A stretch of 64,000 nt of DNA from Dipteris shenzhenensis. Its lineage: Eukaryota. A program made the translations under genes and the position numbers. The stretch is from NCBI GenBank assembly GCA_047967505.1, contig CM106538.1; one strand, given 5' to 3'. The notes under the pieces are model-generated. The model searched no databases. It was not told where the DNA came from and worked only from the letters and a program-made list of their open reading frames with translations. Position 1 is the stretch's first letter. Every line of letters begins with the position of its first letter. Below, piece by piece: positions 1 to 64,000 of this stretch.

Positions 1-617
1 AGTAAGCTCATTAGCACAGTTTATGGCAAATCCAAAACAGTTTCATTGGAATGCATCCGAAAGAGTCTTGAGATACATAAGAGGTACAAGACAGTTTGGG
101 ATAGAATATAGAGGAAGTCATCCATGGTTGCATGGATATTGTGATAGTGACTATGCCGAAGATCATGAGACCAGGAGATCGACACAGGGATATGCATTTT
201 TCCTTGGTCAAGGTGCTATATCATGGTTGTCAAACAAACAACCAACTGTTTCTCTGTCTTCGATTGAAGCAGAATATAGGGCACTCACTACAGGTGCATG
301 TGAGGCTATATGGCTCTAAAGACTATTGACAAAAATCGATTACTTTGATGAGTGAAAGCCAACAACAATATAATGTGATAATTAATTGGCTCAAGCATTG
401 GCCAAAAATCTAGTATATCACTCCAAGACAAAGCACATTGATGTCAGAGAGCACTTCATCAGAGAAAGAGTGTTACTTGGTGAGATCACACTATAGCATT
501 GTGATAGCAAAGAAAATTTTGCAGACATCTTTACCAAACCACTCGGTAAAGAGCTATTCGAGAAACACCGACTAGCTCTTGGTTTGATGCAGAGGAACAA
601 AATTCCCATTAAAGGGG
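1..617 (+). pseudogene. Ty1/copia pol 3' end (RT C-terminus/RNase H), degenerate, family C
   Basis: Motifs GYCDSDYA..RRSTQGY, ISWLSNKQPTVSLSSIEAEY and KTKHIDVREHFIRE, with several stops. PPT AAAGGGG at 611-617. Homologous to 60552-61775. Confidence 0.9.
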
Positions 618-902
618 TGTGATGGAATGTAATGCTCAGTCCTTCTTCAATTTCCCAAAATCATCATCTTGAGGGAAGACCTACTTCATGATGTTGATCT
701 TGAGGGAAGGTGTTGAGAGTTCACGCTCAACATCATGTGATCTTGTGTGCATAGCACCATCACGTGATCATATGTGCATAGCACTAACCTTACAGAGTGC
801 TATAAAGGAAAGGGTTAGATCCCCTAACCCTAACCCTAAAAGGGTTTGTATATATTCTTTTTTTTCAACTAAATCTAGTGTACAATTAGTCATTTGTGGT
901 GT
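618..902 (+). repeat. Truncated 3' LTR of copia family C
   Basis: Starts TGTGATG directly after the PPT and matches the LTR at 61776-62130 up to CATTTGTGGTGT, then switches abruptly to integrase-region sequence. Confidence 0.8.
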
Positions 903-2363
903 GCAAAAGGAAAGAAGGGCATGATGTTTATGTTGGATGCGGACATGCCTCAATTGAGTGCAGCAATGTTTGCACATGGGACCGGTGTAGTTGCAAATAT
1001 TGATATCTGGCATAAACGTATTGGTCATGTTAATATACAGCGACTTAAATCAATGCAAGCCCAAAATATTGTTGCAGGATTGCCTAAATTCAAGGTTGTA
1101 GAAATTCATAAGGTTTGTGAAGCCTGTCAATTTGGAAAACAGGCAAGGAAACCATTTCCTAGGCATGTTCAAGAGAGTAAAAAGCCATTGGAATTAATCC
1201 ACTTTGATGTGTGGACTACTAAAGCTACATCTATTGGAGGCTATCACTATTTTGTCACTTTTATTGATGACTTCAGCAGAAAAGTTTGGGTGTATTTTAT
1301 GAAAGAGAAAAGTGAAGTGTTTGGGCACTTCAAAGCTTTTAAAGCTATGGTTGAAAAAGAAACAGGCCTGCAAATAAAATGCCTAAGGTCAGATGGAGGG
1401 GGATAGTACCTCTCAAATGAGTTTGCAAGGTTCCTACAAGGGCATGGCATAAAGCAGCAATATTCATGCAGTCATACCCCATAGCAAAATGGACTTGCAG
1501 AAAGGAAAAACAGGCATATTGGAGAGGTATCTCAGGCCATGCTAAATGAGAAAGATATACCAGATTATTATTGGGCTGAAGCAGTTGCTACAGCAGTCTA
1601 TATAATGAACAGGACTCCCACTGTAGCAATACATGGCATGACGCCAGAGGAGATGTATACTGGTAGGAAACCAGATATTTCTCATTTGAAGATTTTTGGT
1701 TGCATTGCCTATGTCCATGTGCCAGATGAGTTGAGGTCCAAGTTGGATCCAAAAGCTGAGAAGTGCGTCTTTATTGGTTATTCTCTGTAGCAGAAAGGGC
1801 ATAGATGCTATAACCCTTCTACACATAAGCTCACAGTGAGCAGAGATGGTGTTTTTTATGAGATGAGTAGCTGGTATAAACCAATAAATGTGATGATTGA
1901 TATAGATACACAAAATGGTATTGCTGCACAGAATTCACAGCAACAATAACAAAATATCAATGGACCTGCACTGTCCTCTAGTAGTGGTTCATATACTTTG
2001 CCATGGACAGGTAGATTGAGATAAGGAGAATCTCCTCAAAGCAATGCAGTGGTACATAGGTATCACGAAAAGAAAAAGAGAAGGTAGATCAGCACATGTT
2101 TGATGTGAATGCAGGTCACTCTTATGTGGATGGTGAATCCAGTGGCTCAGAACAAAGCATTGATGATGAGTTGGGTATTCCTTCTGTTGTTACACTTGGA
2201 GTAAGGAAGACCAGGGATGTTTTGAGAGCACCTGGAAGTGAGCCTATTTTGCGCAGGTCTACCAGAGCTAGGTATTCTGTGGATAGGCTGAAATATGATG
2301 GATTTACAGCCATTCACTATGCCTATATGGTCAAAGTGATACAGGAACCAGAACCCACTTCCT
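903..2363 (+). pseudogene. Ty1/copia GAG-pre-integrase/integrase fragment, diverged relative of family B
   Basis: WHKRIGH..CEACQFGK zinc finger, LRSDGGG, WAEAVATAVYIMNR and KLDPKAEKCVFIGY, with in-frame TAG stops. Ends at EPEPTS, where an LTR is inserted. Confidence 0.9.
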
Positions 2364-4778
2364 TGTAAAGAATAAGGGGGAGAGATAGGAGACTCAAGTT
2401 CAGCTTTCTTCACAACACACAAAAGAGAGAGGACACAAGGTTGGAGGGTGAAGCCTTTCTTCACTTTTGCACACAACAACAATACAATAGAAGAGGGAAA
2501 TACCCTATATGTCAAACCCTAGAATACGTGGTTCATATGTGAACCCAAACCAAAAACATACGTGGTAGTCTAACTACACCACGAGTACAACTAACATAGG
2601 CGGTGACATAAATGATAGTCATCCAAGAGATATATCGGGGGTAGAGCTTGATATCTCAACACTCCCCCTCAAGCTCAAATCCATCTCACGTACACCAAGC
2701 AAGCTCCTAAATCTGCGAAGCTTCTCGGTACCCAATGCCTTCGTAAAAATATCAGCCACCTGCTCCTCAATGCTGACATAGACAAGATCAATCTCACCAG
2801 CTAGAACCTTCTCTCTCACAAAGTGATAATGCACCTCAATGTGCTTCGTTCTAGCATGATAAACTAGGTTATTAGCAAGCATGATGCTGCTAATGTTGTC
2901 ACAATGAATGACAACTGCTGCATGAATTGACTGTCCCATATCTGCAAGTAGCTTCCGTAACCAAGCTACCTCACATGCAACCATTGCTGCACCCCTGTAC
3001 TCAGCCTCTGTGCTCGACAAGGCAACTGTTGGCTGCTTCTTGCTGCTCCAACTGATGGCACCACCAAGGGAAAACATAAAACCACTAGTAGATCTCCTGT
3101 CTAAGACACTACCAGCCCAGTCAACATCTGTGTATCCATGTACCTATAATGCACACCCAGCTTCATAAAACAGTCCATAATGCAATGTGGACTTCACATA
3201 CCGCAGTATGCGCCTAGCCGCATCCAAATGTGGCTTCCTCAGTGCCTGCATAAACTGACTCACCAGCCCCACAGCATAGCTCAAATCTGGTCTGGTTATA
3301 GTCATGTAAATCAAGCTACCTACTATGCGCCTGTACATAGTAATATCTTCAAGAAGCTCACCTGTCTCTGCATTGAGCTTCACATTCTGCTCCAATGGAA
3401 CAGAGATAGGCTTACAGCCTGTCATCCCATATTTGGACAGCATGTCCAAACCATATTGCCTTTGCAACAGCCATATCCCACTCGGGGATCTAATAACCTC
3501 AATGCCCCAGAAGTAACGCAGCTCTCCCAAATCCTTCATCTCAAATTTCTGCTTCAACAGCAGCTTCACTTCATTAATGTCTGCATCACTATCACCTGTA
3601 ATAATCAAGTCATCAACATAGATGACTACAAGCACAATCCCTCTGTTTGTCCTTTTCACATAAAGTGAAAAATCTGAATTGGAAATTTGAAATCCAATAG
3701 TGACAAGATATTGCCCTATCTTGTCTGACCATGCCCTCGGCACCTGTTTTAAGCCATACAAGGCTTTGCGCAACCTGCATACAAAATCGGGGTGTGAATT
3801 ATCCTCATAACCTTCTGGCTGCATCATATAAACCTCTTCCTGCAAATCACCATGCAAGAAGGCATTTTTCACATCCATCTGATGCAAAGACCATCCCTTT
3901 GCAGCAGCCATAGCAATTACTGCTCTCACAGTTGCCATCCTTGCAACTGGGCTGAAAGTTTCCTCATAGTCAATTCCATATGTCTGCGCAAAACCTTTGG
4001 CAACCAATCTTGCCTTGTACCTGCTAACAGACCCATCAGCATTGTGCTTTACTTTGTTAACCCACTTGCAGCCAATAGCCTTCTTATCATGAGGCAAAGG
4101 CATCAAATCCCAAGTGTGGTTTGCATCCAAGGCAGCCATCTCTTCATCCATCGCTGCTTCCCAATTTTTATGCCCTGCTGCATCCTCAAAACATGTGGGC
4201 TCTGGCTCCTCTAGAACCTTGACCATATAAGCATAGTGATGTGCTGTATACACATCATATCTTAGCCTATCAACTGGATACTTAATACGAGTGGACCTCC
4301 GTACAACTGGAACAGTTGCAGGAGTCTTTAAATCATGCCTGCTTTTCCTTGCACCAGGTGTAACAATAGAAGGAATCCCAAGTTCCTCATCAAGGCTCAT
4401 TTCAGAGCCGCTTGACTCTCATCAACATGAGAGCTACCAGCAGACACATCAAACACTGGAGCATGGTTTACTTTTTCTTTTCCCTTATGTGATACCTGCA
4501 CAACACTATCAGGGCTGCCATGTGACGATTCACTAGATCTCAATCTCCCTGTCCATGCATTAGATCCACTAGTAGAGGACTCTCTGGGTCCACTCAAGGC
4601 TTGAGATTGCTGCTCTGCATTTATTGCAGCATTCCCATTTCCTGCATCTGCATCTCCTACCATAACAGTTGGTGCATACCAACTGCTCATTTCATCAAAA
4701 ACAACATCTCTGCTCACTTGCATTTTGCGGGTGGAAGGGTTATAACAGCGATACCCTTTCTGGTGCAGAGCATATCCA
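2364..4778 (-). mobile_element. 5'-truncated Ty1/copia family B (integrase C-terminus, RT, RNase H, 3' LTR 2364-2661)
   Basis: Near-identical reverse complement of about 34771-37192. RT YVDD motif in ORF 3144-4400. PPT (CTCCCCCTC on +) at 2662 next to the LTR. Confidence 0.95.
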
Positions 4779-4976
4779 TGCCACCTTAATTAGTTGAGTT
4801 TGGTTTGAGACCCACATATAGGGTTCTTCTATTTTCTTTGTACTAGAGTTCTTTTTGGCTTTCACAACTAAGAAGAGGAAAACTATTTTCAGCCTCCACC
4901 TGTGTGTGTATTCCCCCATTGTGTATGTGAGAAAGCCGTAAGCGAGACTCCTTCCCTCTCTCCCACTATCTTCACA
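4779..4976 (+). repeat. Probable 3' part of an LTR from another copia family
   Basis: Ends CTCTCTCCCACTATCTTCACA, resembles the family B LTR layout (ACATATAGGG, CT-rich end) and interrupts the protease motif WYVDSGAS. Confidence 0.5.
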
Positions 4977-6228
4977 TGATGCACCTGAGTCAACATACCA
5001 CACATCATTGCTTTCTTCTGCACTTGTCACAGAATTGGTCATGTGCTGCACCATAAACAGATGCTCATTTCTGTCATCACCCTGTCTACTAGAAGATACA
5101 TAATTCCCTTGCTGCAATTTTCTATTCATGATATCATTCTGCTTTTTATAGTAATCTTTAGCCATATGAACCATTTTACCATAGTAGCAGCATTCAACAT
5201 TACTGTTTGCATTTTGGCCTCTCCGCCATCCACCACGACCTCTTTAGCTCCCCCTGCCTCTAGAGTTACCACGTCCTCCTCCATAGGACTGGTTTTCTTC
5301 AGTTTGTTACATATTCTGATTTCTACCATGGCCTCCAAATCGGCTTGCTCTGCCTCTGTCTCTACCTCTTCCAGCATTTGAGTAGAAGATAGTTTCTTTT
5401 GACGTTCCTCCTAAAGAAGATGCACCACCATTTCTTTGCTCTTTAGAAATTAGAAGAGAAAACAATTCCTCAAAGTCAGGAAATTTTTCACGAACGGCAA
5501 TGGATGTCTAGAACTGTGCATAATCCTTTCCTAAACAATTCAAGGTCACAAAAACTAAATCATCATCTTCCACTGGAGACCAAATGGAAGCAAGTGCATC
5601 TGCAATTTTCTTCACCTTCATGTGGTAGTCATTGATGCTCATATTTTCTCTTTGCACATTATGCAACTCCTGCTTGAGCTACATTTTCCTGGCTTGCATA
5701 TTTGTGCTATACATTTTTGCCAAAGTATCCCATGCCTCCTTTGGCGTACTTGCATCCTAAATATGCACAATCATAGAATCTGAAATACTAATAGAGAGCC
5801 ATTACATAACTTTTCTGGCTCTCTCATGCCATCCTTTAAATGCCTGCATTTCCTGTTGATTGGGATCATTAGGAAGAACTGGTTCTTCTTCATTTCCTAT
5901 AATGAACTCCCAATAGCCTTTTCCCATAAGGAAATTCGTCATTCTAAACTTCCATTCCTAGAAGTTGTTCTTGTCAAGCTTTTCAGTGATAATCTATGAA
6001 AGAGAATTAGATGCCATTACAGAACACTGCAAAATATTCTGTCACTACAAAAAACACAGCTTCTGCCTCACAAGGGCAAATCTGCAAAACTGACGAAAGT
6101 GGTATTTGACCACACAGTCACTTCCTAATGACAATTTTGCATCAACAGGCAATAAGGATGATTCTGTAACTTTCAATATCTCTGCGCACAGGCATACGAT
6201 GCAATTTATGTGGCAACTTTTCACCGAC
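4977..6228 (-). pseudogene. Ty1/copia leader + gag + protease start, degenerate
   Basis: From the ATG at 6017: EKLDKNNF*EWKFRMTNFLMGKG ... WYVDSGAS, with many TAG stops. The leader 6020-6228 is homologous to about 32335-32550. Confidence 0.85.
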
Positions 6229-6821
6229 CTGACTGATACTGATGGTAGCAGAGTCAGAAGGAGGAGTAGCAGTGGGAGTAGGAGAGGGAAAGAGACCTGG
6301 CTGATACTGTGTCTCCGGACCAAGTGGAGACCTGTAGGAACGTGAGTGTGCTGACTCGTCTACATCTCCCGAGTCAGCACAACATAAGCTGCCCTTCCTA
6401 CTCTTCCTTTCCTTACGAGAGGCATGCGTAGGTGATGACCCCTCGGTCGAAGGGGCACGAGGGGACGGCTGGGCAGTACATCCAACCATCAGTGTAGGGG
6501 AGGGAATTGCTGAGGTCCTCTGAGATAGTAGAGAGAAGAATCTCACTGCCTCCTCATCGCTCATCTGTGCTACAAACTCGTCGGGGCTCCCGACAAAGCC
6601 ATGCGTGGCTAGCAAAGGAGTTACCCAAGGGGTAGTCACAGTGCTACATGGAAGAGGAGTCGGACCAGGGGTAGTCGTAGTGCTAGGTCCGAGAGGAGTC
6701 GGCCAGGGGTAGTCCTCGGGGTAGTCACCTGAGAGGAATCAAAGTCCTCTGGAGCATATAGATCATGAGCTCTCCTCCTACGAGGCTATCCGTACTCGTC
6801 GGATGAGCGACGTGATCCCAT
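6229..6821 (-). pseudogene. 5' fragment of a Pro/Ser/Thr-rich ORF, possibly a CACTA accessory (ORF2-like) gene
   Basis: GC-rich ORF 6142-6639 extendable to an ATG at about 6821. A GA-rich tract lies directly upstream of the ATG, as for the En/Spm accessory ORF at 59150. Confidence 0.35.
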
Positions 6822-9800
6822 GTCTAACATAGACACAAACACGAAAACAAAAAACAAAAAAACAAACATAAGCATAGGCATAGGCATAGGCATAGGCAAA
6901 GAGGGAGAGAAGAGGAAGAAGAGGAAGAGGAAGAGGAAGAAGCGGAAGAGGAATCTGAAGAAGAGGGAGAGAAGAGGGAAAAGAGAAGGGGGAGGAGAAG
7001 AGGAAGAAGAGGGAAAGGAAAGAGGAAAAGAAGAGGAGAGAAGAGGGAAAGGAAGAGGAAGAAGAGGAAGAAGAGGGAGAGAAGAGGAAGAAGAGAGAAA
7101 GAAGAGAGAAAGAAGAGGGAAAGGAGAGGAGAAGAGAGGATAAGGGAGAAGAAGAGGAAGAAGAGAGAAAGAAGAGAGAATAAGAGAAGGGAGAAAGAGA
7201 AGGGAAAGGAAACAGGGAAAGAAGAGGAAGAAGAGGAAGAAGAGAGAAAAGAGGAAGTGGACGAGAAGAGGAAGAAGAGGGAAAGGAAAGAGGGAAAGGA
7301 AAGAGGAAGAAGAGGGAGAGAAGAGGAAGAAGAGAGAAAGAAGAGAGAAAGAAGAGGGAAAGGAGAGGGGAAAAAGAGGAGAAGAGAGAAGAAGAGGAAG
7401 AAGAGGGAGAGAAGAGGAAGAAGAGAGAAAGAAGAGAGAATAAGAGAAGGGGGAAAGAGAAGGGAAAGGAAGAGGAAGAAGAGGGAGAGAAGGAGGAAGA
7501 AGAGGAAGAGGAATCTAAAGAAGAGGAAGAGAAGAGGGAAATGAGAGAAGAGCATAAGAGAAGAGGAATCTCTTATGCTCATGCATAAGCATAAGCATTC
7601 TTATGCTCATGCTTATGTTTATGCATGAGCATAAGAGAAGGGGGAAAGAGAGAAGAAGAGGGAAAAAGAGGGAAAGAAAGAGAGAAGAAGAGGGAAAGGA
7701 AGGAGAGATTGGAAAAGAGGAAAGAGGGAGAGAATAAGAGAAGGGGGAAAGAGAGAATAAGAGAAGGGGAAAAAAAGAGACATATGCTCATGCGAATGCA
7801 TGAGCATATGTCTACTTCTCTTATGCTCATGCATAAGCATAAGCATTCTTATGCTCATGCTTATGTTTATGCATGAGCATAAGAGAAGGGGGAAAGAGAG
7901 AAGAAGAGGAAGAGAACAAGAGGAAGAGAAGAGGGAAATGAGAGGGAAGAGAAGAAGAGGAATCTAAAGAAGAGGGAAGAGAAGAGGGAAATGAGAGAAG
8001 AGGAATCTCTTATGCTCATGCTTATGTTTATGCATGAGCATAAGAGAAGGGGGAAAGAGAGAAGAAGAGGGAAAGGAAAGAGGGAAAAAGAGGGAAAGAA
8101 AGAGAGAAGAAGAGGGAAAGGAAGGAGAGATTGGAAAAGAGGAAAGAGGGAGAGAAAGAGAGAAGGGGGAAAGAGAGAATAAGAGAAGGGGGAAAAAAGA
8201 GACATATGCTCATGCGAATGCCTGAGCATATGTCTACTTCTCTTATGCTCATGCATAAGCATAAGCATGAGCATATGTCTCCTTTTCTTATGCTCATGCT
8301 TATGCTTAAGCATAAGCATAAGCATAAGAGAAGGGGGAAAGAGAGAATAAGAGGGAAAGGAAAGAGGGAAAAAGAGGGAAAGAAAGAGAGAAGAAGAGGG
8401 AAAGGAATGAGAGATTGGAAAAGAGGAAAGAGGGAGAGAAAGAGAGAAGGGGAAAAGAGAGAATAAGAGAAGGGGGAAAAAAGAGACATATGCTCATTCG
8501 AATGCATGAGCATATGTCTACTTCTCTTATGCTCATGCATAAGCATAAGCATGAGCATATGTCTCCCTTTCTTATGCTCATGCTTATGCTTAAGCATAAG
8601 CATAAGCGAGAGCATAAGAGAAGGGTGAAAGAGAGATTAAGAGGAAAAGGAAAGAGGGAAAAAGAGGGAAAGAAAGAGAGAAGAAAAGGGAAAGGAAGGA
8701 GAGATTGGAAAAGAGGACAGAGGGAGAGAAAGAGAGAAGAAGAGGAAGAAGAGAAAAGAGGGAGAGAAAGAGAGAAGGGGGAAAGAGAGAAAGAGAGAAG
8801 GGGGAAAGAGAGAAGAAGAGGAAAGAGGAAAGAGGAAAGAGGGAGAGAAAGAGAGAAGAAGAGGGAAAGAGAAAGGAGGGAAAAAGAGACATATGCTCAT
8901 GCTTATGCATGAGCATATGTCTACTTCTCTTATGCTCATGCATAACCATAAGCATGAGCATATGTCTCCTTTTCTTATGCTCATGCTTATGCTTATGCAT
9001 GAGCATAAGAGAAGGGGGAAAGAGAGAATAAGAGGGAAAGGAAAGAGAGAAGAAGAGGGAAAGAGAAAAGAGGGAAAAAGAGACATATGCTCATGCTTAT
9101 GCATGAGCGTATGTCTACTTCTCTTATGCTCATGCATAAGCATAAGCATGAGAATATGTCTCCTTTTCTTATGCTCATGCTTATGCTTATGCATGAGCAT
9201 AAGAGAAGGGGGAAAGAGAGAATAAGAGGGAAAGGAAAGAGAGAAGAAGAGGGAAAGAGAAAAGAGGAAAAAAGAGACATATGCTCATGCTTATGCTTAT
9301 GCATGAGCATAAGAGAAGTAGACATACGCTCATGCATAAGCATGAGCATATGTCTACTTCTCTTATGCTCATGCATAAGCATAAGCATGAGCATATTTCT
9401 CCTTTTTTTATGCTCATGCTTATGCTTAAGCATAAGCATAAGCATAAGCATGAGCTTATGCTTATGCATGAGCATAAGAGAAGGGGGAAAGAGAGAATAA
9501 GAGGGAAAGGAAAGAGAGAAGAAGAGGGAAAGAGAAAAGAGGGAAAAAGAGACATATGTCTACTTCTCTTATGCTCATGCTTATGTTTATGCATGAGCAT
9601 AAGAGAAGGGGGAAAGAGAGAAGAAGAGGGAAAGAGAAGGAGAGATTGGAAAAGAGGAAAGAGGGAGAGAAAGAGAGAAGGGGGAAAGAGAGAATAAGAG
9701 AAGAGGGAAAAAATAGACATATGCTCATGCTTATGCATGAGCATATGTCTACTTTTCTTATGCTCATGCATAAGCATAAGCATGAGCATATGTCTCATTT

Positions 9801-10320
9801 TCTTATGCTCATGCTTATGCTTATGCATGAGTATAAGAGAAGGGGGAAAGAGAGAATAAGAGAAGGGGGAAAAAGGAGACATATGCTCATGCTTATGCAT
9901 GAGCATATGTCTACTTCTCTTATGCTCATGCATAAGCATAAGCATGAGCATATGTCTCATTGTCTTACGCTCATGCTTATGCTTAAGCATAAGCATAACC
10001 ATAAGCTCATGCTTATGCTTATGCATGAGCATAAGAGAAGGGGGAAAGAGAGAATAAGAAGGAAAGGAAAGAGGGAAAGGAAAGAGAGAAGGGGGAAAGA
10101 GAGAAGGGGGAAAAAAGAGACATATGCTCATGCTTATGTCTCTTTTCTTATGCATGAGCATATGTCTACTTCTCTTATGCTCATGCATAAGCATAAGCAT
10201 GAGCATATGTCTCATTTTCTTATGCTCATGCTTATGCTTAAGCATAAGCATATGCTTATGCATGAGCATAAGAGAAGGGGGAAAGAGAGAATAAGAGGGA
10301 AAGGAAAGAGGGAAAGGAAA
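6822..10320. repeat. Compound low-complexity array: GA-rich tracts alternating with ATGCTT/ATGCTC/AAGCAT/GAGCAT hexamer blocks
   Basis: Directly visible. Recurring blocks such as GACATATGCTCATGCTTATGCATGAGCATATGTC alternate with AAGAGAAGGGGGAAAGAGAG tracts. Confidence 0.95.
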
Positions 10321-11369
10321 GACTATTTACAACGGTCCCCATGCGATAGTGAGAAAAGATAGTAGCAGTCTCTTTGCAATAGACTCCACCAAACATTGGA
10401 CTGATGAAAGTGATACTTTTGTTCTTCCCGAGCACTATGAGTAGGTGCATACTAATGATTTAATTAATCGAAGAATTCGTTTTTAAAGATCCATTGATAC
10501 ATGTACTTGAGCATAATTTCATATATATAATTGATGACATTTGGCACCCATCTTCAATATAGGTGGTTTTTCATCCGGATCCTTCTGATCCAAGATGGTG
10601 GTACGTGATCCAAGTTGCACCACGAAGTAAGCAAATTTTTAAAGATAGAGATGTGGATATGGAGATGCCACTACCAATGCTGGATCCAATTGATGAATCT
10701 AGCGAAGAAGATGTAGATCACCATATGGGCCAAGAGGAAGATGTGCATAATGACATCACACGAGAGGAAGATGGAGATCACGATATTGAGGAAGAAGTCA
10801 ATGATCATCAAGAATCACCACACTTTATTGAAGAAGATGATCAAATACTTTTAGGTGAACGTACGATGCTAGAGTACGATGATGATATAGGAGATCAAAC
10901 TCGGTATAGAGTTGGAGATAGACTTGTTTGGTGCCTTAGACTTGGCTCAAGATGAAACAGTTGATGTAAATGCTCTTAATTGATTTTTCTCATCTCAAAC
11001 TTGGACATGAATATATGAGCTTCAAAGGCTTGATGTACATGCTCTCATTTTCTTATTCTCTATGAGATCAAACATGTATGAAAATTGAAAAAAATTTGTC
11101 ATTGGAAAAAACTAACTTTTAAGGCCTATATGGAAAAAAAAACCTCTCTAGAAAACGTCGCTATAAAATAGTATATCGGTGTCGCTATATAGTGACACTT
11201 AAAAGTCGCTATATAGCGACCTTTATAAAAGTCTCTATATAGCGACTTTTAGCAACCGTCGCTATATAGCGATGCTTTACGGAACCCACTTTTCATACCG
11301 ACGATTAACGCTAAGCGGGTGCTAAACGTCGGTACATAAACATCGCAATAGGATCCGTGTGTAGTAGTG
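10321..11369 (+). mobile_element. CACTA (En/Spm) family A right end: tnp2 C-terminal remnant, subterminal repeats, TIR
   Basis: VVFHPDPSDPRWWYVIQV plus an acidic tail. Palindromic GTCGCTATATAGCGAC repeats at 11157-11272. Terminus GTGTGTAGTAGTG (reverse complement CACTACTACACAC). Confidence 0.85.
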
Positions 11370-14300
11370 AAAGATAAGCAAAGAGCAAATGGAGAAATTC
11401 AATAAGTTTTGTATCCTCAATAGGAAGGAGATGTAGAAGTCGATTGAGAGATATGAAGCGGCCAAAGCAAAAAGAATAGTTACAAGGAAGAGATTCAGAA
11501 TAATTTACAGGTGATTGCAACCATATCCACGGGATCTCGCCCTTCTCCCCACTCACATGTCACTTGATTGGCTACAACTGGCTCTATGTAAAGCTGAACA
11601 CGATGGAGAGACAATAAACGAGTGCGAGTGAGAGTTATCATCTGGATGTATGATGCATGTAAGTTTCTTACCTATTGACGTAATTAAGTAATTATTTGTG
11701 GCAATATACACTATAAAATAGATGCATCTTCATTGTTTTATTTATGCTCTTTTGCAATACAAAAAGTACAGTGTATTATGGTTGTATGGACAACATTTTC
11801 ACGGGAACGCATCGATTCAAAGAGAGTCACATATGATTGGGAGTCATGGTTAACTTCGCACAAGATAGTCGAGCAAGTGCTTTGGATACTAATCTTCTCT
11901 CCTCGCAGTTGGATTATTATGGGACCATACGCAAAATCTATGAAATTGATTTGAAACGATTTAGTATTTTCATTCTTTATGTAAAATGGTTTAGAACTAT
12001 TTACAATGGTCCCCATGCGACAGTGAGAAAAGATAGCAGTGGTTTCTTTGCAATAGACTCCACCAAACTTTGGACCGATGAAAGTCATACTTTTGTTCTT
12101 CTTGAGCATTGTGAGCAGGTGCATAATAATGATTTAATTAATTGAAGCTTTCGTTTTTAAAGATCCATTGATACATGTACTTAAGCATAATTTCATATAT
12201 ATAATTGATGGGATTTGGCACCCATCTTCAATATAGGTGGTTTTTCATCCGGATCGTTCTGATCCGAGATGGTGGTACGTGATCAAAGTTTTACCACGAA
12301 GTAAGAAAATTTTTGAAGATAGAGATGTGGATATGGAGATGCCATTACCAATGTCAGATCCAATTCATCCCGATGGATCTAGCGAAGAAGATGAAGATCA
12401 CAATATGAGCCAAGAGGAAGATGCACATAATGACATTGTAGGGAGGAAGATGGAAATCATGATATTGAGGAAGAAGATGACAATCATCAAGAATCACGAC
12501 ACTTTATTGAAGAAGATTAGGTCTTAGGTGAACATATGATGCTAGAGTACGATGATGATATAGGAGATCAACTCGGTATAGAGTTAGAGATAGACTTGTT
12601 TGGTGCATTAGACTTGGCTCAGCCGTTCATATAAATGCTCTTCATTGAATTTTTTCATCTCAAACTTGGACATGAATATATGAGCTTCAAAATTAATGTA
12701 AATGCTCTTGTACTTTTATTCTCTCAAAGGATCAAACATGTATCAAAAGGAAAAAAAAATTGTCCCTAGGAAAAACTATCTTTAAAGGTCAGTATGGGAA
12801 AAAACACTCTCTGTAAAACTTCGCTATAGGAAACTGTCTCAGTGTCGCTATATAACGACCATTCACAAGTCTAGTAAGTGTTGCTATATAGCGACTCTCT
12901 TTAAAGGTCGCTATATAGCGACTTTTGTCTAAAGTTGCTATATAGCGACACTAAACTAATCCCGCTTTGATTACTGACGATTAGCGCCCCGCGCATGCTA
13001 AACATCGATGCTTAAGCATTGGAATCGGGCCCTTGTGTAGTAGTGTTCACTTCAACATGCATTCCATTTAACAGTCTCCTTTTCTCTCTGAAATTTATAG
13101 TTGATTTAATATAGAAGTAGATTTCAATCATGAATTTCACAATAAACATGGCACTAGAGTGATGCAATACTCTTTAGAGCATGGAAAACAAGCATCCCAC
13201 TTGCTTGTATGTTGATTGACACTTGGTAAAGGAGGATATTGGCAAAGGAAGAGCTAAAGAGAGACCCTTAGAGGTGGATCTTGCAAAGTGCGAGGTGGAG
13301 CTAATGTGTTTTCTAGGCATCTTTTCTCATAGAAACCTCTTCTTTTTGTAGACTTGTGTGGATGGGAAGAACTCAAATTTGAGATAAGTCTCTTACTTCC
13401 TTGAACGTAACTATATGATGCTTTTAACTTATATAATGTTGATGTACTTAATAAACTTTCCATTCATGTTGCATGTAGCCTAACCTAGGTTGTAGCTCTA
13501 GAGAGGAGGGATCTCTAGGAAAGATGGATTTGGACAGAGTAGGCTCGGTGCATGCACTACTAACACACCCTCTATATGATGTGTGTTCAAGGGTCATTAA
13601 AAAAACCCCTAAACTGAAAACCACCCCACTTTACTTATTAACTCGTGGACACCTCCTTTTTAGAGGGCAAGGGATATGGAGAGGATAAAGGTTCTAGAGT
13701 CAGTGAAGTTAGAGGCAAGGATGAGATAGGTTCAGCCTCTAAGAGTAGTGCAGATTGAGGAGATCAATTAGGGATCTAGATTGGAGCTATTGATGTCTAT
13801 TGTATAGAGTATGAATATTTTGTATACTCTATTTGATTCTTCTTGTACATGTCCTCTTTGACTTAAACATTCATGCCCTCTCGAGGGAGCTTTTGTACTC
13901 ATAGGGAATTCTTGTACTCATGCCTTCAAGGATAATATGTTCATGTCACTTCAAGAGCTATTGCTATATAGATCTCATCTCTTTTATGTTCACTAAAAGT
14001 GGGTAATAATGGGAGTACAAGACCCCATTCCACCCCACCAAAATATTTTTATATTCCATAGAGATAGTGCTTAATGGGTATACCAATACTAATTTACTAT
14101 ACATTTTGCATCAATACGTGATGAATTCCTTGACTCAAATTTTTTGCATCTTTGGCATTGGTGCTACCAATAGTTCCTTTCCAATGAATATGATGACAAA
14201 AAATTTCAAACTTTTACACTTCAAAATTCTTTATTTCTTCACAAATTCCATTCGTACTACTGCGAAACATCACATGATAGCTTGTGTGCTAGTCATAGAG

Positions 14301-14922
14301 TATATTGTGCATTGAAAAAAAGGAGAGAAAAGAACTAGCTGAGGGATATTTTTTGGTTTTGTCACATGATTGCTCCACTATTACTACTACTTCCTTTGGC
14401 ATGGGTGAACCAATTATCAAATCCAATCGGTTTGGTTACCTTCTTCTCATTAGTGCACATATACGTGGTGGGCATGAGTCAGGTAGCTGTCACCTCTTAT
14501 TGAATAGGACGAGATTCTTTTGATCTTGCATGTTTGTCCCCTTAACTTTGACATTTTGAAGAAGCATGCAAATGAATCATCTTCATCCAAGGATGTTTTT
14601 ATCGAAGCTATGATTATATATTAATATAAAATATTGGCAAAAATTTTCAAGATCATTTTTTAAGTTTCACAACATTGGTAGAATGTAGTACTTTTTTTTC
14701 TATTTTCTTTTAAATTTTGAAGGAATAAATGTAAACCCTAGCAAAACTTTGAATTTTTTTGCATGAGTTTCAAATCCTCGCGAATGTTTCAAGCATTTAT
14801 TTTTATAAGGGCATACAAATTTTCGACACCAATATAAAAGTTTAACTAACTTGAAAAAATCATCCATGTCTTCATCTAAATATGGAAAAAGCAACTACCA
14901 TTTCCTCATTAGACGCCTTATA
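11120..14922 (+). repeat. Tandem segmental duplication, copy 1 (3.8 kb, no insertions)
   Basis: Colinear with 14921-15123 + 30685-31699 + 37198-39802. Confidence 0.92.
11370..13045 (+). mobile_element. Second CACTA family A right portion (tnp2 DUF4216-like remnant) ending in a TIR
   Basis: LDYYGTIRKIYEIDL..FILYVKWF..SGFFAIDSTKLW. GTCGCTATATAGCGAC repeats at 12844-12950. Terminus TGTGTAGTAGTG at 13045. Confidence 0.85.
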
Positions 14923-16289
14923 AGGCCTATATGGAAAAAAAAAACCTCTCTAGAAATTGTCGCTATAAAATATTATATCAGTGTCGCTATATAGCGAATA
15001 TAGCGACTTTTAGCAAGCGTCGCTATATAGCGACGCTTTACGGAACCCGCTTTTCATACCGACGATTAACACTAAGCGGGCACTAAACATTGGTACGTAA
15101 ACATCGCAATAGGATCCGTGTGTCATTAGGAAAAAAGGGAGCTCATTTTGGGGCCTTTTACGGTTTGGAAAAATAAGCTCTCAACCAATCAATAGAGGGC
15201 CAACGTAACGTTAAATTCACGAAAATAAGAGAAAATAGAAAAAAGAAACAATACTTTATGTAGGTACAAGCGTGCTACATTAATGTGCAGATTGGCTTTT
15301 TTTCTCACAAGATCTTTGGACAAGAAGATAGAATCTAGTCTGACATTTTATCTGACAAGGGCCTTCCTGCTTCCACCTTCCTTTGAACTTTGAAATGTTG
15401 TGCCGCCTTTCCTTCGAAAGGTCTACCATTCTACACCACTGCCTCATTGTGCAGCAACCTCTTCTTTTCCAAAACTGCTCCCTTGATCCTGTTTGGCGTA
15501 GAGTAAGATGTTTCTTGTCAACTGTCTGTCTGCCCACTTTCTCTTTCTTGAAACTTCAATTTGTTATCTTGTTTACATTACTTTGCTATTGTTACAGATT
15601 CAAAAGGTCTCCATGGTGAATAAAAACCATGGCCATTCTTGTGGAAGATGCTCTGTGCACAACAAGACAAAGCACCCATAGACGCGCATAGACGCATTTC
15701 ATGAACTAAATAAAAAACTTACGGGCGCGTCTATTTGCACATCTATTTTCGCGTCTAGAGACCCGCGTCTAATTGCACGTCTATATATCAGACACACACG
15801 CGTATAGACACGTAGTTAGATGCATAAATAGATGCGCTTATAAACGCGTTTATAGATGCACATATAGATGCAAGTCGAACAGACAGACGCGAATATAAAC
15901 GCGTTTTTAAACGCACTGATAGACGCGCTTTTTTTTTTTTTTTTTTAATTTACAGAATACTGTGTATGTTGTGTATGCTATATAGTTACAAGAATCACAT
16001 ATCCACATTGTGTAATTCAATTCTTACAGCCAACCGCATTTTAATTACAATTCCAAATAAAACATTACAACTCCAAAACGCAATAAAATTGAAAGCTCAA
16101 AAAGTGCTTGTATATACATATAGCACGAAGCTAAGCCACGTCATGTGGCTTCAAGTACAAAAAATAAGGAAGCTAAGCCACGTCATGTGGCTTCAAGTAC
16201 AAAAAATAAGAGGAGTCTATATACAAGAGGCACCAAGCCAAGCCAGTGGCTTTAAGTACAAAAAAGAGTAGCTAGCACTACTTCTACGA

Positions 16290-17698
16290 CTAATCCTCGC
16301 TGCCTTCCACGCTCCCTTCAGCGCTCCCTTCTGCGCCTCCTTCCTCGTCTTCCTCGTCGTCTTGTGCATGGGCCTATAAACAAGGGACAACATATATCAA
16401 TGTATGAAAAATCAAATCTTTACTTATAATTTTGGCATTATTTAATTACTTTCAAATACCTGGGGGGCCGCTCCAGTAGCTCGGGTATACTACTCCTCAG
16501 TAATCAACCCATTATCATAGAAGTGCCTCCATGTATCTCCTCTACGATGGTGGTAGTGGTAGGCTGTCTCCACTGGAGTAGGGTATCTGCCCACGATCTC
16601 AAGCTGCATGACCACGACACACTTTGCAGAGGGATTAGTACAAAGAAACAACCAACCTCCTAATAAACTACATAAGCAATATAATTTGAGATTGATACTT
16701 ATAAATTGGGCCTCCCATGATTCAACACCCCCTGCTCCAAAATGCGTGCTTCCATATTCCTCCATCTGGATCCTCCGTGCCTCCACATGCTGCAGACTGG
16801 GGTCCTCCCTCGCTGACTTCATTGCCTTCTTCCACTCACGCTTGTGAGCAGTGTGGGGCGGGCCCCTTGGTGCTTGACCTGCCTCAAGCTTGGCAAGCTC
16901 CGCTAGTGCATGCCTCTTAAGCGAAAATCTTTTATTGCTAAGTATCGTAACAATCTTTGACTTCCCCCATTTATCTGTGAACTGGTGATTGGGGGGGTTA
17001 GAATACGTAGAGCGAACAGTAGCGAGGGTCTCATCAGCCAACCTCTTTGGGTGGTCTTTGTAGTGGATAAAGCAATCTCTATAATTGTTAGCAATTACAG
17101 AGCGCATGAAGGCCATGATGTCCTTCCCCCGCGCATCCATCAAGATGCCTCCTGTCTGAGTGATGTCATAATAAATCGTACCATCACCCAGAGGCACGTC
17201 TAAATCATCTGAATCATCATCCTCCTCACCGCCACATGGCCCAAAGCACTGTGCCATGCATCCCCCACCGCTCTCCCTGCTACTACGCCTGCTACCCTGT
17301 CATGTCGAGCTCGTACGCTGGCCACTCGTAGCTGGGGACTGCACGGGACTACGCTGACCACTCATAGCTGGAGAACCAAGTCTCGACGACACAGGAGTAC
17401 GTTGTCGGCTCGCCGAGACAGAAGGACCTCCTGACGGCATGGGGGAAGGGGCATAAGACGATACGAGGGAAGGGGCATTAGAAGGGGCATAAGACGGCTA
17501 TGCTGACTCCGTTGAGGTGATCTCAGGCGGTGTGGGGTGGCTTGGAGTCTGTAGTGCCGACTCCTAGGGAGTGTTTAGAGTACCCGTCATATACCTGAAT
17601 AACCCCACAGGACTAAGAGGGTGCCCTAAAAGGTTATATAAGTCCTTCCAAATAGATTCCCGGGGATCAGGTGAGCTAGAAGTGCTTCCTGGCCACAT
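16290..17698 (-). pseudogene. En/Spm accessory ORF (TnpA/ORF2-like, function unassigned), copy 1
   Basis: MWPGS..PDPRESIWKDLYNLLG start, ORF 16490-17257 and short GT-AG introns. Conserved in all three copies. Confidence 0.65.
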
Positions 17699-18580
17699 GT
17701 TGAACTAGAAAAAAGGAAAACAATCTATTACTGATGAGTTGAGAAGAAAGGAGAAGAAAAGAGAGGCTTACTGTCAGAGCACGTCTCTAGATGCCGCGCC
17801 TGATTTACGCGTCTAACAGAGCGTCTAACTACTCGTCTAACAGAGCATCTAACAGAGCGTCAACAGAGCATCTAACAGAGCGTCTAACAGACGCGTCTGT
17901 CTGTGTCTGCAACAAGCCAGACGCGCGGTTAGACGTGCCTGTAGATGCGCTTTTAGACGCACCCTGAGACGCGCCTATAGACGCGCTCCGACAGATAAGA
18001 TTTCTAAAAAGTAGAAAAGGACATTGCGCCCGACACAAAAATGTGACACTAATACCTAGATCATGCGCTTCTTGGATACAAGAAAGTACAAAACTGGAGA
18101 GAGCAAACTTCCAAACAAGATCAACTGCAAAAAGGCTTACTTGGATAGAGGTATGGAAGGTTCTTCTTTCTTTTTCAAAGTTGCTTCTTCTCCTTGTTCG
18201 TCCTCCTCTCCTTTAAGCTTAGAAGTAAGTGTGGGTGCCTTTCTCTTGAGTGTAAGCTTGGAAGTAAATATGGGAGGCTCCCTCTTAAGCTTCGAAACTA
18301 TGGATCTGCTAATAAAGAAGGAAGCAAGCCGCACGAAGTTTAAGTAATGTGAAGAAAAGCAAAGCGAGCGGCGTGCCGAAAAGTAGGTTTAAAAGCAGCG
18401 TCTATAGTCGCATCTAATAGCGCGTCTATAGGCGCGTCTAAATACACAAAGTAGACACGCGTTTAGACATGCCGTTAGACGCGATGTTAGACGCGACTAT
18501 AGACGCGACGATAGATGCAACACAGAGTTTAAATTAAACATTTGAGGAAGAGCAAATTTGGTGGGTTGTTTGTTTGTAGG

Positions 18581-21500
18581 ATGTCTCCATCTTCAATAAG
18601 TAGCTCCAGTGAGGATGAATCCCTCCGTATCCACCATCGCGAAATGTGGTTGGAGCAAAAAATCAAATGTCTGTGTGATCGATGTCGAGGAAACATGTAT
18701 CGTGCATGCAGGATTACACTCAATCATATCTCAAAGTATGGAGAATGGGATGTGATCATAAACAGGGTAAGGGTTTGTAAGTTAAGGTTGATTGAGATAC
18801 CTATGGGTGTTCATATGTTTGAGTTATGATCCTGTTTCAATTTGATACAGGATGCAGTGCCACACCCGCATATGTTACCCTATGCCCGTCGTGAGGAGGC
18901 CAAGCATCGGCGATATGAGGTGGGATCTTTAGGAGGGACCGTTACAGATGCATGGAGTGATGGTGATAGTAGCCCTCCGCCATTACCTCATGAAGCCGTG
19001 GAGGAGGAGGTGTTTGATGATATGGTGTGGGATTTATATGTCCATCAAGGAAGGGATAATAGCATGGAGCAGGATGACCTTTTTACCGCAGCATTGACTC
19101 CACTATTTGAGGGGTGCACATTCTCTATTCTACGTGCCTCCCTTGAGTTACTAAAGTTGCAAACCATCTATGGATGGAGCAATGCAAGTTTGAATGCATT
19201 ACTCAAGTAAGCTTTAAAGTCAATTTTGCAAACATGGTGAATTATGCTAGTGGGTCAATTACTCGAATGCTTTTCCTCATTTATGGTCTTCACGTGCAGG
19301 CTATTGTGTAAAATGCTTCCAAGGGAGAATAAACTACCGACCTCAAGAGATATGGCAAGGCAACATGTGACCTCTCTTGGAGGATTAGATTACAAGCGCA
19401 TCCATGCATGTGTCAACGATTGTGTTTTGTTTCGTGGACTACATAAGGATGCAAGAGAGTATCCTACTTGTGGAGAGGCAAGATATAGAGCAGATGGATG
19501 TGCCTCGTAAGGTATTGGGACATTTTCCCATAATCCCTCGCATCCAACATATGTTCAAGTGCAAATCTATTGCAGAGCTCATGTCATGGCATTCCTCCCA
19601 TTGATCAACCGATGGCAAGTGGAGAACTCCTGCGGACTCTCCTGCGTGGAAGCATATTGAAGACACATGGCCAAGCTTCAAGGAAGAACCTAGGAGCTTG
19701 AGACTTGGATTGGGTATGGACGGTGTGAACCCATTTGGTCTCAAAAGCACGTCTTACAGTGTATGGCCAGTGGTATTGGTGAATTACAATCTTCTGCCCT
19801 CTATGGCTATTAAGAAAGGACATGTCATGCTGTCCCTTCTAATTCCAGGGAAACATAAAGTCAAAAACCCTGATGTTTATTTGGAGCCTTTGATTGATGA
19901 GCTAGAGATACTTTGGAGAGGTATCGAGGTGCATGATGTGAGCAGGCCTCCCTTGTCATGAGACTTCAACTGCAAAGCAGTCTTGATGTGGATGATGCAT
20001 GACTTCCTAGGCTATGGCGAGTGTTCAGGTAAGCATTGCATTTTTTAATTATGAATAGGCAAAGGATGTGGCACCCTAAACCCACCTTCCACTCTTAATT
20101 GCATCTATTGTTCAGGTCTCACTACATTGGGTTACCATGCATGTCCTATTTGTGGTCCTTCGCTAGTTGCCTCACGGGCAGATGCATTGAATAAGGTCAT
20201 CTATGAGAATCACCATCGATTTCTCCCACCTGATCATCCTAGATATGTTGCCCCTTGGAATGAAGTCCTCCCACAATCACTCACCGCGGGAGATTGGATG
20301 AGAATTTGGGACGGTTCCACGACTCCACCACCACTTGGCATGAGCCGGTAAGGGTTTGTAACTATTGGCTGGAAGTAAAGATTGGCTATATTGGCTGAAA
20401 GTAAAGATTGCATGCTAACACTTTATTTTGTTTAGATACTCCATCTTTTATCGTCTACCATATTGGTCCCACCTCAAGATCAATCACCTGCTTGATCCCA
20501 TGCATATCTTCAAGAATGTGGCATCTACCATTTGGGAGCATTTGAATGGGACACGAGATTCGGCAGGCATAAGGGAGGATCTACATACCACAGGGAGGAT
20601 GCATGAAGCTTGGCCTCAAGAGAGACCAAATGGGTGTGTTTTTTTACCTCGTGCACCGTGGATGTTATCAAAGCTAGAGATGGCGATGGTGAAGCGCGCT
20701 ATTACTACAATTCGTACTCCCACTGGATGCATGAGGTGTTTGAAGGGAGCCTTTACAAAGAGCAAGAAAAGAGGTGTAGAGCAATTATATGGCTTGAAAT
20801 CTCATGATTGGCACAAGATGCTCCAAGTAAGTATTTTATATGCATAATATCTTTTTCCTTTCAAATTTGTGTGTGAATAGCTATAAGCAACTAATCAACC
20901 ACCTCCTCGCGGGTTCAGTTCATACTACCTACTAGCATTTCACGTAGTGCATCGAAGGACGTGAAAGATTGTATTTACAAGATGGGCGAGCTTGTGAGGT
21001 ATGTGAGCTCAAAGGAAATAGATCCCACCACGCTTGAGAATTCTCGAGTTATGTCAGTGGAGGCGGTTTGTTTAGTGGAGGAGACATTTCCACGTTCTAT
21101 TCTCACAAGCCAACTACATCTCATAGTGCATTTGGTGGATGAGATTGCTATATGCGGTACTATACATGCACGATGGTTGTTCTTCTTGGAGCGCTTCATG
21201 AAAACCTTGAAGGTCTTCGTGAGACAAAATGCAAGACCCGAAGGTAGCATGGCCGAGGGTTGGTTGGTACAAGAGTCACTTGTATATATTTCTGAGTTTC
21301 TTGTTGATGTGGATAGCTCTCTCCCACGACTATGGAGAGATGATGAAGACCTAAGGATGACCTCCATTGTGCCTCAAGGAAAAGGACACAACAAAGTAAT
21401 AGACACGGAGTTGCATAATAGTATCAACCTCTTTTGCGTGCTTAATAGTGATGTGATGAAAAGATGGGTGACAAGATACGAGGATGCAAAGGCAAGAAGA

Positions 21501-22546
21501 CAAGAAGAAAGGGCCCTCTTTCATACACACCACGGATCTCTGTGCCATACCCTCAACATCTAAGAGCACTTCCAAAGGATATTCATGTGTATTGGCTACT
21601 TAATGAAATGGAGAAAGCAGAGAAAGATGAGGGGATGCATATCACAATGGAAGAATGGGAGTATGCTAGGGGATGCATGAGCAAGGTCGGTATATAGAAT
21701 GTTATGCATAAGTTAGGAGCTTTTTATAATTTAGATTGCTTATTTAATTGATTTTTTCTTGGTGTAGTGCACTATGTTCAATGCTATATGGTGTGAGGGC
21801 AAGCATTTTCAAACACAATGGATTGATGATAAGAGAAACACACAAGATTGCGGCGTCATTGCTAGCTTTGAGGGAGCCAATGGAGCCATGGATGATTATT
21901 GTGGCATAATCCAAGATATTATTATGCTTGACTTTCGACGCTTCTTTGTGTATGTTTTGGATGTAAAGTGGTTTAAGGACATGGTGGAAAGAGGCCCTAA
22001 TGCAACAATCAAACGCCATGCAAGTGGCTTTGTAACTATTGACTCCACAAAGTTTTGGCAAAGTAGGAAGGACACACTAGTACTACTGCAACAATGTGAA
22101 CAGGTACTGTGCACACATATAAAAATACTCGCTTTTAAATATTTGATGCAAGAAAAGTAACATGATTGTATTTGTGTTTGAATTAGGTTGTCTATCAACC
22201 AATGGTGGATAATAATAAATGGTGGCATGTCATACCTATTATGCCACGTTCCAGAGTGATGTATAGTACATTTACTAATATGGAGCGTATGGAGGATGAT
22301 CATGGCCATGGACGTGATGATGACCATGATACAAGAGAGGAGGATGATCATGAGATAGGAGATATAGATATTGAGGCCATTACCCATGAGGACAAGCCTA
22401 CCATTCGAGATGCTGATTTCAATGAGCACATGAGTGGCACAAGTAGTAGTGGGTTGAATGTATTTGTAGATCTAAACACTTGTTTGGATTTTGAAGTAGA
22501 TAGTTTGGCAAGGGTTGATCTCATTGAGGATGAGATTGAACCGTAG
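18581..22546 (+). pseudogene. tnp2: En/Spm Tnp2/TnpD transposase, multi-exon, disrupted
   Basis: KCLCDRC..NHISKYG; IHACVNDCVLF; RLGLGMDGVNPFG..SVWPVVLVNYNL; LDPMHIFKNV; GLKSHDWH; HLIVHLVDEIAICG..ERFMKTLK..RPEGSMAEG; YCGIIQDI..VKWF. Frameshift at about 19495 and stops at about 19602 and 19959. Confidence 0.93.
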
Positions 22547-24482
22547 CCCCATAATTGATATTGGCAAAACTATTTTACATATTGTCTCATTCTCCTCATC
22601 TCACTTAATTCTTGTATATGTGGGCTCACAAAAAATTATGTGCTTTGGTAATCATGGGCAATGTTTGGAAAGCAATGATGTACACCAAAATCTCACTTTC
22701 TGTATTCTCTGGTTTGCGTCTATTTACACATCTAAATGCGCGTTTGATTCTCAGTGTAAACGTGCAAATAAACGTGCAAATACATGCGCAAATAGATGCG
22801 CTAATAAACGGGATGTTAGATGGGCCCGTATTTTCTCAGGTTAGACGAGCACGTAGACGCGGTAATTTACACGCAAATAGACGAGCTTTTAGACGCGCAT
22901 TTAGACGCATCCGTAATTTCTCTACTAAAGCAATGCCTATAGACGCGCCCGCTATTTTGCGCATCTACCATGCACGTCTATAGATGCTTTGTGTTGTTGT
23001 GGTGGATGATAATGCTATGAAGGCAGAATTATACCACACATCCTTACCTCGTCGACCTGCTTCTTCTATTTCTTCGGTAGAGAATTCCAGTACAGTCAAA
23101 ACGGAAGGAACTTGGGAAAGGTTTAGTGTTTTGAGAGGAGCATGGGTGCTCATGCAACCTAGCAAAAGAAAAAGACCCCAGACAAAAAACATTTTCTTGG
23201 CATCATGGAAGGGAAGAGTACGAGATTTTAAAATCACCAGAGGGAAGATATCGATGAAAGAAGTTTTGATTCAACATGTGTACATGCATAAAGAACTTGT
23301 CTTACAAGACTATCCAAATGATCTTCCGCAACACAGGCCTAATTGTATATTTTTCTATTGTGGTTTTTTTCTTTACGAGGTGTATGGATTTTTAAGATGA
23401 AGCTTTCTTTCTTTGCTTATTGACATTCTTGTGTTATTTTATTTCAGATTTATACCCTTCATCGTATGAGACATGGCAAAACATCGATTGTATTCTGGGA
23501 TTTATAGATGTTCTGCATGGATCGATAGGAGAACAACAATACCAAGGTCGATGTGCAACAGAGCTAGCTCAATCAGGTATACTTTTTACTGATCATTTTT
23601 ATCAGTTGCTGGACAATGCTAACACACATGGTGTGTTAAGGAAACAAGACCTTCGAGCATGGAATTCAATGGATTAGCCTCATCCACATTCTAGTGTTAC
23701 AGAGACATATAGGGCCAAGCTTTTCAAAGAAGTACAAAAAGCTCTGAGGCCCAATATTGCCACAAGGATAATAAAAATTTCTTTATGCATGCCTCTCACA
23801 GTTTTTGTGGACTTGTTTAATACCTTTCTAGTGAAGGTTTCAAAAACAATGTTCATAGTTAAAGCAACAAGTTCGGCATGCATGCCACAATTTCTGGATA
23901 AAGGTTGGGATAAGAAGACATGTAGTTCAGTGTTTTGTGAGGTTGTCCAACCTTCTATGCAATTGAAGTACATGGTTGCTCATAAAATTTTATTTTTTCT
24001 TTTTATTATAAGCGCAGTCGAATGCTAGGCACAAAACTAGTCCAAATGGATCAAGATGAAGATTCTTTTGGTGCACAAAATAAACTTCTTGATATTGATG
24101 TTGTTGAGAATGGTGATGTGCTAGTCAATATCTCATTAAGAGAATGTTGCTCCCTAGCTCAATTGTGCAATGACATTCTGTTTGAGACAGAAGGTTCTAT
24201 TTCAAACGACTTTTTATTTATCTACAACAATAAAAAGGTACACCATCTGATTTATCCTAGTCTCATTAAGCACTGCTATTAGTTTACTTTACCCTATTGA
24301 TTCATATTGCTTTTTTGCAGGTGCTCAAAAGAAGAGAGAGCTCAATAAAATGCAAAGGCATTGAAAATTTGAAAATTGAGATAACACAGACTCCATAAAC
24401 AAAGGTTTTGTATTCAATCAAGTAAAATTTTGTACAGAAGTGTTTAGTTGTACATGTAGAACATATTCCTGACATCCATTTT

Positions 24483-26633
24483 CTATTTATGTACGGCTTG
24501 ATCTAGAGGCTACTCTACATGGTCCAAGCTCTCCCTATCATCATTTTTCGGAGAATCTATTTTATGCTGCTCCATCCTGTCCTGTACAGTATGTTGGTGC
24601 TGCTCCATTGTCTCCTCTACTGCCCCAGGAGCATCTGTTTGCTGCTGCTCCACCATCTTCTCCTCAACAACATCAGTAGCAGGTCCTTGCTCCTATGGCT
24701 TCTCCTCATCAGCACTAGGTCCTTGTTCCTATGGCACCACATTAGCTTCATCTGTGGCATCAAGGTGTATGAGACCTTCTTGTACTTTAGAGCTCTCACG
24801 CAACTCGACAGTAGCTGGTACAATAAGTTTGGGGGAGGCATAGCTCAAAAACTTCCAAATTATATGAGCTCGGAAATTATATACATAGTTTGAGCTGAAG
24901 CTATCTTCTTTCATCTGCAATGGCATATGATGATTTAGAACACTTTGTATCACTATCAATTATCTTCAAGCTAAATGATAATAATTTTTTCTTACAAGGT
25001 CTAGCTGTTGTTTCTCAAAATAGCTTGAAAGTAGATATTTGGCACTGATCAGCACTCTCCATCCACAGCTACTTGAATCATCTTGTTGTGGTGTCTAAAC
25101 AGTTGGAAAGATATGTTAGAAACTGTTAACATCTGAACAAAATAAAATTATTCAATAAGTTCAAAGGCATAGCATGAAATAGACATCAGTAGAGGGACTG
25201 ACTTTTTACCTCTAGATTTATTGGCTCTATTGAATCCAAAAGAGAGACATTAGGAGGACAGTGATCCAATGCATCTAGAAGCCTTCTAATACAATTGCAA
25301 TACATATAATTTAGTTAGTATGATATCAAAATAATCAAGTTTTAAGTTCAAAAAGCACACACATTACTTACAATTTTAGCTCTCTATGTGTGTTTTTAAG
25401 AGAGTTGAATATAAAGCATTGCTTCTGCTAGATGTCAATAGAAACAAAACTCCAGTGGTCACTGCATAAGGAAAAAAGCATTAGGAAATCAAAGGCTACA
25501 AGAGTTCTCAATCGTAAAGAAGAATCTTAAAAGAAGCAGTCACCCACATACCTGTTATGTTATGGAAGTAGCAAAACATCGATAACTTCAAAATTGCAGT
25601 GTCTGAACCAGTTGGAAATACCGATGGGAGTTTCCCTTGCATCTCTTAACTTAGAAGAAATGGTAGGATCAATAATATGGACTGTATGCTGTACAGAGGG
25701 GTGAAGCCAGCTTCTCATCATGCTGCATAGGACCAAAAAATAATTAGGGTAGGGTATAAAGGAGGTATAAGGAGGATTGTTTTGCAAAAAATGTAAAATA
25801 ATAGACACTTACTAGAGCATTGCAAGAATGATAGTATCTGAGCAATACTCATTCTTATGAGCCAATGCTACCAAGCATGGTTTTGTCAAGTCAAAATCAT
25901 TCACTGAAAATTCATCCTCAATATGGACAACTATATTAGGGCCCAGCTCCTGCAACCTTCTATGTATCTGCAGCTCCCTCTTTCCAGTCTCCACATCTAT
26001 AACAGATTTTGTTTCTTTTATTTGCTGCTTCAGTGACTCCTCATAAGCAGCCTTCCCTCTGGTGTTCTTTGAGTGGGTTACTTCAACAACCTTAACCTCA
26101 TCTACCTTCAACTTCCTTGTAGGTGGAATTAATAATATGTCTCTCATCTTTATGTCCTACCATTCCACAGGATGAACAAGCTTGTCATACCTCCATCTCA
26201 CTCTGGACAAAGTGTTGAATTCTTTGGTCATCAAAGTCACCCTGTGAGCATGGGCTGCTACCAGCATTGCATCTTCAAAATATTTTTCGAAGTAATCCTC
26301 TGCCATTTCCTGTAAGGAAAGAATGGCAGTCTTGTTCCATCTGAGCCCAAGGTGCCAACAATCACATATTTCTTTCACCAGTCTTTAAAAAGGTGCCTTG
26401 GGGATTGCAAAGCCTATAGCTTTCTGTTGCTTCCTGATCTCCCTTAGCACACCTGCACCATGATTCAATCTCTTGGCCTTTTGCTTGAGTAGGCTCATTG
26501 GCTTACCCTTCCTGCCATGTGCAGCTCTTCCCTTTGGAGGCACACTAAATTTCTTGGTACCTGCCCTAGCTGTTGTTGCTACAAGCCCTGGCCCTTTGCC
26601 AGCTTTCCTTGCAGTTGACTTGGTTCTTGCCAT
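24483..26633 (-). pseudogene. Divergent histone H3 fused to a Ulp1/SENP-like (C48) protease domain (cargo)
   Basis: MARTKSTARK..LREIRKQQK..IPKAPF*RLVKEI..LRWNKTAILSLQEMAEDY..FEDA..AHAHRVTLM, then the same frame continues past TAG 26157. Five GT-AG introns (25812-25723, 25551-25462, 25371-25286, 25209-25095, 24995-24915) keep the frame and give SDTII, LLP*HNSDHWSFVSID, FNSL and TPQQDDSSSCG (Cys at 25065-67). Confidence 0.8.
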
Positions 26634-26740
26634 CACTCTGACAAACTGCATACAAAGCAATGGAAAGAGATTACAGCCATGGAGAACATGGTATGACACA
26701 AAAAGGCAATCACAGGGGTGGATGAAGCAACATTGAAAAT

Positions 26741-28156
26741 TTTGCAATAAAACGCGATATGAGGAGTTTGAAATTCCTAGTAGGTCCAAATCGCGTTTTC
26801 CTGCAAATACCTGAAGTGACATGCTGGTGCATTCCTACAGTGATTTCTCTGTCTTTACAACTCAATACAATATGAATGGATTTTATGCAAGAAAAGTAGA
26901 GCCATGGAGAACTATGGAAGTCACAAAACCAGAATGATAGGGGTGGATGAAGCAACATTTCAATATTTGCAACAAAATGCGATTTCGGCTGTTTGAAATT
27001 CCTAAGGCCTTCTCCTCGCGTTTTCCTGCAAATTCATGAGGCAGCATGCTGGAATATGCCTTCAGTCATTTGAAGGTGTTTGCATGTCCATGCAGGATGG
27101 ATTGAGTGTATGGAAGGCAAGAAGTGTGCACAGACTGAAGGAAGAACCCATAAGTACAGTTTTACCCTCACATGCAATTATCACACTTGAAGATCTGCAT
27201 TCCTACAATGATTTCTCTGTCTTTCCAACTAAATAAAATATGGATTGAGTCTATGCATTTCCATGCGGGATGGATTGTTTCTATGGTAGGCAAGAAGATC
27301 GTAAAGACTGAGGGAAGAACCCATTAATACTGACCTGAAATCTATCTGTGGGTATGCTGTGCTGCTGATGAGTACCCTGTGCTAGGGATGAACCTGTGCT
27401 ACTGGTCAGGATGCTGATGTTGCAGAGTATGGAGGTAGGGAGGCAAGAGAGCTGAGACTGGAGGGCAAGAGGGCTGAGATAGGATACCACAAATAAGTGC
27501 AAAATACAAATAAGGCAGCTACTAAATCCCACATGTATGGAATGTAGTCGTTTTTCACACGTGTAGATGGGACCCAGATCTCTTGGAGTTTGAAACTTGG
27601 CACATGTGAACAGTACACTTTATGCCTTGGAACTTGTGCCATTCATGATTTCATAATCAATTCAACAATCACTCTTCCCTCCCCTGCCTCCCAATCTTTC
27701 ATCCTTGCCAGGACCCTCGCATCTTCCTTTTCCTTCTCTCTCTGATCCTTTCCTACCCAGCACACTCCATCCAGACTACAACCTACCTGAAGACTACTAC
27801 CACTACCAGATCTCCAGGTTACCTAGAGTGCAGAGTTAAAGCTAGTGAAAGAGCAGGAGATTCACCAGTGCAACTCCAACAACATGGAAAAGGAAAGAAA
27901 AGGTCAGAATTCTAGATTGTTTTCAATGTTTTTTGACATATATTTCTTCCATCCATTGAATTTTTGATGTTCAAATGTCTTCACTCAGCTCCACCCTTCT
28001 TGTTACATATTCAATTGATACTGTCCAAGAATGTGGTAAATCACCCAGGAATTTGATTGGAGATGGATATGAATAGAACCTAGAAATTTGCAACAAAATG
28101 CGAGGAGAGTGCTTTATACATTTCTAGGTAGCCCATATCGCATTTTGCTGCAAATT
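26741..28156. repeat. Three copies of an inverted-repeat motif TTTGCAnnAAAAyGCGA-(31-34 nt)-TCGCrTTTTnnTGCAAA
   Basis: Copies at 26741-26807, 26965-27033 and 28085-28156. Confidence 0.8.
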
Positions 28157-28391
28157 CCTGTTGTTGACACATTCCTCATGAAAAGCTTCACTCAGCTCTA
28201 GCCTTTCTCTTGCATATCAACTCATACTGTCTAGGAATCAATGAGATGAACCTAGTGTTTGATTTGACATGCATATCAACAGAACTAGAGCAGCAACTAT
28301 GCAGTGCCCATGCTTCCAGGTGTCTTGATTGGTGGAAAGGATTATGTTTTCCTCCATGATATAGAGTGTATGTTTAATTTGAGGGAGGACT

Positions 28392-29090
28392 ATGCCATTT
28401 CCCTTATTGCCCAGGCTTGCCCAGGCTTCAAGGCTTGACAAGGAGGTTGGCATAGAGGATGACCATTCACTATTGGCTTTGGAAACAATTTTTGATCCTG
28501 CAGAGGCCCTTACTTTTTGTTTCAAAGAGGCTGAAAAGTTCCAAGAGCCAGATGAAGCTACCTTCCAGCTCACACAGGAAGCTATGAATCTCTCAGCACT
28601 ATACACAGAAAAGCTTAAAGAAGAGGCTAGACTGGAGGGGAGAGGAATAAATCTTTGGAAAGATGAACTGCTTGTTGCTGATGAAAATGAGAAGGTACTT
28701 CAAATCAAATACTTTGTCTTCTACTTAAATGTTTTGTAGGTTGTGTATTGTCTCACTCCAATCTTTTGATATGTGGCAGCTACAAATTGAGGATGACACA
28801 TTCCTCCAGAGATCAAGTGGAAGCAGGCCGGTTGGGTTTTGCAAACTGTCAAGCCTAGCTCATTATATTCATGATCTAGGCAGTGCTAAGATCTTGATTT
28901 ACCATAGGCAGTTGAGCAACAATGGAGAACCCATTGTTTACTTCTTAAAATGTTTGTCCAAGGTTTTAGGTGGACATGATCTTTCATGGCAAAAGGAAAA
29001 GATCATTTTGATAGAGAGGTTGTCTGCCATAGATATATTTGGAGATTATGTGAATAAGCAGGCCTCTAGGGCTGCTTACTTTTTGTCTTA
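28392..29090 (+). pseudogene. Unknown protein (cargo ORF X), apparently 3'-truncated
   Basis: ORF 28392-28695 splices via GTACTT..GGCAG into the frame of ORF 28729. It runs head-on into the truncated transposase at about 29090. Confidence 0.4.
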
Positions 29091-29122
29091 CAAATCAAGT
29101 ACAAAACAAAAAATGATCATAC

Positions 29123-30283
29123 CTGGAACCGAGCCTAACCACCATATGTGTTTCTCTGACTGCACACTAAAATACTTCGAACTCACTTCAGTCAATGATG
29201 TATCAATTGCTCCATTCATCAATGTAATAGTAACTCTTTCCATTTTCTTTTCCTTTACAACCTCACACTCATCCAGTTTGATAACAAATTTCAAAATTCC
29301 TTTGCACTCCTCAAATGTTATTCCATAAAACTTGACCATTCTTCTTTGAAGTTGTTGTAGATCTACAAATATATTGTTCCAAGGATTATACATAGTGGGT
29401 CCTTTACCACCATGAAATATTTCTTCAATATGGATATATTGCCCAATAAATTCATCTATACTTTCATTCAAATGACCTCTTATCCTCCACACGATTGCTG
29501 GATTTGGCAGTAAAACTTGTTTAATCCTTTGATCTTTCAAAGTTGAGGATATCACATGGAAAATCAAACTATATCCCTTCCTGCTAACTCCACTAACATC
29601 AAGAGCCTCTTGGATTGTAGTGCCATCAACTTGATTATTGGATACAAAGTCCTGATTTGCGGTAAGGGACGAAATAGATATAGTCATTTGAGAACCTTTT
29701 TGAGTATACAAAATGATAAATTTCAATCTAACCTTGCTTCTTGAATTCGTCGCTTGCATCCACCAGTCCCAGCCTTCAAATTTGTAATGTTTTTAATCTT
29801 CCTACTATGTAGTCTGTCTCCAAGCACGGTTCTCTTCTTTCTTGCTCTTGTCAACTCTTTTTTACTCTTTGAATGCTCCTCAATTTCATTCTACAACTGC
29901 TGCTCCAATTTTGCATGAATGGCTATCTCCTGCATCTTGTCCCCCTTTTCTTGTAGATACATCATTTTATACGTTTCCGCAAATGCAGACTAAGCTGAAA
30001 TATAACCAAGAAGTCCATTTTGTCCATCGCCGACAAACCTCAGTAGTGTGGTGGGATTGACAAATGGAGGTGTAGAGTTTTTTACTTGACATTTTGGATA
30101 TATGCTTCCATCGCACCATAAGTCAATATGTTGAAGCCCTTCTCTTCTCATATTTTCCCGCTATTGAGCATTCAGCACCGTATCCTTTCGTCTTTTTTGT
30201 GCTGGAGCATATTGTTCGTCTAAGTCGATGTGAAGATGGTGTAATCGCTTCTTCTGAGATAGTGACTCACCAGTATCGGCCAT
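29123..30283 (-). pseudogene. N-terminal half of a putative DDE transposase (RAG1/Transib/P-like or Spy-like; superfamily unresolved)
   Basis: MADTGES start, a coiled-coil-like stretch, basic RKIKNITNLKAGTGGCKRRIQEAR, then LKFVIKLDECEV (candidate first catalytic Asp 29271-73), MERVTITLMN and FSVQSEKHIWWLG. Three TAG stops, a frameshift at about 29720 and a splice donor at 29122. Reads inward from the right TIR. Confidence 0.55.
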
Positions 30284-32000
30284 TTTTTGTGCTTCTGAGG
30301 TTGCAAAGTTTGCTTGTCAATCTCATAGTCATTTTGTAACATGAATCGTGGAAGTGTGGCAGTATCCATGTGAATATTTTGAAAACTTGCAATCACCAAG
30401 TTCAATGATGGATTCTTTATGAAAGGCCTGCACACGTCGGCAAAAGAGATGTGGAATCTTTGGTGAACAAAAAAAAATCTAAGGAGATATTTAATGCAAA
30501 ATTGTGTTAGTTAGACAAAAGATTATCTTATTCCTTTCTGAATTGATAGTTCTATAGTCCTTACTGACAGTTCTGAGCCACATTTTTGTATTTTACTATT
30601 TTGGAGGTCTTTTAGGAGAGAAATAAATCAAAAAATAGTGAATTTCTTATAGGGCCCCAAAATGAGCTCCCTGTTTCCCTAATGAGTAGTGAAAGATGAG
30701 CGAAGAGCAAATGGAGAAATTCAATAAGTTTTGTATCCTCAATAGGAAGGAGATGTAGAAGTGGATTGAGAGATATGAAGCAGTCAAAGCAAAAAGAATA
30801 GTTACAAGGAAGAGATTCAGAATCATTTACAGGTGATCGCAACCATATCCACGGGATCTCGCCCTTCTCCCCACTCACATGTCACTTGATTGGCTACAAC
30901 TGGCTCTATGTAAAGCTGAACACAATGGAGAGACAATAAACGAGCGCGAGTGAGAGTTATCATCTGGATGTATGATGCATGTAAGTTTCTTACCTATTGA
31001 CGTAATTAAGTAATTATTTGTGGCAATATACACTATAAAATAGACGCATCTTCATTGTTTTAATGATGCTCTTTTGCAGTACAAAAAGTACACTGCATTA
31101 TGGTTGTATGGACAACATTTTTCCGTGGAACGCATCGATTCAAAGAGAGTCACATATGATTGGGAGTCATGGCTAACTTCACACAAGATAGTCGAGCAAG
31201 TGCTTTGGATACTAATCTTCTCTCCTCGCAGTTGGATTATTATGGGACCATACGTGAAATCTATGAAATTGATTTCAAACGATTTAGTTTTTTCATTCTT
31301 GATGTAAAATGGTTTAGAACTATTTACACAAGTCCCCATGCGACAGTGAGAAAAGATAGTGGCGGTTTCTTTGTAATAGACTCCACCAAACTTTGGACCG
31401 ATGAAAGTCATACTTTTGTTCTTCTTGAGCATTGTGAGCAGGTGCATAATAATGATTTAATTAATTGAAGCTTTCGTTTTTAAAGATCCATTGATACATG
31501 TACTTAAGCATAATTTCATATACATAATTGATGGCATTTGGCACCCATCTTCAATATAGGTGGTTTTTCATCCGGATCGTTCTGATCCCAGATGGTGGTA
31601 CGTGATCCAAGTTTCACCACGAAGTAAGCAAATTTTTGAAGATAGAGATGTGGATATGGAGATGCCATTACCAATGTCGGATCCAATTGACCCCGATGGT
31701 GTTGAGATATCAAGCTCTACCCCCGATATATCTCCTGGATGACTATCATTTATGTCACCGCCTATGTTAGTTGTACTCGTGGTGTAGTTAGACTACCACG
31801 TATGTTTTTGGTTTGGGTTCACATATGAACCACATATTCTAGGTTTTGACATATAGGGTATTTCCCTCTTCTATTGTATTATTGTTGTTGTGTGCAAAAG
31901 TGAAGAAAGGCTTCACCCTCCAACCTTGTGTCCTCTCTCTTTTGTGTGTTGTGAAGAAAGCTGAACTTGAGTCTCCTATCTCTCTCCCTTATTCTTTACA

Positions 32001-32013
32001 TGGTATCAGAGCC
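32001..32013 (+). promoter_or_regulatory. Primer binding site, tRNA-iMet type
   Basis: TGGTATCAGAGCC directly after the 5' LTR. Confidence 0.93.
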
Positions 32014-32577
32014 TTGTTCGTGGTAAGGAGCTCAAGAAAGCAAGCCAAGTTTGTGGTGTCCTGGTAAGAGGACCAGTGTTGCTTTCCTATTTCGAGTTTG
32101 GGAGCAAATCTCTGCAGGTAGCACAGCCAGAAGTGCAGGAGTGCACTGCTTCAGATTGAGAGGCCCTTCGCGGTGTGGCGAGAGCGCAGTATATGCCGCG
32201 GGCGAATGCGAAGCCCTCGGTGACTTTATTTTTTTGATTTGAGGCCGTTTCGAGGCCCGTTTTGAAGGCGGAAGTTCTTCGCAGGCACTCAGAAAAAGGC
32301 CCTGTTTTTGCTGTGCGACCACTGCGCGGCTAGTCGGTGGAAAGGTGCCACAGAAATTGCATCGTATGCCTGTGTGCAGAGATATTGGGAGTTGCAGATT
32401 CATGCCTGTTTCCTGTTGATGCAAAATCGTCACTAGGAAGTGACTGTGTGGTGAAATACCACTTTCGTCAGTGTTGCAGATCTGCCCCTGTGAGGCTTTT
32501 TGCAGAAGTTTTGCTATTTGCCCTTCTGAGGCATTTGCTGTGTTTACAGGTTGCTGTTGCAATTTGTGATTTGTAAA

Positions 32578-35500
32578 ATGTCTGAGAATCTGTCTACCAT
32601 TGTCAGTGAGAAGCTTGACAAGAACAACTTCCAAGCATGGAAGTTCAGGATGACAAACTTCCTCATGGGAAAGGGAGTTTGGGAGTACATCAGTGGTGAA
32701 ACTGCAGAACCAGTTTTGGGTACTGCTCCCACTCCTGCTGAATTGAAGGCCTTTAAAGAATGGCATGAAAAAGCCAGAAAATGCTTGTATTGGCTGTCTG
32801 TTAGCATTTCAGATTCTATGATTGTGCACATACAGGATGTAGAGACACCTAAGGAGGCATGGGATACATTGGTGAAGCTATATAGCACAAATACCAAAGC
32901 ACGAAAGATGCAGCTAAAGCAGGAGTTGCACAATGTGCAAAGGAAAAATATGAATATAAATGAGTATTCCTTGAAGGTGAAAGGCCTTGCAGATTCTCTT
33001 GCCTCCATTGGAGCACCTGTTGATGATGAGGACTTAGTGTCCGTGACCTTGAATGGTCTTGGGAAAGATTATGCACAGTTTCGGACATCCATTGGAGTCC
33101 GTGAAACATTTCCTGATTTTCAGGAACTTATTGCTCTCTTGCTGAGTGAAGAGCAAAGGAATGGTGGTTCAGCCACCTCAACTTCTCAAGAGACTGCTTT
33201 CTACTCGAATACAGGTAGAGGCAGGGGTAGAGGAAGAGGCCGTTTTGGTGGCCGTGCAGGAAATCAGAACCAATAGCAACAACAGGAAAACCAGTCCTAT
33301 GGAGGAGGACGTGGTAGTTCTAGAGGCAGGGGGAGCCAAAGAGGCCGTGGTTCATGGCAAAGGAACCAGCAAGTAAATAGCAGCACAGAATGCTATTATT
33401 GTGTGGAAAGCCTGGACACAAGGAGAATACATGCTATAAAAAGCAGAATGACATCAAAAGTGGGAAGTTGCAGCAAAGCAACTATGCATCATCAAGTGGG
33501 CATGGTGACGACAGAAATGAGCACCTTTTTGTGATGCAGCATATGGTTAACTCCATGTCAGGAGATGCTGCAGCTTGCAATGATGTTTGGTATGTTGATT
33601 CAGGTGCCTCTAATCACATGACCAGTCATGGTGAGTGGTTTCATGATGTTAGAAATTTGGATAAGCCAAGTTATGTTGAAACAGGTGATGATACTGCGCA
33701 CCCAATTACGCAAGTTGGTAAAGTGCCATTGGCTATGCAGGATGGCAAAACAAAGTACTTGGCAGATGTACTTCATGTTCCAAAAATCACTAAGAACTTG
33801 GTTTCAGTTGGCCAGATGGTTGAGCAAGGTCTGCAGGTTAGATTTAATCCTGATGGATGCTTTGTTGAGGACTTGAAAAATAAGTCCGCTTGGTTGCGAA
33901 AGGCAACAAAAATGGCAGAATGTTCACCTTGGATGTTGATATGCCTGAGGTGAAAGCTGCTATGTTTGCGCATGGGAGAGGTGTCATTGCAGATATTGAG
34001 ATATGGCACAAGCGCATTGGGCATGTGAATATACAAAGGCTGAAATATATGCAAACGAAAAACATTGTTGCAGGTTTGCCTAAATTCAGAGTTGAGGGAA
34101 TGCAAAAGGTATGTGAAGCATGCCAAATGGGTAAGCAGGACAGACATGCATTTCCCAAAAATGCTAAGGTAAGCAGAAGACCTTTGGAAGTGATCCATTC
34201 AGATGTTTGGACAACCAAAGCTGCTTCTATTGGTGGATGCCATTATTATGTGACGTTTATTGATGACTACACAAGGAAGGTGTGGATTTATTTTATGAAG
34301 CACAAAAGTGAAGTGTTCAGCCATTTCAAGGCTTTTAAGGCCATGGTTGAAAAAGAGAAAGGGTTGCATATTAAAGTGCTAAGATCTGATGGAGGGGGAG
34401 AGTACTTTTCAGAAGAATTTTGTGAATATCTGAAAGAACAGGGAATTCAAAGGAAGTACTCATGCAGGTCTACCCCTCAGCAGAATGGGGTTGCAGAAAG
34501 GAAGAACAGGCATATTGCAGAAGTAGGACGGGCGATCCTAAATGAGAAAAACATGCCTGATTATTTTTGGGCTGAAGCAGTAGCAACTGCTGTTTATATT
34601 ATGAACAGAACTCCCACTGCAGCTGTCCATGGCATGATGCCTGAAGAAATGTATACAGGCCAAAAACCAAATATTTCTCACTTGAAGGTATTTGGTTGCA
34701 TAGCGTATGTTCATGTTCCTGATGAGAAGAGAACCAAGCTGGATCCAAAGGCAGAAAAATGCATCTTTATTGGATATGCTCAGCACCAGAAAGGGTATCG
34801 CTGTTATAACCCTTCCACTCGCAAAATGCAAGTGAGCAGAGATGTTGTTTTTGATGAAATGAGCAGCTGGTATGCACCAACTATTATGGTAGGAGATGCA
34901 GATGCAGGAAATGGGAATGCTGCAATAAATGTAGAGCAGCAATCGCAAGCCTTGAGTGGACCCAGAGAGTCCTCTACTAGTGGATCTAATGCATGGACAG
35001 GGAGATTGAGATCTAGTGAATCGTCACATGGCAGTCCTGATAGTGTTGTGCAGGTATCACATAAGGGAAAAGAAAAAGTGGACCATACTCCAGTGTTTGA
35101 TGTGTCTGCTGGTAGCTCTCATGTTGATGGAGAGTCAAGCGGCTCTGAAATGAGCCTTGATGAGGAACTTGGGATTCCGTCTGTTGTTACACTTGGTGCA
35201 AGGAAAAGCAGGCATGATTTAAAGACTCGTGCAACTGATCCAGTTGTACGGAGGTCCACTCGTATTAAGTATCCAGTTGACAGGCTGAGATATGATGGGT
35301 ATACAGCACATCACTATGCTTATATGGTCAAGGTTCTAGAGAAGCCAGAGCCCACATGTTTTGAGGATGCAGCAGGGCATAAAAATTGGGAAGCAGCTAT
35401 GGATGAAGAGATGGCTGCCTTGGATGCAAACCACACTTGGGATTTGATGCCTTTGCCTCATGATAAGAAGGCTATTGGCTGCAAGTGGGTTTACAAAGTA

Positions 35501-36934
35501 AAGCACAATGCTGATGGGTCTGTTAGCAGGTACAAGGCAAGATTGGTTGCCAAAGGTTTTGCACAGACATATGGAATTGACTATGAGGAAACTTTCAGCC
35601 CAGTTGCAAGGATGGCAACCGTGAGAGCAGTAATTGCTATGGCTGCTGCAAAGGGATGGTCTTTGCATCAGATGGATGTGAAAAATGCCCTCTTGCATGG
35701 TGATTTGCAGGAAGAGGTTTATATGATGCAGCCAGAAGGTTATGAGGATAATTCACACCCCGATTTTGTATGCAGGTTGCGCAAAGCCTTGTATGGCTTA
35801 AAACAGGCGCCGAGGGCATGTTCAGACAAGATAGGGCAATATCTTGTCACTATTGGATTTCAGATTTCCAATTCAGATTTTTCACTTTATGTGAAAAGGA
35901 CAAACAGAGGGATTGTGCTTATAGTCATCGATGTTGATGACTTGATTATTACAGGTGATAGTGATGCAGACATTAATGAAGTGAAGCTGCTGTTGAAGCA
36001 GAAATTTGAGATGAAGGATTTGGGAGAGCTGCGTTACTTCTTGGGCATTGAGGTTATTAGATCCCCGAGTGGGATATGGCTGTTGCAAAGGCAATACGGT
36101 TTGGACATGCTGTCCAAATATGGGATGACAGGCTGTAAGCCTATTTCTATTCCATTGGAGCAAAATGTGAAGCTCAATGCAGAGACAGGTGAGCTTCTTG
36201 AAGATATTACTATGTACAGGCGCATAGTAGGTAGCTTGATTTACATGACTATAACCAGACCAGATTTGAGCTATGCTGTGGGGCTGGTGAGTCAGTTTAT
36301 GCAGGCACCGAGGAAGCCACATTTGGATGCGGCTAGGCGCATACTGCGGTATGTGAAGTCCACATTGCATTATGGACTGCTTTATGAAGCTGGGTGTGCA
36401 TTACAGGTACATGGATACACAGATGCTGACTGGGTTGGTAGTGTCTCAGACAGGAGATCTACTAGTGGTTTTATGTTTTCCCTTAGGAGTGGTGCCATCA
36501 GTTGGAGCAGCAAGAAGCAGCCAACAGTTGCCTTGTCGAGCACAGAGGCTGAGTACAGGGGTGCAGCAATGGCTGCATGTGAGGTAGCTTGGTTACGGAA
36601 GCTACTTGCAGATATGGGACAGTCAGTTCATGCAGCAGTTGTCATTCATTGTGACAACATTAGCAGCATCATGCTTGCTAATAACCCAGTTTATCATGCT
36701 AGAACGAAGCACATTGAGGTGCATTATCACTTTGTGAGAGAGAAGGTTCTAGCTGGTGAGATTGATCTTGTCTATGTCAGCACTAAGGAGCAGGTGGCTG
36801 ATAATTTTACGAAGGCATTGGGTACCGAGAAGCTTCGCAGATTTAGGAGCTTGCTTGGTGTACGTGAGATGGATTTGAGCTTGAGGGGGAGTGTTGAGAT
36901 ATCAAGCTCTACCCCCGATATATCTCTTGGATGA
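32578..36934 (+). pseudogene. Copia gag-pol (gag, zinc knuckle, protease, integrase, RT, RNase H), lightly disrupted
   Basis: MSENLSTIVSEKLDKNNF; CGKPGHKENTC; WYVDSGASNHM; 1014-aa ORF 33890-36934. Stop at 33274, frameshifts at about 33398 and 33885, and RT YVDD reads DVDD. Confidence 0.93.
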
Positions 36935-39900
36935 CTATCATTTATGTCACCGCCTATGTTAGTTGTACTCGTGGTGTAGTTAGACTACCACGTATGTTTT
37001 TGGTTTGGGTTCACATATGAACCACATACTCTAGGTTTTGACATATAGGGTATTTCCCTCTTCTATTGTATTATTGTTGTTGTGTGCAAAAGTGAAGAAA
37101 GGCTTCACCCTCCAACCTTGTGTCCTCTCTCTTTTGTGTGTTGTGAAGAAAGCTGAACTTGAGTCTCCTATCTCTCTCCCTTATTCTTTACAGATGGATC
37201 TAGTGAAGAAGATGAAGATCACAATATGAGCCAAGAGGTCGAAGATGCGCATAATGACATCGTACGGGAGGAAGATGAAAATCATGATATTGAGGAAGAA
37301 GATGACGATCATCAAGAATCACCACACTTTATTGAATAATATTAGGTCTTAGGTGAACATATGATGCTAGAGTACGATGATGATATAGGAGATCAACTCG
37401 GTATAGAGTTAGACATAGACTTGTTTGGCATGTTAGACTTGGCTCAGGATGAAGCTGTTCATGTAAATGCTCTTTCTTTGATTTTTTTCATCTCAAACCT
37501 TGACATGAATATATGAGCTTCAAACTTAATGTAAATGCTCTTGTACTTTTATTCTCTGAAAGGATCAAACATGTATCAAAAGGAAAAAAAAATTGTCCCT
37601 AGGAAAAACTATCTTTAAAGGTCGGTATGGGAAAAACACTCTCTGTAAAACTTCGCTATAGGAAACTGTCTCAGTGTCGCTATATAACGACCATTCATAA
37701 GTCTAGTAAGTGTCGCTATATAGCGACTCTCTTTAAAGGTCACTATATAGTGACTTTTGTCTAAAGTTGCTATATAGCGACACTAAACTAATCCCGCTTT
37801 GATTACTGAAGATTAGCACCCCGCGCGCGCTAAACATCGATGCTTAAGCATTGGAATCGGGCCCATGTGTAGTAGTGTTCATTTCAACATGCATTCCATT
37901 TAACAGTCTCCTTTTCTCTTTGAAATTTATAGTTGATTTAATATAGGAGTAGATTTCAATCATGAATTTCACAATAAACATGGCACTAGAGTGATACAAT
38001 ACTCTTTAGTGCATGGAAAACAAGCATCCCACTTGCTTGTATGTTGATTGAAACTTGGTAAAGGAGGATATTGGCAAAGGAAGAGCTAAAGAGAGACCCT
38101 TAGAGGTGGATCTTGCAAAGTGCGAGGTGGAGCTAATGTGTTTTCTAGACATCTTTTCTCATAGAAACCTCTTCTTTTTGTAGACTTGTGTGGATGGGAA
38201 GAACTCAAATTTGAGATAAGTCTCTTACTTCCTTGAACGTAACTATATGATGCTTTTAAGTTGTATAATGTTTATGTACTTAATAAACTTTCCATTCATG
38301 TTGCATGTAGCCTAACCTAGCTTGTAGCTCTAGAGAGGAGGGATCTCTAGGAAAGATGGATTTCGAGAGAGTAGGCTCGGTGCATGCACTACTAACACAC
38401 CCTCTATATGACGTGTTCAAGGGTCATTAAAAAAACCCCTCAACGGAAAACCACCCCACTTTACTTATTAACTAGTGGACACCTCCTTTTTAGAGGGCAA
38501 GGGATATGGAGAGGATAAAGGTTCTAGAGTCAGTGAAGTTAGAGGCAAGGATGAGATAGGTTCAGCCTCTAAGAGTAGTGCAGATTGAGGAGATCAATTA
38601 GGGATCTAGATTGGAGCTATTGATGTCTATTGTATAGAGTACGAATATTTTGTATACTCTATTTGATTTTTCTTGTACGTGTCCTCTTTGACCTAAACAT
38701 TCATGCCCTCTCAAGGGAGCTTTTTTACTCATTCCTTTGAGCCTTATATGTTCACACCCCTTTGAGGGAATTCTTATACTCATGCTTTCAAGGATAATAT
38801 GTTCATGTCCCTTCAAGAGCTATTGCTATATAGATCTCATCTCTTTTGTGTTCACTAAAAGTGGGTAATAATGGGAGTACAAGACCCCCATTCCACCCCA
38901 CCAAAATATTTTTATGTTCCATAGAGATAGTGCTTAATGGGTATACCAATACTAATTTACTATACATTTTGCATCAATGCGTGATGAATTCCTTGACTCA
39001 AATTTTTTGCATATTTGGCATTGGTGCTACCAATAGTTCCTTTCCAATGAATATGATGACAAAAAATTTCAAACTTTTACACTTCAAAATTCTTTATTTC
39101 TTCACAAATTCCATTCGTACTACTGCCAAACATCGCATGATAGCTTGTGTGCTAGTCATAGAGTATATTGTGCATTGAAAAAAAGGAGAGAAAAGAACTA
39201 GCTGAGGGATATGTTTTTGGTTTTGTCACATGATTCCTCCACTATTACTACTACTTCCTTTGGCATGGGTGAACCAATTATCAAATCCAATCGGTTTGGT
39301 TACCTTCTTCTAATTAGTGCACATATACGTGGTGGGCATGAGTCAGGTAGCTGTCACCTCTTATTGAGTAGGACAAGATTCTTTTGATCTTGCATGTTTG
39401 TCCCCTCAACTTTGACATTTTGAAGAAGCATGCAAATGAATCATCTTCATCCAACGATGTTTTTATCGAAGCTATGATTATATATTAATATAAAATATTG
39501 GCAAAAATTTTCAAGATCATTTTTTAAGTTTCACAATATTGGTAGAATTTAGTACTTTGTTTTCTATTTTCTTTTAAATTTTGAAGGAATAAATGTAAAC
39601 CCTAGCAAAACTTTGAATTTTTTTGCATAAAAGTTTCAAATCCTTGCGAATGTTTCAAGCATTTATTTTTATTAGGGCATACAAACTTTCGACACCAATA
39701 TAAAAGTTTAACTAACTTCAAAAAATCATCCATGTCTTCATCTAAATATGGAAAAAGCAACTACCATTTCCTCATGGATGGGCATTCTCAGATGTCCTTA
39801 TACAAGACAACCCCAAACCCTCCATGGCCAAAATTTCCATTATCCTTACACTCTTGCATCCCTATTTGAAACAATTTGATAAGGGGTATAATTGGCATCA

Positions 39901-42900
39901 AAAGCATTTGCTACGAATTGTCATGAGGTGTATTCATAATGCTTTGTCTCATGTGGATGTAGGGAAAGGACTTATCACGAGCTTGACAACAAATGTTTTA
40001 AACTTGAATTAGTGGATCTTACAACAAATACATGGATCAAATTAAAGTAACTTCAAATTTTGTAGTTAGAATTAACACTTTTTTTTGGAGCAAAATAAAA
40101 AAACAAGTTATCGCATAAAATAGAACATCCCCATTACATTGCCTTCAATTCTTTGAAAAGCCACACTAACTTCATGACAATCCAACTAATTAATGAATGG
40201 ATCTACTTCAATTTTAGCCTTACTTATAAAAAACTAGATGTCAAACTGTATGACAAATTAAGAATAGATTATTATATAAAGCAGACTATAATAAAAGAAT
40301 AGAGCTAAATCATATGAAACTTACTAGCGAAAAGAAACTGATGGGACTCGAATATCTAATGTAGATGGGAATAAGGGAGAAATAAGGATTGGAGATGGTA
40401 AGATGAGGGTAGATGCAAGAAGGCTAGGTAGGTATAAGAGCTACAATGGCTCATATAAGAAGTACAAAGGGTAGGTATAAGAGCTACTATTGAGTTATAC
40501 CATATAACGAAATTGCATTTATATGTTAGGACTGTAGCAACCCTAGCTATCCAACTTGAATACAATAAATTTCGTTGCATCACTTTGTGATATATTTAAA
40601 AAAATTTTGGATCTTGTTTCATGCAGTTTTTACATTAAAATTTTTTTTTGGATCTTGTTTCATGCAATCTTTTAAATTTAAAATTTTATCTCAAGGCAAT
40701 GCTTTTTAGTCATTTTGGTGTAATTTTGGGACATGTCCAATATGAATTCTTTACTAATGTTATTTTGTGACATACTCGATCAAACTCCTTTATTGATTTT
40801 TGTAAAAATTAAAACCTGATGTGTCCATTTAATTTGAAAATAAAGTCACATTGCGCATCATTTGTAGTTGTGGTTCTTGGCTATTCTACTATTGAGTATA
40901 GTAGTTAGGAAAGTGGTGAGTCCTTGTGCTATCACAATCCCTCACACTTTCTTCTCCTACTAAGATGCGAAATAAACATGTTTATTTCAATACAAGAACA
41001 GATAGTATTTGTGTCTACAAGTGTTAGAAAAAGCATACCAATTTGCCATTGATGTTGATAGCACTCATTCTGAGACCTTTAACATCAAAGACAATTCATT
41101 TGCATTTTGTTGGCAATAATTCTTCTCAAGTCACACACACGTACATTATGCTCATAATTTCACTCATATATATATTATACATAGTTAAAATATAGAAGTA
41201 TCCTTTTTTTTAAATGAGGATTTTATGGGGTTCCTTTACGAGGAGCTTAAGGACCTATCAAGGTGAAAGTTATGATCAAAAGACACCTTATATTATTATA
41301 ATTCATAAGGATGATGTAAGTAAGTAGCATGTTTTACATTTAGTACAATTTGTAGGGTCCTTAAGCATTTTGTTGAGTTTCTATGCAAGATGTTTATCTT
41401 ACCCTTCATTCTTTGAAGGGTGCAAAAAGTATGGACTATGAAGCTTTACTCCAAATAGATTCAATAGTTAAATATATTTTCAAACTAAGGCCAGACACAA
41501 TTTAAAATTTACGAGTTCAAGTATGTCCCCCTACTCTACAAAAAAGCAAAACTTTATTAGTGTTCAAATTGGTATGTGCTCAAATGTATGGGGACAAGAA
41601 GTGATATTAAGACTCAAGTTTGTGCGTTGCAAAGTAAGGCATCTTATTTAAGGTAGATCTAGAGTCCTTAAAATTTTGGATTTTCATAAAATGCAACACA
41701 TGTTGGGAAACTTTAACAATGTCTCGTACCTTTAATTATTAGATTAGACATGACGACTAGAACATAAGATAACAGAAATGTGTACTCAAGATGAATGCGG
41801 TGGGATTGCATTGGAAGCACGAGAGGAATATATAAAGAGGAGAAAAGAATTTTCTTCCACTTTGTACGTTTGTTTGGTGGTAGGTGCATACATATTAACA
41901 CACATGTTAGGAAAACATATTCCATATTTATTTTCTATCATTGAGGTCTGTGTCATGAGGAGCACTACATATTGTACTTCAAGGAGAAAAAACCACTTGA
42001 TGAAAAATGATGAGATCAATAAATTCAATGCTTTTCTTGTGTAATATTGACGCCTACAAATTGATGAATGTATCATTGAATTCATGTATATTGATTTCTA
42101 TAGGTTAAGCAAATATGACATATCACTCATTTGTAGGTTGAATTCACGTAAAATGCATATTGCAAATTAAGTAAATAAGAATGACTTGTTTAGGTATATG
42201 AAATTGATTTATCTAATGAAAAAGAAAATCCGGACCTAAAAGAGAAGATTGATATCTCTCACCTTGGAACTTAAAGTCGAAGAATAGGAACCTTACATAG
42301 TGGTGAAGGTGCCACATGTTAGATCTAGAAGGCAAGCAAATCTACCTTCACACTTAGCAAGATTTTATGATTCAATAAGAATATAATATATTAGCATCCA
42401 TACATTTACATAGCATTTTTTAGTATAGAAGGATGGAAGCTGAAACGTAGTGAAAATGTTTGGATTGCAAAAAATGCATACCTCATAAGAACTCTTATTC
42501 AAGGAGGACTAAAATTTAGTATGATTTTGTTGAGAAGTGATTCATAAGAGATTATGACATTAGTATAGTCTGAAAACTGCTTGGAAACTAGTTGCCTATG
42601 GTCATTGTCAAACTTTTTTACTATTAACTATAAACAGCAATAGGGGTTGCAAAAGCGGCATCAAAAGAAAAATGTTTATACTTTACTCCTTCTCGGTAAA
42701 GCATTGACTTTAGATCCATGAAAAATAAACACTTTCATGTTTTTTATACGGGATAGGAACCCAAAAGTTATAGATAAGGTTAATAATGATGTTGATGAAC
42801 TTGAGTGGCGCGATAGTACTTGTAGCAAAATTATGGCCATATGTTTTATGATTAGGATAACAAGATTGGTTCAGTCCAAGTCTCTTTCTTCTCTTTTTCC

Positions 42901-43999
42901 TTCCCGTTTAGGAGGGAATCTGAGTGTCTCATAATCAATATTGAGAGTTATCCTTGGCTTCAATTCCAAGTTTGGAAGCAAAGCAATGTTTAGTGATTGC
43001 TTCCGCAATAAGAGTTGACGGAAGCTAAGATCTTGGTGGTGGGATTCGCTAAGCTTTAAGGTTTTAGGATTAAAAAGGACGCATATGATGTGCATTGGGA
43101 AGAAAGGAGTCTAGCGATTGATATACATCCTAAAGCCTCTAATACCAAATGCTTTTGCAATTGGAAATGTTAAAAAAGGGACTGTAATGACGGACAGACA
43201 TGAGAAGAAGGAATATATTGGAAACCTGTCCATCAAAGCGAGTCAAGGTTCTATTGCATGTGACAGAAAGACGAGATTTGTAGATCTCTGTATGATAATG
43301 TGGGTTTCCGCCTTTTTTGATTCGGGGATCCATGCAAGCTAAGTGTCGATTGCTTCATTCTTTTCCGATATGGGGATGTCTTCATTGCGTATAATATGGG
43401 ATGCATCTCTCGATATGGAGATCGCAACGCTTTTGTCTGGAGAAGTGGAGACTAGTTCACCAACAGTGTTCTTGGGAGAAGAAGACGTGCCCACTGCCGA
43501 GCGAACGAAAGATTTCTCAAATAATCCATGGCGCTGGTGCGTGAGTAGCTGTACTTCAAGAGGAACGCACAAGAGGGTTGGACTGAAAAGAAAAGACAAG
43601 GAACTGAAAAGCGGAGGCCGATTCGCAATTGGTGGCGTACTTCGAGCAGAACACTAGGCATTGGTTGTGTTCGACTTGTAGATTGTGATCGGATTGTAGT
43701 ATGAAGTAAGCTGTGTAAAACTCGCAACAGGAGGCTGATTGAAAGTACGCTGTTATAGATTCCTTGTGCGTTTGGAATGATGTCCAAGGGATGATCGAAG
43801 GGGTATGGACAACACAACACACTCACAGTATCGGATTCATCATCATGAGCATCATCTTCGTTAGCTTCAGCCTTTGAGGCCTCCTCGCTTACCAACTTGC
43901 GCAGCAACACTAAAGAGGCTTTTTAGCTTTTGAGAAAGCGGTGGGTTACTATGCAGTGTGGTGTGAGTGTGCGTATGCTAGGTTTCAGGGGTCCACAAA

Positions 44000-44700
44000 C
44001 ACGTCGTGTGGAGGGCGATGGCTTGGCGAAGCTGGTTGCAGTCTAGATGCTCCTTGGGTCGTACTACGATGGGCACAGCTCAACTACAGAGGAGGCGGTG
44101 TGGGATAATCTTCTTCATTTCTTGCATTCAGATTTTCGGGTGAGGGTGGATCGGATCATTGTCGTGTTGTCTGTGCCGCGGGTTCCAGGATTCTGGCACT
44201 GTAGCCATGTAACCCACACGTATCGTAATCTACCACGAGCAAAGTGTTGGCTAATGGTTGGGGGCTTTCACGTCGACAATTCAAGAGCTAGGTGATCAGG
44301 GAGGATGGAAAAGCTGCGGGGACGGGGGGGGGATTCAGCAACGTTTACGTCACGTCTACAACGAAAACGAAAACAATGGCAAAGCGTGACTACCGTGAAT
44401 TCTGTTTCCACGTAGCGTTCCACGTCATGTCCCGACAGGGATTCGGCGACAGAGGGGCAATGGCCGACCTATCATGCCACGGTGGCACGCCTGCATTACA
44501 GGTGGATGGTACGCAGGCGCACGCCCCTGAGCGAATGGTGAGGTTTGAAAGGAGGAGGCGGGACACGTGGTCGTAACGCCTCTGTGGAGTGTCCACGGCG
44601 AAAGAGGCGGGTGAGGAGATGATTGCAGGGCGGGGTACAAAAGGTGAAGAGACGCGGGACCAATGGGCAGGACAAGGGCACGTGATGAAAGGAGGGCTGG
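44000..44700. promoter_or_regulatory. CpG-rich upstream region of the SPL gene with clustered ACGT/G-box cores
   Basis: Ten ACGT cores counted in about 700 bp, including CACGTG at about 44564 and 44679. Confidence 0.45.
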
Positions 44701-45388
44701 GCAGAGGGCAAGGTGGTGGGCCAGCGCAGGGCCCCAGCGAAGGCCCAAGGGCCTAGTGGGCACTCGTCGGAAGCACAGAGCTCCTTTTGGCTGTATCTAA
44801 CTTCTTAAACAGGACATCACCTCTTTCTTCCTCTCGGGAATGACTCTTCATCTTCCATTTCCCACTCTCATCACCGTACTTTCCCTTACAAAATTCTTCT
44901 TCATCTCTCAAATATGAGTTCCCTTCCCTTCCAACGTCCCCTTTTGTTTTCCCTCCCCCCCCATCGCCTCCTTCAGCCCATCCGCCCGCATCCCTCCCCC
45001 TATTAAACTTATATTTGTGTTTGCCCACCCTCCGCCTTCGTCTGTCCCGTCAACAAGCCGTCCACAGATGCTGTTGCTCCTCCGTCGCCCTCCCCCCCAG
45101 TACTTAAGTGAGATGCATCAACTTCATGATTGAAACCCACCCCTTTCTCTCAGCCAGCTCCATCAGCTCACTCTTCAGGTGAGAGGTAGCTCAGCCGAGA
45201 CGTAGCTCACTCCTCCGCCTCTTACAACCGCTGTCCATCGCCTGCTACAACTTACTGCAAGCAACACTAGGAAGCGAGCAAACAGCTCGGATTGCAGCTC
45301 TCTCTTTCTCTCTCTCTTTTGTAAGGAAGCAAGCAGCTCTTTCTCTCTCTTTTCTTTAAGTAAATAGCAAGCACCTCTGATTCCAAGA

Positions 45389-45391
<3 letters not shown>

Positions 45392-45433
<42 letters not shown>
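45392..45433. repeat. (CT)n microsatellite in the SPL 5' leader region
   Basis: Directly visible. Confidence 0.9.
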
Positions 45434-45435
<2 letters not shown>

Positions 45436-45624
45436 CTGGGCCCTTCGCCTGCTTGATACACAGCCCGTCCCCTTACAGTCACAGCCGTCGCCCTATCACC
45501 ACCCAGCTAACCTTTGCTACACAGCCTCTCCCAGCCTTGACAGATCGTGAGAGAAGCTCCCCTCCTCCTCCTGGGTCCGCAGTAGGGTGCAGCAGCTCGG
45601 CTCAAATTAGGGCACAGTCCCCAC

Positions 45625-48146
45625 ATGGAGTGGCAGATGAAGACATCCACGTGGGACTTCGATGGCCTTCCAGGAGGAGGATCGGATGCAACCAGGAGGA
45701 CCCATGGGAGTGATCAGTGGGGATTGCAAGACGATGGGGTTCTGTTCCCAGGTTTTGGAACAACACAGAAAGGCCACTTCCCAACGTCTTCAAGCTCAGG
45801 TACCACGACTGGGTCTCTCGATTCCGCATCCTCCGGCTTTGCAGGTAATAATGCTGTAAATTGCAGCAATCCACCCCTACTTGGGGCCTGTGCTGGCAAA
45901 TATCCAGGAAAAGTTCGCAACGGATGGTTGTTTGCGGATAAAGAAGTGGATGTCACGAGTTCCGACAAAGGGCTGCTGCCGCGAGTAGCAAGCGGCTTGG
46001 AGCAGCAGCAGCAGCAACAAAGCAGGGACAAACAACAATACCAAGAACTGCGAATGATTGACAGAAGTGCTACTGCACGCTACACTGGCACAAACGGCCG
46101 AGTTTCTCCCGGAAATGTTCCACCAAAGGTGGGCGCAGCTAAGGAATCCCAGCTGCGTGATACTGCTGCAATCAAGCGCACTGGTGCTCGCGAGGAAGGT
46201 GCAGATCAGCAAGGGGAGCTGTCTCGGGGAATGGGACTGTCTGTTTTGGCAGTCTCACAGTCGCCTCCTGTGAAGAAGCACCGCGTTATTGCACCGGGAG
46301 TGCAGGTACCGCGCTGTCAAGTAGACGGGTGCAGGGCAGATCTCACCAGTGCAAAGGATTACCATCGCAGGCACAAGGTTTGCGAAATCCATTCAAAGGC
46401 ACCCAAGGTCATCACGTCCGGCATTGAGCAGCGCTTCTGTCAACAATGCAGCAGGTAACCGTCCTAGCGGTACACTCTAAAGGCAAATGGTCCTCGCGGT
46501 AGTTCCTCTTTCACATCGCAGTATTATTGCAACCTTCGAATGCGACGAGAGTGTGGGAACATCTGGGAAGATGCTAATATCTGTTTTCTAGCAACAGTGT
46601 AGATGAATGAGGAGTCAGGACTGCGGAGAGGCAAGGATAGATGTGTGTCGTAAGTTGTAACCTCTACGAGAGAGATGGTTGACGAATTGGATGGGCAGAA
46701 AGACGTAAATAGATTGTCAAGAGGATCTTGGGTAAGGGGTGACGCAACGCAATCCTTGTCTCTGTGCGACATTGCGAGGACGAGTGAGACTGTGAATGTC
46801 CTGGTGCAGTGCCAACACTGACGCGCTTCCCGTTTAAACGTTCACCGGAATTTACTCATAATCCCTTATGAGCTCGAAATCGATTTTCTTGCAGGTTCCA
46901 TGTGCTTAGCGAGTTTGATGATGCCAAGAGGAGCTGCAGAAGGCGTCTGGCTGGGCACAACGAACGTCGAAGGAAGTCATCGCAGGATACAGCGGCCTTG
47001 TCTGTCGCCTCTATGCTGCAAGGTATGTCTACCCTACGACTCAATCACCCGTTGATTTTATGAATCAACACTGTGACACATGTTTCTGAACGGAAATCGG
47101 AGCGAGTTTACCCTTTAAGCTCCTTCCGCTTCTGCAACGGGCGAGCGATTGAAATTCGCTTCAGCTTCATGTTTCCAGCTTGAAACAGTGATCGAGCTTT
47201 ACTCCCCTCTTAAGAGTCTAACCTATCCGCATACTTGAATGTGACCATCTCTGTAGATGACAGACGACATCTAAATGCCCTCCTCGATCGATCCTACTTC
47301 CTACAGCATCCCCTTGCCATGCCCTTGTCCGTTTACGAGAACGGGGACGCACGCAGAGGCTGGTCCAGGACGTTCGACCTAGAAGAACAGGTAGCTTTGG
47401 CTTACAGGGCTCAGCTCCTCAATGGAGACAGCAGACACCACTCGCCATCACCTTACGCTGCTGCCGAGCGTCTTCTTATGCTTCTCCAAGCCAGCAAGGG
47501 CACGGCAGCAGCGCCCGCTGTGAAATACATGCAGGGTCCAGCCTCCATGGGCGAAGGCCTAACGCTGTCTTCTTCCTCCCAAGGTCCAAATATGTTGGCA
47601 GGTCTGGAGGCAGCGGTCGCTGCAGCTCCTTTGGGATCATCCCATCAAGGATTGCTCGACTCCGGGCGTGCTCTCTCTCTTCTGTCATCCCAGGCCTTGC
47701 CGTCAAGATCCAATCACGCAGCCCTGGAGAAATTGATCGTTGAAAACGCACCTCACCCTCCACCTTCTATACACCATCAACAACAGTATCATCAACATCC
47801 GTCTGATAACCCCATCAATAACACCTGCTCGTCCTTCTCGATGGCTGATTTTCCAGCCAACAACGACAAGCTCCTAGCTCTGCCATCTCCCAGAAGCTTG
47901 GCCTTATCCATAGGTATGTCTGCAGGTGTGGTGGCGGAAAAGGAGCATCGCCAACATCAGAAGCCATTGGTCTCTAGCATGAATGTGGCGGAGACCCTTG
48001 GAGCTAATCCCATGCTCGCTCATCTGCTTCAAAGACATGATTTGAGGTACTTTTTGGGGGGATCAAGCTCTCAGCAGTCCATGGAACTGCTCTCGCCCAA
48101 TTCACAGCAAAATCATCATCAACAGCCTGGTGCTAACTCGCAGCAG

Positions 48147-48181
<35 letters not shown>

Positions 48182-48311
48182 ACAACAACAACAACAACAG
48201 TCTGGTGGCACTGAACCGCTGCAGGCAGGCTCTACGAACTTCTCTCAGGAGCTGGAATCTCTTCGAGGTTATGATACCTCATCCCTGTTTAGTGCGCAGC
48301 CTCATATTTGA
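45625..48311 (+). CDS. SPL: SQUAMOSA promoter-binding-like (SBP-box) transcription factor, miR156/529-targeted class, about 670 aa
   Basis: Exons 45625-46454, 46895-47022 and 47257-48311 (2013 nt, in frame). SBP domain [57 protein letters not shown] with the conserved intron. ALSLLS motif and poly-H/poly-Q tail. Confidence 0.96.
47668..47687 (+). promoter_or_regulatory. miR156 target site, overlapping a miR529-type site
   Basis: GTGCTCTCTCTCTTCTGTCA, one mismatch to the reverse complement of miR156 UGACAGAAGAGAGUGAGCAC. Encodes ALSLLS. Confidence 0.95.
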
Positions 48312-49679
48312 ACAAATCCTGCACTCAAGTAAGTCACTCAGGACTCATGCTCAAGTCTTTTCTGTAAATTTTCAACATCGTTGACAGTTATACCGACGAT
48401 AAAGAGATCAAAGCATTGATGAATGGAAGTCCTGCAACAGGATTACTATTCCAAAAGGCCTGCCCGGAGAGTTGGCGAACGTACTCACCGAGGATTACGG
48501 GTTGTCTGATTAGGGTTTCCCTCCCTTAGCACGTCCATTTTTATATTTTCTTTCAATATGTTAATTGACGTAACCTTGTCAAATTATATACCTCATTAAA
48601 CGAAGGTCAAGTTTTTCTCAAATAATTTATTCCTTTTGATATTCAGATTTTCGCCACCATTGACAAATAGAATTCACTTTTTTAAGGTTATATATATATA
48701 TCTAGAGAGAGAGAGAGAGGGCATCTAAACATTCAGAGGCTTGTCCCCTACATGTGAATTTAATACCTTATGGACATCAAATGTGAAAGAGGACTTGAAA
48801 TTGATTGGCATACACAAAAGATGTGAAATTGAAACACCCTCTTTCAAAATAAGTTAATGTTGATAATGTTATAATCTTCTAAGCATTTCTATTAGTCTGA
48901 AATAGAGTTGGCAATAAAGAAGATAAACTTTTTGAAGTTCTTTGATGGTATTTTTATGGAGACTTTATAATAGTTATCATATTTTAATTCTAGTTCATCT
49001 TGCAACACATTCTATTGTGATGAATATCTATATACATGTATGTAATTGCTTTGTTGGTATTTGCTTTTAATTGCAATCAAGCCTACTCTTGCCTTAGTGC
49101 AAGTTAAATGTTTAAAGACCCTCTTAATGAACCTTTAGAGATGGTGGAATTAGTACTTTAAAGTTGTGTTATCATTGATCAATGAGTTTGGGACTTACAA
49201 AGTCATAAAGTTTTTAAGCTCTTCGGGAAGTATAGCTTGCAGTGATTTTACTCGATCCTTCAACTTTTTTGTGCTTTATAATAAATTAAATTACTATAGT
49301 TTACTCAAAATCTTACTAGATGTTTTATTTTACTATACTCTATAAGAAACTAAATTTGGAATATCTCAAGTAACCTATTTCACAAAGTGATTCATCTTTA
49401 ATATGTAAATTTCTTGGAGTCAAATATTAGATTGGCTTATTGATTGTAAGAGGTTGAAATTTACAAATCAAGGAATTCATTTCAAAAAGAGAAAGAATGT
49501 AAATGTTGTGTGTATACATGTTTATCTCGAGAACATTGTTATTCAACAACTCAGTGGGGGGTACAAAGGGTAAGGTTATCAAAAATGTAAAAATGACAGG
49601 ATTGGTTGTTTTGTGCAATATGTAAAGACATTATGAGTTGAATGGAAATTATTCCTCAAGCTTAATTGTTGAGTGGGCG

Positions 49680-49720
<41 letters not shown>

Positions 49721-50174
49721 ACAACACAAAGCAACTATAGACGCACTTGGTATATGCGCAAAATAGTGGGCGCGTCTATAGGTGTTGCTGTAGTAGAGGA
49801 ATTACGGGTGCGTTTAAATGGGCGTCTAAAAGCTCGTCTATTTGTCTGTAAATTATCGTGTCTACATGCGCGTTCAACTTGAGAAAATACTAGCCCGTTT
49901 AACATCGTGTTTATTAGCGCGTCTATTTGCGCGCGTATTAGCACGTTTATTTGCGCGTTTACACTGAGAATCAAACGCACATTTAGACGCGTAGATAGAT
50001 GCAAATCAGAGAATACAGAAAGTGAGATTTTGGTATACATCATTGCTTTCCAAACATTGCCCATGATTACCAAAGCACATAATTTTTTGTAAGCCCACAT
50101 ATACAAGAATTAAGTGAGATGGGGAGAATAATGAGATGATATCTAAAATAGTTTTGCCAATATCAATTATGGGG

Positions 50175-53100
50175 CTACGGTTCAATCTCATCCTCAATGA
50201 GATCAACCCTTACCAAACTATCTACTTCAAAATCCAAACAAGTGTTTAGATCTACAAATACATTCAACCCACTACTACTTGTGCCACTCATGTGCTCATC
50301 GAAATCAGCATCTCGAATGGTAGGCTCGTCCTCATGGGTTATGGCCTCAATATCTGTATCTCCTATCTCATGATCATCCTCCTCTCTCGTATCACGGTCA
50401 TCATCACGTCCATGGCCATGATTATCCTCCATACGCTCCATATTAGTAAATATACTATACATCACTTTGGAACGTGGCATAATAGGTATGACATGCCACC
50501 ATCTATTATTATCCACCATTGGTTGATAGACAACCTAATTCAAACACAAATACAATCATGTTACTTTTCTTGCATCAAATATTTAAAAGCGAGTATTTCT
50601 ATATGTGTGCACAGTACTTGTTCACATTGTTGCGGTAGTACTAGTGTGTCCTTCCTACTTTGCCAAAACTTTGTGGAGTCAATAGTTACAAAGCCACTTG
50701 CATGGCGTTTGATTGTTGCATTAGGGCCTCTTTCCACCACGTCCTTAAATCACTTTACATCCAAAACATACATAAAGAAGCGTCGAAAGTCATGCATAAT
50801 AATATCTTGGATTATGCCACAATAATCATCCATGGCTCCATTGGCTCCCTTAAAGCTAGCAATGACGCCACAATCTTGTGTGTTTCTCTTATCATCAATC
50901 CGTTGTGTTCGAAAATGCTTGCCCTCACACCATATAGCATTGAACATAGTGCACTACACTTAAATAAGCAATCTAAATTATTGAAAGCTCCTAACTTATG
51001 CATAACATTCTATATACCGACCTTGCTCATGCATCTCCTAGCATACTCCCATTCTTCCATTGTGATATGCATCCCCTCATCTTTCTCCGCTTTCTCCATT
51101 TCATCAAGTAGCCAATCCACATGAATATCCTTTGGAAGTGCTCTTAGATACTGAGGGTATGGCATACGAGATCCGTGGTGTGTACGAAAGAGGGCCCTTT
51201 CTTCTTGTCTTCTTGCCTTTGCATTCTCGTATCTTGTCACCCATCTTTTCATCACATCACTATTAAGCACGCAAAAGAGGTTGATACTATTATGCAACTC
51301 TGTGTCTATTACTTTGTTGCATCCTTTCCCTTGAGGCACAATAGAGGTCATCCTTAGGTCTTCATCATCTCTCCATATTCGTGGGAGAGAGCTATCCACA
51401 TCAACAAGAAACTCAGAAATATATACAAGTGACTCTTTTACCAACCAACCCTCGAGATGGGACCAATATGGTACACCATAAAAGATGGAGTATCTAAATA
51501 AAATAAAGTGTTAGCGGGCAATCTTTACTTTCAGCCAATATAGCCAATCTTTACTTCTAGCCAATAGTTACAAACCCTTACCGGCTCATGCCAAGTGGTG
51601 GAGGAGTCGTGGAACCGTCCCAAATTCTCATCCAATCTCCCACAGTGAGTGATTGTGGGAGGACTTCATTCCAAGGGGCAACATATCTAGGATGATCAGG
51701 TGGGAGAAATCGATGGTGATTCTCATAGATGATCTTATTCAATGCGTCTGCCCGTGAGGCAACTAGCGAAGGACCACAAACAGGACATGCATGGTAACCC
51801 GATGTAGTGAGACCTGAACAATAAATGCAATTAAGAGTGGAAGGTGGGTTTAGGGTGCCACATCCTTTGCCTATTCATAATTAAAAATGCAATGCTTACC
51901 TGAACACTCGCCATAGCCTGGGAAGTCATGCATCGTCCACATCAAGACTGCTTTGCAGTTGAAGTCTCGTGACGAGGGAGGCCTGCTCACATCATGCACC
52001 TCGATACCTCTCCAAAGTATCTCTAGCTCATCAATCAAAGGCTCCAAATAAACATCAGGGTTTTTGACTTTATGTTTCCCTCGAATTAGAAGGGACAACA
52101 TAACATGTCCTTTCTTAATAGCCATAGAAGGTGAAAGATTGTAATTCACCAATACCACTGGCCATACACTGTAAGACGTGCTTTTGAGACCAAATGGGTT
52201 CACACCATCCATACCCAATCCAAGTCTCAAGCTCTTAGGTTCTTCCTTGAAGCTTGGCCATGTGTCTTCAATATGCTTCCACGCGGCAGAGTCCGCGGGA
52301 GTTCTCCACTTGCCATCGGTTGATCGATGGGAGGAATGCCATGACATGAGCTCTGCAATAGATTTGCACTTGAACATATGTTGGATGCGAGGGATTATGG
52401 AAAAATGTCGCAATACCTTACGAGGCACGTCCAAGGTTTTGAGATCTGCTCTATATCTTGCCTCTCCACAAGTAGGACACTGTCTTGCATCCTTATGTAG
52501 TCCACGAAACAAAACGCAATCGTTGACACATGCATGGATGCACTTGTAATCTAATCCTCCAAGAGAGGTCACATGTTGCCTTGCCATATCTCTTGAGGTC
52601 GGTAGTTTATTCTCCCTTGGAAGCATTTTACACAATAGCCTGCACGTGAAGACCATAAATGAGGAAAAGCATTCGAGTAATTGACCCACTAGCATAATTT
52701 ACCATGGCAAAATAGACTTTAAAGCTTACTTGAGTAATGCATTCAAACTTGCATTGCTCCATCCATAGATGGTTTGCAAGTTTAGTAACTCAAAGGAGAC
52801 ACGTAGAACAGAGAATGTGCACCCCTCAAACAGTGGAGTCGATGCTGCAGTAAAAAGAGCATCCTGCTCCACGCTATCATCCCTCCCTTGATGGACATAT
52901 AAATCCCGTACCATATCATCAAACACCTCCTCCTCCACGGCTTCATGAGGTAATGGCGGAGGGATACTATCACCATCACTTCATGCATCCGTAACAGTCC
53001 CTCTTGAAGATCCTACCTCATATCGCCGACACTTTGCCTCCTCACGACGAGCATAGGGTAACATATGCGGGTGTGGCACTGCATCCTTTAGTAAATTAAA

Positions 53101-53345
53101 ACAGGATCATAACTCAAACATATGAACACCCATAGGTATCTCAATCAACCTTAACTTACAAACCCTTACCCTGTTTACGGTCACATCCCATTCTCCATAC
53201 TTTGAGATATGATTGAGTGTAATCCTGTGTGCACGATACATGTTTCCTCGACATCGATCACACAGACATTTGATTTTTTGCTCCAACCACATTTCGCGAT
53301 GGTGGATACGGAGGGATTCATCCTCACTGGAGCTACTTGTTGAAG
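50175..53345 (-). pseudogene. tnp2: En/Spm Tnp2 transposase, copy 2
   Basis: ORFs 51871-52695, 51010-51444 and 50175-50519 match copy 1. The start codon and the DUF4218-like region are lost. Confidence 0.9.
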
Positions 53346-54460
53346 ACGCGTGTTTAGACGCGCTTGTACACGTGCTTTTAGACGCGCTCTGAGACGTGCC
53401 TATAGACGCGCTCTGACAGACGGGATTTCTAAAAAGTAGAAAAGGACATTGCGCCCGACACACAAACATGACACTGATACCCAGATCATGCGCTTCTTGG
53501 ATATGAGAAAGTACAAATCTAAAGAGAGCAAACTTCCAAACAAGATCAACTGCAAAAAGACTTACTTGGATAGAGGTATGGAAGGTTCTTCTTTCTTTTT
53601 CAAAGTTGCTTCTCCTCCTTGTTCGTCCTCCTCTCCTTTAAGCTTAGAAGTAAGTGTGGGTGTCTTCCTCTTAAGTGTAAGCTTGGAAGTAAGTATGGGA
53701 GCCTTCCTCTTAAGCGTCGAAACTATGGATCTGCTAATAAGGAAGAAAGCAAGCCACGCGAAGTATAAGTAATGTGAAGAAAAGCAAAGCGAGCGCGCTA
53801 AAAAGCAGGTTTAAAAGCCACGTCTATATTCGCATCTAATAGCACGTCTATAGGCACGTCTGAATACACAGTGTAGATGCGCGTTTAGACGTGCCTTTAG
53901 ACGCAACTATAGACGCACTTTTAGACGCGACACAGAGTTTGAATTAAACATTTGAAGAAGAGAAAATTTGGTGGGTTGTTTGTCTGTCTGTGTCTACAAA
54001 CAACTAGACGCGTGTTTAGACGCGCTTGTACACGTGCTTTTAGACGTGCTCTGAGACGTGCCTATAGACGCGCTCTGACAGACGGGATTTCTAAAAAGTA
54101 GAAAAGGACATTGCGCCCGACACACAAACATGACACTGATACCCAGATCATGCGCTTCTTGGATATGAGAAAGTACAAATCTAAAGAGAGCAAACTTCCA
54201 AACAAGATCAACTGCAAAAAGACTTACTTGGATAGAGGTATGGAAGGTTCTTCTTTCTTTTTCAAAGTTGCGATGCGCAAATCAAATGCTCTGTTAGATG
54301 CGCAAATCAGACGCTTTGTTAAAGTTTCTGTTAGACGCTTTGTTAGACGCTCTATTAGACGCTCTTTTAGATGCTCTGCTAGACGCGTCTATAGATGCGC
54401 TCCGACAGTAAGCCTCTCTTCCCTTCCCTAATAGATTTTTTTCCTTTTTTCGAGTTCAAC

Positions 54461-55890
54461 ATGTGGCCAGGAAGCGCTTCCAGCTCACCTGATCCCCGAG
54501 AATCTATTTGGAAGGACTTATATAACCTTTTAGGGCACCCTCCTAGTCCTGCGGAGTTATACGGGTATATGACGGGTACTCTAAACACTCCCTAGGAGTC
54601 GGCACTATAGACTCCAAACCATCCCACAACGCCTGAGATCACCCCAGCAGAGTCAGCACAGTCGTCTTATGCCCCTTCCCCCATACCGTCTTATGTCCCT
54701 TCCCCCATGCCGTCTTATGTCCCTTCTGCCATCCCGTCTTATGCCCCTTCCCCCATGCCATCAGGAGGTCCTTCTGTCTTGCAGAGCCGTCGACGTACTC
54801 TTGTGCCATCGAGACTCGGTTCTCCAGCTACGAGTGGTCAGCGTAGTCCCTGCAGTCTCCAGCTACGAATGGCCAGCGTACGAGCTCGACACGACAAGAT
54901 AGCAGGCGTAGTAGCAGGGAGAGCAGTGGGGGATGCATGGCACAGTGCTTTGGGCCATGTGGCGGTGAGGAGGATGATGATTGAGATGATTTAGACGTGC
55001 CTCCGGGTGATGGTACGATTTATTATGACATCACTCAGACAGGAGGCATCTTGATGGATGCGCAGGGGAAGAACATCATGGCCTTCATGCACTCTGTAAT
55101 TGCTAACAATTACAGAGATTGCTTTATCCACTACAAAGACCAGCCAAAGAGGTTGGCTGATGAGACCCTCGCTGCTGTTCGCTCTAGGTATCCTAACCCC
55201 CCCAATCGCCAGTTCACAGATTAATGGGCCAAGTCAAAGATTGTTACGATACTTGGTAATAAAAGATCTTCGCTTAAGAGGCAGGCACTAGCGGAGCTTG
55301 CCAGGTTCAACCACCAAGGGGCCTGCCCCACACCGCTCACAAGCGTGAGTGGAAGAAGGCAATGAAGTCAGCTAGGGAGGACCCCAGTCTGCAGCACGTG
55401 GAGGCACGAAGGATCCAGATGAAGGAATATGGAAGCACGCATTTTGGAGCAGGGGGTGTTGAATCATGAGAGGCCCAATTTGTAAATATCGATCTCAAAT
55501 TATATTGCTTATGTAGTTTATTAGGAGGTTGTTTCTTTGTACTAATCCCTCCGCAAAGTGTGTCGTCATGCAGCTTGAGATCGTGGGCAGATACCCTACT
55601 CCTGTGAAGACAGCCTACCACTGCCACCATCGCAGAAGAGATACATGGAGGCACTTCTATGATGACAGGTTGATTACTGAGGAGCAGTATACCCGGGCTA
55701 CTGGAGCGGCCCCCGAGGTATTTGAAAGTAATTAAATAATGCCAAAATTATAAGTAAAGATTTGATTTTTCATACATTGATATATGTTGTCCCTTGTTTA
55801 CAGGCCCGTGCACAAGACGATGAAGAAGAGGAGGAAGGAGGCGCAGAAGGGAGCGTGGAAGGGAGCGAGGACCTGGAGAACATAGATTAG
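54461..55890 (+). pseudogene. En/Spm accessory ORF, copy 2
   Basis: MWPGSASSSPDPRESIWKDLY.., with stops and frameshifts. Confidence 0.65.
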
Positions 55891-56532
55891 TCGTACAAGT
55901 AGTACTAGCTACTCTTTTTTGTACTTAAAGCCACTGGCTTGGCTTTGTGCCTATTGTAATACACTCCTCTTATTTTTTGTACTTGAAGCCACATGACGTG
56001 GCTTAGCTTCGTGCTATATGTATATACAAGCACTTTTTGAGCTTTCAATTTTATTGCGTTTTGGAGTTGTAATGTTTTATTTGGAATTGTAATTAAAATG
56101 CGGTTGGCTGTAAGAATTGAATTACACAATGTGGATATGGGATTCTTGTAACTATATAGCATACACAACATACACAGCATTCTGTAAAATTTAAAAAATA
56201 AAAAAATAAAGTGCATCTATCAGTGCGTTTAAAAACGCGTCTATATATGCATCTGTCTGTTTGACTTGCGTCTATATTTGCATCTATAAGCGCGTTTATA
56301 AGCGTGTCTATTTATGTATCTAGCTGCGCGTCTATACATGCGTGTCTGATATATAGATGCACAATTAGACGTGGGTCTCTAGACGCAAAAATAGACGTGC
56401 AAATAGACACGCCCGTAAGTTTTTTATTTAGTTCAGTAAACGTGTCTGTGCGCACGTCTATGGGTGCTTTGTCTTGTTGTGTCTCCCACATACCTTCACT
56501 AGAACTTGGCAAGAAGAAAATGCTCCTTTAGG

Positions 56533-56533
56533 C

Positions 56534-56568
<35 letters not shown>

Positions 56569-56571
56569 ATG

Positions 56572-56630
<59 letters not shown>
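56533..56630. repeat. (CT)n/(CA)n compound microsatellite
   Basis: Directly visible. Confidence 0.9.
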
Positions 56631-56631
<1 letters not shown>

Positions 56632-56950
56632 TCCTGTCCTCTTGCATTTTGTTGTAAAGGAAGGGGAAGGAGTGAGGGTTACTAGGTGACTAGATCTAGG
56701 AGTTATACACACTCTTAGATACTAATAGATGCAATGCCCTTAGATATGGAGTGGAGTTGTAACTTGAGGCATAGTTAATAGAAAATAAACATTGGCACCT
56801 AATTTTATACCTGGATGGAAATGACTTAAGATTCATTACAAGTAAAATTGACCCTTTACTAGATGATGATTATTGTCAAAGGAGAATATTAAAGGTTGTC
56901 TAATTTACTCCTATGGCTCTAGGAAGGAGAGAAATGAGAACCTAGCTAAA

Positions 56951-59900
56951 CACAACAAGACAAAGTACCTACAGATGCACACATAGATGTGTTTAATCAA
57001 CTAAAAAAAAACTTACGGGCGCATCTATTTGCATGTCTATTTGTGCATCTAGAGACTTGTGTCTAAAGGCATGTCTATATAGTAGATAGACGCATCTATA
57101 GATGCGCATATAGACGCGTAAATAGATGCTCTGCTAAGAAATTTAAAAAATAGACAGACGCATTCTTAAACACATTTATAGATGCATTTATAGACAGTCT
57201 TATAAATGCGTTTATAGATGCGCAAATAGACGCTCCTCGAACAGACAGACGCGTATATAGACGGTTTGATAGACGCGCTACATAATATTTTTTAAATTTT
57301 GTGTGCTTGACCAGAATGCTGTGTATATTGTGTATGCTATGTAGTTACAGAAATCCCATTTCCGCATTGTGTAATTCAATTCTTATAGCCAACCACATTT
57401 TAATTAGCACTCTTGCAAGCACGTCTATAGTCGACAATTACAATTCCAAATAAAACATTACAACTCCAAAACGTTTAGTTCACAAGGCATTAATTGATAG
57501 AATGTTGCACAACAAAATTGAAAGCCAAAAAAATAAAAAGAGTATATAAATTCATAGCTCAAAAAGTGCTTGTATGTACATATAGCATGAAGCCAAGCCA
57601 CGTCTTGTAGCTTCAAGTACCAAAAATAAGAGGAGTGTATATAGAAGAGGCGCGAAGCCAAGCCAGTGGCTTTAAGTACAAAAAAGAGTAGCTAGCACTA
57701 CTTCTATGACTAATCTAAGTTCTCCACATCCTCACTCCCTTCTATGCTCCCTTCTGCACTTCCTTCTTCGCCTCCTTCCTCATCTTCTTCCTCGTCTTCT
57801 TGTGTAGGGGACTGTAAACAAGGGACAACATATATCAATGTATGAAAAATCAAATCTTTACTTATAATATTGACATTATTTAATTACTTTCAGATACCTC
57901 TGGGGGCGCTCCAGTAGCCCAGATATATTGCTCCTCAGTAATCAACCCATCATTATAGAAGTGCTTCCATGTATCTCCTCTACGATGGTGGCGGTGGTAG
58001 GCTGTCTCGACAGAAGTAGGGTACCTACCCACGATATCAAGCTGCAAGATGACACAATTTGCGGAGGGGTTAGTACAAAGAAACAACCTCCTAATAAACT
58101 ACATAAACAATATAATTTGAGATCGATACTTACAAATTGGGCCTCCCATGATTCAACACCCCCTGCTCCAAAATGCACACTTCCATATTGCTTCATTTGG
58201 ATCCTTCGTGCCTCCACGTGCTGCAGACTAGGTTCCTACCTCGCTGACTTCATTGCTTTCTTCCACTCACGCTTGTGAGCGGTGTGAGGTAGGCCCCTTG
58301 GTGGTTGACCTCCCTCGAGCCTAGCAAGCTCCGCTAGTGCCTGCCGCTTAAGCAAAGATCTTTTATTGCCAAGTATCATAACAATCTTTGACTTGGCCCA
58401 TTTATATGTGAACTGAACATTGGGGGGGTTAGGATACCTAGAGTGAACAGCAGCGAGGGTCTCATCAGCCAACCTCTTTGGATGGTCTTTGTAGTGGGTA
58501 AAGCAATCTCTGTAATTGTTAGCAATTACAGAGCGCATGAAGGCCATGATGTCCTTCCCCTATGCATCCATCAAGATGCCTCTTGTCTGAGTGATGTCAT
58601 AGAAGATCGTACCATCACCCAGAGGCATGTTTAAATCATCTGAATCATCCTCGTCCCCACCACCACCCCTCCCAAAGCACTATGCCATGCATCCCCCATC
58701 ACTCTCGCTGCTACTACGCCTGCTATTGTGTCGTGTTGAGCTAATACATTGGCCACTCGTAGCTAGAGACTGCACGGGACTACGTGGACCACTCGTAGCT
58801 AGAGAATCGAGTCTTGACTACTCGGGAGTATGCCGACGGCTCTGCGAGACAGAAGGACCTCTTGAGACATGGGGGCATAAGACAGCATGGGGGAAGGGGC
58901 ATAAGACGGCATGGGGGAAGGGGCTCGGCTATGTAGCTGGTTGGGCTGTGTTTACTCCGTTGGGGTAATCTCAGCTGGTGTGGGGTTGGGGTGGTTTGGA
59001 GTCTGTAGTGCCAACTCTGGGGGGTGTTTAGAGTATCCGTCATGTAGCTGTATAACTTCGCAGGACTGGGAGGTGCCCCAAAAGGTTATATAACTCCCGA
59101 AAGATGGTCTCCCGAAGATCAGGTGAGCCTGAAGAGCTTCCTAGCCACATGACGAACTGGAAAAAAGAAAAAAAGAAGATGATTGATGAGCTGAGAAGAG
59201 AAAAGAAGAGAAAAAGAGAGAAAAAGAGAGAAGGAAAGAGAGAAGGAAAGAGAGGAAAAGAGAGGAGAAAGGAGAGGAAAGGAGAGGAGAAAAAGAGAGA
59301 AAAAGTGGGGATAAAAGAGAGGAGAAAGGAGAGGAAAAGAGAGGAAGAAAAGAGAGAAAAAGTGGGGATAAAAGAGAGGAGAAAGGAGAGGAAAAGAGAG
59401 GAGAAAAAAAGAGAGGAGATAAGAGAGAAAAACTACCATGAAAAGAGAGGGAAAGAGAGGATAAAAGAGAGAAGGAAAGAGAGGCAAATATAGGAAAAGA
59501 GAGGAGAAAAAAAGAGAGAAAAAGAGAGGAGATAAGAGAGAAAAAGAGAGACGAAAGAGGAATAATAGTTTCCATCATTCAATATGCAATCCTTTTCTTG
59601 GAAGTGGAAGTGGAAAGGGAAAGGGAAGAGGAAAGAGAAAGGAAAGGAAAGGGAAGGGAAGAGAAGGGAAGGGAAGAGAAGGGAAGGGAAGGGAAGGGAA
59701 GGGTCTAAAACTGTCGGAGCATGTCTATAGACACGTCTGAGAAGCGCGTCTATTTTCACATATAACAGCTCATCTACAGATGTGACTATCTGTTTCTAAA
59801 AACAGAGTAGATGCATCTATAGACATGCTCGTAGATGCGGTTTTAGACGCACTCTCAGACGCATCTATAGACGCACTTCGATAGACGGACTATTCTAAAA

Positions 59901-60552
59901 ACTTGAAAAGGACATGCACCCGACACAAAAGCACAATACTAGTACCAAAAACATTCATTTCTTAGATACGACAAAGGAAGAATCCAAAGAGAGCAACTTT
60001 CAAAGAAGATCAACCATAAAGAGACTTATTTTGGATAGAGGTATGGAAGCTTCTTGTCCTTCTTCAAAGTTGCCTCTCTTTCTTCTCTTCCTTGTTCACC
60101 CTTTGCTTCTCTTTCTTCTCTTCCTTGTTCACCCTCTTCTCTTGTGTTCTTGGAGATGATTGTGTAAGCCTAGAAGTAAGTGTGGGTGCCTGGAGATAAG
60201 TGTGGATGCTCAGAACTGTGTTTGTTAATAGCAAAGCAAGCCGCGTGAAGCTTAAAGTATGTGAAGAAAAGCAAAGCAAGCATGCTAAAAGTAGATTTGA
60301 AAACCGCATCTAATTGCATGTCTATACATGCGTCTAAATACACGTGTAATTGTGCATCTATTGCATAGAGCAGACGCGGTTTTAGATGCACCTATATACG
60401 CACACCATAGAATAGACAGACGCGGTTTTAGACGCGGCATTAGATGTGCTACAGAGTTTTAAGATTAAATATTTGATACAAGAGAAAATTTTTTGGGTTG
60501 TTTATTTGTAGGATGTCTTCATCTTCAACAAGTAGCTCCAGTGAGGATGAAT
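56951..60552 (+). mobile_element. CACAA-terminated En/Spm copy 3, more diverged, truncated just after the tnp2 start; accessory ORF at 57710-59150 (-)
   Basis: Starts CACAACAAGACAAAG and is colinear with 15658-18620. GA-rich expansion at 59160-59705. Ends at MSSSSTSSSSEDE. Confidence 0.88.
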
Positions 60553-62130
60553 ATGCTCCAATAGCAAAGATGGATTCAATATAGTTCTTGATATCACTAG
60601 CAGCACTCAACAAATGGAATGTGTATCAGCTCGACATCAATAATGGATTCCAATGATTACCTACATGAGGAAGTCTACATGCAACAGCCAGCAAGTTATG
60701 TTGAACCACGAAAGGAGAATAAGGTTTGCCATCTCAAGAAAAGTCTCTATGGCTTAAAGCAAGCACCCAGAAGTTGGTATAGCAGAATTGACAAGTATTT
60801 TGCTAATCTGGGATACATGAAAGCCAATGCAGACCATACACTCTACTACAAAGTTCAAGGGGAAGAAATTACTATTGCACTTTTGTACGTAGATGATCTG
60901 ATTGTGACAGGAAGCAAGGATAGCTTCATTAAAAAAATAAAACAAGACTTATCTACAGAGTTTGACATGAAAGATCTTGGACTTATGCACTATTGTCTTG
61001 GTATTGAGTTCTAGAGAGATTCAGACAACACTTTATGAGTCAGCTCAAATATGTTGACAGTCTCCTGAAGAAGTTTCATATGGCAAATTGCAAGATTGTA
61101 GCCACTCCCATGGAATAGAGTTTGAAACTTACTAAAGATTCAGAAAAGCCTACAGTCAATGACAAGTACTACAGGCAGCTCATCAGATCTCTTCTATATG
61201 TGACTATCGCACCGCCAGATATTTGTTATGCAATAAGTTCACTTGCATAGTATATGACAAATCCAAAACAATGTCACTGGAAGGCAGCCAAAAGAGTCTT
61301 GAGATACATTAGAGGTACATTAGAGGTACAAGACAAAAGAGTCTTGAGATACGTTAGATCAACATAGGGATATGCATTTCTCCTTGGTCAAGGTGCTATA
61401 TCATGGTTGCCAAACAAACAGCCCACTGTTTCTTTGTCTTCGACGGAAGAAGAATATAGGGCACTCACTATAGGTGCATGTGAAGCTATATGGCTTAGAA
61501 GACTATTGTAAAAAATAGATTACTTTGATGAGTCAAAAGCTAGCAACAATATACTATGGCCAAGAATCCAGTATACCACTCTAGGACAAAGCACATTGAT
61601 GTCAGAGAGCACTTCATCAGAGAAAGAGTGTTACTTGGTGACATCACACTATAGTATTGTGATAGCAAAGAGAATGTTGCAAACATCTTTACCAAACCAC
61701 TTGGTAAAGAGCTTTTCGAGAAACGCCAACTAGCTCTTGGTTTGATGCAGAGGAAGGATATTCCCATTAAAGGGGTGTGATGGAATGTAATGTTCAGTCC
61801 TTCTTCGATTCCCCAGAATCATCATCTTGCAAGAAGGCCTACTTCATGATGTTGATCTTGAGGGAAGGTGTTGAGAGTTCATGCTCAACATCATGTGATC
61901 ATATGCGCATAGCACCATCATGTGATCATATGTGTATAGCACTAACCCAATAGAGTACTATGAAGGAAAGGGTTAGATGCCCTAAGCGTAACCCTAAATG
62001 GGTTTGTATATATTCTACATATTCAACTAAATCTAGCATACAGTTAGTCATTTGTGGTGTACTCTCTAGCTATGCCCTCTCTCCTCATCTCCACTCTTCT
62101 CCTCTCCCCTCTTCATATTTTGTCATAACA
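60552..62130 (+). mobile_element. Copia family C RT/RNase H remnant + 3' LTR (61776-62130)
   Basis: YAPIAKMDS, LKKSLYGLKQAPRSWY and LYVDDL motifs. PPT AAAGGGG. LTR TGTGATG..CATAACA. Confidence 0.88.
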
Positions 62131-63765
62131 CACCTCAAATACTATTTTTTGGTGGTTGTGCATAATACTTGTTGATGAAAAACTGGGTTTGTGCCGACTT
62201 TGACCATCCAAAGCATATCTGATGGGCACGATACTTTGCAAGAACCTCAACATAGGTTGTATTGATGTGTGTGAAAAGTATCATGCCCATCAGGTATGAG
62301 TGCCTTTGAATACACACCTCAGATACTATTCTTTGGCAATTGTGCATAACACTTGATGAAAAATGGGGTTTGTGGCGTGTTTGGCCATCCAAAGAATATC
62401 CGATGGACATGATAATTTTCATGCGCCTCTAATTAGATTATATGAACACATGTGAAAATAATTATTCCCATCGAGTATGAGAGCATTCAAATAATACACC
62501 TCAGATACTATTTTTTGGTAGTTGTGCATAACACTTGGTGAAAAATAGAGTGGTGGCATGTTTGATGATCCAAAGCATATCTGATGGGCATGATATTTTT
62601 CATGTGCCTCAACATAGATTGTATTAATGTGTGTATAAAGTATTTGCATTTGAATGACACACCTCAGATACATTTTATGGCAGTTGTGCATAACACTTGG
62701 TGAAACACGGAGTTTGTGGTGACTTCGACCATCCATAGGATATCTGATGGGCACGATAATTTGGAAACAGATCAACATAGGTAGGATTGACACATGGGAA
62801 AAGTATCATGCCCATCATGTGTGTTCACATTTGAATAACACACATAGATCTTGTTTTTTGGTGGTTGTGCATGACACTTAGTGATGAAAAATAGGGTTTG
62901 TGGCGAGTTTGACCATCTAAAGCATGTTCAATGATGATACTTTGCACATGACTCAACAAAAGTTAAATTGACATGAGTGCAAGGTTTTATCCTCATCTGG
63001 TATGTGCGCATTTAAATAACACACCTCAAATACTATTTTTTGGTAGTTGTGCATAATACTTGATGAAAAACTGGGTTTGTGCCGACTTTGACCATCCAAA
63101 GCATATCCGAAGGGCACAACACTTTACACACACCTCAACATAGGTTGTATTGACATGTGTGCAAAGTATCGTGCCCATTGGGTATGAGTTGAAATTTGAA
63201 TAACACATGTCAAATACTTTTTTTTTTTGTAGTTGTGCATTACACTTGGTGAAAAATGGGGTTTGTGGTGCATTTGACCATGCAAAGCATATCTAATGGA
63301 CATTATATTTTTCATGCACCTCTAATTAGGTTAGATTAAGATGTGTGCAAAGAATTGTGCCCATTTGTATGAGAGCATTTGAATAATAAACCTTAGATAC
63401 TAATTTTTGCTGGTTGTGCACAACACTTGGTGAAAAACTGAGTTTGTAGCACGTTTGACCATTGAAAGCATATCCGCGATGGTGGGCACAATATTTTGCA
63501 TATGCCTCAACATATATTGTATTGATCTGTGTTCCAAGTATAGTGCCCATAGGTATGAGTGCATTCGAATGACACACCTTAGATACTATTTTTTGGCGGT
63601 TGTGCATAACACTTGGTGAAAAACAGGGTTTGTGGCAACTTTGACCATCCAGAGCATATATGATGGGCACCATACTTTGCATACAGATCAACATAGGTTG
63701 TCTTGATGCATGTGAAAATTATCACGCCCATCGATTATGTGTGCATTTGAATAAAACACCTAAGA
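62131..63765. repeat. Tandem satellite, about 182-bp monomer, 9 diverged units
   Basis: Unit starts (CACCTCAGATAC-like) at about 62131, 62315, 62497, 62660, 62841, 63022, 63206, 63389, 63575 and 63757. Confidence 0.92.
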
Positions 63766-64000
63766 GCGTGTCTTTTGGCCGTCGTGCACTCGGGGGGGTC
63801 ACTATGTATAAACCCTCTATATCACGTGCATTCAAGGCCTATATTTAGAATCCCTTATCTGTAAAATATTTTGTTAATAAAATGTACCCCTTTTCTATAC
63901 AAATCCGTAAATTTTTCCCAAAACTATTTTAAATAGTGCCTTATGTATATTTATTTCTGTAAATTTTATAAATAAAAAATATCGTTCTATTGAAGTCACG

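Follow-up and report, generated by a model that had tools for sequence, protein, structure and literature searches.

Results

Structure of the inserted element

The window (the whole stretch of 64,000 nucleotides that was analysed) carries an inserted element of 15,561 bp at 15124..30684 on the + strand, with 5'-CA...TG-3' termini and no target site duplication (TSD). Its ends are 32-bp terminal inverted repeats (TIRs) of the form CATTAGG...CCTAATG, the left one at 15124..15155 (+ strand; CATTAGGAAAAAAGGGAGCTCATTTTGGGGCC) and the right one at 30653..30684 (- strand), which are identical at 30 of 32 positions. The window contains the 19-nt core of the TIR exactly two times, once in each orientation, against an expectation of 0.03, and two or more occurrences were found in 0 of 100 shuffled sequences. 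The pair CATTAGG at 5867 and CCTAATG at 6124 was considered as a mini-element and rejected, since no extended inverted repeat accompanies these chance 7-mers.

The element's own sequence amounts to about 8.2 kb, and 7.3 kb of the total 15.6 kb belong to a nested CACTA/EnSpm element that the sequence-only reading did not contain. This nested element, 7,344 bp long at 15658..23001 (+ strand), lies outside the host family; its TIR is CACAACAAGACAAAG, its open reading frames (ORFs) contain the Transposase_21 and DUF4218 domains (Pfam), and the 3-bp TSD GTG is present at 15655-15657 and 23002-23004. All of the CACTA/EnSpm characters were found together, namely Transposase_21 (tnp2), CACTA termini and a 3-bp TSD. 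Contigs of the sequencing runs X4 and X5 connect 15654 with 23002, with 3 letters common to both sides, and therefore other copies of the host exist without the nested CACTA element.

The insertion site

Direct sequence comparison gave the filled site in the window as TCGCAATAGGATCCGTGTGT|CATTAGGAAAAAAGGGAGCTC...GAGCTCCCTGTTTCCCTAATG|AGTAGTGAAAGATGAGCGAA. The empty paralogous site at 11350..11373 (+ strand) is AGGATCCGTGTGT|AGTAGTGAAAG, that is TCGCAATAGGATCCGTGTGT|AGTAGTGAAAGATAAGCAAA, where the junction lies at 11362|11363, and two further paralogs in the window, with ends at 13045 and 37877, are also uninterrupted (TGTGTAGTAGTG). The sequence GTGTGT|AGTAGTG, continuous in these three paralogs, is thus split by the element with 0 bp gained and 0 bp lost, and the TIRs start exactly at the indel boundaries that the paralogs set. 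The last base of the left flank is T and that of the element G, while the element begins with C and the right flank with A, so that the junction has a single possible position and leaves no room for a concealed duplication, even of 1 bp. These results bear out the precise T|A insertion without TSD that had been proposed from an empty site in the window; of the span proposed for it, 15111..30700, the insertion stands and the limits do not, because they include flanking sequence.

The segments flanking the element are paralogs with 93-96% identity, and two of the three uninterrupted paralogs are only 70-83% similar. Paralog similarity ends exactly past ...AGTAGTG, the reverse complement of CACTACT..., which supports the earlier placement of the target 7 bp from a CACTA-like terminus. 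The CACTACT-type element at the target is represented in the window by 3' ends only, with 3/3 matches on the - strand. The absence of a TSD was read from one insertion of the family (n=1), the window having no second copy.

The same comparisons recovered the TSDs of the positive controls, GATGG for a long terminal repeat (LTR) retrotransposon and GTG and TCT for two CACTA copies. The retrotransposon, at 31700..37192 (+ strand; LTRs of about 300 bp, TG...CA), lies in the same duplicated segment as the element, and its 5-bp TSD GATGG was read against its empty paralog at 12372-12376. The 3-bp TSD TCT belongs to the second copy of the CACTA family, at 49717..56481 (- strand).

Contigs of four sequencing runs were compared with positions 11100-31000. 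Among the 15 joints listed (123 more exist) none bridged either junction, and none joined 15123 to 30685; among the 24 loose contig ends listed (2,446 more exist), none lay at the element termini. As no bridging contig was found among the joints listed, it is the assembly that supports the junctions.

Genes of the window copy

The N-terminal half of a transposase pseudogene was located at 29130..30253 (- strand) by tblastn with P0001, P0002, P0159 and other relatives. It contains 3 in-frame stops and one frame change, and of the catalytic motifs it retains the first D (KLDE); the second D, C(2)C, H(4)H and E are missing. The ORF at 29091-29792 shows 41% identity to P0001 and 37% to P0002, and was the sole match when the profile of alignment A2 was searched against the host ORFs with hmmsearch (profile positions 49-222 of 671). 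As the catalytic half is missing from this copy, its tie to the RAG1-like enzyme described below runs through the N-terminal remnant.

The element also carries a histone-H3-like ORF at 26157..26633 (- strand; Pfam PF00125, E 1.9e-14), a pseudogene that opens with MARTKSTARK, continues into the histone fold and has one internal stop at 26385-26387. This ORF is colinear with the fern gene model P0172; an Ulp1-type protease guessed from motifs in the C-terminal part of P0172 was dropped, as it had no Pfam support at E<=0.01. The host copy is a defective, non-autonomous deletion derivative, which the earlier reading had missed.

Abundance of the family and search for further copies

The family is very abundant in public sequencing runs. 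In run X1, the summed contig depth was 39,518-431,060 in host-specific bins versus 0.64-636 in the flank bins at 11100-15083, in data where the best-matching public run contained 0.27 of the sampled window words; the contrast was similar in runs X3 and X4 and lower in X5. A TIR scan gave one locus in public metagenome contigs (L001), a chance match without the CATTAGG tip, and 0 matches in public genome contigs and in viral contigs. The A2-guided locus scan gave 88 pattern matches in viral contigs and 20 in genome contigs, with 0 confirmed in either set.

Full-length relatives of the transposase

Full-length relatives of the transposase are about 900 aa long and show the motifs D, D, C(2)C, H(4)H and E in this order, which in alignments A1 and A2 appear as KLDE, VEWHLAGDLKTLKC, C528-x2-C531, H586-x4-H591 and QGMEKSH, with D508 as the second D. 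With P0002 as the query, phmmer detected 641 proteins at E<=1e-3, of which 49 reached E<=1e-30. The only relatives with a name are from a fern, and the family is one of plants, probably of ferns. The protein clusters bore no informative name, just 'hypothetical protein' on two JGI/IMG members.

No Pfam match was obtained for P0001 and P0002 at E<=1, or for P0153, P0159, P0156, P0163 and P0165 at E<=0.01. The PDB sequence search gave three matches with a single sequence, at E 0.68-1.3 and none of them meaningful, and 0 with the profile. An AlphaFold model of the family transposase (mean pLDDT 75.6) was compared with the PDB by Foldseek, and all matches listed at E<=0.001 (at least 49) were RAG1, amphioxus RAG-like or HzTransib chains; the best was 4wwx_E (E 5.5e-11), and the next fold, that of the P-element transposase, appeared at E 0.06. 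In a weak test, each template being a single sequence, hhalign showed no similarity between A2 and two ORF fragments from the transposase of the nested CACTA element. The suggestion of a poorly characterised TIR group agrees with these data, since the relatives of its transposase have no Pfam family and a predicted fold like that of RAG1/Transib.

Discussion

Placement of the family

Transposition by Transib and RAG produces 5-bp TSDs. The best structural matches of the family transposase are of this group, and the element termini likewise start with CA; the family differs in the 0-bp TSD, and its likeness is at the level of the fold, with no RAG1 Pfam family and no PDB sequence match. It differs from CACTA/EnSpm in that its relatives lack Transposase_21, its termini are CATTAGG and its TSD is 0.

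The CACTA-Mirage-Chapaev-Transib (CMCT) clade comprises EnSpm/CACTA, Mirage, Chapaev, Transib/RAG1, Plavaka, ESTA and Lanisha; its lineages share the motifs C(2)C and H(3-4)H, and their termini are 5'-CA..TG-3' (PMC12730594). The motif order of the full-length relatives, whose second half is missing from the window copy, and the RAG1/Transib-like catalytic fold predicted for the transposase place the family in this clade, and the CATTAGG...CCTAATG termini of the window element are of the same type. The difference lies in the TSD, which is 0 bp at the one insertion and 2-5 bp for the clade, Lanisha included (PMC12730594).

In the literature search, Lanisha was the only named lineage of this kind found in non-seed plants. 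It was reported from the moss Ceratodon purpureus (Maumus, McDaniel & Carey, Repbase Reports 2020; GenBank MT647524; PMC8245031), and is described as EnSpm-like where it is put in the CMCT clade (PMC12730594). Like the present family, it is by its description a cut-and-paste lineage of plants, and it has been proposed as a new superfamily. The literature searched described no TSD-less RAG1-like or CMCT element, and contained nothing linking ferns, RAG1, Transib and transposase.

A parallel for the insertion itself is Spy, a member of the PHIS superfamily related to IS5/PIF-Harbinger, which was described in invertebrates and inserts at AAA|TTT without a TSD (PMC4122938). Both are TIR-bearing DDE elements with a precise, TSD-less insertion at the centre of a palindromic A/T site, seen once (n=1) for the window element. 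In contrast to Spy, the target of the window element is GTGTGT|AGTAGT, the fold of the family enzyme matches RAG1 and not PIF/IS5, and the host is a plant.

Proposed integration without stagger

Based on these data, we interpret the insert as a non-autonomous member of a land-plant cut-and-paste family with a very high copy number, and we regard the chances as evenly balanced that integration with zero stagger is the normal mode of this family. Autonomous relatives would encode the DDE transposase, which is about 900 aa long, has the RAG1/Transib fold and would act in trans. Supplied in this way, the transposase would bind the 32-bp inverted ends, cut the element out at its CA...TG termini and join both of its 3' ends to the target. 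From the single insertion, the two strand transfers appear to have taken place at directly opposite phosphates, in the centre of the palindromic TA, and the 7.3-kb CACTA element would have arrived later in the host copy of about 8.2 kb. Both junctions are clean, with neither nibbling nor filler, as direct joining by a transposase predicts. If zero stagger is the usual mode, the family would form a TSD-less lineage inside a clade that otherwise makes TSDs of 2-5 bp; these TSDs in the CMCT lineages (PMC12730594) lower the prior for a TSD-less member.

The main alternative, which we consider a good deal less probable and still a serious competitor, is that the family normally makes a short TSD and that the window copy is a one-off, in which a blunt excised fragment was ligated by end-joining into an unrelated blunt double-strand break. 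The 2-5-bp TSDs of the CMCT lineages count in its favour, and with n=1 the data from which the earlier reading had inferred blunt-target strand transfer equally fit end-joining of a blunt-ended element. Excision of the RAG1/Transib type leaves hairpins on the flanks and blunt 3'-OH ends on the element, and the RAG1/Transib-like fold predicted for the family enzyme makes blunt excised ends plausible. However, end-joining mostly trims or adds bases, whereas here neither junction shows a flaw and every base of the target is preserved, and captures of this kind would be expected to account for a very small share of insertions. If the family makes ordinary TSDs, there remain a thoroughly documented locus of nested transposons and, in ferns, a RAG1-like transposase family that has no name yet.

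It is quite improbable that the order of events was reversed, with the element older than the segment duplication and the 'empty' paralogs left by its precise removal or made by gene conversion with a copy that lacked it. Flanking paralogs with 93-96% identity could exchange sequence; however, three separate paralogs are uninterrupted, two of them just 70-83% similar, and an insertion into a single copy explains this more simply. Hairpin-forming transposases, moreover, usually leave footprints when they excise. Such an order would alter the history of the site and not its anatomy, since the filled site would still have no TSD.

Helitrons lack TIRs, have the ends 5'-TC...CTRR-3', insert between A and T and carry a Rep/helicase gene. 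That no clean transposition occurred at all, the termini lying elsewhere, the assembly being chimeric or the element belonging to a TSD-less class (Helitron, Crypton or DIRS), is very improbable, for although the region is densely repetitive and no contig bridges a junction among the joints listed, a chimera would not yield 32-bp TIRs beginning at both paralog-defined boundaries, the CATTAGG...CCTAATG ends and the T|A site do not fit a Helitron, which was rejected, and none of the 45 ORFs tested against Pfam has a Rep/helicase, reverse-transcriptase or tyrosine-recombinase domain.

Implications

Returning to direct, zero-stagger joining by the transposase, our tentative overall view, to which we would give somewhat less than even weight, is that a land-plant lineage with the RAG1/Transib fold integrates with zero stagger at the centre of TA and makes no TSD. 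Within the CMCT clade no TSD-less lineage would precede it, and among eukaryotic cut-and-paste elements only Spy would; it would have multiplied to a very high copy number in the form of a deletion derivative with its own histone-H3-like gene. The absence of a duplication would be unusual if it is valid for the whole family, as such elements normally leave a short TSD. Where annotation software depends on a TSD, the family, which appears to rank with the most abundant repeats in the genome of its host, will be overlooked or given wrong boundaries.

The length of the TSD directly reflects how the transposase dimer sets its two active sites on the target; RAG1 and Transib have a fixed stagger of about 5 bp, which is coupled to strong bending of the target. 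If the proposal is true, the family would be a second independent case, beside Spy, of scarless integration and possibly of scarless excision, and joining at opposite phosphates in a natural relative would mean that the stagger geometry is evolvable within the RAG1-like fold.

Results

The host element, a TIR transposon with a CACTA nested inside it, was compared with a paralogous, uninterrupted target at 11350–11373 (junction between 11362 and 11363). The empty site reads AGGATCCGTGTGT followed directly by AGTAGTGAAAG, and in the filled site CATTAGG...CCTAATG stands between the same two sequences, which delimits the host element proper to 15124–30684 (15,561 bp). Differing bases flank each boundary and leave the junction no room to slide; therefore, a hidden duplication of even 1 base is excluded. 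Two more unbroken paralogs terminate at 13045 and 37877, and both read TGTGTAGTAGTG. These data bear out the sequence-only reading of a precise insertion between T and A without a TSD, and show that an insert with intact inverted ends sits there with no base duplicated and none missing. Each end carries a 32-bp inverted repeat (30 of 32 positions matched), and the 19-nt TIR core has exactly two occurrences in the window, inverted relative to each other, against an expectation of 0.03; none of 100 shuffles contained it at least twice.

The same paralog comparison was used to read the TSDs of three other elements in the window, namely an LTR retrotransposon at 31700–37192 (5-bp GATGG), the nested CACTA at 15658–23001 inside the host element (3-bp GTG; TIR CACAACAAGACAAAG, with Transposase_21 and DUF4218 ORFs), and a second copy of the latter's family at 49717–56481 (3-bp TCT). 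The recovery of these TSDs indicates that the method detects them where present, and the 0-bp TSD of the host element is no artefact of the comparison. The LTR retrotransposon is ~5.5 kb long with LTRs of ~300 bp that are 99% identical to each other, and a second, inverted copy lies at about 900–6230 near the window start, ~97.6% identical over the best-matching 2.4 kb (2364–4778). The CACAACAAGACAAAG CACTA family carries arrays of 12-bp subterminal repeats of the AGACGCGC type and has three copies in the window, one of them partial (15658–23001, 49717–56481, and from 56951 onward), the first two being 92–95% identical and in opposite orientations.

Self-comparison of the window revealed duplicated segments at 11363–14909 and 30685–39775 (~96% identity), the latter broken by the LTR retrotransposon at 31700–37192. 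The insertion target is part of a repeated unit, and the likeness among its copies ends precisely at the last base of ...AGTAGTG, which reads CACTACT... on the opposite strand; the unit thus behaves as a CACTA-like 3' terminus, in agreement with the earlier placement of the target within a CACTA terminus. Only 3' ends of this unit occur in the window, with all three matches on the minus strand. Four same-orientation 3' ends of a CACTACTACACA-type element, at 11369, 13045, ~15130 (the interrupted one), and 37877, are clustered in 10322–15130 and 37193–37877; their subterminal motifs, GTCGCTATATAGCGAC, are palindromic, and the window contains no 5' end to match them. Two tandem-repeat blocks were also observed (6890–10320 and 62110–63800), one an array of purine-rich (GA-type) units, each ~160–280 bp long, and the other a satellite-like array of ~181 bp.

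Without the nested CACTA, the host element measures ~8.2 kb, and the window contains only this one copy of it. Among 45 ORFs, Pfam returned Transposase_21 twice, DUF4218 once, and Histone once, with no match for 41; all three CACTA-type matches fall within the nested element. Adjoining the right end, a remnant of the N-terminal half of a transposase (30253–29130, minus strand; three in-frame stops and one frame change) is homologous to unannotated proteins of ~660–900 aa, with 41% identity to P0001 and 37% to P0002, two such relatives. The transposase-family profile matched just this single ORF among all host ORFs, at profile positions 49–222 of 671; the catalytic half has thus been lost and the copy is non-autonomous. 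At position 29129, exactly where transposase homology ends, most family contigs in four public sequencing runs (X1, X3, X4, and X5) are one base shorter, and the window copy therefore carries, where it is truncated, a 1-bp insertion private to it.

A histone-H3-like ORF (26633–26157, minus strand; Pfam Histone) has one internal stop; its tail opens with the canonical ARTK.TARK, the middle is divergent, and the histone fold is of the H3 type. The transposase N-part, the H3-like part, and a further segment follow one another in the same order as in the fern gene model P0172. Because P0172 has the same Histone domain fused to the same transposase N-part, the transposon family may carry the H3-like gene as a standing passenger, and not as a private capture.

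Contigs of the four runs were aligned to 11100–31000 at a likeness of at least 88%. The depth summed over contigs, which is not a copy number, was 39,518–431,060 over host-specific bins in X1 and 0.64–636 over the flank bins (11100–15083); the pattern was similar in X3 and X4 and lower in X5. A difference of two to four orders of magnitude between these bins points to a very abundant host-element family. Both X4 and X5 have, among the contig joints listed, a single contig that runs from 15654 straight to 23002, the two sides sharing 3 letters; therefore, other host copies lack the nested CACTA.

A phmmer search with P0002 against 1.84 billion representatives returned 641 proteins at E ≤ 1e-3, mostly fragments; of these, 255 passed a cutoff of 1e-10 and 49 one of 1e-30. 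The transposase relatives have no PDB match at the sequence level and no significant Pfam match, the latter consistent with the earlier suggestion of a poorly characterised TIR group. Alignments of 30 (A1) and 12 sequences (A2) share the motifs KLDE, VEWHLAGDLKTLKC with D508, C528-x2-C531, H586-x4-H591, and QGMEKSH. An AlphaFold model from the 30-sequence alignment had a mean pLDDT of 75.6, with approximately residues 370–780 mostly above 85. Foldseek against the PDB gave 49 matches at E ≤ 0.001, and all those listed at this threshold are RAG1, amphioxus RAG-like, or Helicoverpa Transib transposase chains (best, 4wwx_E; E 5.5e-11, TM 0.59 on the target); the first match with another fold was the P-element transposase, at E 0.06. 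The ESM Atlas agreed with the RAG1-like placement, as a lead only. Only four of 26 hits were named relatives, all of them hypothetical proteins from the fern Adiantum nelumboides, which suggests a fern or related host.

Discussion

To our knowledge, no structure of any CACTA, Mirage, or Chapaev transposase has been solved; therefore, the RAG1 matches give a fold class, and the modelled family is predicted to belong to the RAG1 fold class and not specifically next to Transib. According to PMC12730594, lineages of the CMCT clade (CACTA-Mirage-Chapaev-Transib) have in common C(2)C and H(3-4)H motifs, 5'-CA..TG-3' termini, and TSDs of 2–5 bp. The host element and its family show three of these four features, the TSD being the exception, and the element is neither a CACTA nor a Transib in the strict sense. 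Spy, which the sequence-only reading had named as the described TSD-less exception, is indeed the one such TIR group to have been described; it inserts between AAA and TTT and is related to IS5/PIF-Harbinger (PMC4122938). The host element works alike in inserting without a TSD but differs from Spy in target and enzyme.

Regarding the mechanism, the host element would be cut out at its CA...TG ends by a RAG1-like transposase of the family provided in trans, and both of its 3' ends would be joined to phosphates that face each other directly in the middle of the palindromic TA. Such zero-stagger integration as a property of the family has, in our estimation, an even chance of being correct, resting on one insertion (n=1); three DNA scans and two protein-guided scans of public contig collections returned no further family copies. 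The main rival, which we consider possible though less probable, holds that ordinary short TSDs are the rule in the family and that host end-joining sealed this copy into a blunt break. RAG1-type excision is expected to yield blunt excised ends; the perfect junctions on both sides argue against such a capture. A reversed history, in which the filled site is ancestral, is improbable, and an artefact or another element class is more improbable still; a small remainder of the probability is assigned to no reading.

The moss lineage Lanisha is an obvious candidate to be this same family. It was reportedly covered in Repbase Reports 2020. It is also covered in PMC8245031 and its preprint. Our literature search found no description of a TSD-less RAG1-like or CMCT element.

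What the first reader, a model, noticed from the sequence alone, without database searches (positions are those of the whole stretch)
26157..26633. H3 variant keeps K4/K9, lacks the K27 motif and has CenH3-like fold substitutions
Seen: the tail ARTKSTARKA keeps K4 and K9 but has S10A; the canonical AARKS is replaced by TTARAG; the tail is longer than canonical. The fold has W at F84 (LRW), A at T107 (EDA) and RVTLM, which are CenH3-like. Loop 1 has canonical length (EICDCWHLGLRW vs EIAQDFKTDLRF). Known: H3K9me2 and H3K27 methylation are the plant silencing marks. Inference: it could be a K9 decoy, a K27-refractory variant or a CenH3-derived capture.
Basis: partly seen in the sequence, partly recalled or inferred. 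Interest (0 to 1): 0.7.

Follow-up and report, generated by a model that had tools for sequence, protein, structure and literature searches.

The report
Dead transposon-borne histone H3–protease fusion gene
The "H3 variant" is the front part of a broken copy of a gene, carried by a very abundant plant DNA transposon, that joins a histone H3 look-alike to a SUMO-protease-like domain, an architecture that seems undescribed and may be a transposon's tool for acting on chromatin.

Summary
(1) There is an in-frame TAA at codon 83. (2) The closing TAG sits where 8 of 8 close relatives have Gln. (3) The frame continues into a 6-exon, 480-codon gene (26633→24729) whose C-terminal half is a Ulp1/C48-like protease domain.

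The window copy has four internal stops and is dead. It lies inside an ~8.2 kb element bounded by 32-nt terminal inverted repeats. That element also holds a truncated large candidate transposase gene and is highly repeated in two DNA runs.

The H3-fold plus Ulp1 fusion is a conserved family:
- 38 of the 150 listed profile hits belong to it.
- Named members are hypothetical proteins of two Adiantum ferns.
- The family forms one clade (100/100) apart from canonical H3.

W at F84 is family-wide (29/29). K9 is not conserved (12/23). Loop 1 has canonical length and Gln68 is mostly kept, so the CenH3 criteria tested are not met. The decoy and anti-silencing roles are inference. I found no published description in 7 literature searches.

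The parts
26157..26633 (-).
   Evidence: Pfam Histone E 8.4e-25; alignment to PDB H3 chains
26385..26387 (-). In-frame TAA at codon 83, at the position of H3 Gln68
   Evidence: Close copies have Gln in 6 of 7 and Glu in 1
26157..26159 (-). In-frame TAG at codon 159.
   Evidence: All 8 close copies that cover it have Gln and continue
25813..26633 (-). Exon 1: H3-like domain, conserved extension (RWRYDKL.HP, KMRDILLIPP, EVTH..TR), helical linker and the start of the Ulp1-like domain. The donor is GTAAGT
25552..25722 (-). Exon 2 of the Ulp1-like part, with an in-frame TAA at codon 328 (25560-25562)
25372..25461 (-). Exon 3: the His-Trp catalytic motif (DHW) and FNSL, where C48 proteases have the Asp. 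It carries an in-frame TAG at codon 342 (25428-25430)
25210..25285 (-). Exon 4
24996..25094 (-). Exon 5: the PQQ....SCGW motif (oxyanion Gln and catalytic Cys)
   Evidence: tblastn with P0048, P0026 and P0047
24729..24914 (-). Exon 6 and the terminal TAG
   Evidence: P0047 aligns across it
29130..30241 (-). Remnant of the element's large gene, a candidate transposase. It matches residues 3-458 of the 898-aa P0183, carries stops, and its C-terminal half is missing
   Evidence: P0061 of Adiantum nelumboides joins the same segment to an H3-like part
15125..15156 (+). Left terminal inverted repeat of element E
30653..30684 (-). Right terminal inverted repeat of element E (30 of 32 bases complementary to the left one)
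   Evidence: RNA-read loose ends at 30684/30685 have low agreement (0.53-0.63), and contig depth drops beyond 30742
15658..23001 (+). CACTA-type transposon nested inside element E, with the 3-bp target duplication GTG (15655-15657 and 23002-23004)
   Evidence: Loose ends at 23002 match window 15626-15655. Pfam DUF4218 hit
26660..27330 (.). Tandem repeats of about 225 bp directly upstream of the H3-like start codon, containing short palindromes

Best explanation
The feature is the 5' third of a pseudogenised copy of a transposon-borne gene. Intact relatives encode a fusion of about 400-500 aa with these parts:
- an H3 look-alike, with the ARTK N-terminus and a complete histone fold;
- a conserved extension and a long helix;
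- a Ulp1/SENP-type (peptidase C48) cysteine-protease-like domain.

The gene rides, together with a large candidate transposase gene on the same strand, in an ~8.2 kb element with terminal inverted repeats. That element is very highly repeated in the DNA runs laid.

The window copy cannot work. It has four internal stop codons, the element's transposase gene is truncated, and a CACTA element has inserted into the element.

For intact family members the most likely mode of action is inferred, not shown. The H3-like module would take the protein to chromatin, either by pairing with H4 and H3-H4 chaperones or by offering an H3 N-terminus to tail-binding proteins. The protease domain would then remove SUMO-like modifiers there, to the transposon's benefit. 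This parallels the VANC-Ulp1 (KIU) fusions of VANDAL Mutator-like elements. I put about 0.85 on the identity (a dead copy of a TE-borne H3-fold plus Ulp1 fusion) and about 0.3 on the chromatin-targeted de-SUMOylation and anti-silencing role.
For: Histone fold: Pfam E 8.4e-25.

The six-exon model has five GT-AG introns of 81-115 nt, no frameshift and 480 codons, with stops at codons 83, 159, 328 and 342. It aligns end to end with P0048 (residues 1-403, E 1e-56) and with P0026.

Protease domain: P0048 of Adiantum nelumboides scores Histone 2.6e-23 and Peptidase_C48 at 25.6 bits against a cut-off of 20.7. P0026 of A. capillus-veneris gives a weak C48 hit (E 0.013). The His (HW), Gln and Cys (CGW) motifs are present in the window exons.

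Family:
- 38 of the 150 listed rows of the profile search match beyond the histone fold.
- The 29 family folds form one clade at 100/100.
- Residues outside the fold are invariant among 14 sequences of 34-52% identity.

Transposon context:
- The TIR core occurs exactly twice in the window, against 0.01 expected, at 15125-15156 and 30653-30684.
- Summed contig depth is 2-4.7e5 over most of 23000-30742 (lower, 0.4-1e5, at 26738-28339), against about 100 beyond. About 10,000-11,000 contig pieces were laid per DNA run.
- Flanks beyond 30684 are heterogeneous, whereas reads continue uniformly across the CACTA insertion site.
- The candidate transposase remnant lies upstream on the same strand. Its relatives form clusters of 25 and 29 near-identical members, including at least six 898-aa copies.
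- The same neighbourhood is seen in A. nelumboides P0061.

Precedent: Ulp1 domains captured by plant MULEs and fused to the anti-silencing VANC protein (review PMC13317346, passages read).
Against: - No target-site duplication flanks the element; a paralogous junction at 11357-11369 looks like an exact empty site.
- The large upstream protein has no Pfam hit and no PDB sequence hit, and its structure model is unusable (pLDDT 32.7). 'Transposase' therefore rests on an ESM-Atlas lead to RAG1-type domains and on DDE-like motifs that I recognise only from memory.
- The Asp of the C48 triad is Asn in both sequences that contain that exon (the window and P0048), so the domain might be inactive.
- The C48 core of the AlphaFold model is low confidence (pLDDT below 50 for residues 278-356), and Foldseek found only H3 matches.
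- The contig depths are sums over contigs and are not a copy number (caveat).
- No splice junction of this gene was seen in the RNA reads. Depth over exon 1 was only 0.2-2.5, and the reads were mostly 90-99% alike, so they come from other copies.
- Nothing here tests H4 pairing, chromatin binding or protease activity.
Confidence: 0.8

Rival explanations
1. It is a host histone H3 variant gene, either a lineage-specific variant or a CENH3 paralogue, that sits by accident among transposons and has decayed. The Ulp1-like exons would belong to a neighbouring gene.
For: The histone fold is genuine and the H3-type N-terminus is kept. Some substitutions (W at F84, RVTLM, AEDY) resemble what I recall of plant CENH3; that is recall, not a call.
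Against: The frame continues without shift into the conserved extension. The H3-like and C48 parts lie in single annotated proteins of two ferns. The locus is inside a TIR-bounded, highly repeated element. Several deep subfamilies coexist in one species, Adiantum nelumboides (P0048, P0047 and P0030 in different clades).
Confidence: 0.05
2. The H3-like module was captured from the host's centromeric histone (CenH3) and keeps centromere-directed properties. The fusion would then target the transposon or its protease to centromeres.
For: W at the F84 position occurs in 29 of 29 folds. The C-terminal end of the fold is extended rather than ending as in H3. Two CENP-A chains appear among the Foldseek rows, at ranks 24 and 27, with 44% identity over 75 columns.
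Against: Loop 1 is not lengthened in 22 of 29 folds, including the window. Gln68 is kept in 19 of 28. The first nine tail residues align with H3. The best 60 of 176 PDB sequence matches are H3.1, H3.2 or H3.3, or H3/CENP-A chimeras, not CENP-A. No plant CENH3 sequence was on hand, so the decisive tree was not built.
Confidence: 0.1
3. The protein is a soluble H3-tail decoy, for example for H3K9 methyltransferases. It would titrate or misdirect silencing enzymes, and the histone fold and protease would be secondary.
For: ARTK is strongly conserved: R2 in 23 of 23, K4 in 23 of 23, T3 in 20 of 23 and R8 in 22 of 23 tails.
Against: K9 is kept in only 12 of 23 tails and S10 in 3 of 23. The ARKS-type K27 context is missing in nearly all of the 23 tails (one clear ARK[T] in P0007). 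The whole histone fold, including the positions of H113 and D123, is conserved, which a mere tail decoy would not need.
Confidence: 0.15

Closest known systems
KIU (Kaonashi) genes of VANDAL / non-TIR Mutator-like elements: the VANC anti-silencing protein fused to a captured Ulp1 domain
   Same: It is a plant DNA-transposon accessory gene, separate from the transposase, in which a Ulp1/C48 domain is fused to a chromatin- or DNA-directed module and conserved over long times. A benefit to the element through escape from silencing has been proposed (review PMC13317346, passages read).
   Different: The partner module here is an H3-type histone, not VANC. The carrier is a TIR element whose large protein has no MULE Pfam domain. 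The named members are ferns, not seed plants. That review mentions 'histone' 0 times.
Canonical histone H3 (H3.1 / H3.3)
   Same: It has the ARTK N-terminus, a histone fold of the same length (87 residues between the landmarks used, in 22 of 29 folds), Gln68 in most members, and the RVT and H113/D123-equivalent positions.
   Different: It shows about 40% identity only and has a long family branch (0.56). W replaces F84, P replaces R63 (IPK in place of IRK), and the tail carries an insertion before helix αN. In place of the C-terminal ERA there are about 340 further residues with a protease-like domain.
CenH3 / CENP-A
   Same: It is a divergent H3 with an altered tail, an aromatic residue (W) after loop 1, and a C-terminal extension beyond the fold.
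   Different: Loop 1 is not lengthened, Gln68 is mostly retained, the family is TE-borne and multicopy, and it is fused to C48. Membership is not supported.
H3-tail plus clan-CE protease gene in an animal IS3EU transposon
   Same: An H3 N-terminal sequence is joined to a Ulp1-like cysteine-protease domain and carried as cargo by a DNA transposon.
   Different: Those notes describe only the tail, not a histone fold, in an invertebrate and in another transposon superfamily. No sequence similarity to my proteins was found by the scan's sequence look-up. They are unchecked AI notes.
hAT-mediated amplification of a histone H3-like gene in Pyrenophora (Mob DNA 2019, PMC6710886; search listing and abstract start only)
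   Same: A histone H3-like gene is multiplied by a DNA transposon.
   Different: That case is a fungal housekeeping gene amplified as cargo. No protease fusion is mentioned in what I saw.

Membership tests
Histone H3 family (Pfam PF00125, H3 type) | Histone-fold domain scoring above the Pfam gathering threshold | tested here: met
   87.8 bits against a cut-off of 26.4, E 8.4e-25, read with X at the TAA. Relatives score 58-102 bits.
Histone H3 family (Pfam PF00125, H3 type) | H3-type N-terminus (ARTK...) and helix/loop spacing as in H3 | tested here: met
   R2 and K4 are kept in 23 of 23 tails; 22 of 29 folds have the same length as the stored canonical H3 (P0076, P0081).
Histone H3 family (Pfam PF00125, H3 type) | Intact reading frame able to make a histone | tested here: not met
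   The window copy has TAA at codon 83 and three further internal stops.
CenH3 / CENP-A | Loop 1 longer than in H3 (criterion recalled from the literature) | tested here: not met
   the window and 21 other folds have canonical length, 6 have +1 residue and 1 has +8.
CenH3 / CENP-A | Loss of the conserved Gln68 of helix α1 (criterion recalled from the literature) | tested here: not met
   Gln is present in 19 of 28 family members. The window's TAA is a mutated Gln codon position.
CenH3 / CENP-A | Groups with the host lineage's CENH3 in a histone-fold tree | not tested
The tree holds only canonical H3 and four unnamed variants.
CenH3 / CENP-A | Centromeric localisation | not testable with these tools
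   This needs tagged protein or ChIP.
Ulp1/SENP cysteine proteases (Pfam PF02902, peptidase C48) | C48 domain above the Pfam gathering threshold | tested here: met
   Met for the family: P0048 scores 25.6 bits against 20.7. P0026 is below threshold at 15.8 bits. The window's separate exons give no hit on their own but are collinear with P0048.
Ulp1/SENP cysteine proteases (Pfam PF02902, peptidase C48) | Catalytic His, Asp and Cys plus the oxyanion Gln | tested here: inconclusive
   His (HW), Gln (PQQ/PKQ) and Cys (CGW) are present. At the Asp position both sequences that hold this exon have Asn (window FNSL, P0048 ANSG). That Asn can serve in some clan-CE enzymes is recalled only.
Ulp1/SENP cysteine proteases (Pfam PF02902, peptidase C48) | C48 fold in a structure model | tested here: inconclusive
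   the core (residues 278-356) has pLDDT below 50; no protease match.
TIR (cut-and-paste) DNA transposon | Terminal inverted repeats at both ends | tested here: met
   32-nt TIRs with 30 of 32 bases matching. The core occurs 2 times in the window against 0.01 expected.
TIR (cut-and-paste) DNA transposon | Target-site duplication | tested here: not met
   The flanks are gtgtgt|E|agtagtg, and a paralogous uninterrupted junction gtgtgt|agtagtg lies at 11357-11369. No duplication is present.
TIR (cut-and-paste) DNA transposon | Many copies with differing flanks | tested here: met
   about 10,000-11,000 contig pieces per DNA run. Summed depth is 2-4.7e5 inside against about 100 outside. Loose ends beyond 30684 agree at only 0.53-0.63.
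TIR (cut-and-paste) DNA transposon | Recognisable transposase | tested here: inconclusive
   The large upstream protein family has no Pfam or PDB sequence match, and the AlphaFold model is unusable. The ESM Atlas's nearest named clusters carry RAG1_RNase_H, ZnC2 and ZnH2 at scores of 0.94-0.95, which is only a lead.
KIU / VANC-Ulp1 of VANDAL MULEs | VANC domain and a Mutator-like carrier | tested here: not met
   No MULE or VANC-type Pfam hit was found in the gene or in ORFs of 23000-30700. Only the principle is shared, namely a TE accessory gene with a fused Ulp1 domain.

The most novel reading that the evidence does not exclude
DNA transposons of distant hosts (ferns here, and an invertebrate in earlier notes of this scan) have repeatedly built 'histone H3 plus Ulp1-like protease' genes. 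In the plant family the whole H3 fold is kept, so the protein could be loaded into nucleosomes or H3-H4 chaperone complexes. That would make it a transposon-encoded histone that carries its own de-SUMOylase into chromatin to undo silencing. Its carrier may be a plant element with a RAG1/Transib-like transposase, a superfamily that, as far as I recall, is not established in land plants.
Probability: 0.2. Interest if true: 0.85.

Novelty: new variant of a known kind. Interest (0 to 1): 0.6.

Why it matters
Transposons are known to carry captured host domains. In plants, Ulp1 domains are fused to the anti-silencing factor VANC. A transposon-borne histone H3 fold fused to such a protease, conserved across deep subfamilies and present in very high copy number, would be a new way for a mobile element to reach chromatin.

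It also gives concrete proteins to test, namely the intact Adiantum members and other unnamed ones. The tests are whether a histone look-alike can deliver an enzyme into nucleosomes, or act as a bait for H3-tail readers.

For annotation, it warns that 'H3 variants' in large plant genomes can be fragments of transposon genes. This copy itself is only a dead relic.

Tried and rejected
- Own genome: none is held, so copies could not be counted or a consensus made directly.
- Sequencing runs: the best holder has only 0.13 of the sampled words and no RNA holder is listed.
- RNA raw reads: 205 and 390 reads were laid, mostly 90-99% alike. No splice junction of the H3-Ulp1 gene reached the listing threshold. 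Expression of this copy, or splicing of the family, is therefore neither shown nor excluded. The stop-codon positions were not among the 40 of 516 differences shown.
- Neighbouring CACTA as carrier: rejected. The CACTA ends at 23001 with its own GTG duplication and is nested in the element.
- LTR retrotransposon reading of the 3.5-kb direct repeats (11363-14909 and 30685-39775, 95% identity): rejected. Depth in the repeat is about 100 against 2-4.7e5 inside, and the repeats are units of a tandem array.
- Pfam on 44 ORFs around the gene: no significant hit.
- ESM Atlas on the 234-aa upstream ORF: no usable hit.
- PDB profile search with the candidate transposase: only coiled-coil noise.
- Pfam at E ≤ 10 on four of its relatives: nothing relevant.
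- AlphaFold of P0183: pLDDT 32.7, so no fold search was run on it.
- Foldseek of the P0048 model: only H3 and CENP-A chains at E 4.5e-3 or weaker, and nothing for the protease part.
- Earlier-findings look-ups by place and by sequence: nothing.
- Literature: 7 searches found no description of an H3-fold plus Ulp1 fusion or of a transposon-encoded H3 in plants. One search call was rejected for a term that was too long and was re-sent.
Full report
**The observation.** Translating 26633→26157 gives the quoted residues. These are an H3-type start (MARTKSTARKA…), TTARAG where H3 has its K27 context, a loop-1 region of canonical length ending in LRW, then FEDA and RVTLM.
- It is a genuine histone fold: Pfam PF00125 scores E 8.4e-25, 87.8 bits, against a cut-off of 26.4.
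- PDB H3.1, H3.2 and H3.3 chains match at about 1e-19.
In the PDB alignments it sits opposite Gln68 of H3.

**The ORF is only part of a gene.**
- All 8 close copies that cover that point read …VEW-Q-D(F/I)KMRDILLIPP… and go on.
- The window's next minus-strand ORF (25812-26147) continues the same text.
- Translating 26633→25812 in one frame gives 273 codons with two stops, TAA at codon 83 and TAG at codon 159, and no frameshift.
- Six of the 7 close copies covering codon 83 have Gln and one has Glu. Both stops are therefore copy-specific, and Gln→stop changes (C→T) are the simplest reading.
- Full-length relatives of 245-284 aa all end at the same point (…DT(I/V)…), just where the window has a perfect GTAAGT donor.

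**The C-terminal half is a Ulp1-like protease.** The 'longer' search found a 511-aa hypothetical protein of the fern Adiantum capillus-veneris (P0026). Cluster look-ups named further members in Adiantum nelumboides (P0048, P0047, P0030, P0061, P0169 and P0170).
- P0048 (403 aa) scores Histone at 2.6e-23 and Peptidase_C48 (Ulp1) at 25.6 bits, above the 20.7 cut-off. P0026 gives a weak C48 hit (E 0.013).
- tblastn of these proteins on the window lays the Ulp1-like part on short exons downstream.
- By hand and by script I derived a model of six exons: 26633-25813, 25722-25552, 25461-25372, 25285-25210, 25094-24996 and 24914-24729.
- The model has five GT-AG introns of 81-115 nt and 480 codons. 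It aligns with P0048 over residues 1-403 (E 1e-56) and with P0026 (E 1e-61).
- The exons contain the His-Trp motif, PQQ…SCGW (oxyanion Gln and catalytic Cys) and, at the position of the catalytic Asp, Asn (FNSL). P0048 also has Asn there (ANSG).
- The model carries four internal stops, at codons 83, 159, 328 and 342. The window copy is a pseudogene of a spliced gene, not a retrocopy.

**A conserved family.** A profile of 14 members, searched against 1.84 billion representatives, listed 150 rows.
- Thirty-eight of those rows match beyond the histone fold and so belong to the family. The others are canonical H3 at about 143 bits, or tandem H3 predictions.
- In a 14-sequence alignment with 34-52% identity, invariant columns include residues outside the fold (D148, L155, P158 and R161 in P0007 numbering).
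- Among 23 complete N-termini, R2 and K4 are kept in 23, T3 in 20 and R8 in 22. K9 is kept in only 12 (R in 6, V in 3, W in 1, I in 1) and S10 in 3. An ARK(S/T) K27-type context is essentially absent.
- Among 29 folds, 22 have the same length as canonical H3, 6 have +1 residue and 1 has +8.
- W at the F84 position occurs in 29 of 29 folds. Gln68 is kept in 19 of 28. The T107 position varies.
- In an IQ-TREE analysis, the 29 folds form one clade (100/100) against five canonical and four unnamed variant H3s. Several deep subfamilies appear, and A. nelumboides has members in three of them.
- W84 is therefore a family trait, not decay of this copy. A at T107 is only a subfamily trait.
- An AlphaFold model of P0048 with the 48-row alignment has mean pLDDT 65.6. 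The histone fold is confident (76-91), a long helix at 176-223 scores about 90, and the C48 core is poor (below 50 for residues 278-356).
- Foldseek returns only nucleosomal H3 chains (E from 4.5e-3). CENP-A chains appear at ranks 24 and 27.

**The transposon.** Upstream on the same strand, window 30241→29130 matches residues 3-458 of an 898-aa protein (P0183; E 1e-28 and 1e-13, with stops). The C-terminal half is absent from the window.
- This protein family forms clusters of 25 and 29 near-identical members, including at least six 898-aa copies.
- It has no Pfam or PDB sequence match.
- The ESM Atlas places it nearest to clusters carrying RAG1_RNase_H, ZnC2 and ZnH2, and to DUF1280 (scores 0.94-0.95). 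That is a lead only, and its AlphaFold model failed (pLDDT 32.7).
- An A. nelumboides gene model (P0061) joins a homologous segment of this protein to the H3-like part. The two genes are therefore also neighbours in that fern.
- The element's ends are 32-nt inverted repeats at 15125-15156 and 30653-30684, with 30 of 32 bases matching. Their 20-nt core occurs exactly twice in the window, against 0.01 expected.
- A CACTA element (15658-23001, GTG duplication, tnp2/DUF4218 ORFs) is nested inside. Without it the element measures about 8.2 kb.

Laying two DNA runs (contigs) and two RNA runs (raw reads) of the same coded organism on 23000-31000 gave the following:
- About 10,000-11,000 contig pieces were laid per DNA run.
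- Summed depth was 2-4.7e5 over most of the interior (0.4-1e5 at 26738-28339), against about 100 beyond 30742.
- Loose ends at 30684/30685 had low agreement, meaning different flanks in different copies.
- Loose ends at 23002 reproduce window 15626-15655, meaning other copies lack the CACTA.

The depth figures are sums, not copy numbers, but the element is clearly highly repeated. No target-site duplication is present, and a paralogous junction at 11357-11369 looks like an exact empty site. I leave this unexplained.

**How it most likely works.** Two things are shown: the gene architecture and its transposon context. The rest is inferred.
- In intact members, the conserved free ARTK N-terminus, the complete fold and the retained H113/D123-equivalent positions suggest that the module is still handled like H3. 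It could pair with H4 or with chaperones, or be bound by readers of the unmodified H3 N-terminus.
- The fused C48 domain would then act on SUMO-like conjugates at chromatin.
- The nearest precedent is the KIU genes of VANDAL elements. In these a captured Ulp1 domain is fused to VANC, a protein that removes silencing from its own element family. The role of the Ulp1 part there is still unknown (review PMC13317346, passages read).
- The Asn at the Asp position leaves activity open.
- I rate this functional reading at about 0.3.
- A pure K9-decoy reading is weakened by the poor conservation of K9.
- A CenH3 origin fails the two criteria I could test, but it is not excluded because no plant CENH3 was available for the tree.

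**What is known, and novelty.** Seven full-text searches found no description of an H3-fold plus Ulp1 fusion or of a plant transposon-encoded H3.
- The 2026 review of gene capture by plant transposons discusses Ulp1 capture but contains the word 'histone' 0 times.
- A fungal case of hAT-amplified H3-like genes exists (PMC6710886; listing and abstract start only).
- Earlier notes of this scan describe an H3-tail plus clan-CE protease gene in an invertebrate IS3EU transposon (unchecked AI notes, not tested here). If they hold, the combination has arisen more than once.
- The Adiantum proteins are in public databases only as hypothetical proteins.
- I class the finding as a new variant of a known kind: a transposon accessory gene with a captured Ulp1 domain, here with a histone as partner.

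**Verdict.** The residues are right, but the stops, the continuation of the frame and the fusion were missed. The window copy itself is a dead relic, and the interest lies in the family it reveals.

Noticed in passing
window 29130-30241 (-); proteins P0182, P0183: The element's large protein family (663-898 aa) has an N-terminal coiled coil and DDE-like motifs. It has no Pfam or PDB sequence match. The ESM Atlas puts it nearest to RAG1_RNase_H/ZnC2/ZnH2 and DUF1280 clusters (scores 0.94-0.95). A RAG1/Transib-like transposase in a plant element would be notable, but the AlphaFold model was unusable and the element shows no 5-bp duplication.
   Followed up: partly
window 15125/30684 junctions and 11357-11369: The ~8.2 kb TIR element has no target-site duplication. 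A paralogous unit of the surrounding 3.7-kb tandem array shows the uninterrupted junction exactly, as for a duplication-free insertion.
   Followed up: partly
window 15658-23001 (+) and 49717-56481 (-): Two CACTA-type copies lie in inverted orientation (87-95% alike). They carry Transposase_21 (E 8e-47) and DUF4218 (E 2e-25) ORFs, have termini CACAACAAG…/…GTTGTTGTG, and show a GTG duplication at the first copy.
   Followed up: partly
window 31699-37192: A young Copia element has 302-bp LTRs that are 99.3% identical and an open 1016-codon pol frame (RVT_2 1e-76, rve, gag_pre-integrs). It is inserted in the second unit of the tandem array. Older related Copia pieces lie at 912-6228.
   Followed up: partly
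window 45586-48311 (+): A GC-rich host gene (0.52-0.55) has an SBP (SQUAMOSA-promoter-binding) domain (E 9e-19) and a Gln/His-rich second exon. It appears to be the only ordinary gene seen in the window.
   Followed up: partly
window 26660-27330: Tandem repeats of about 225 bp with short palindromes (TTTGCAA.AAAA.GCGA type) lie directly upstream of the H3-like start codon. Contig depth is several-fold lower here (0.4-1e5) than in the rest of the element, so this stretch varies between copies.
   Followed up: no
window 23267-24868: The highest RNA-read depth on the element (up to 17 per bin) falls in the part downstream of the H3-Ulp1 gene, which has no recognisable ORF. An 11-nt deletion variant at 24344 was seen in 9 of 17 reads of one RNA run.
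   Followed up: no
window 6800-10350 and 59100-59600: There are long purine-rich (GA/GAA-type) low-complexity arrays with 160-420-bp higher-order periodicity.
   Followed up: no
protein P0169 (Adiantum nelumboides, 817 aa): This annotated protein joins the H3-Ulp1 gene to a retrotransposon aspartyl-protease segment (Asp_protease_2, E 2e-6). It is probably a chimeric gene model across nested elements.
   Followed up: no
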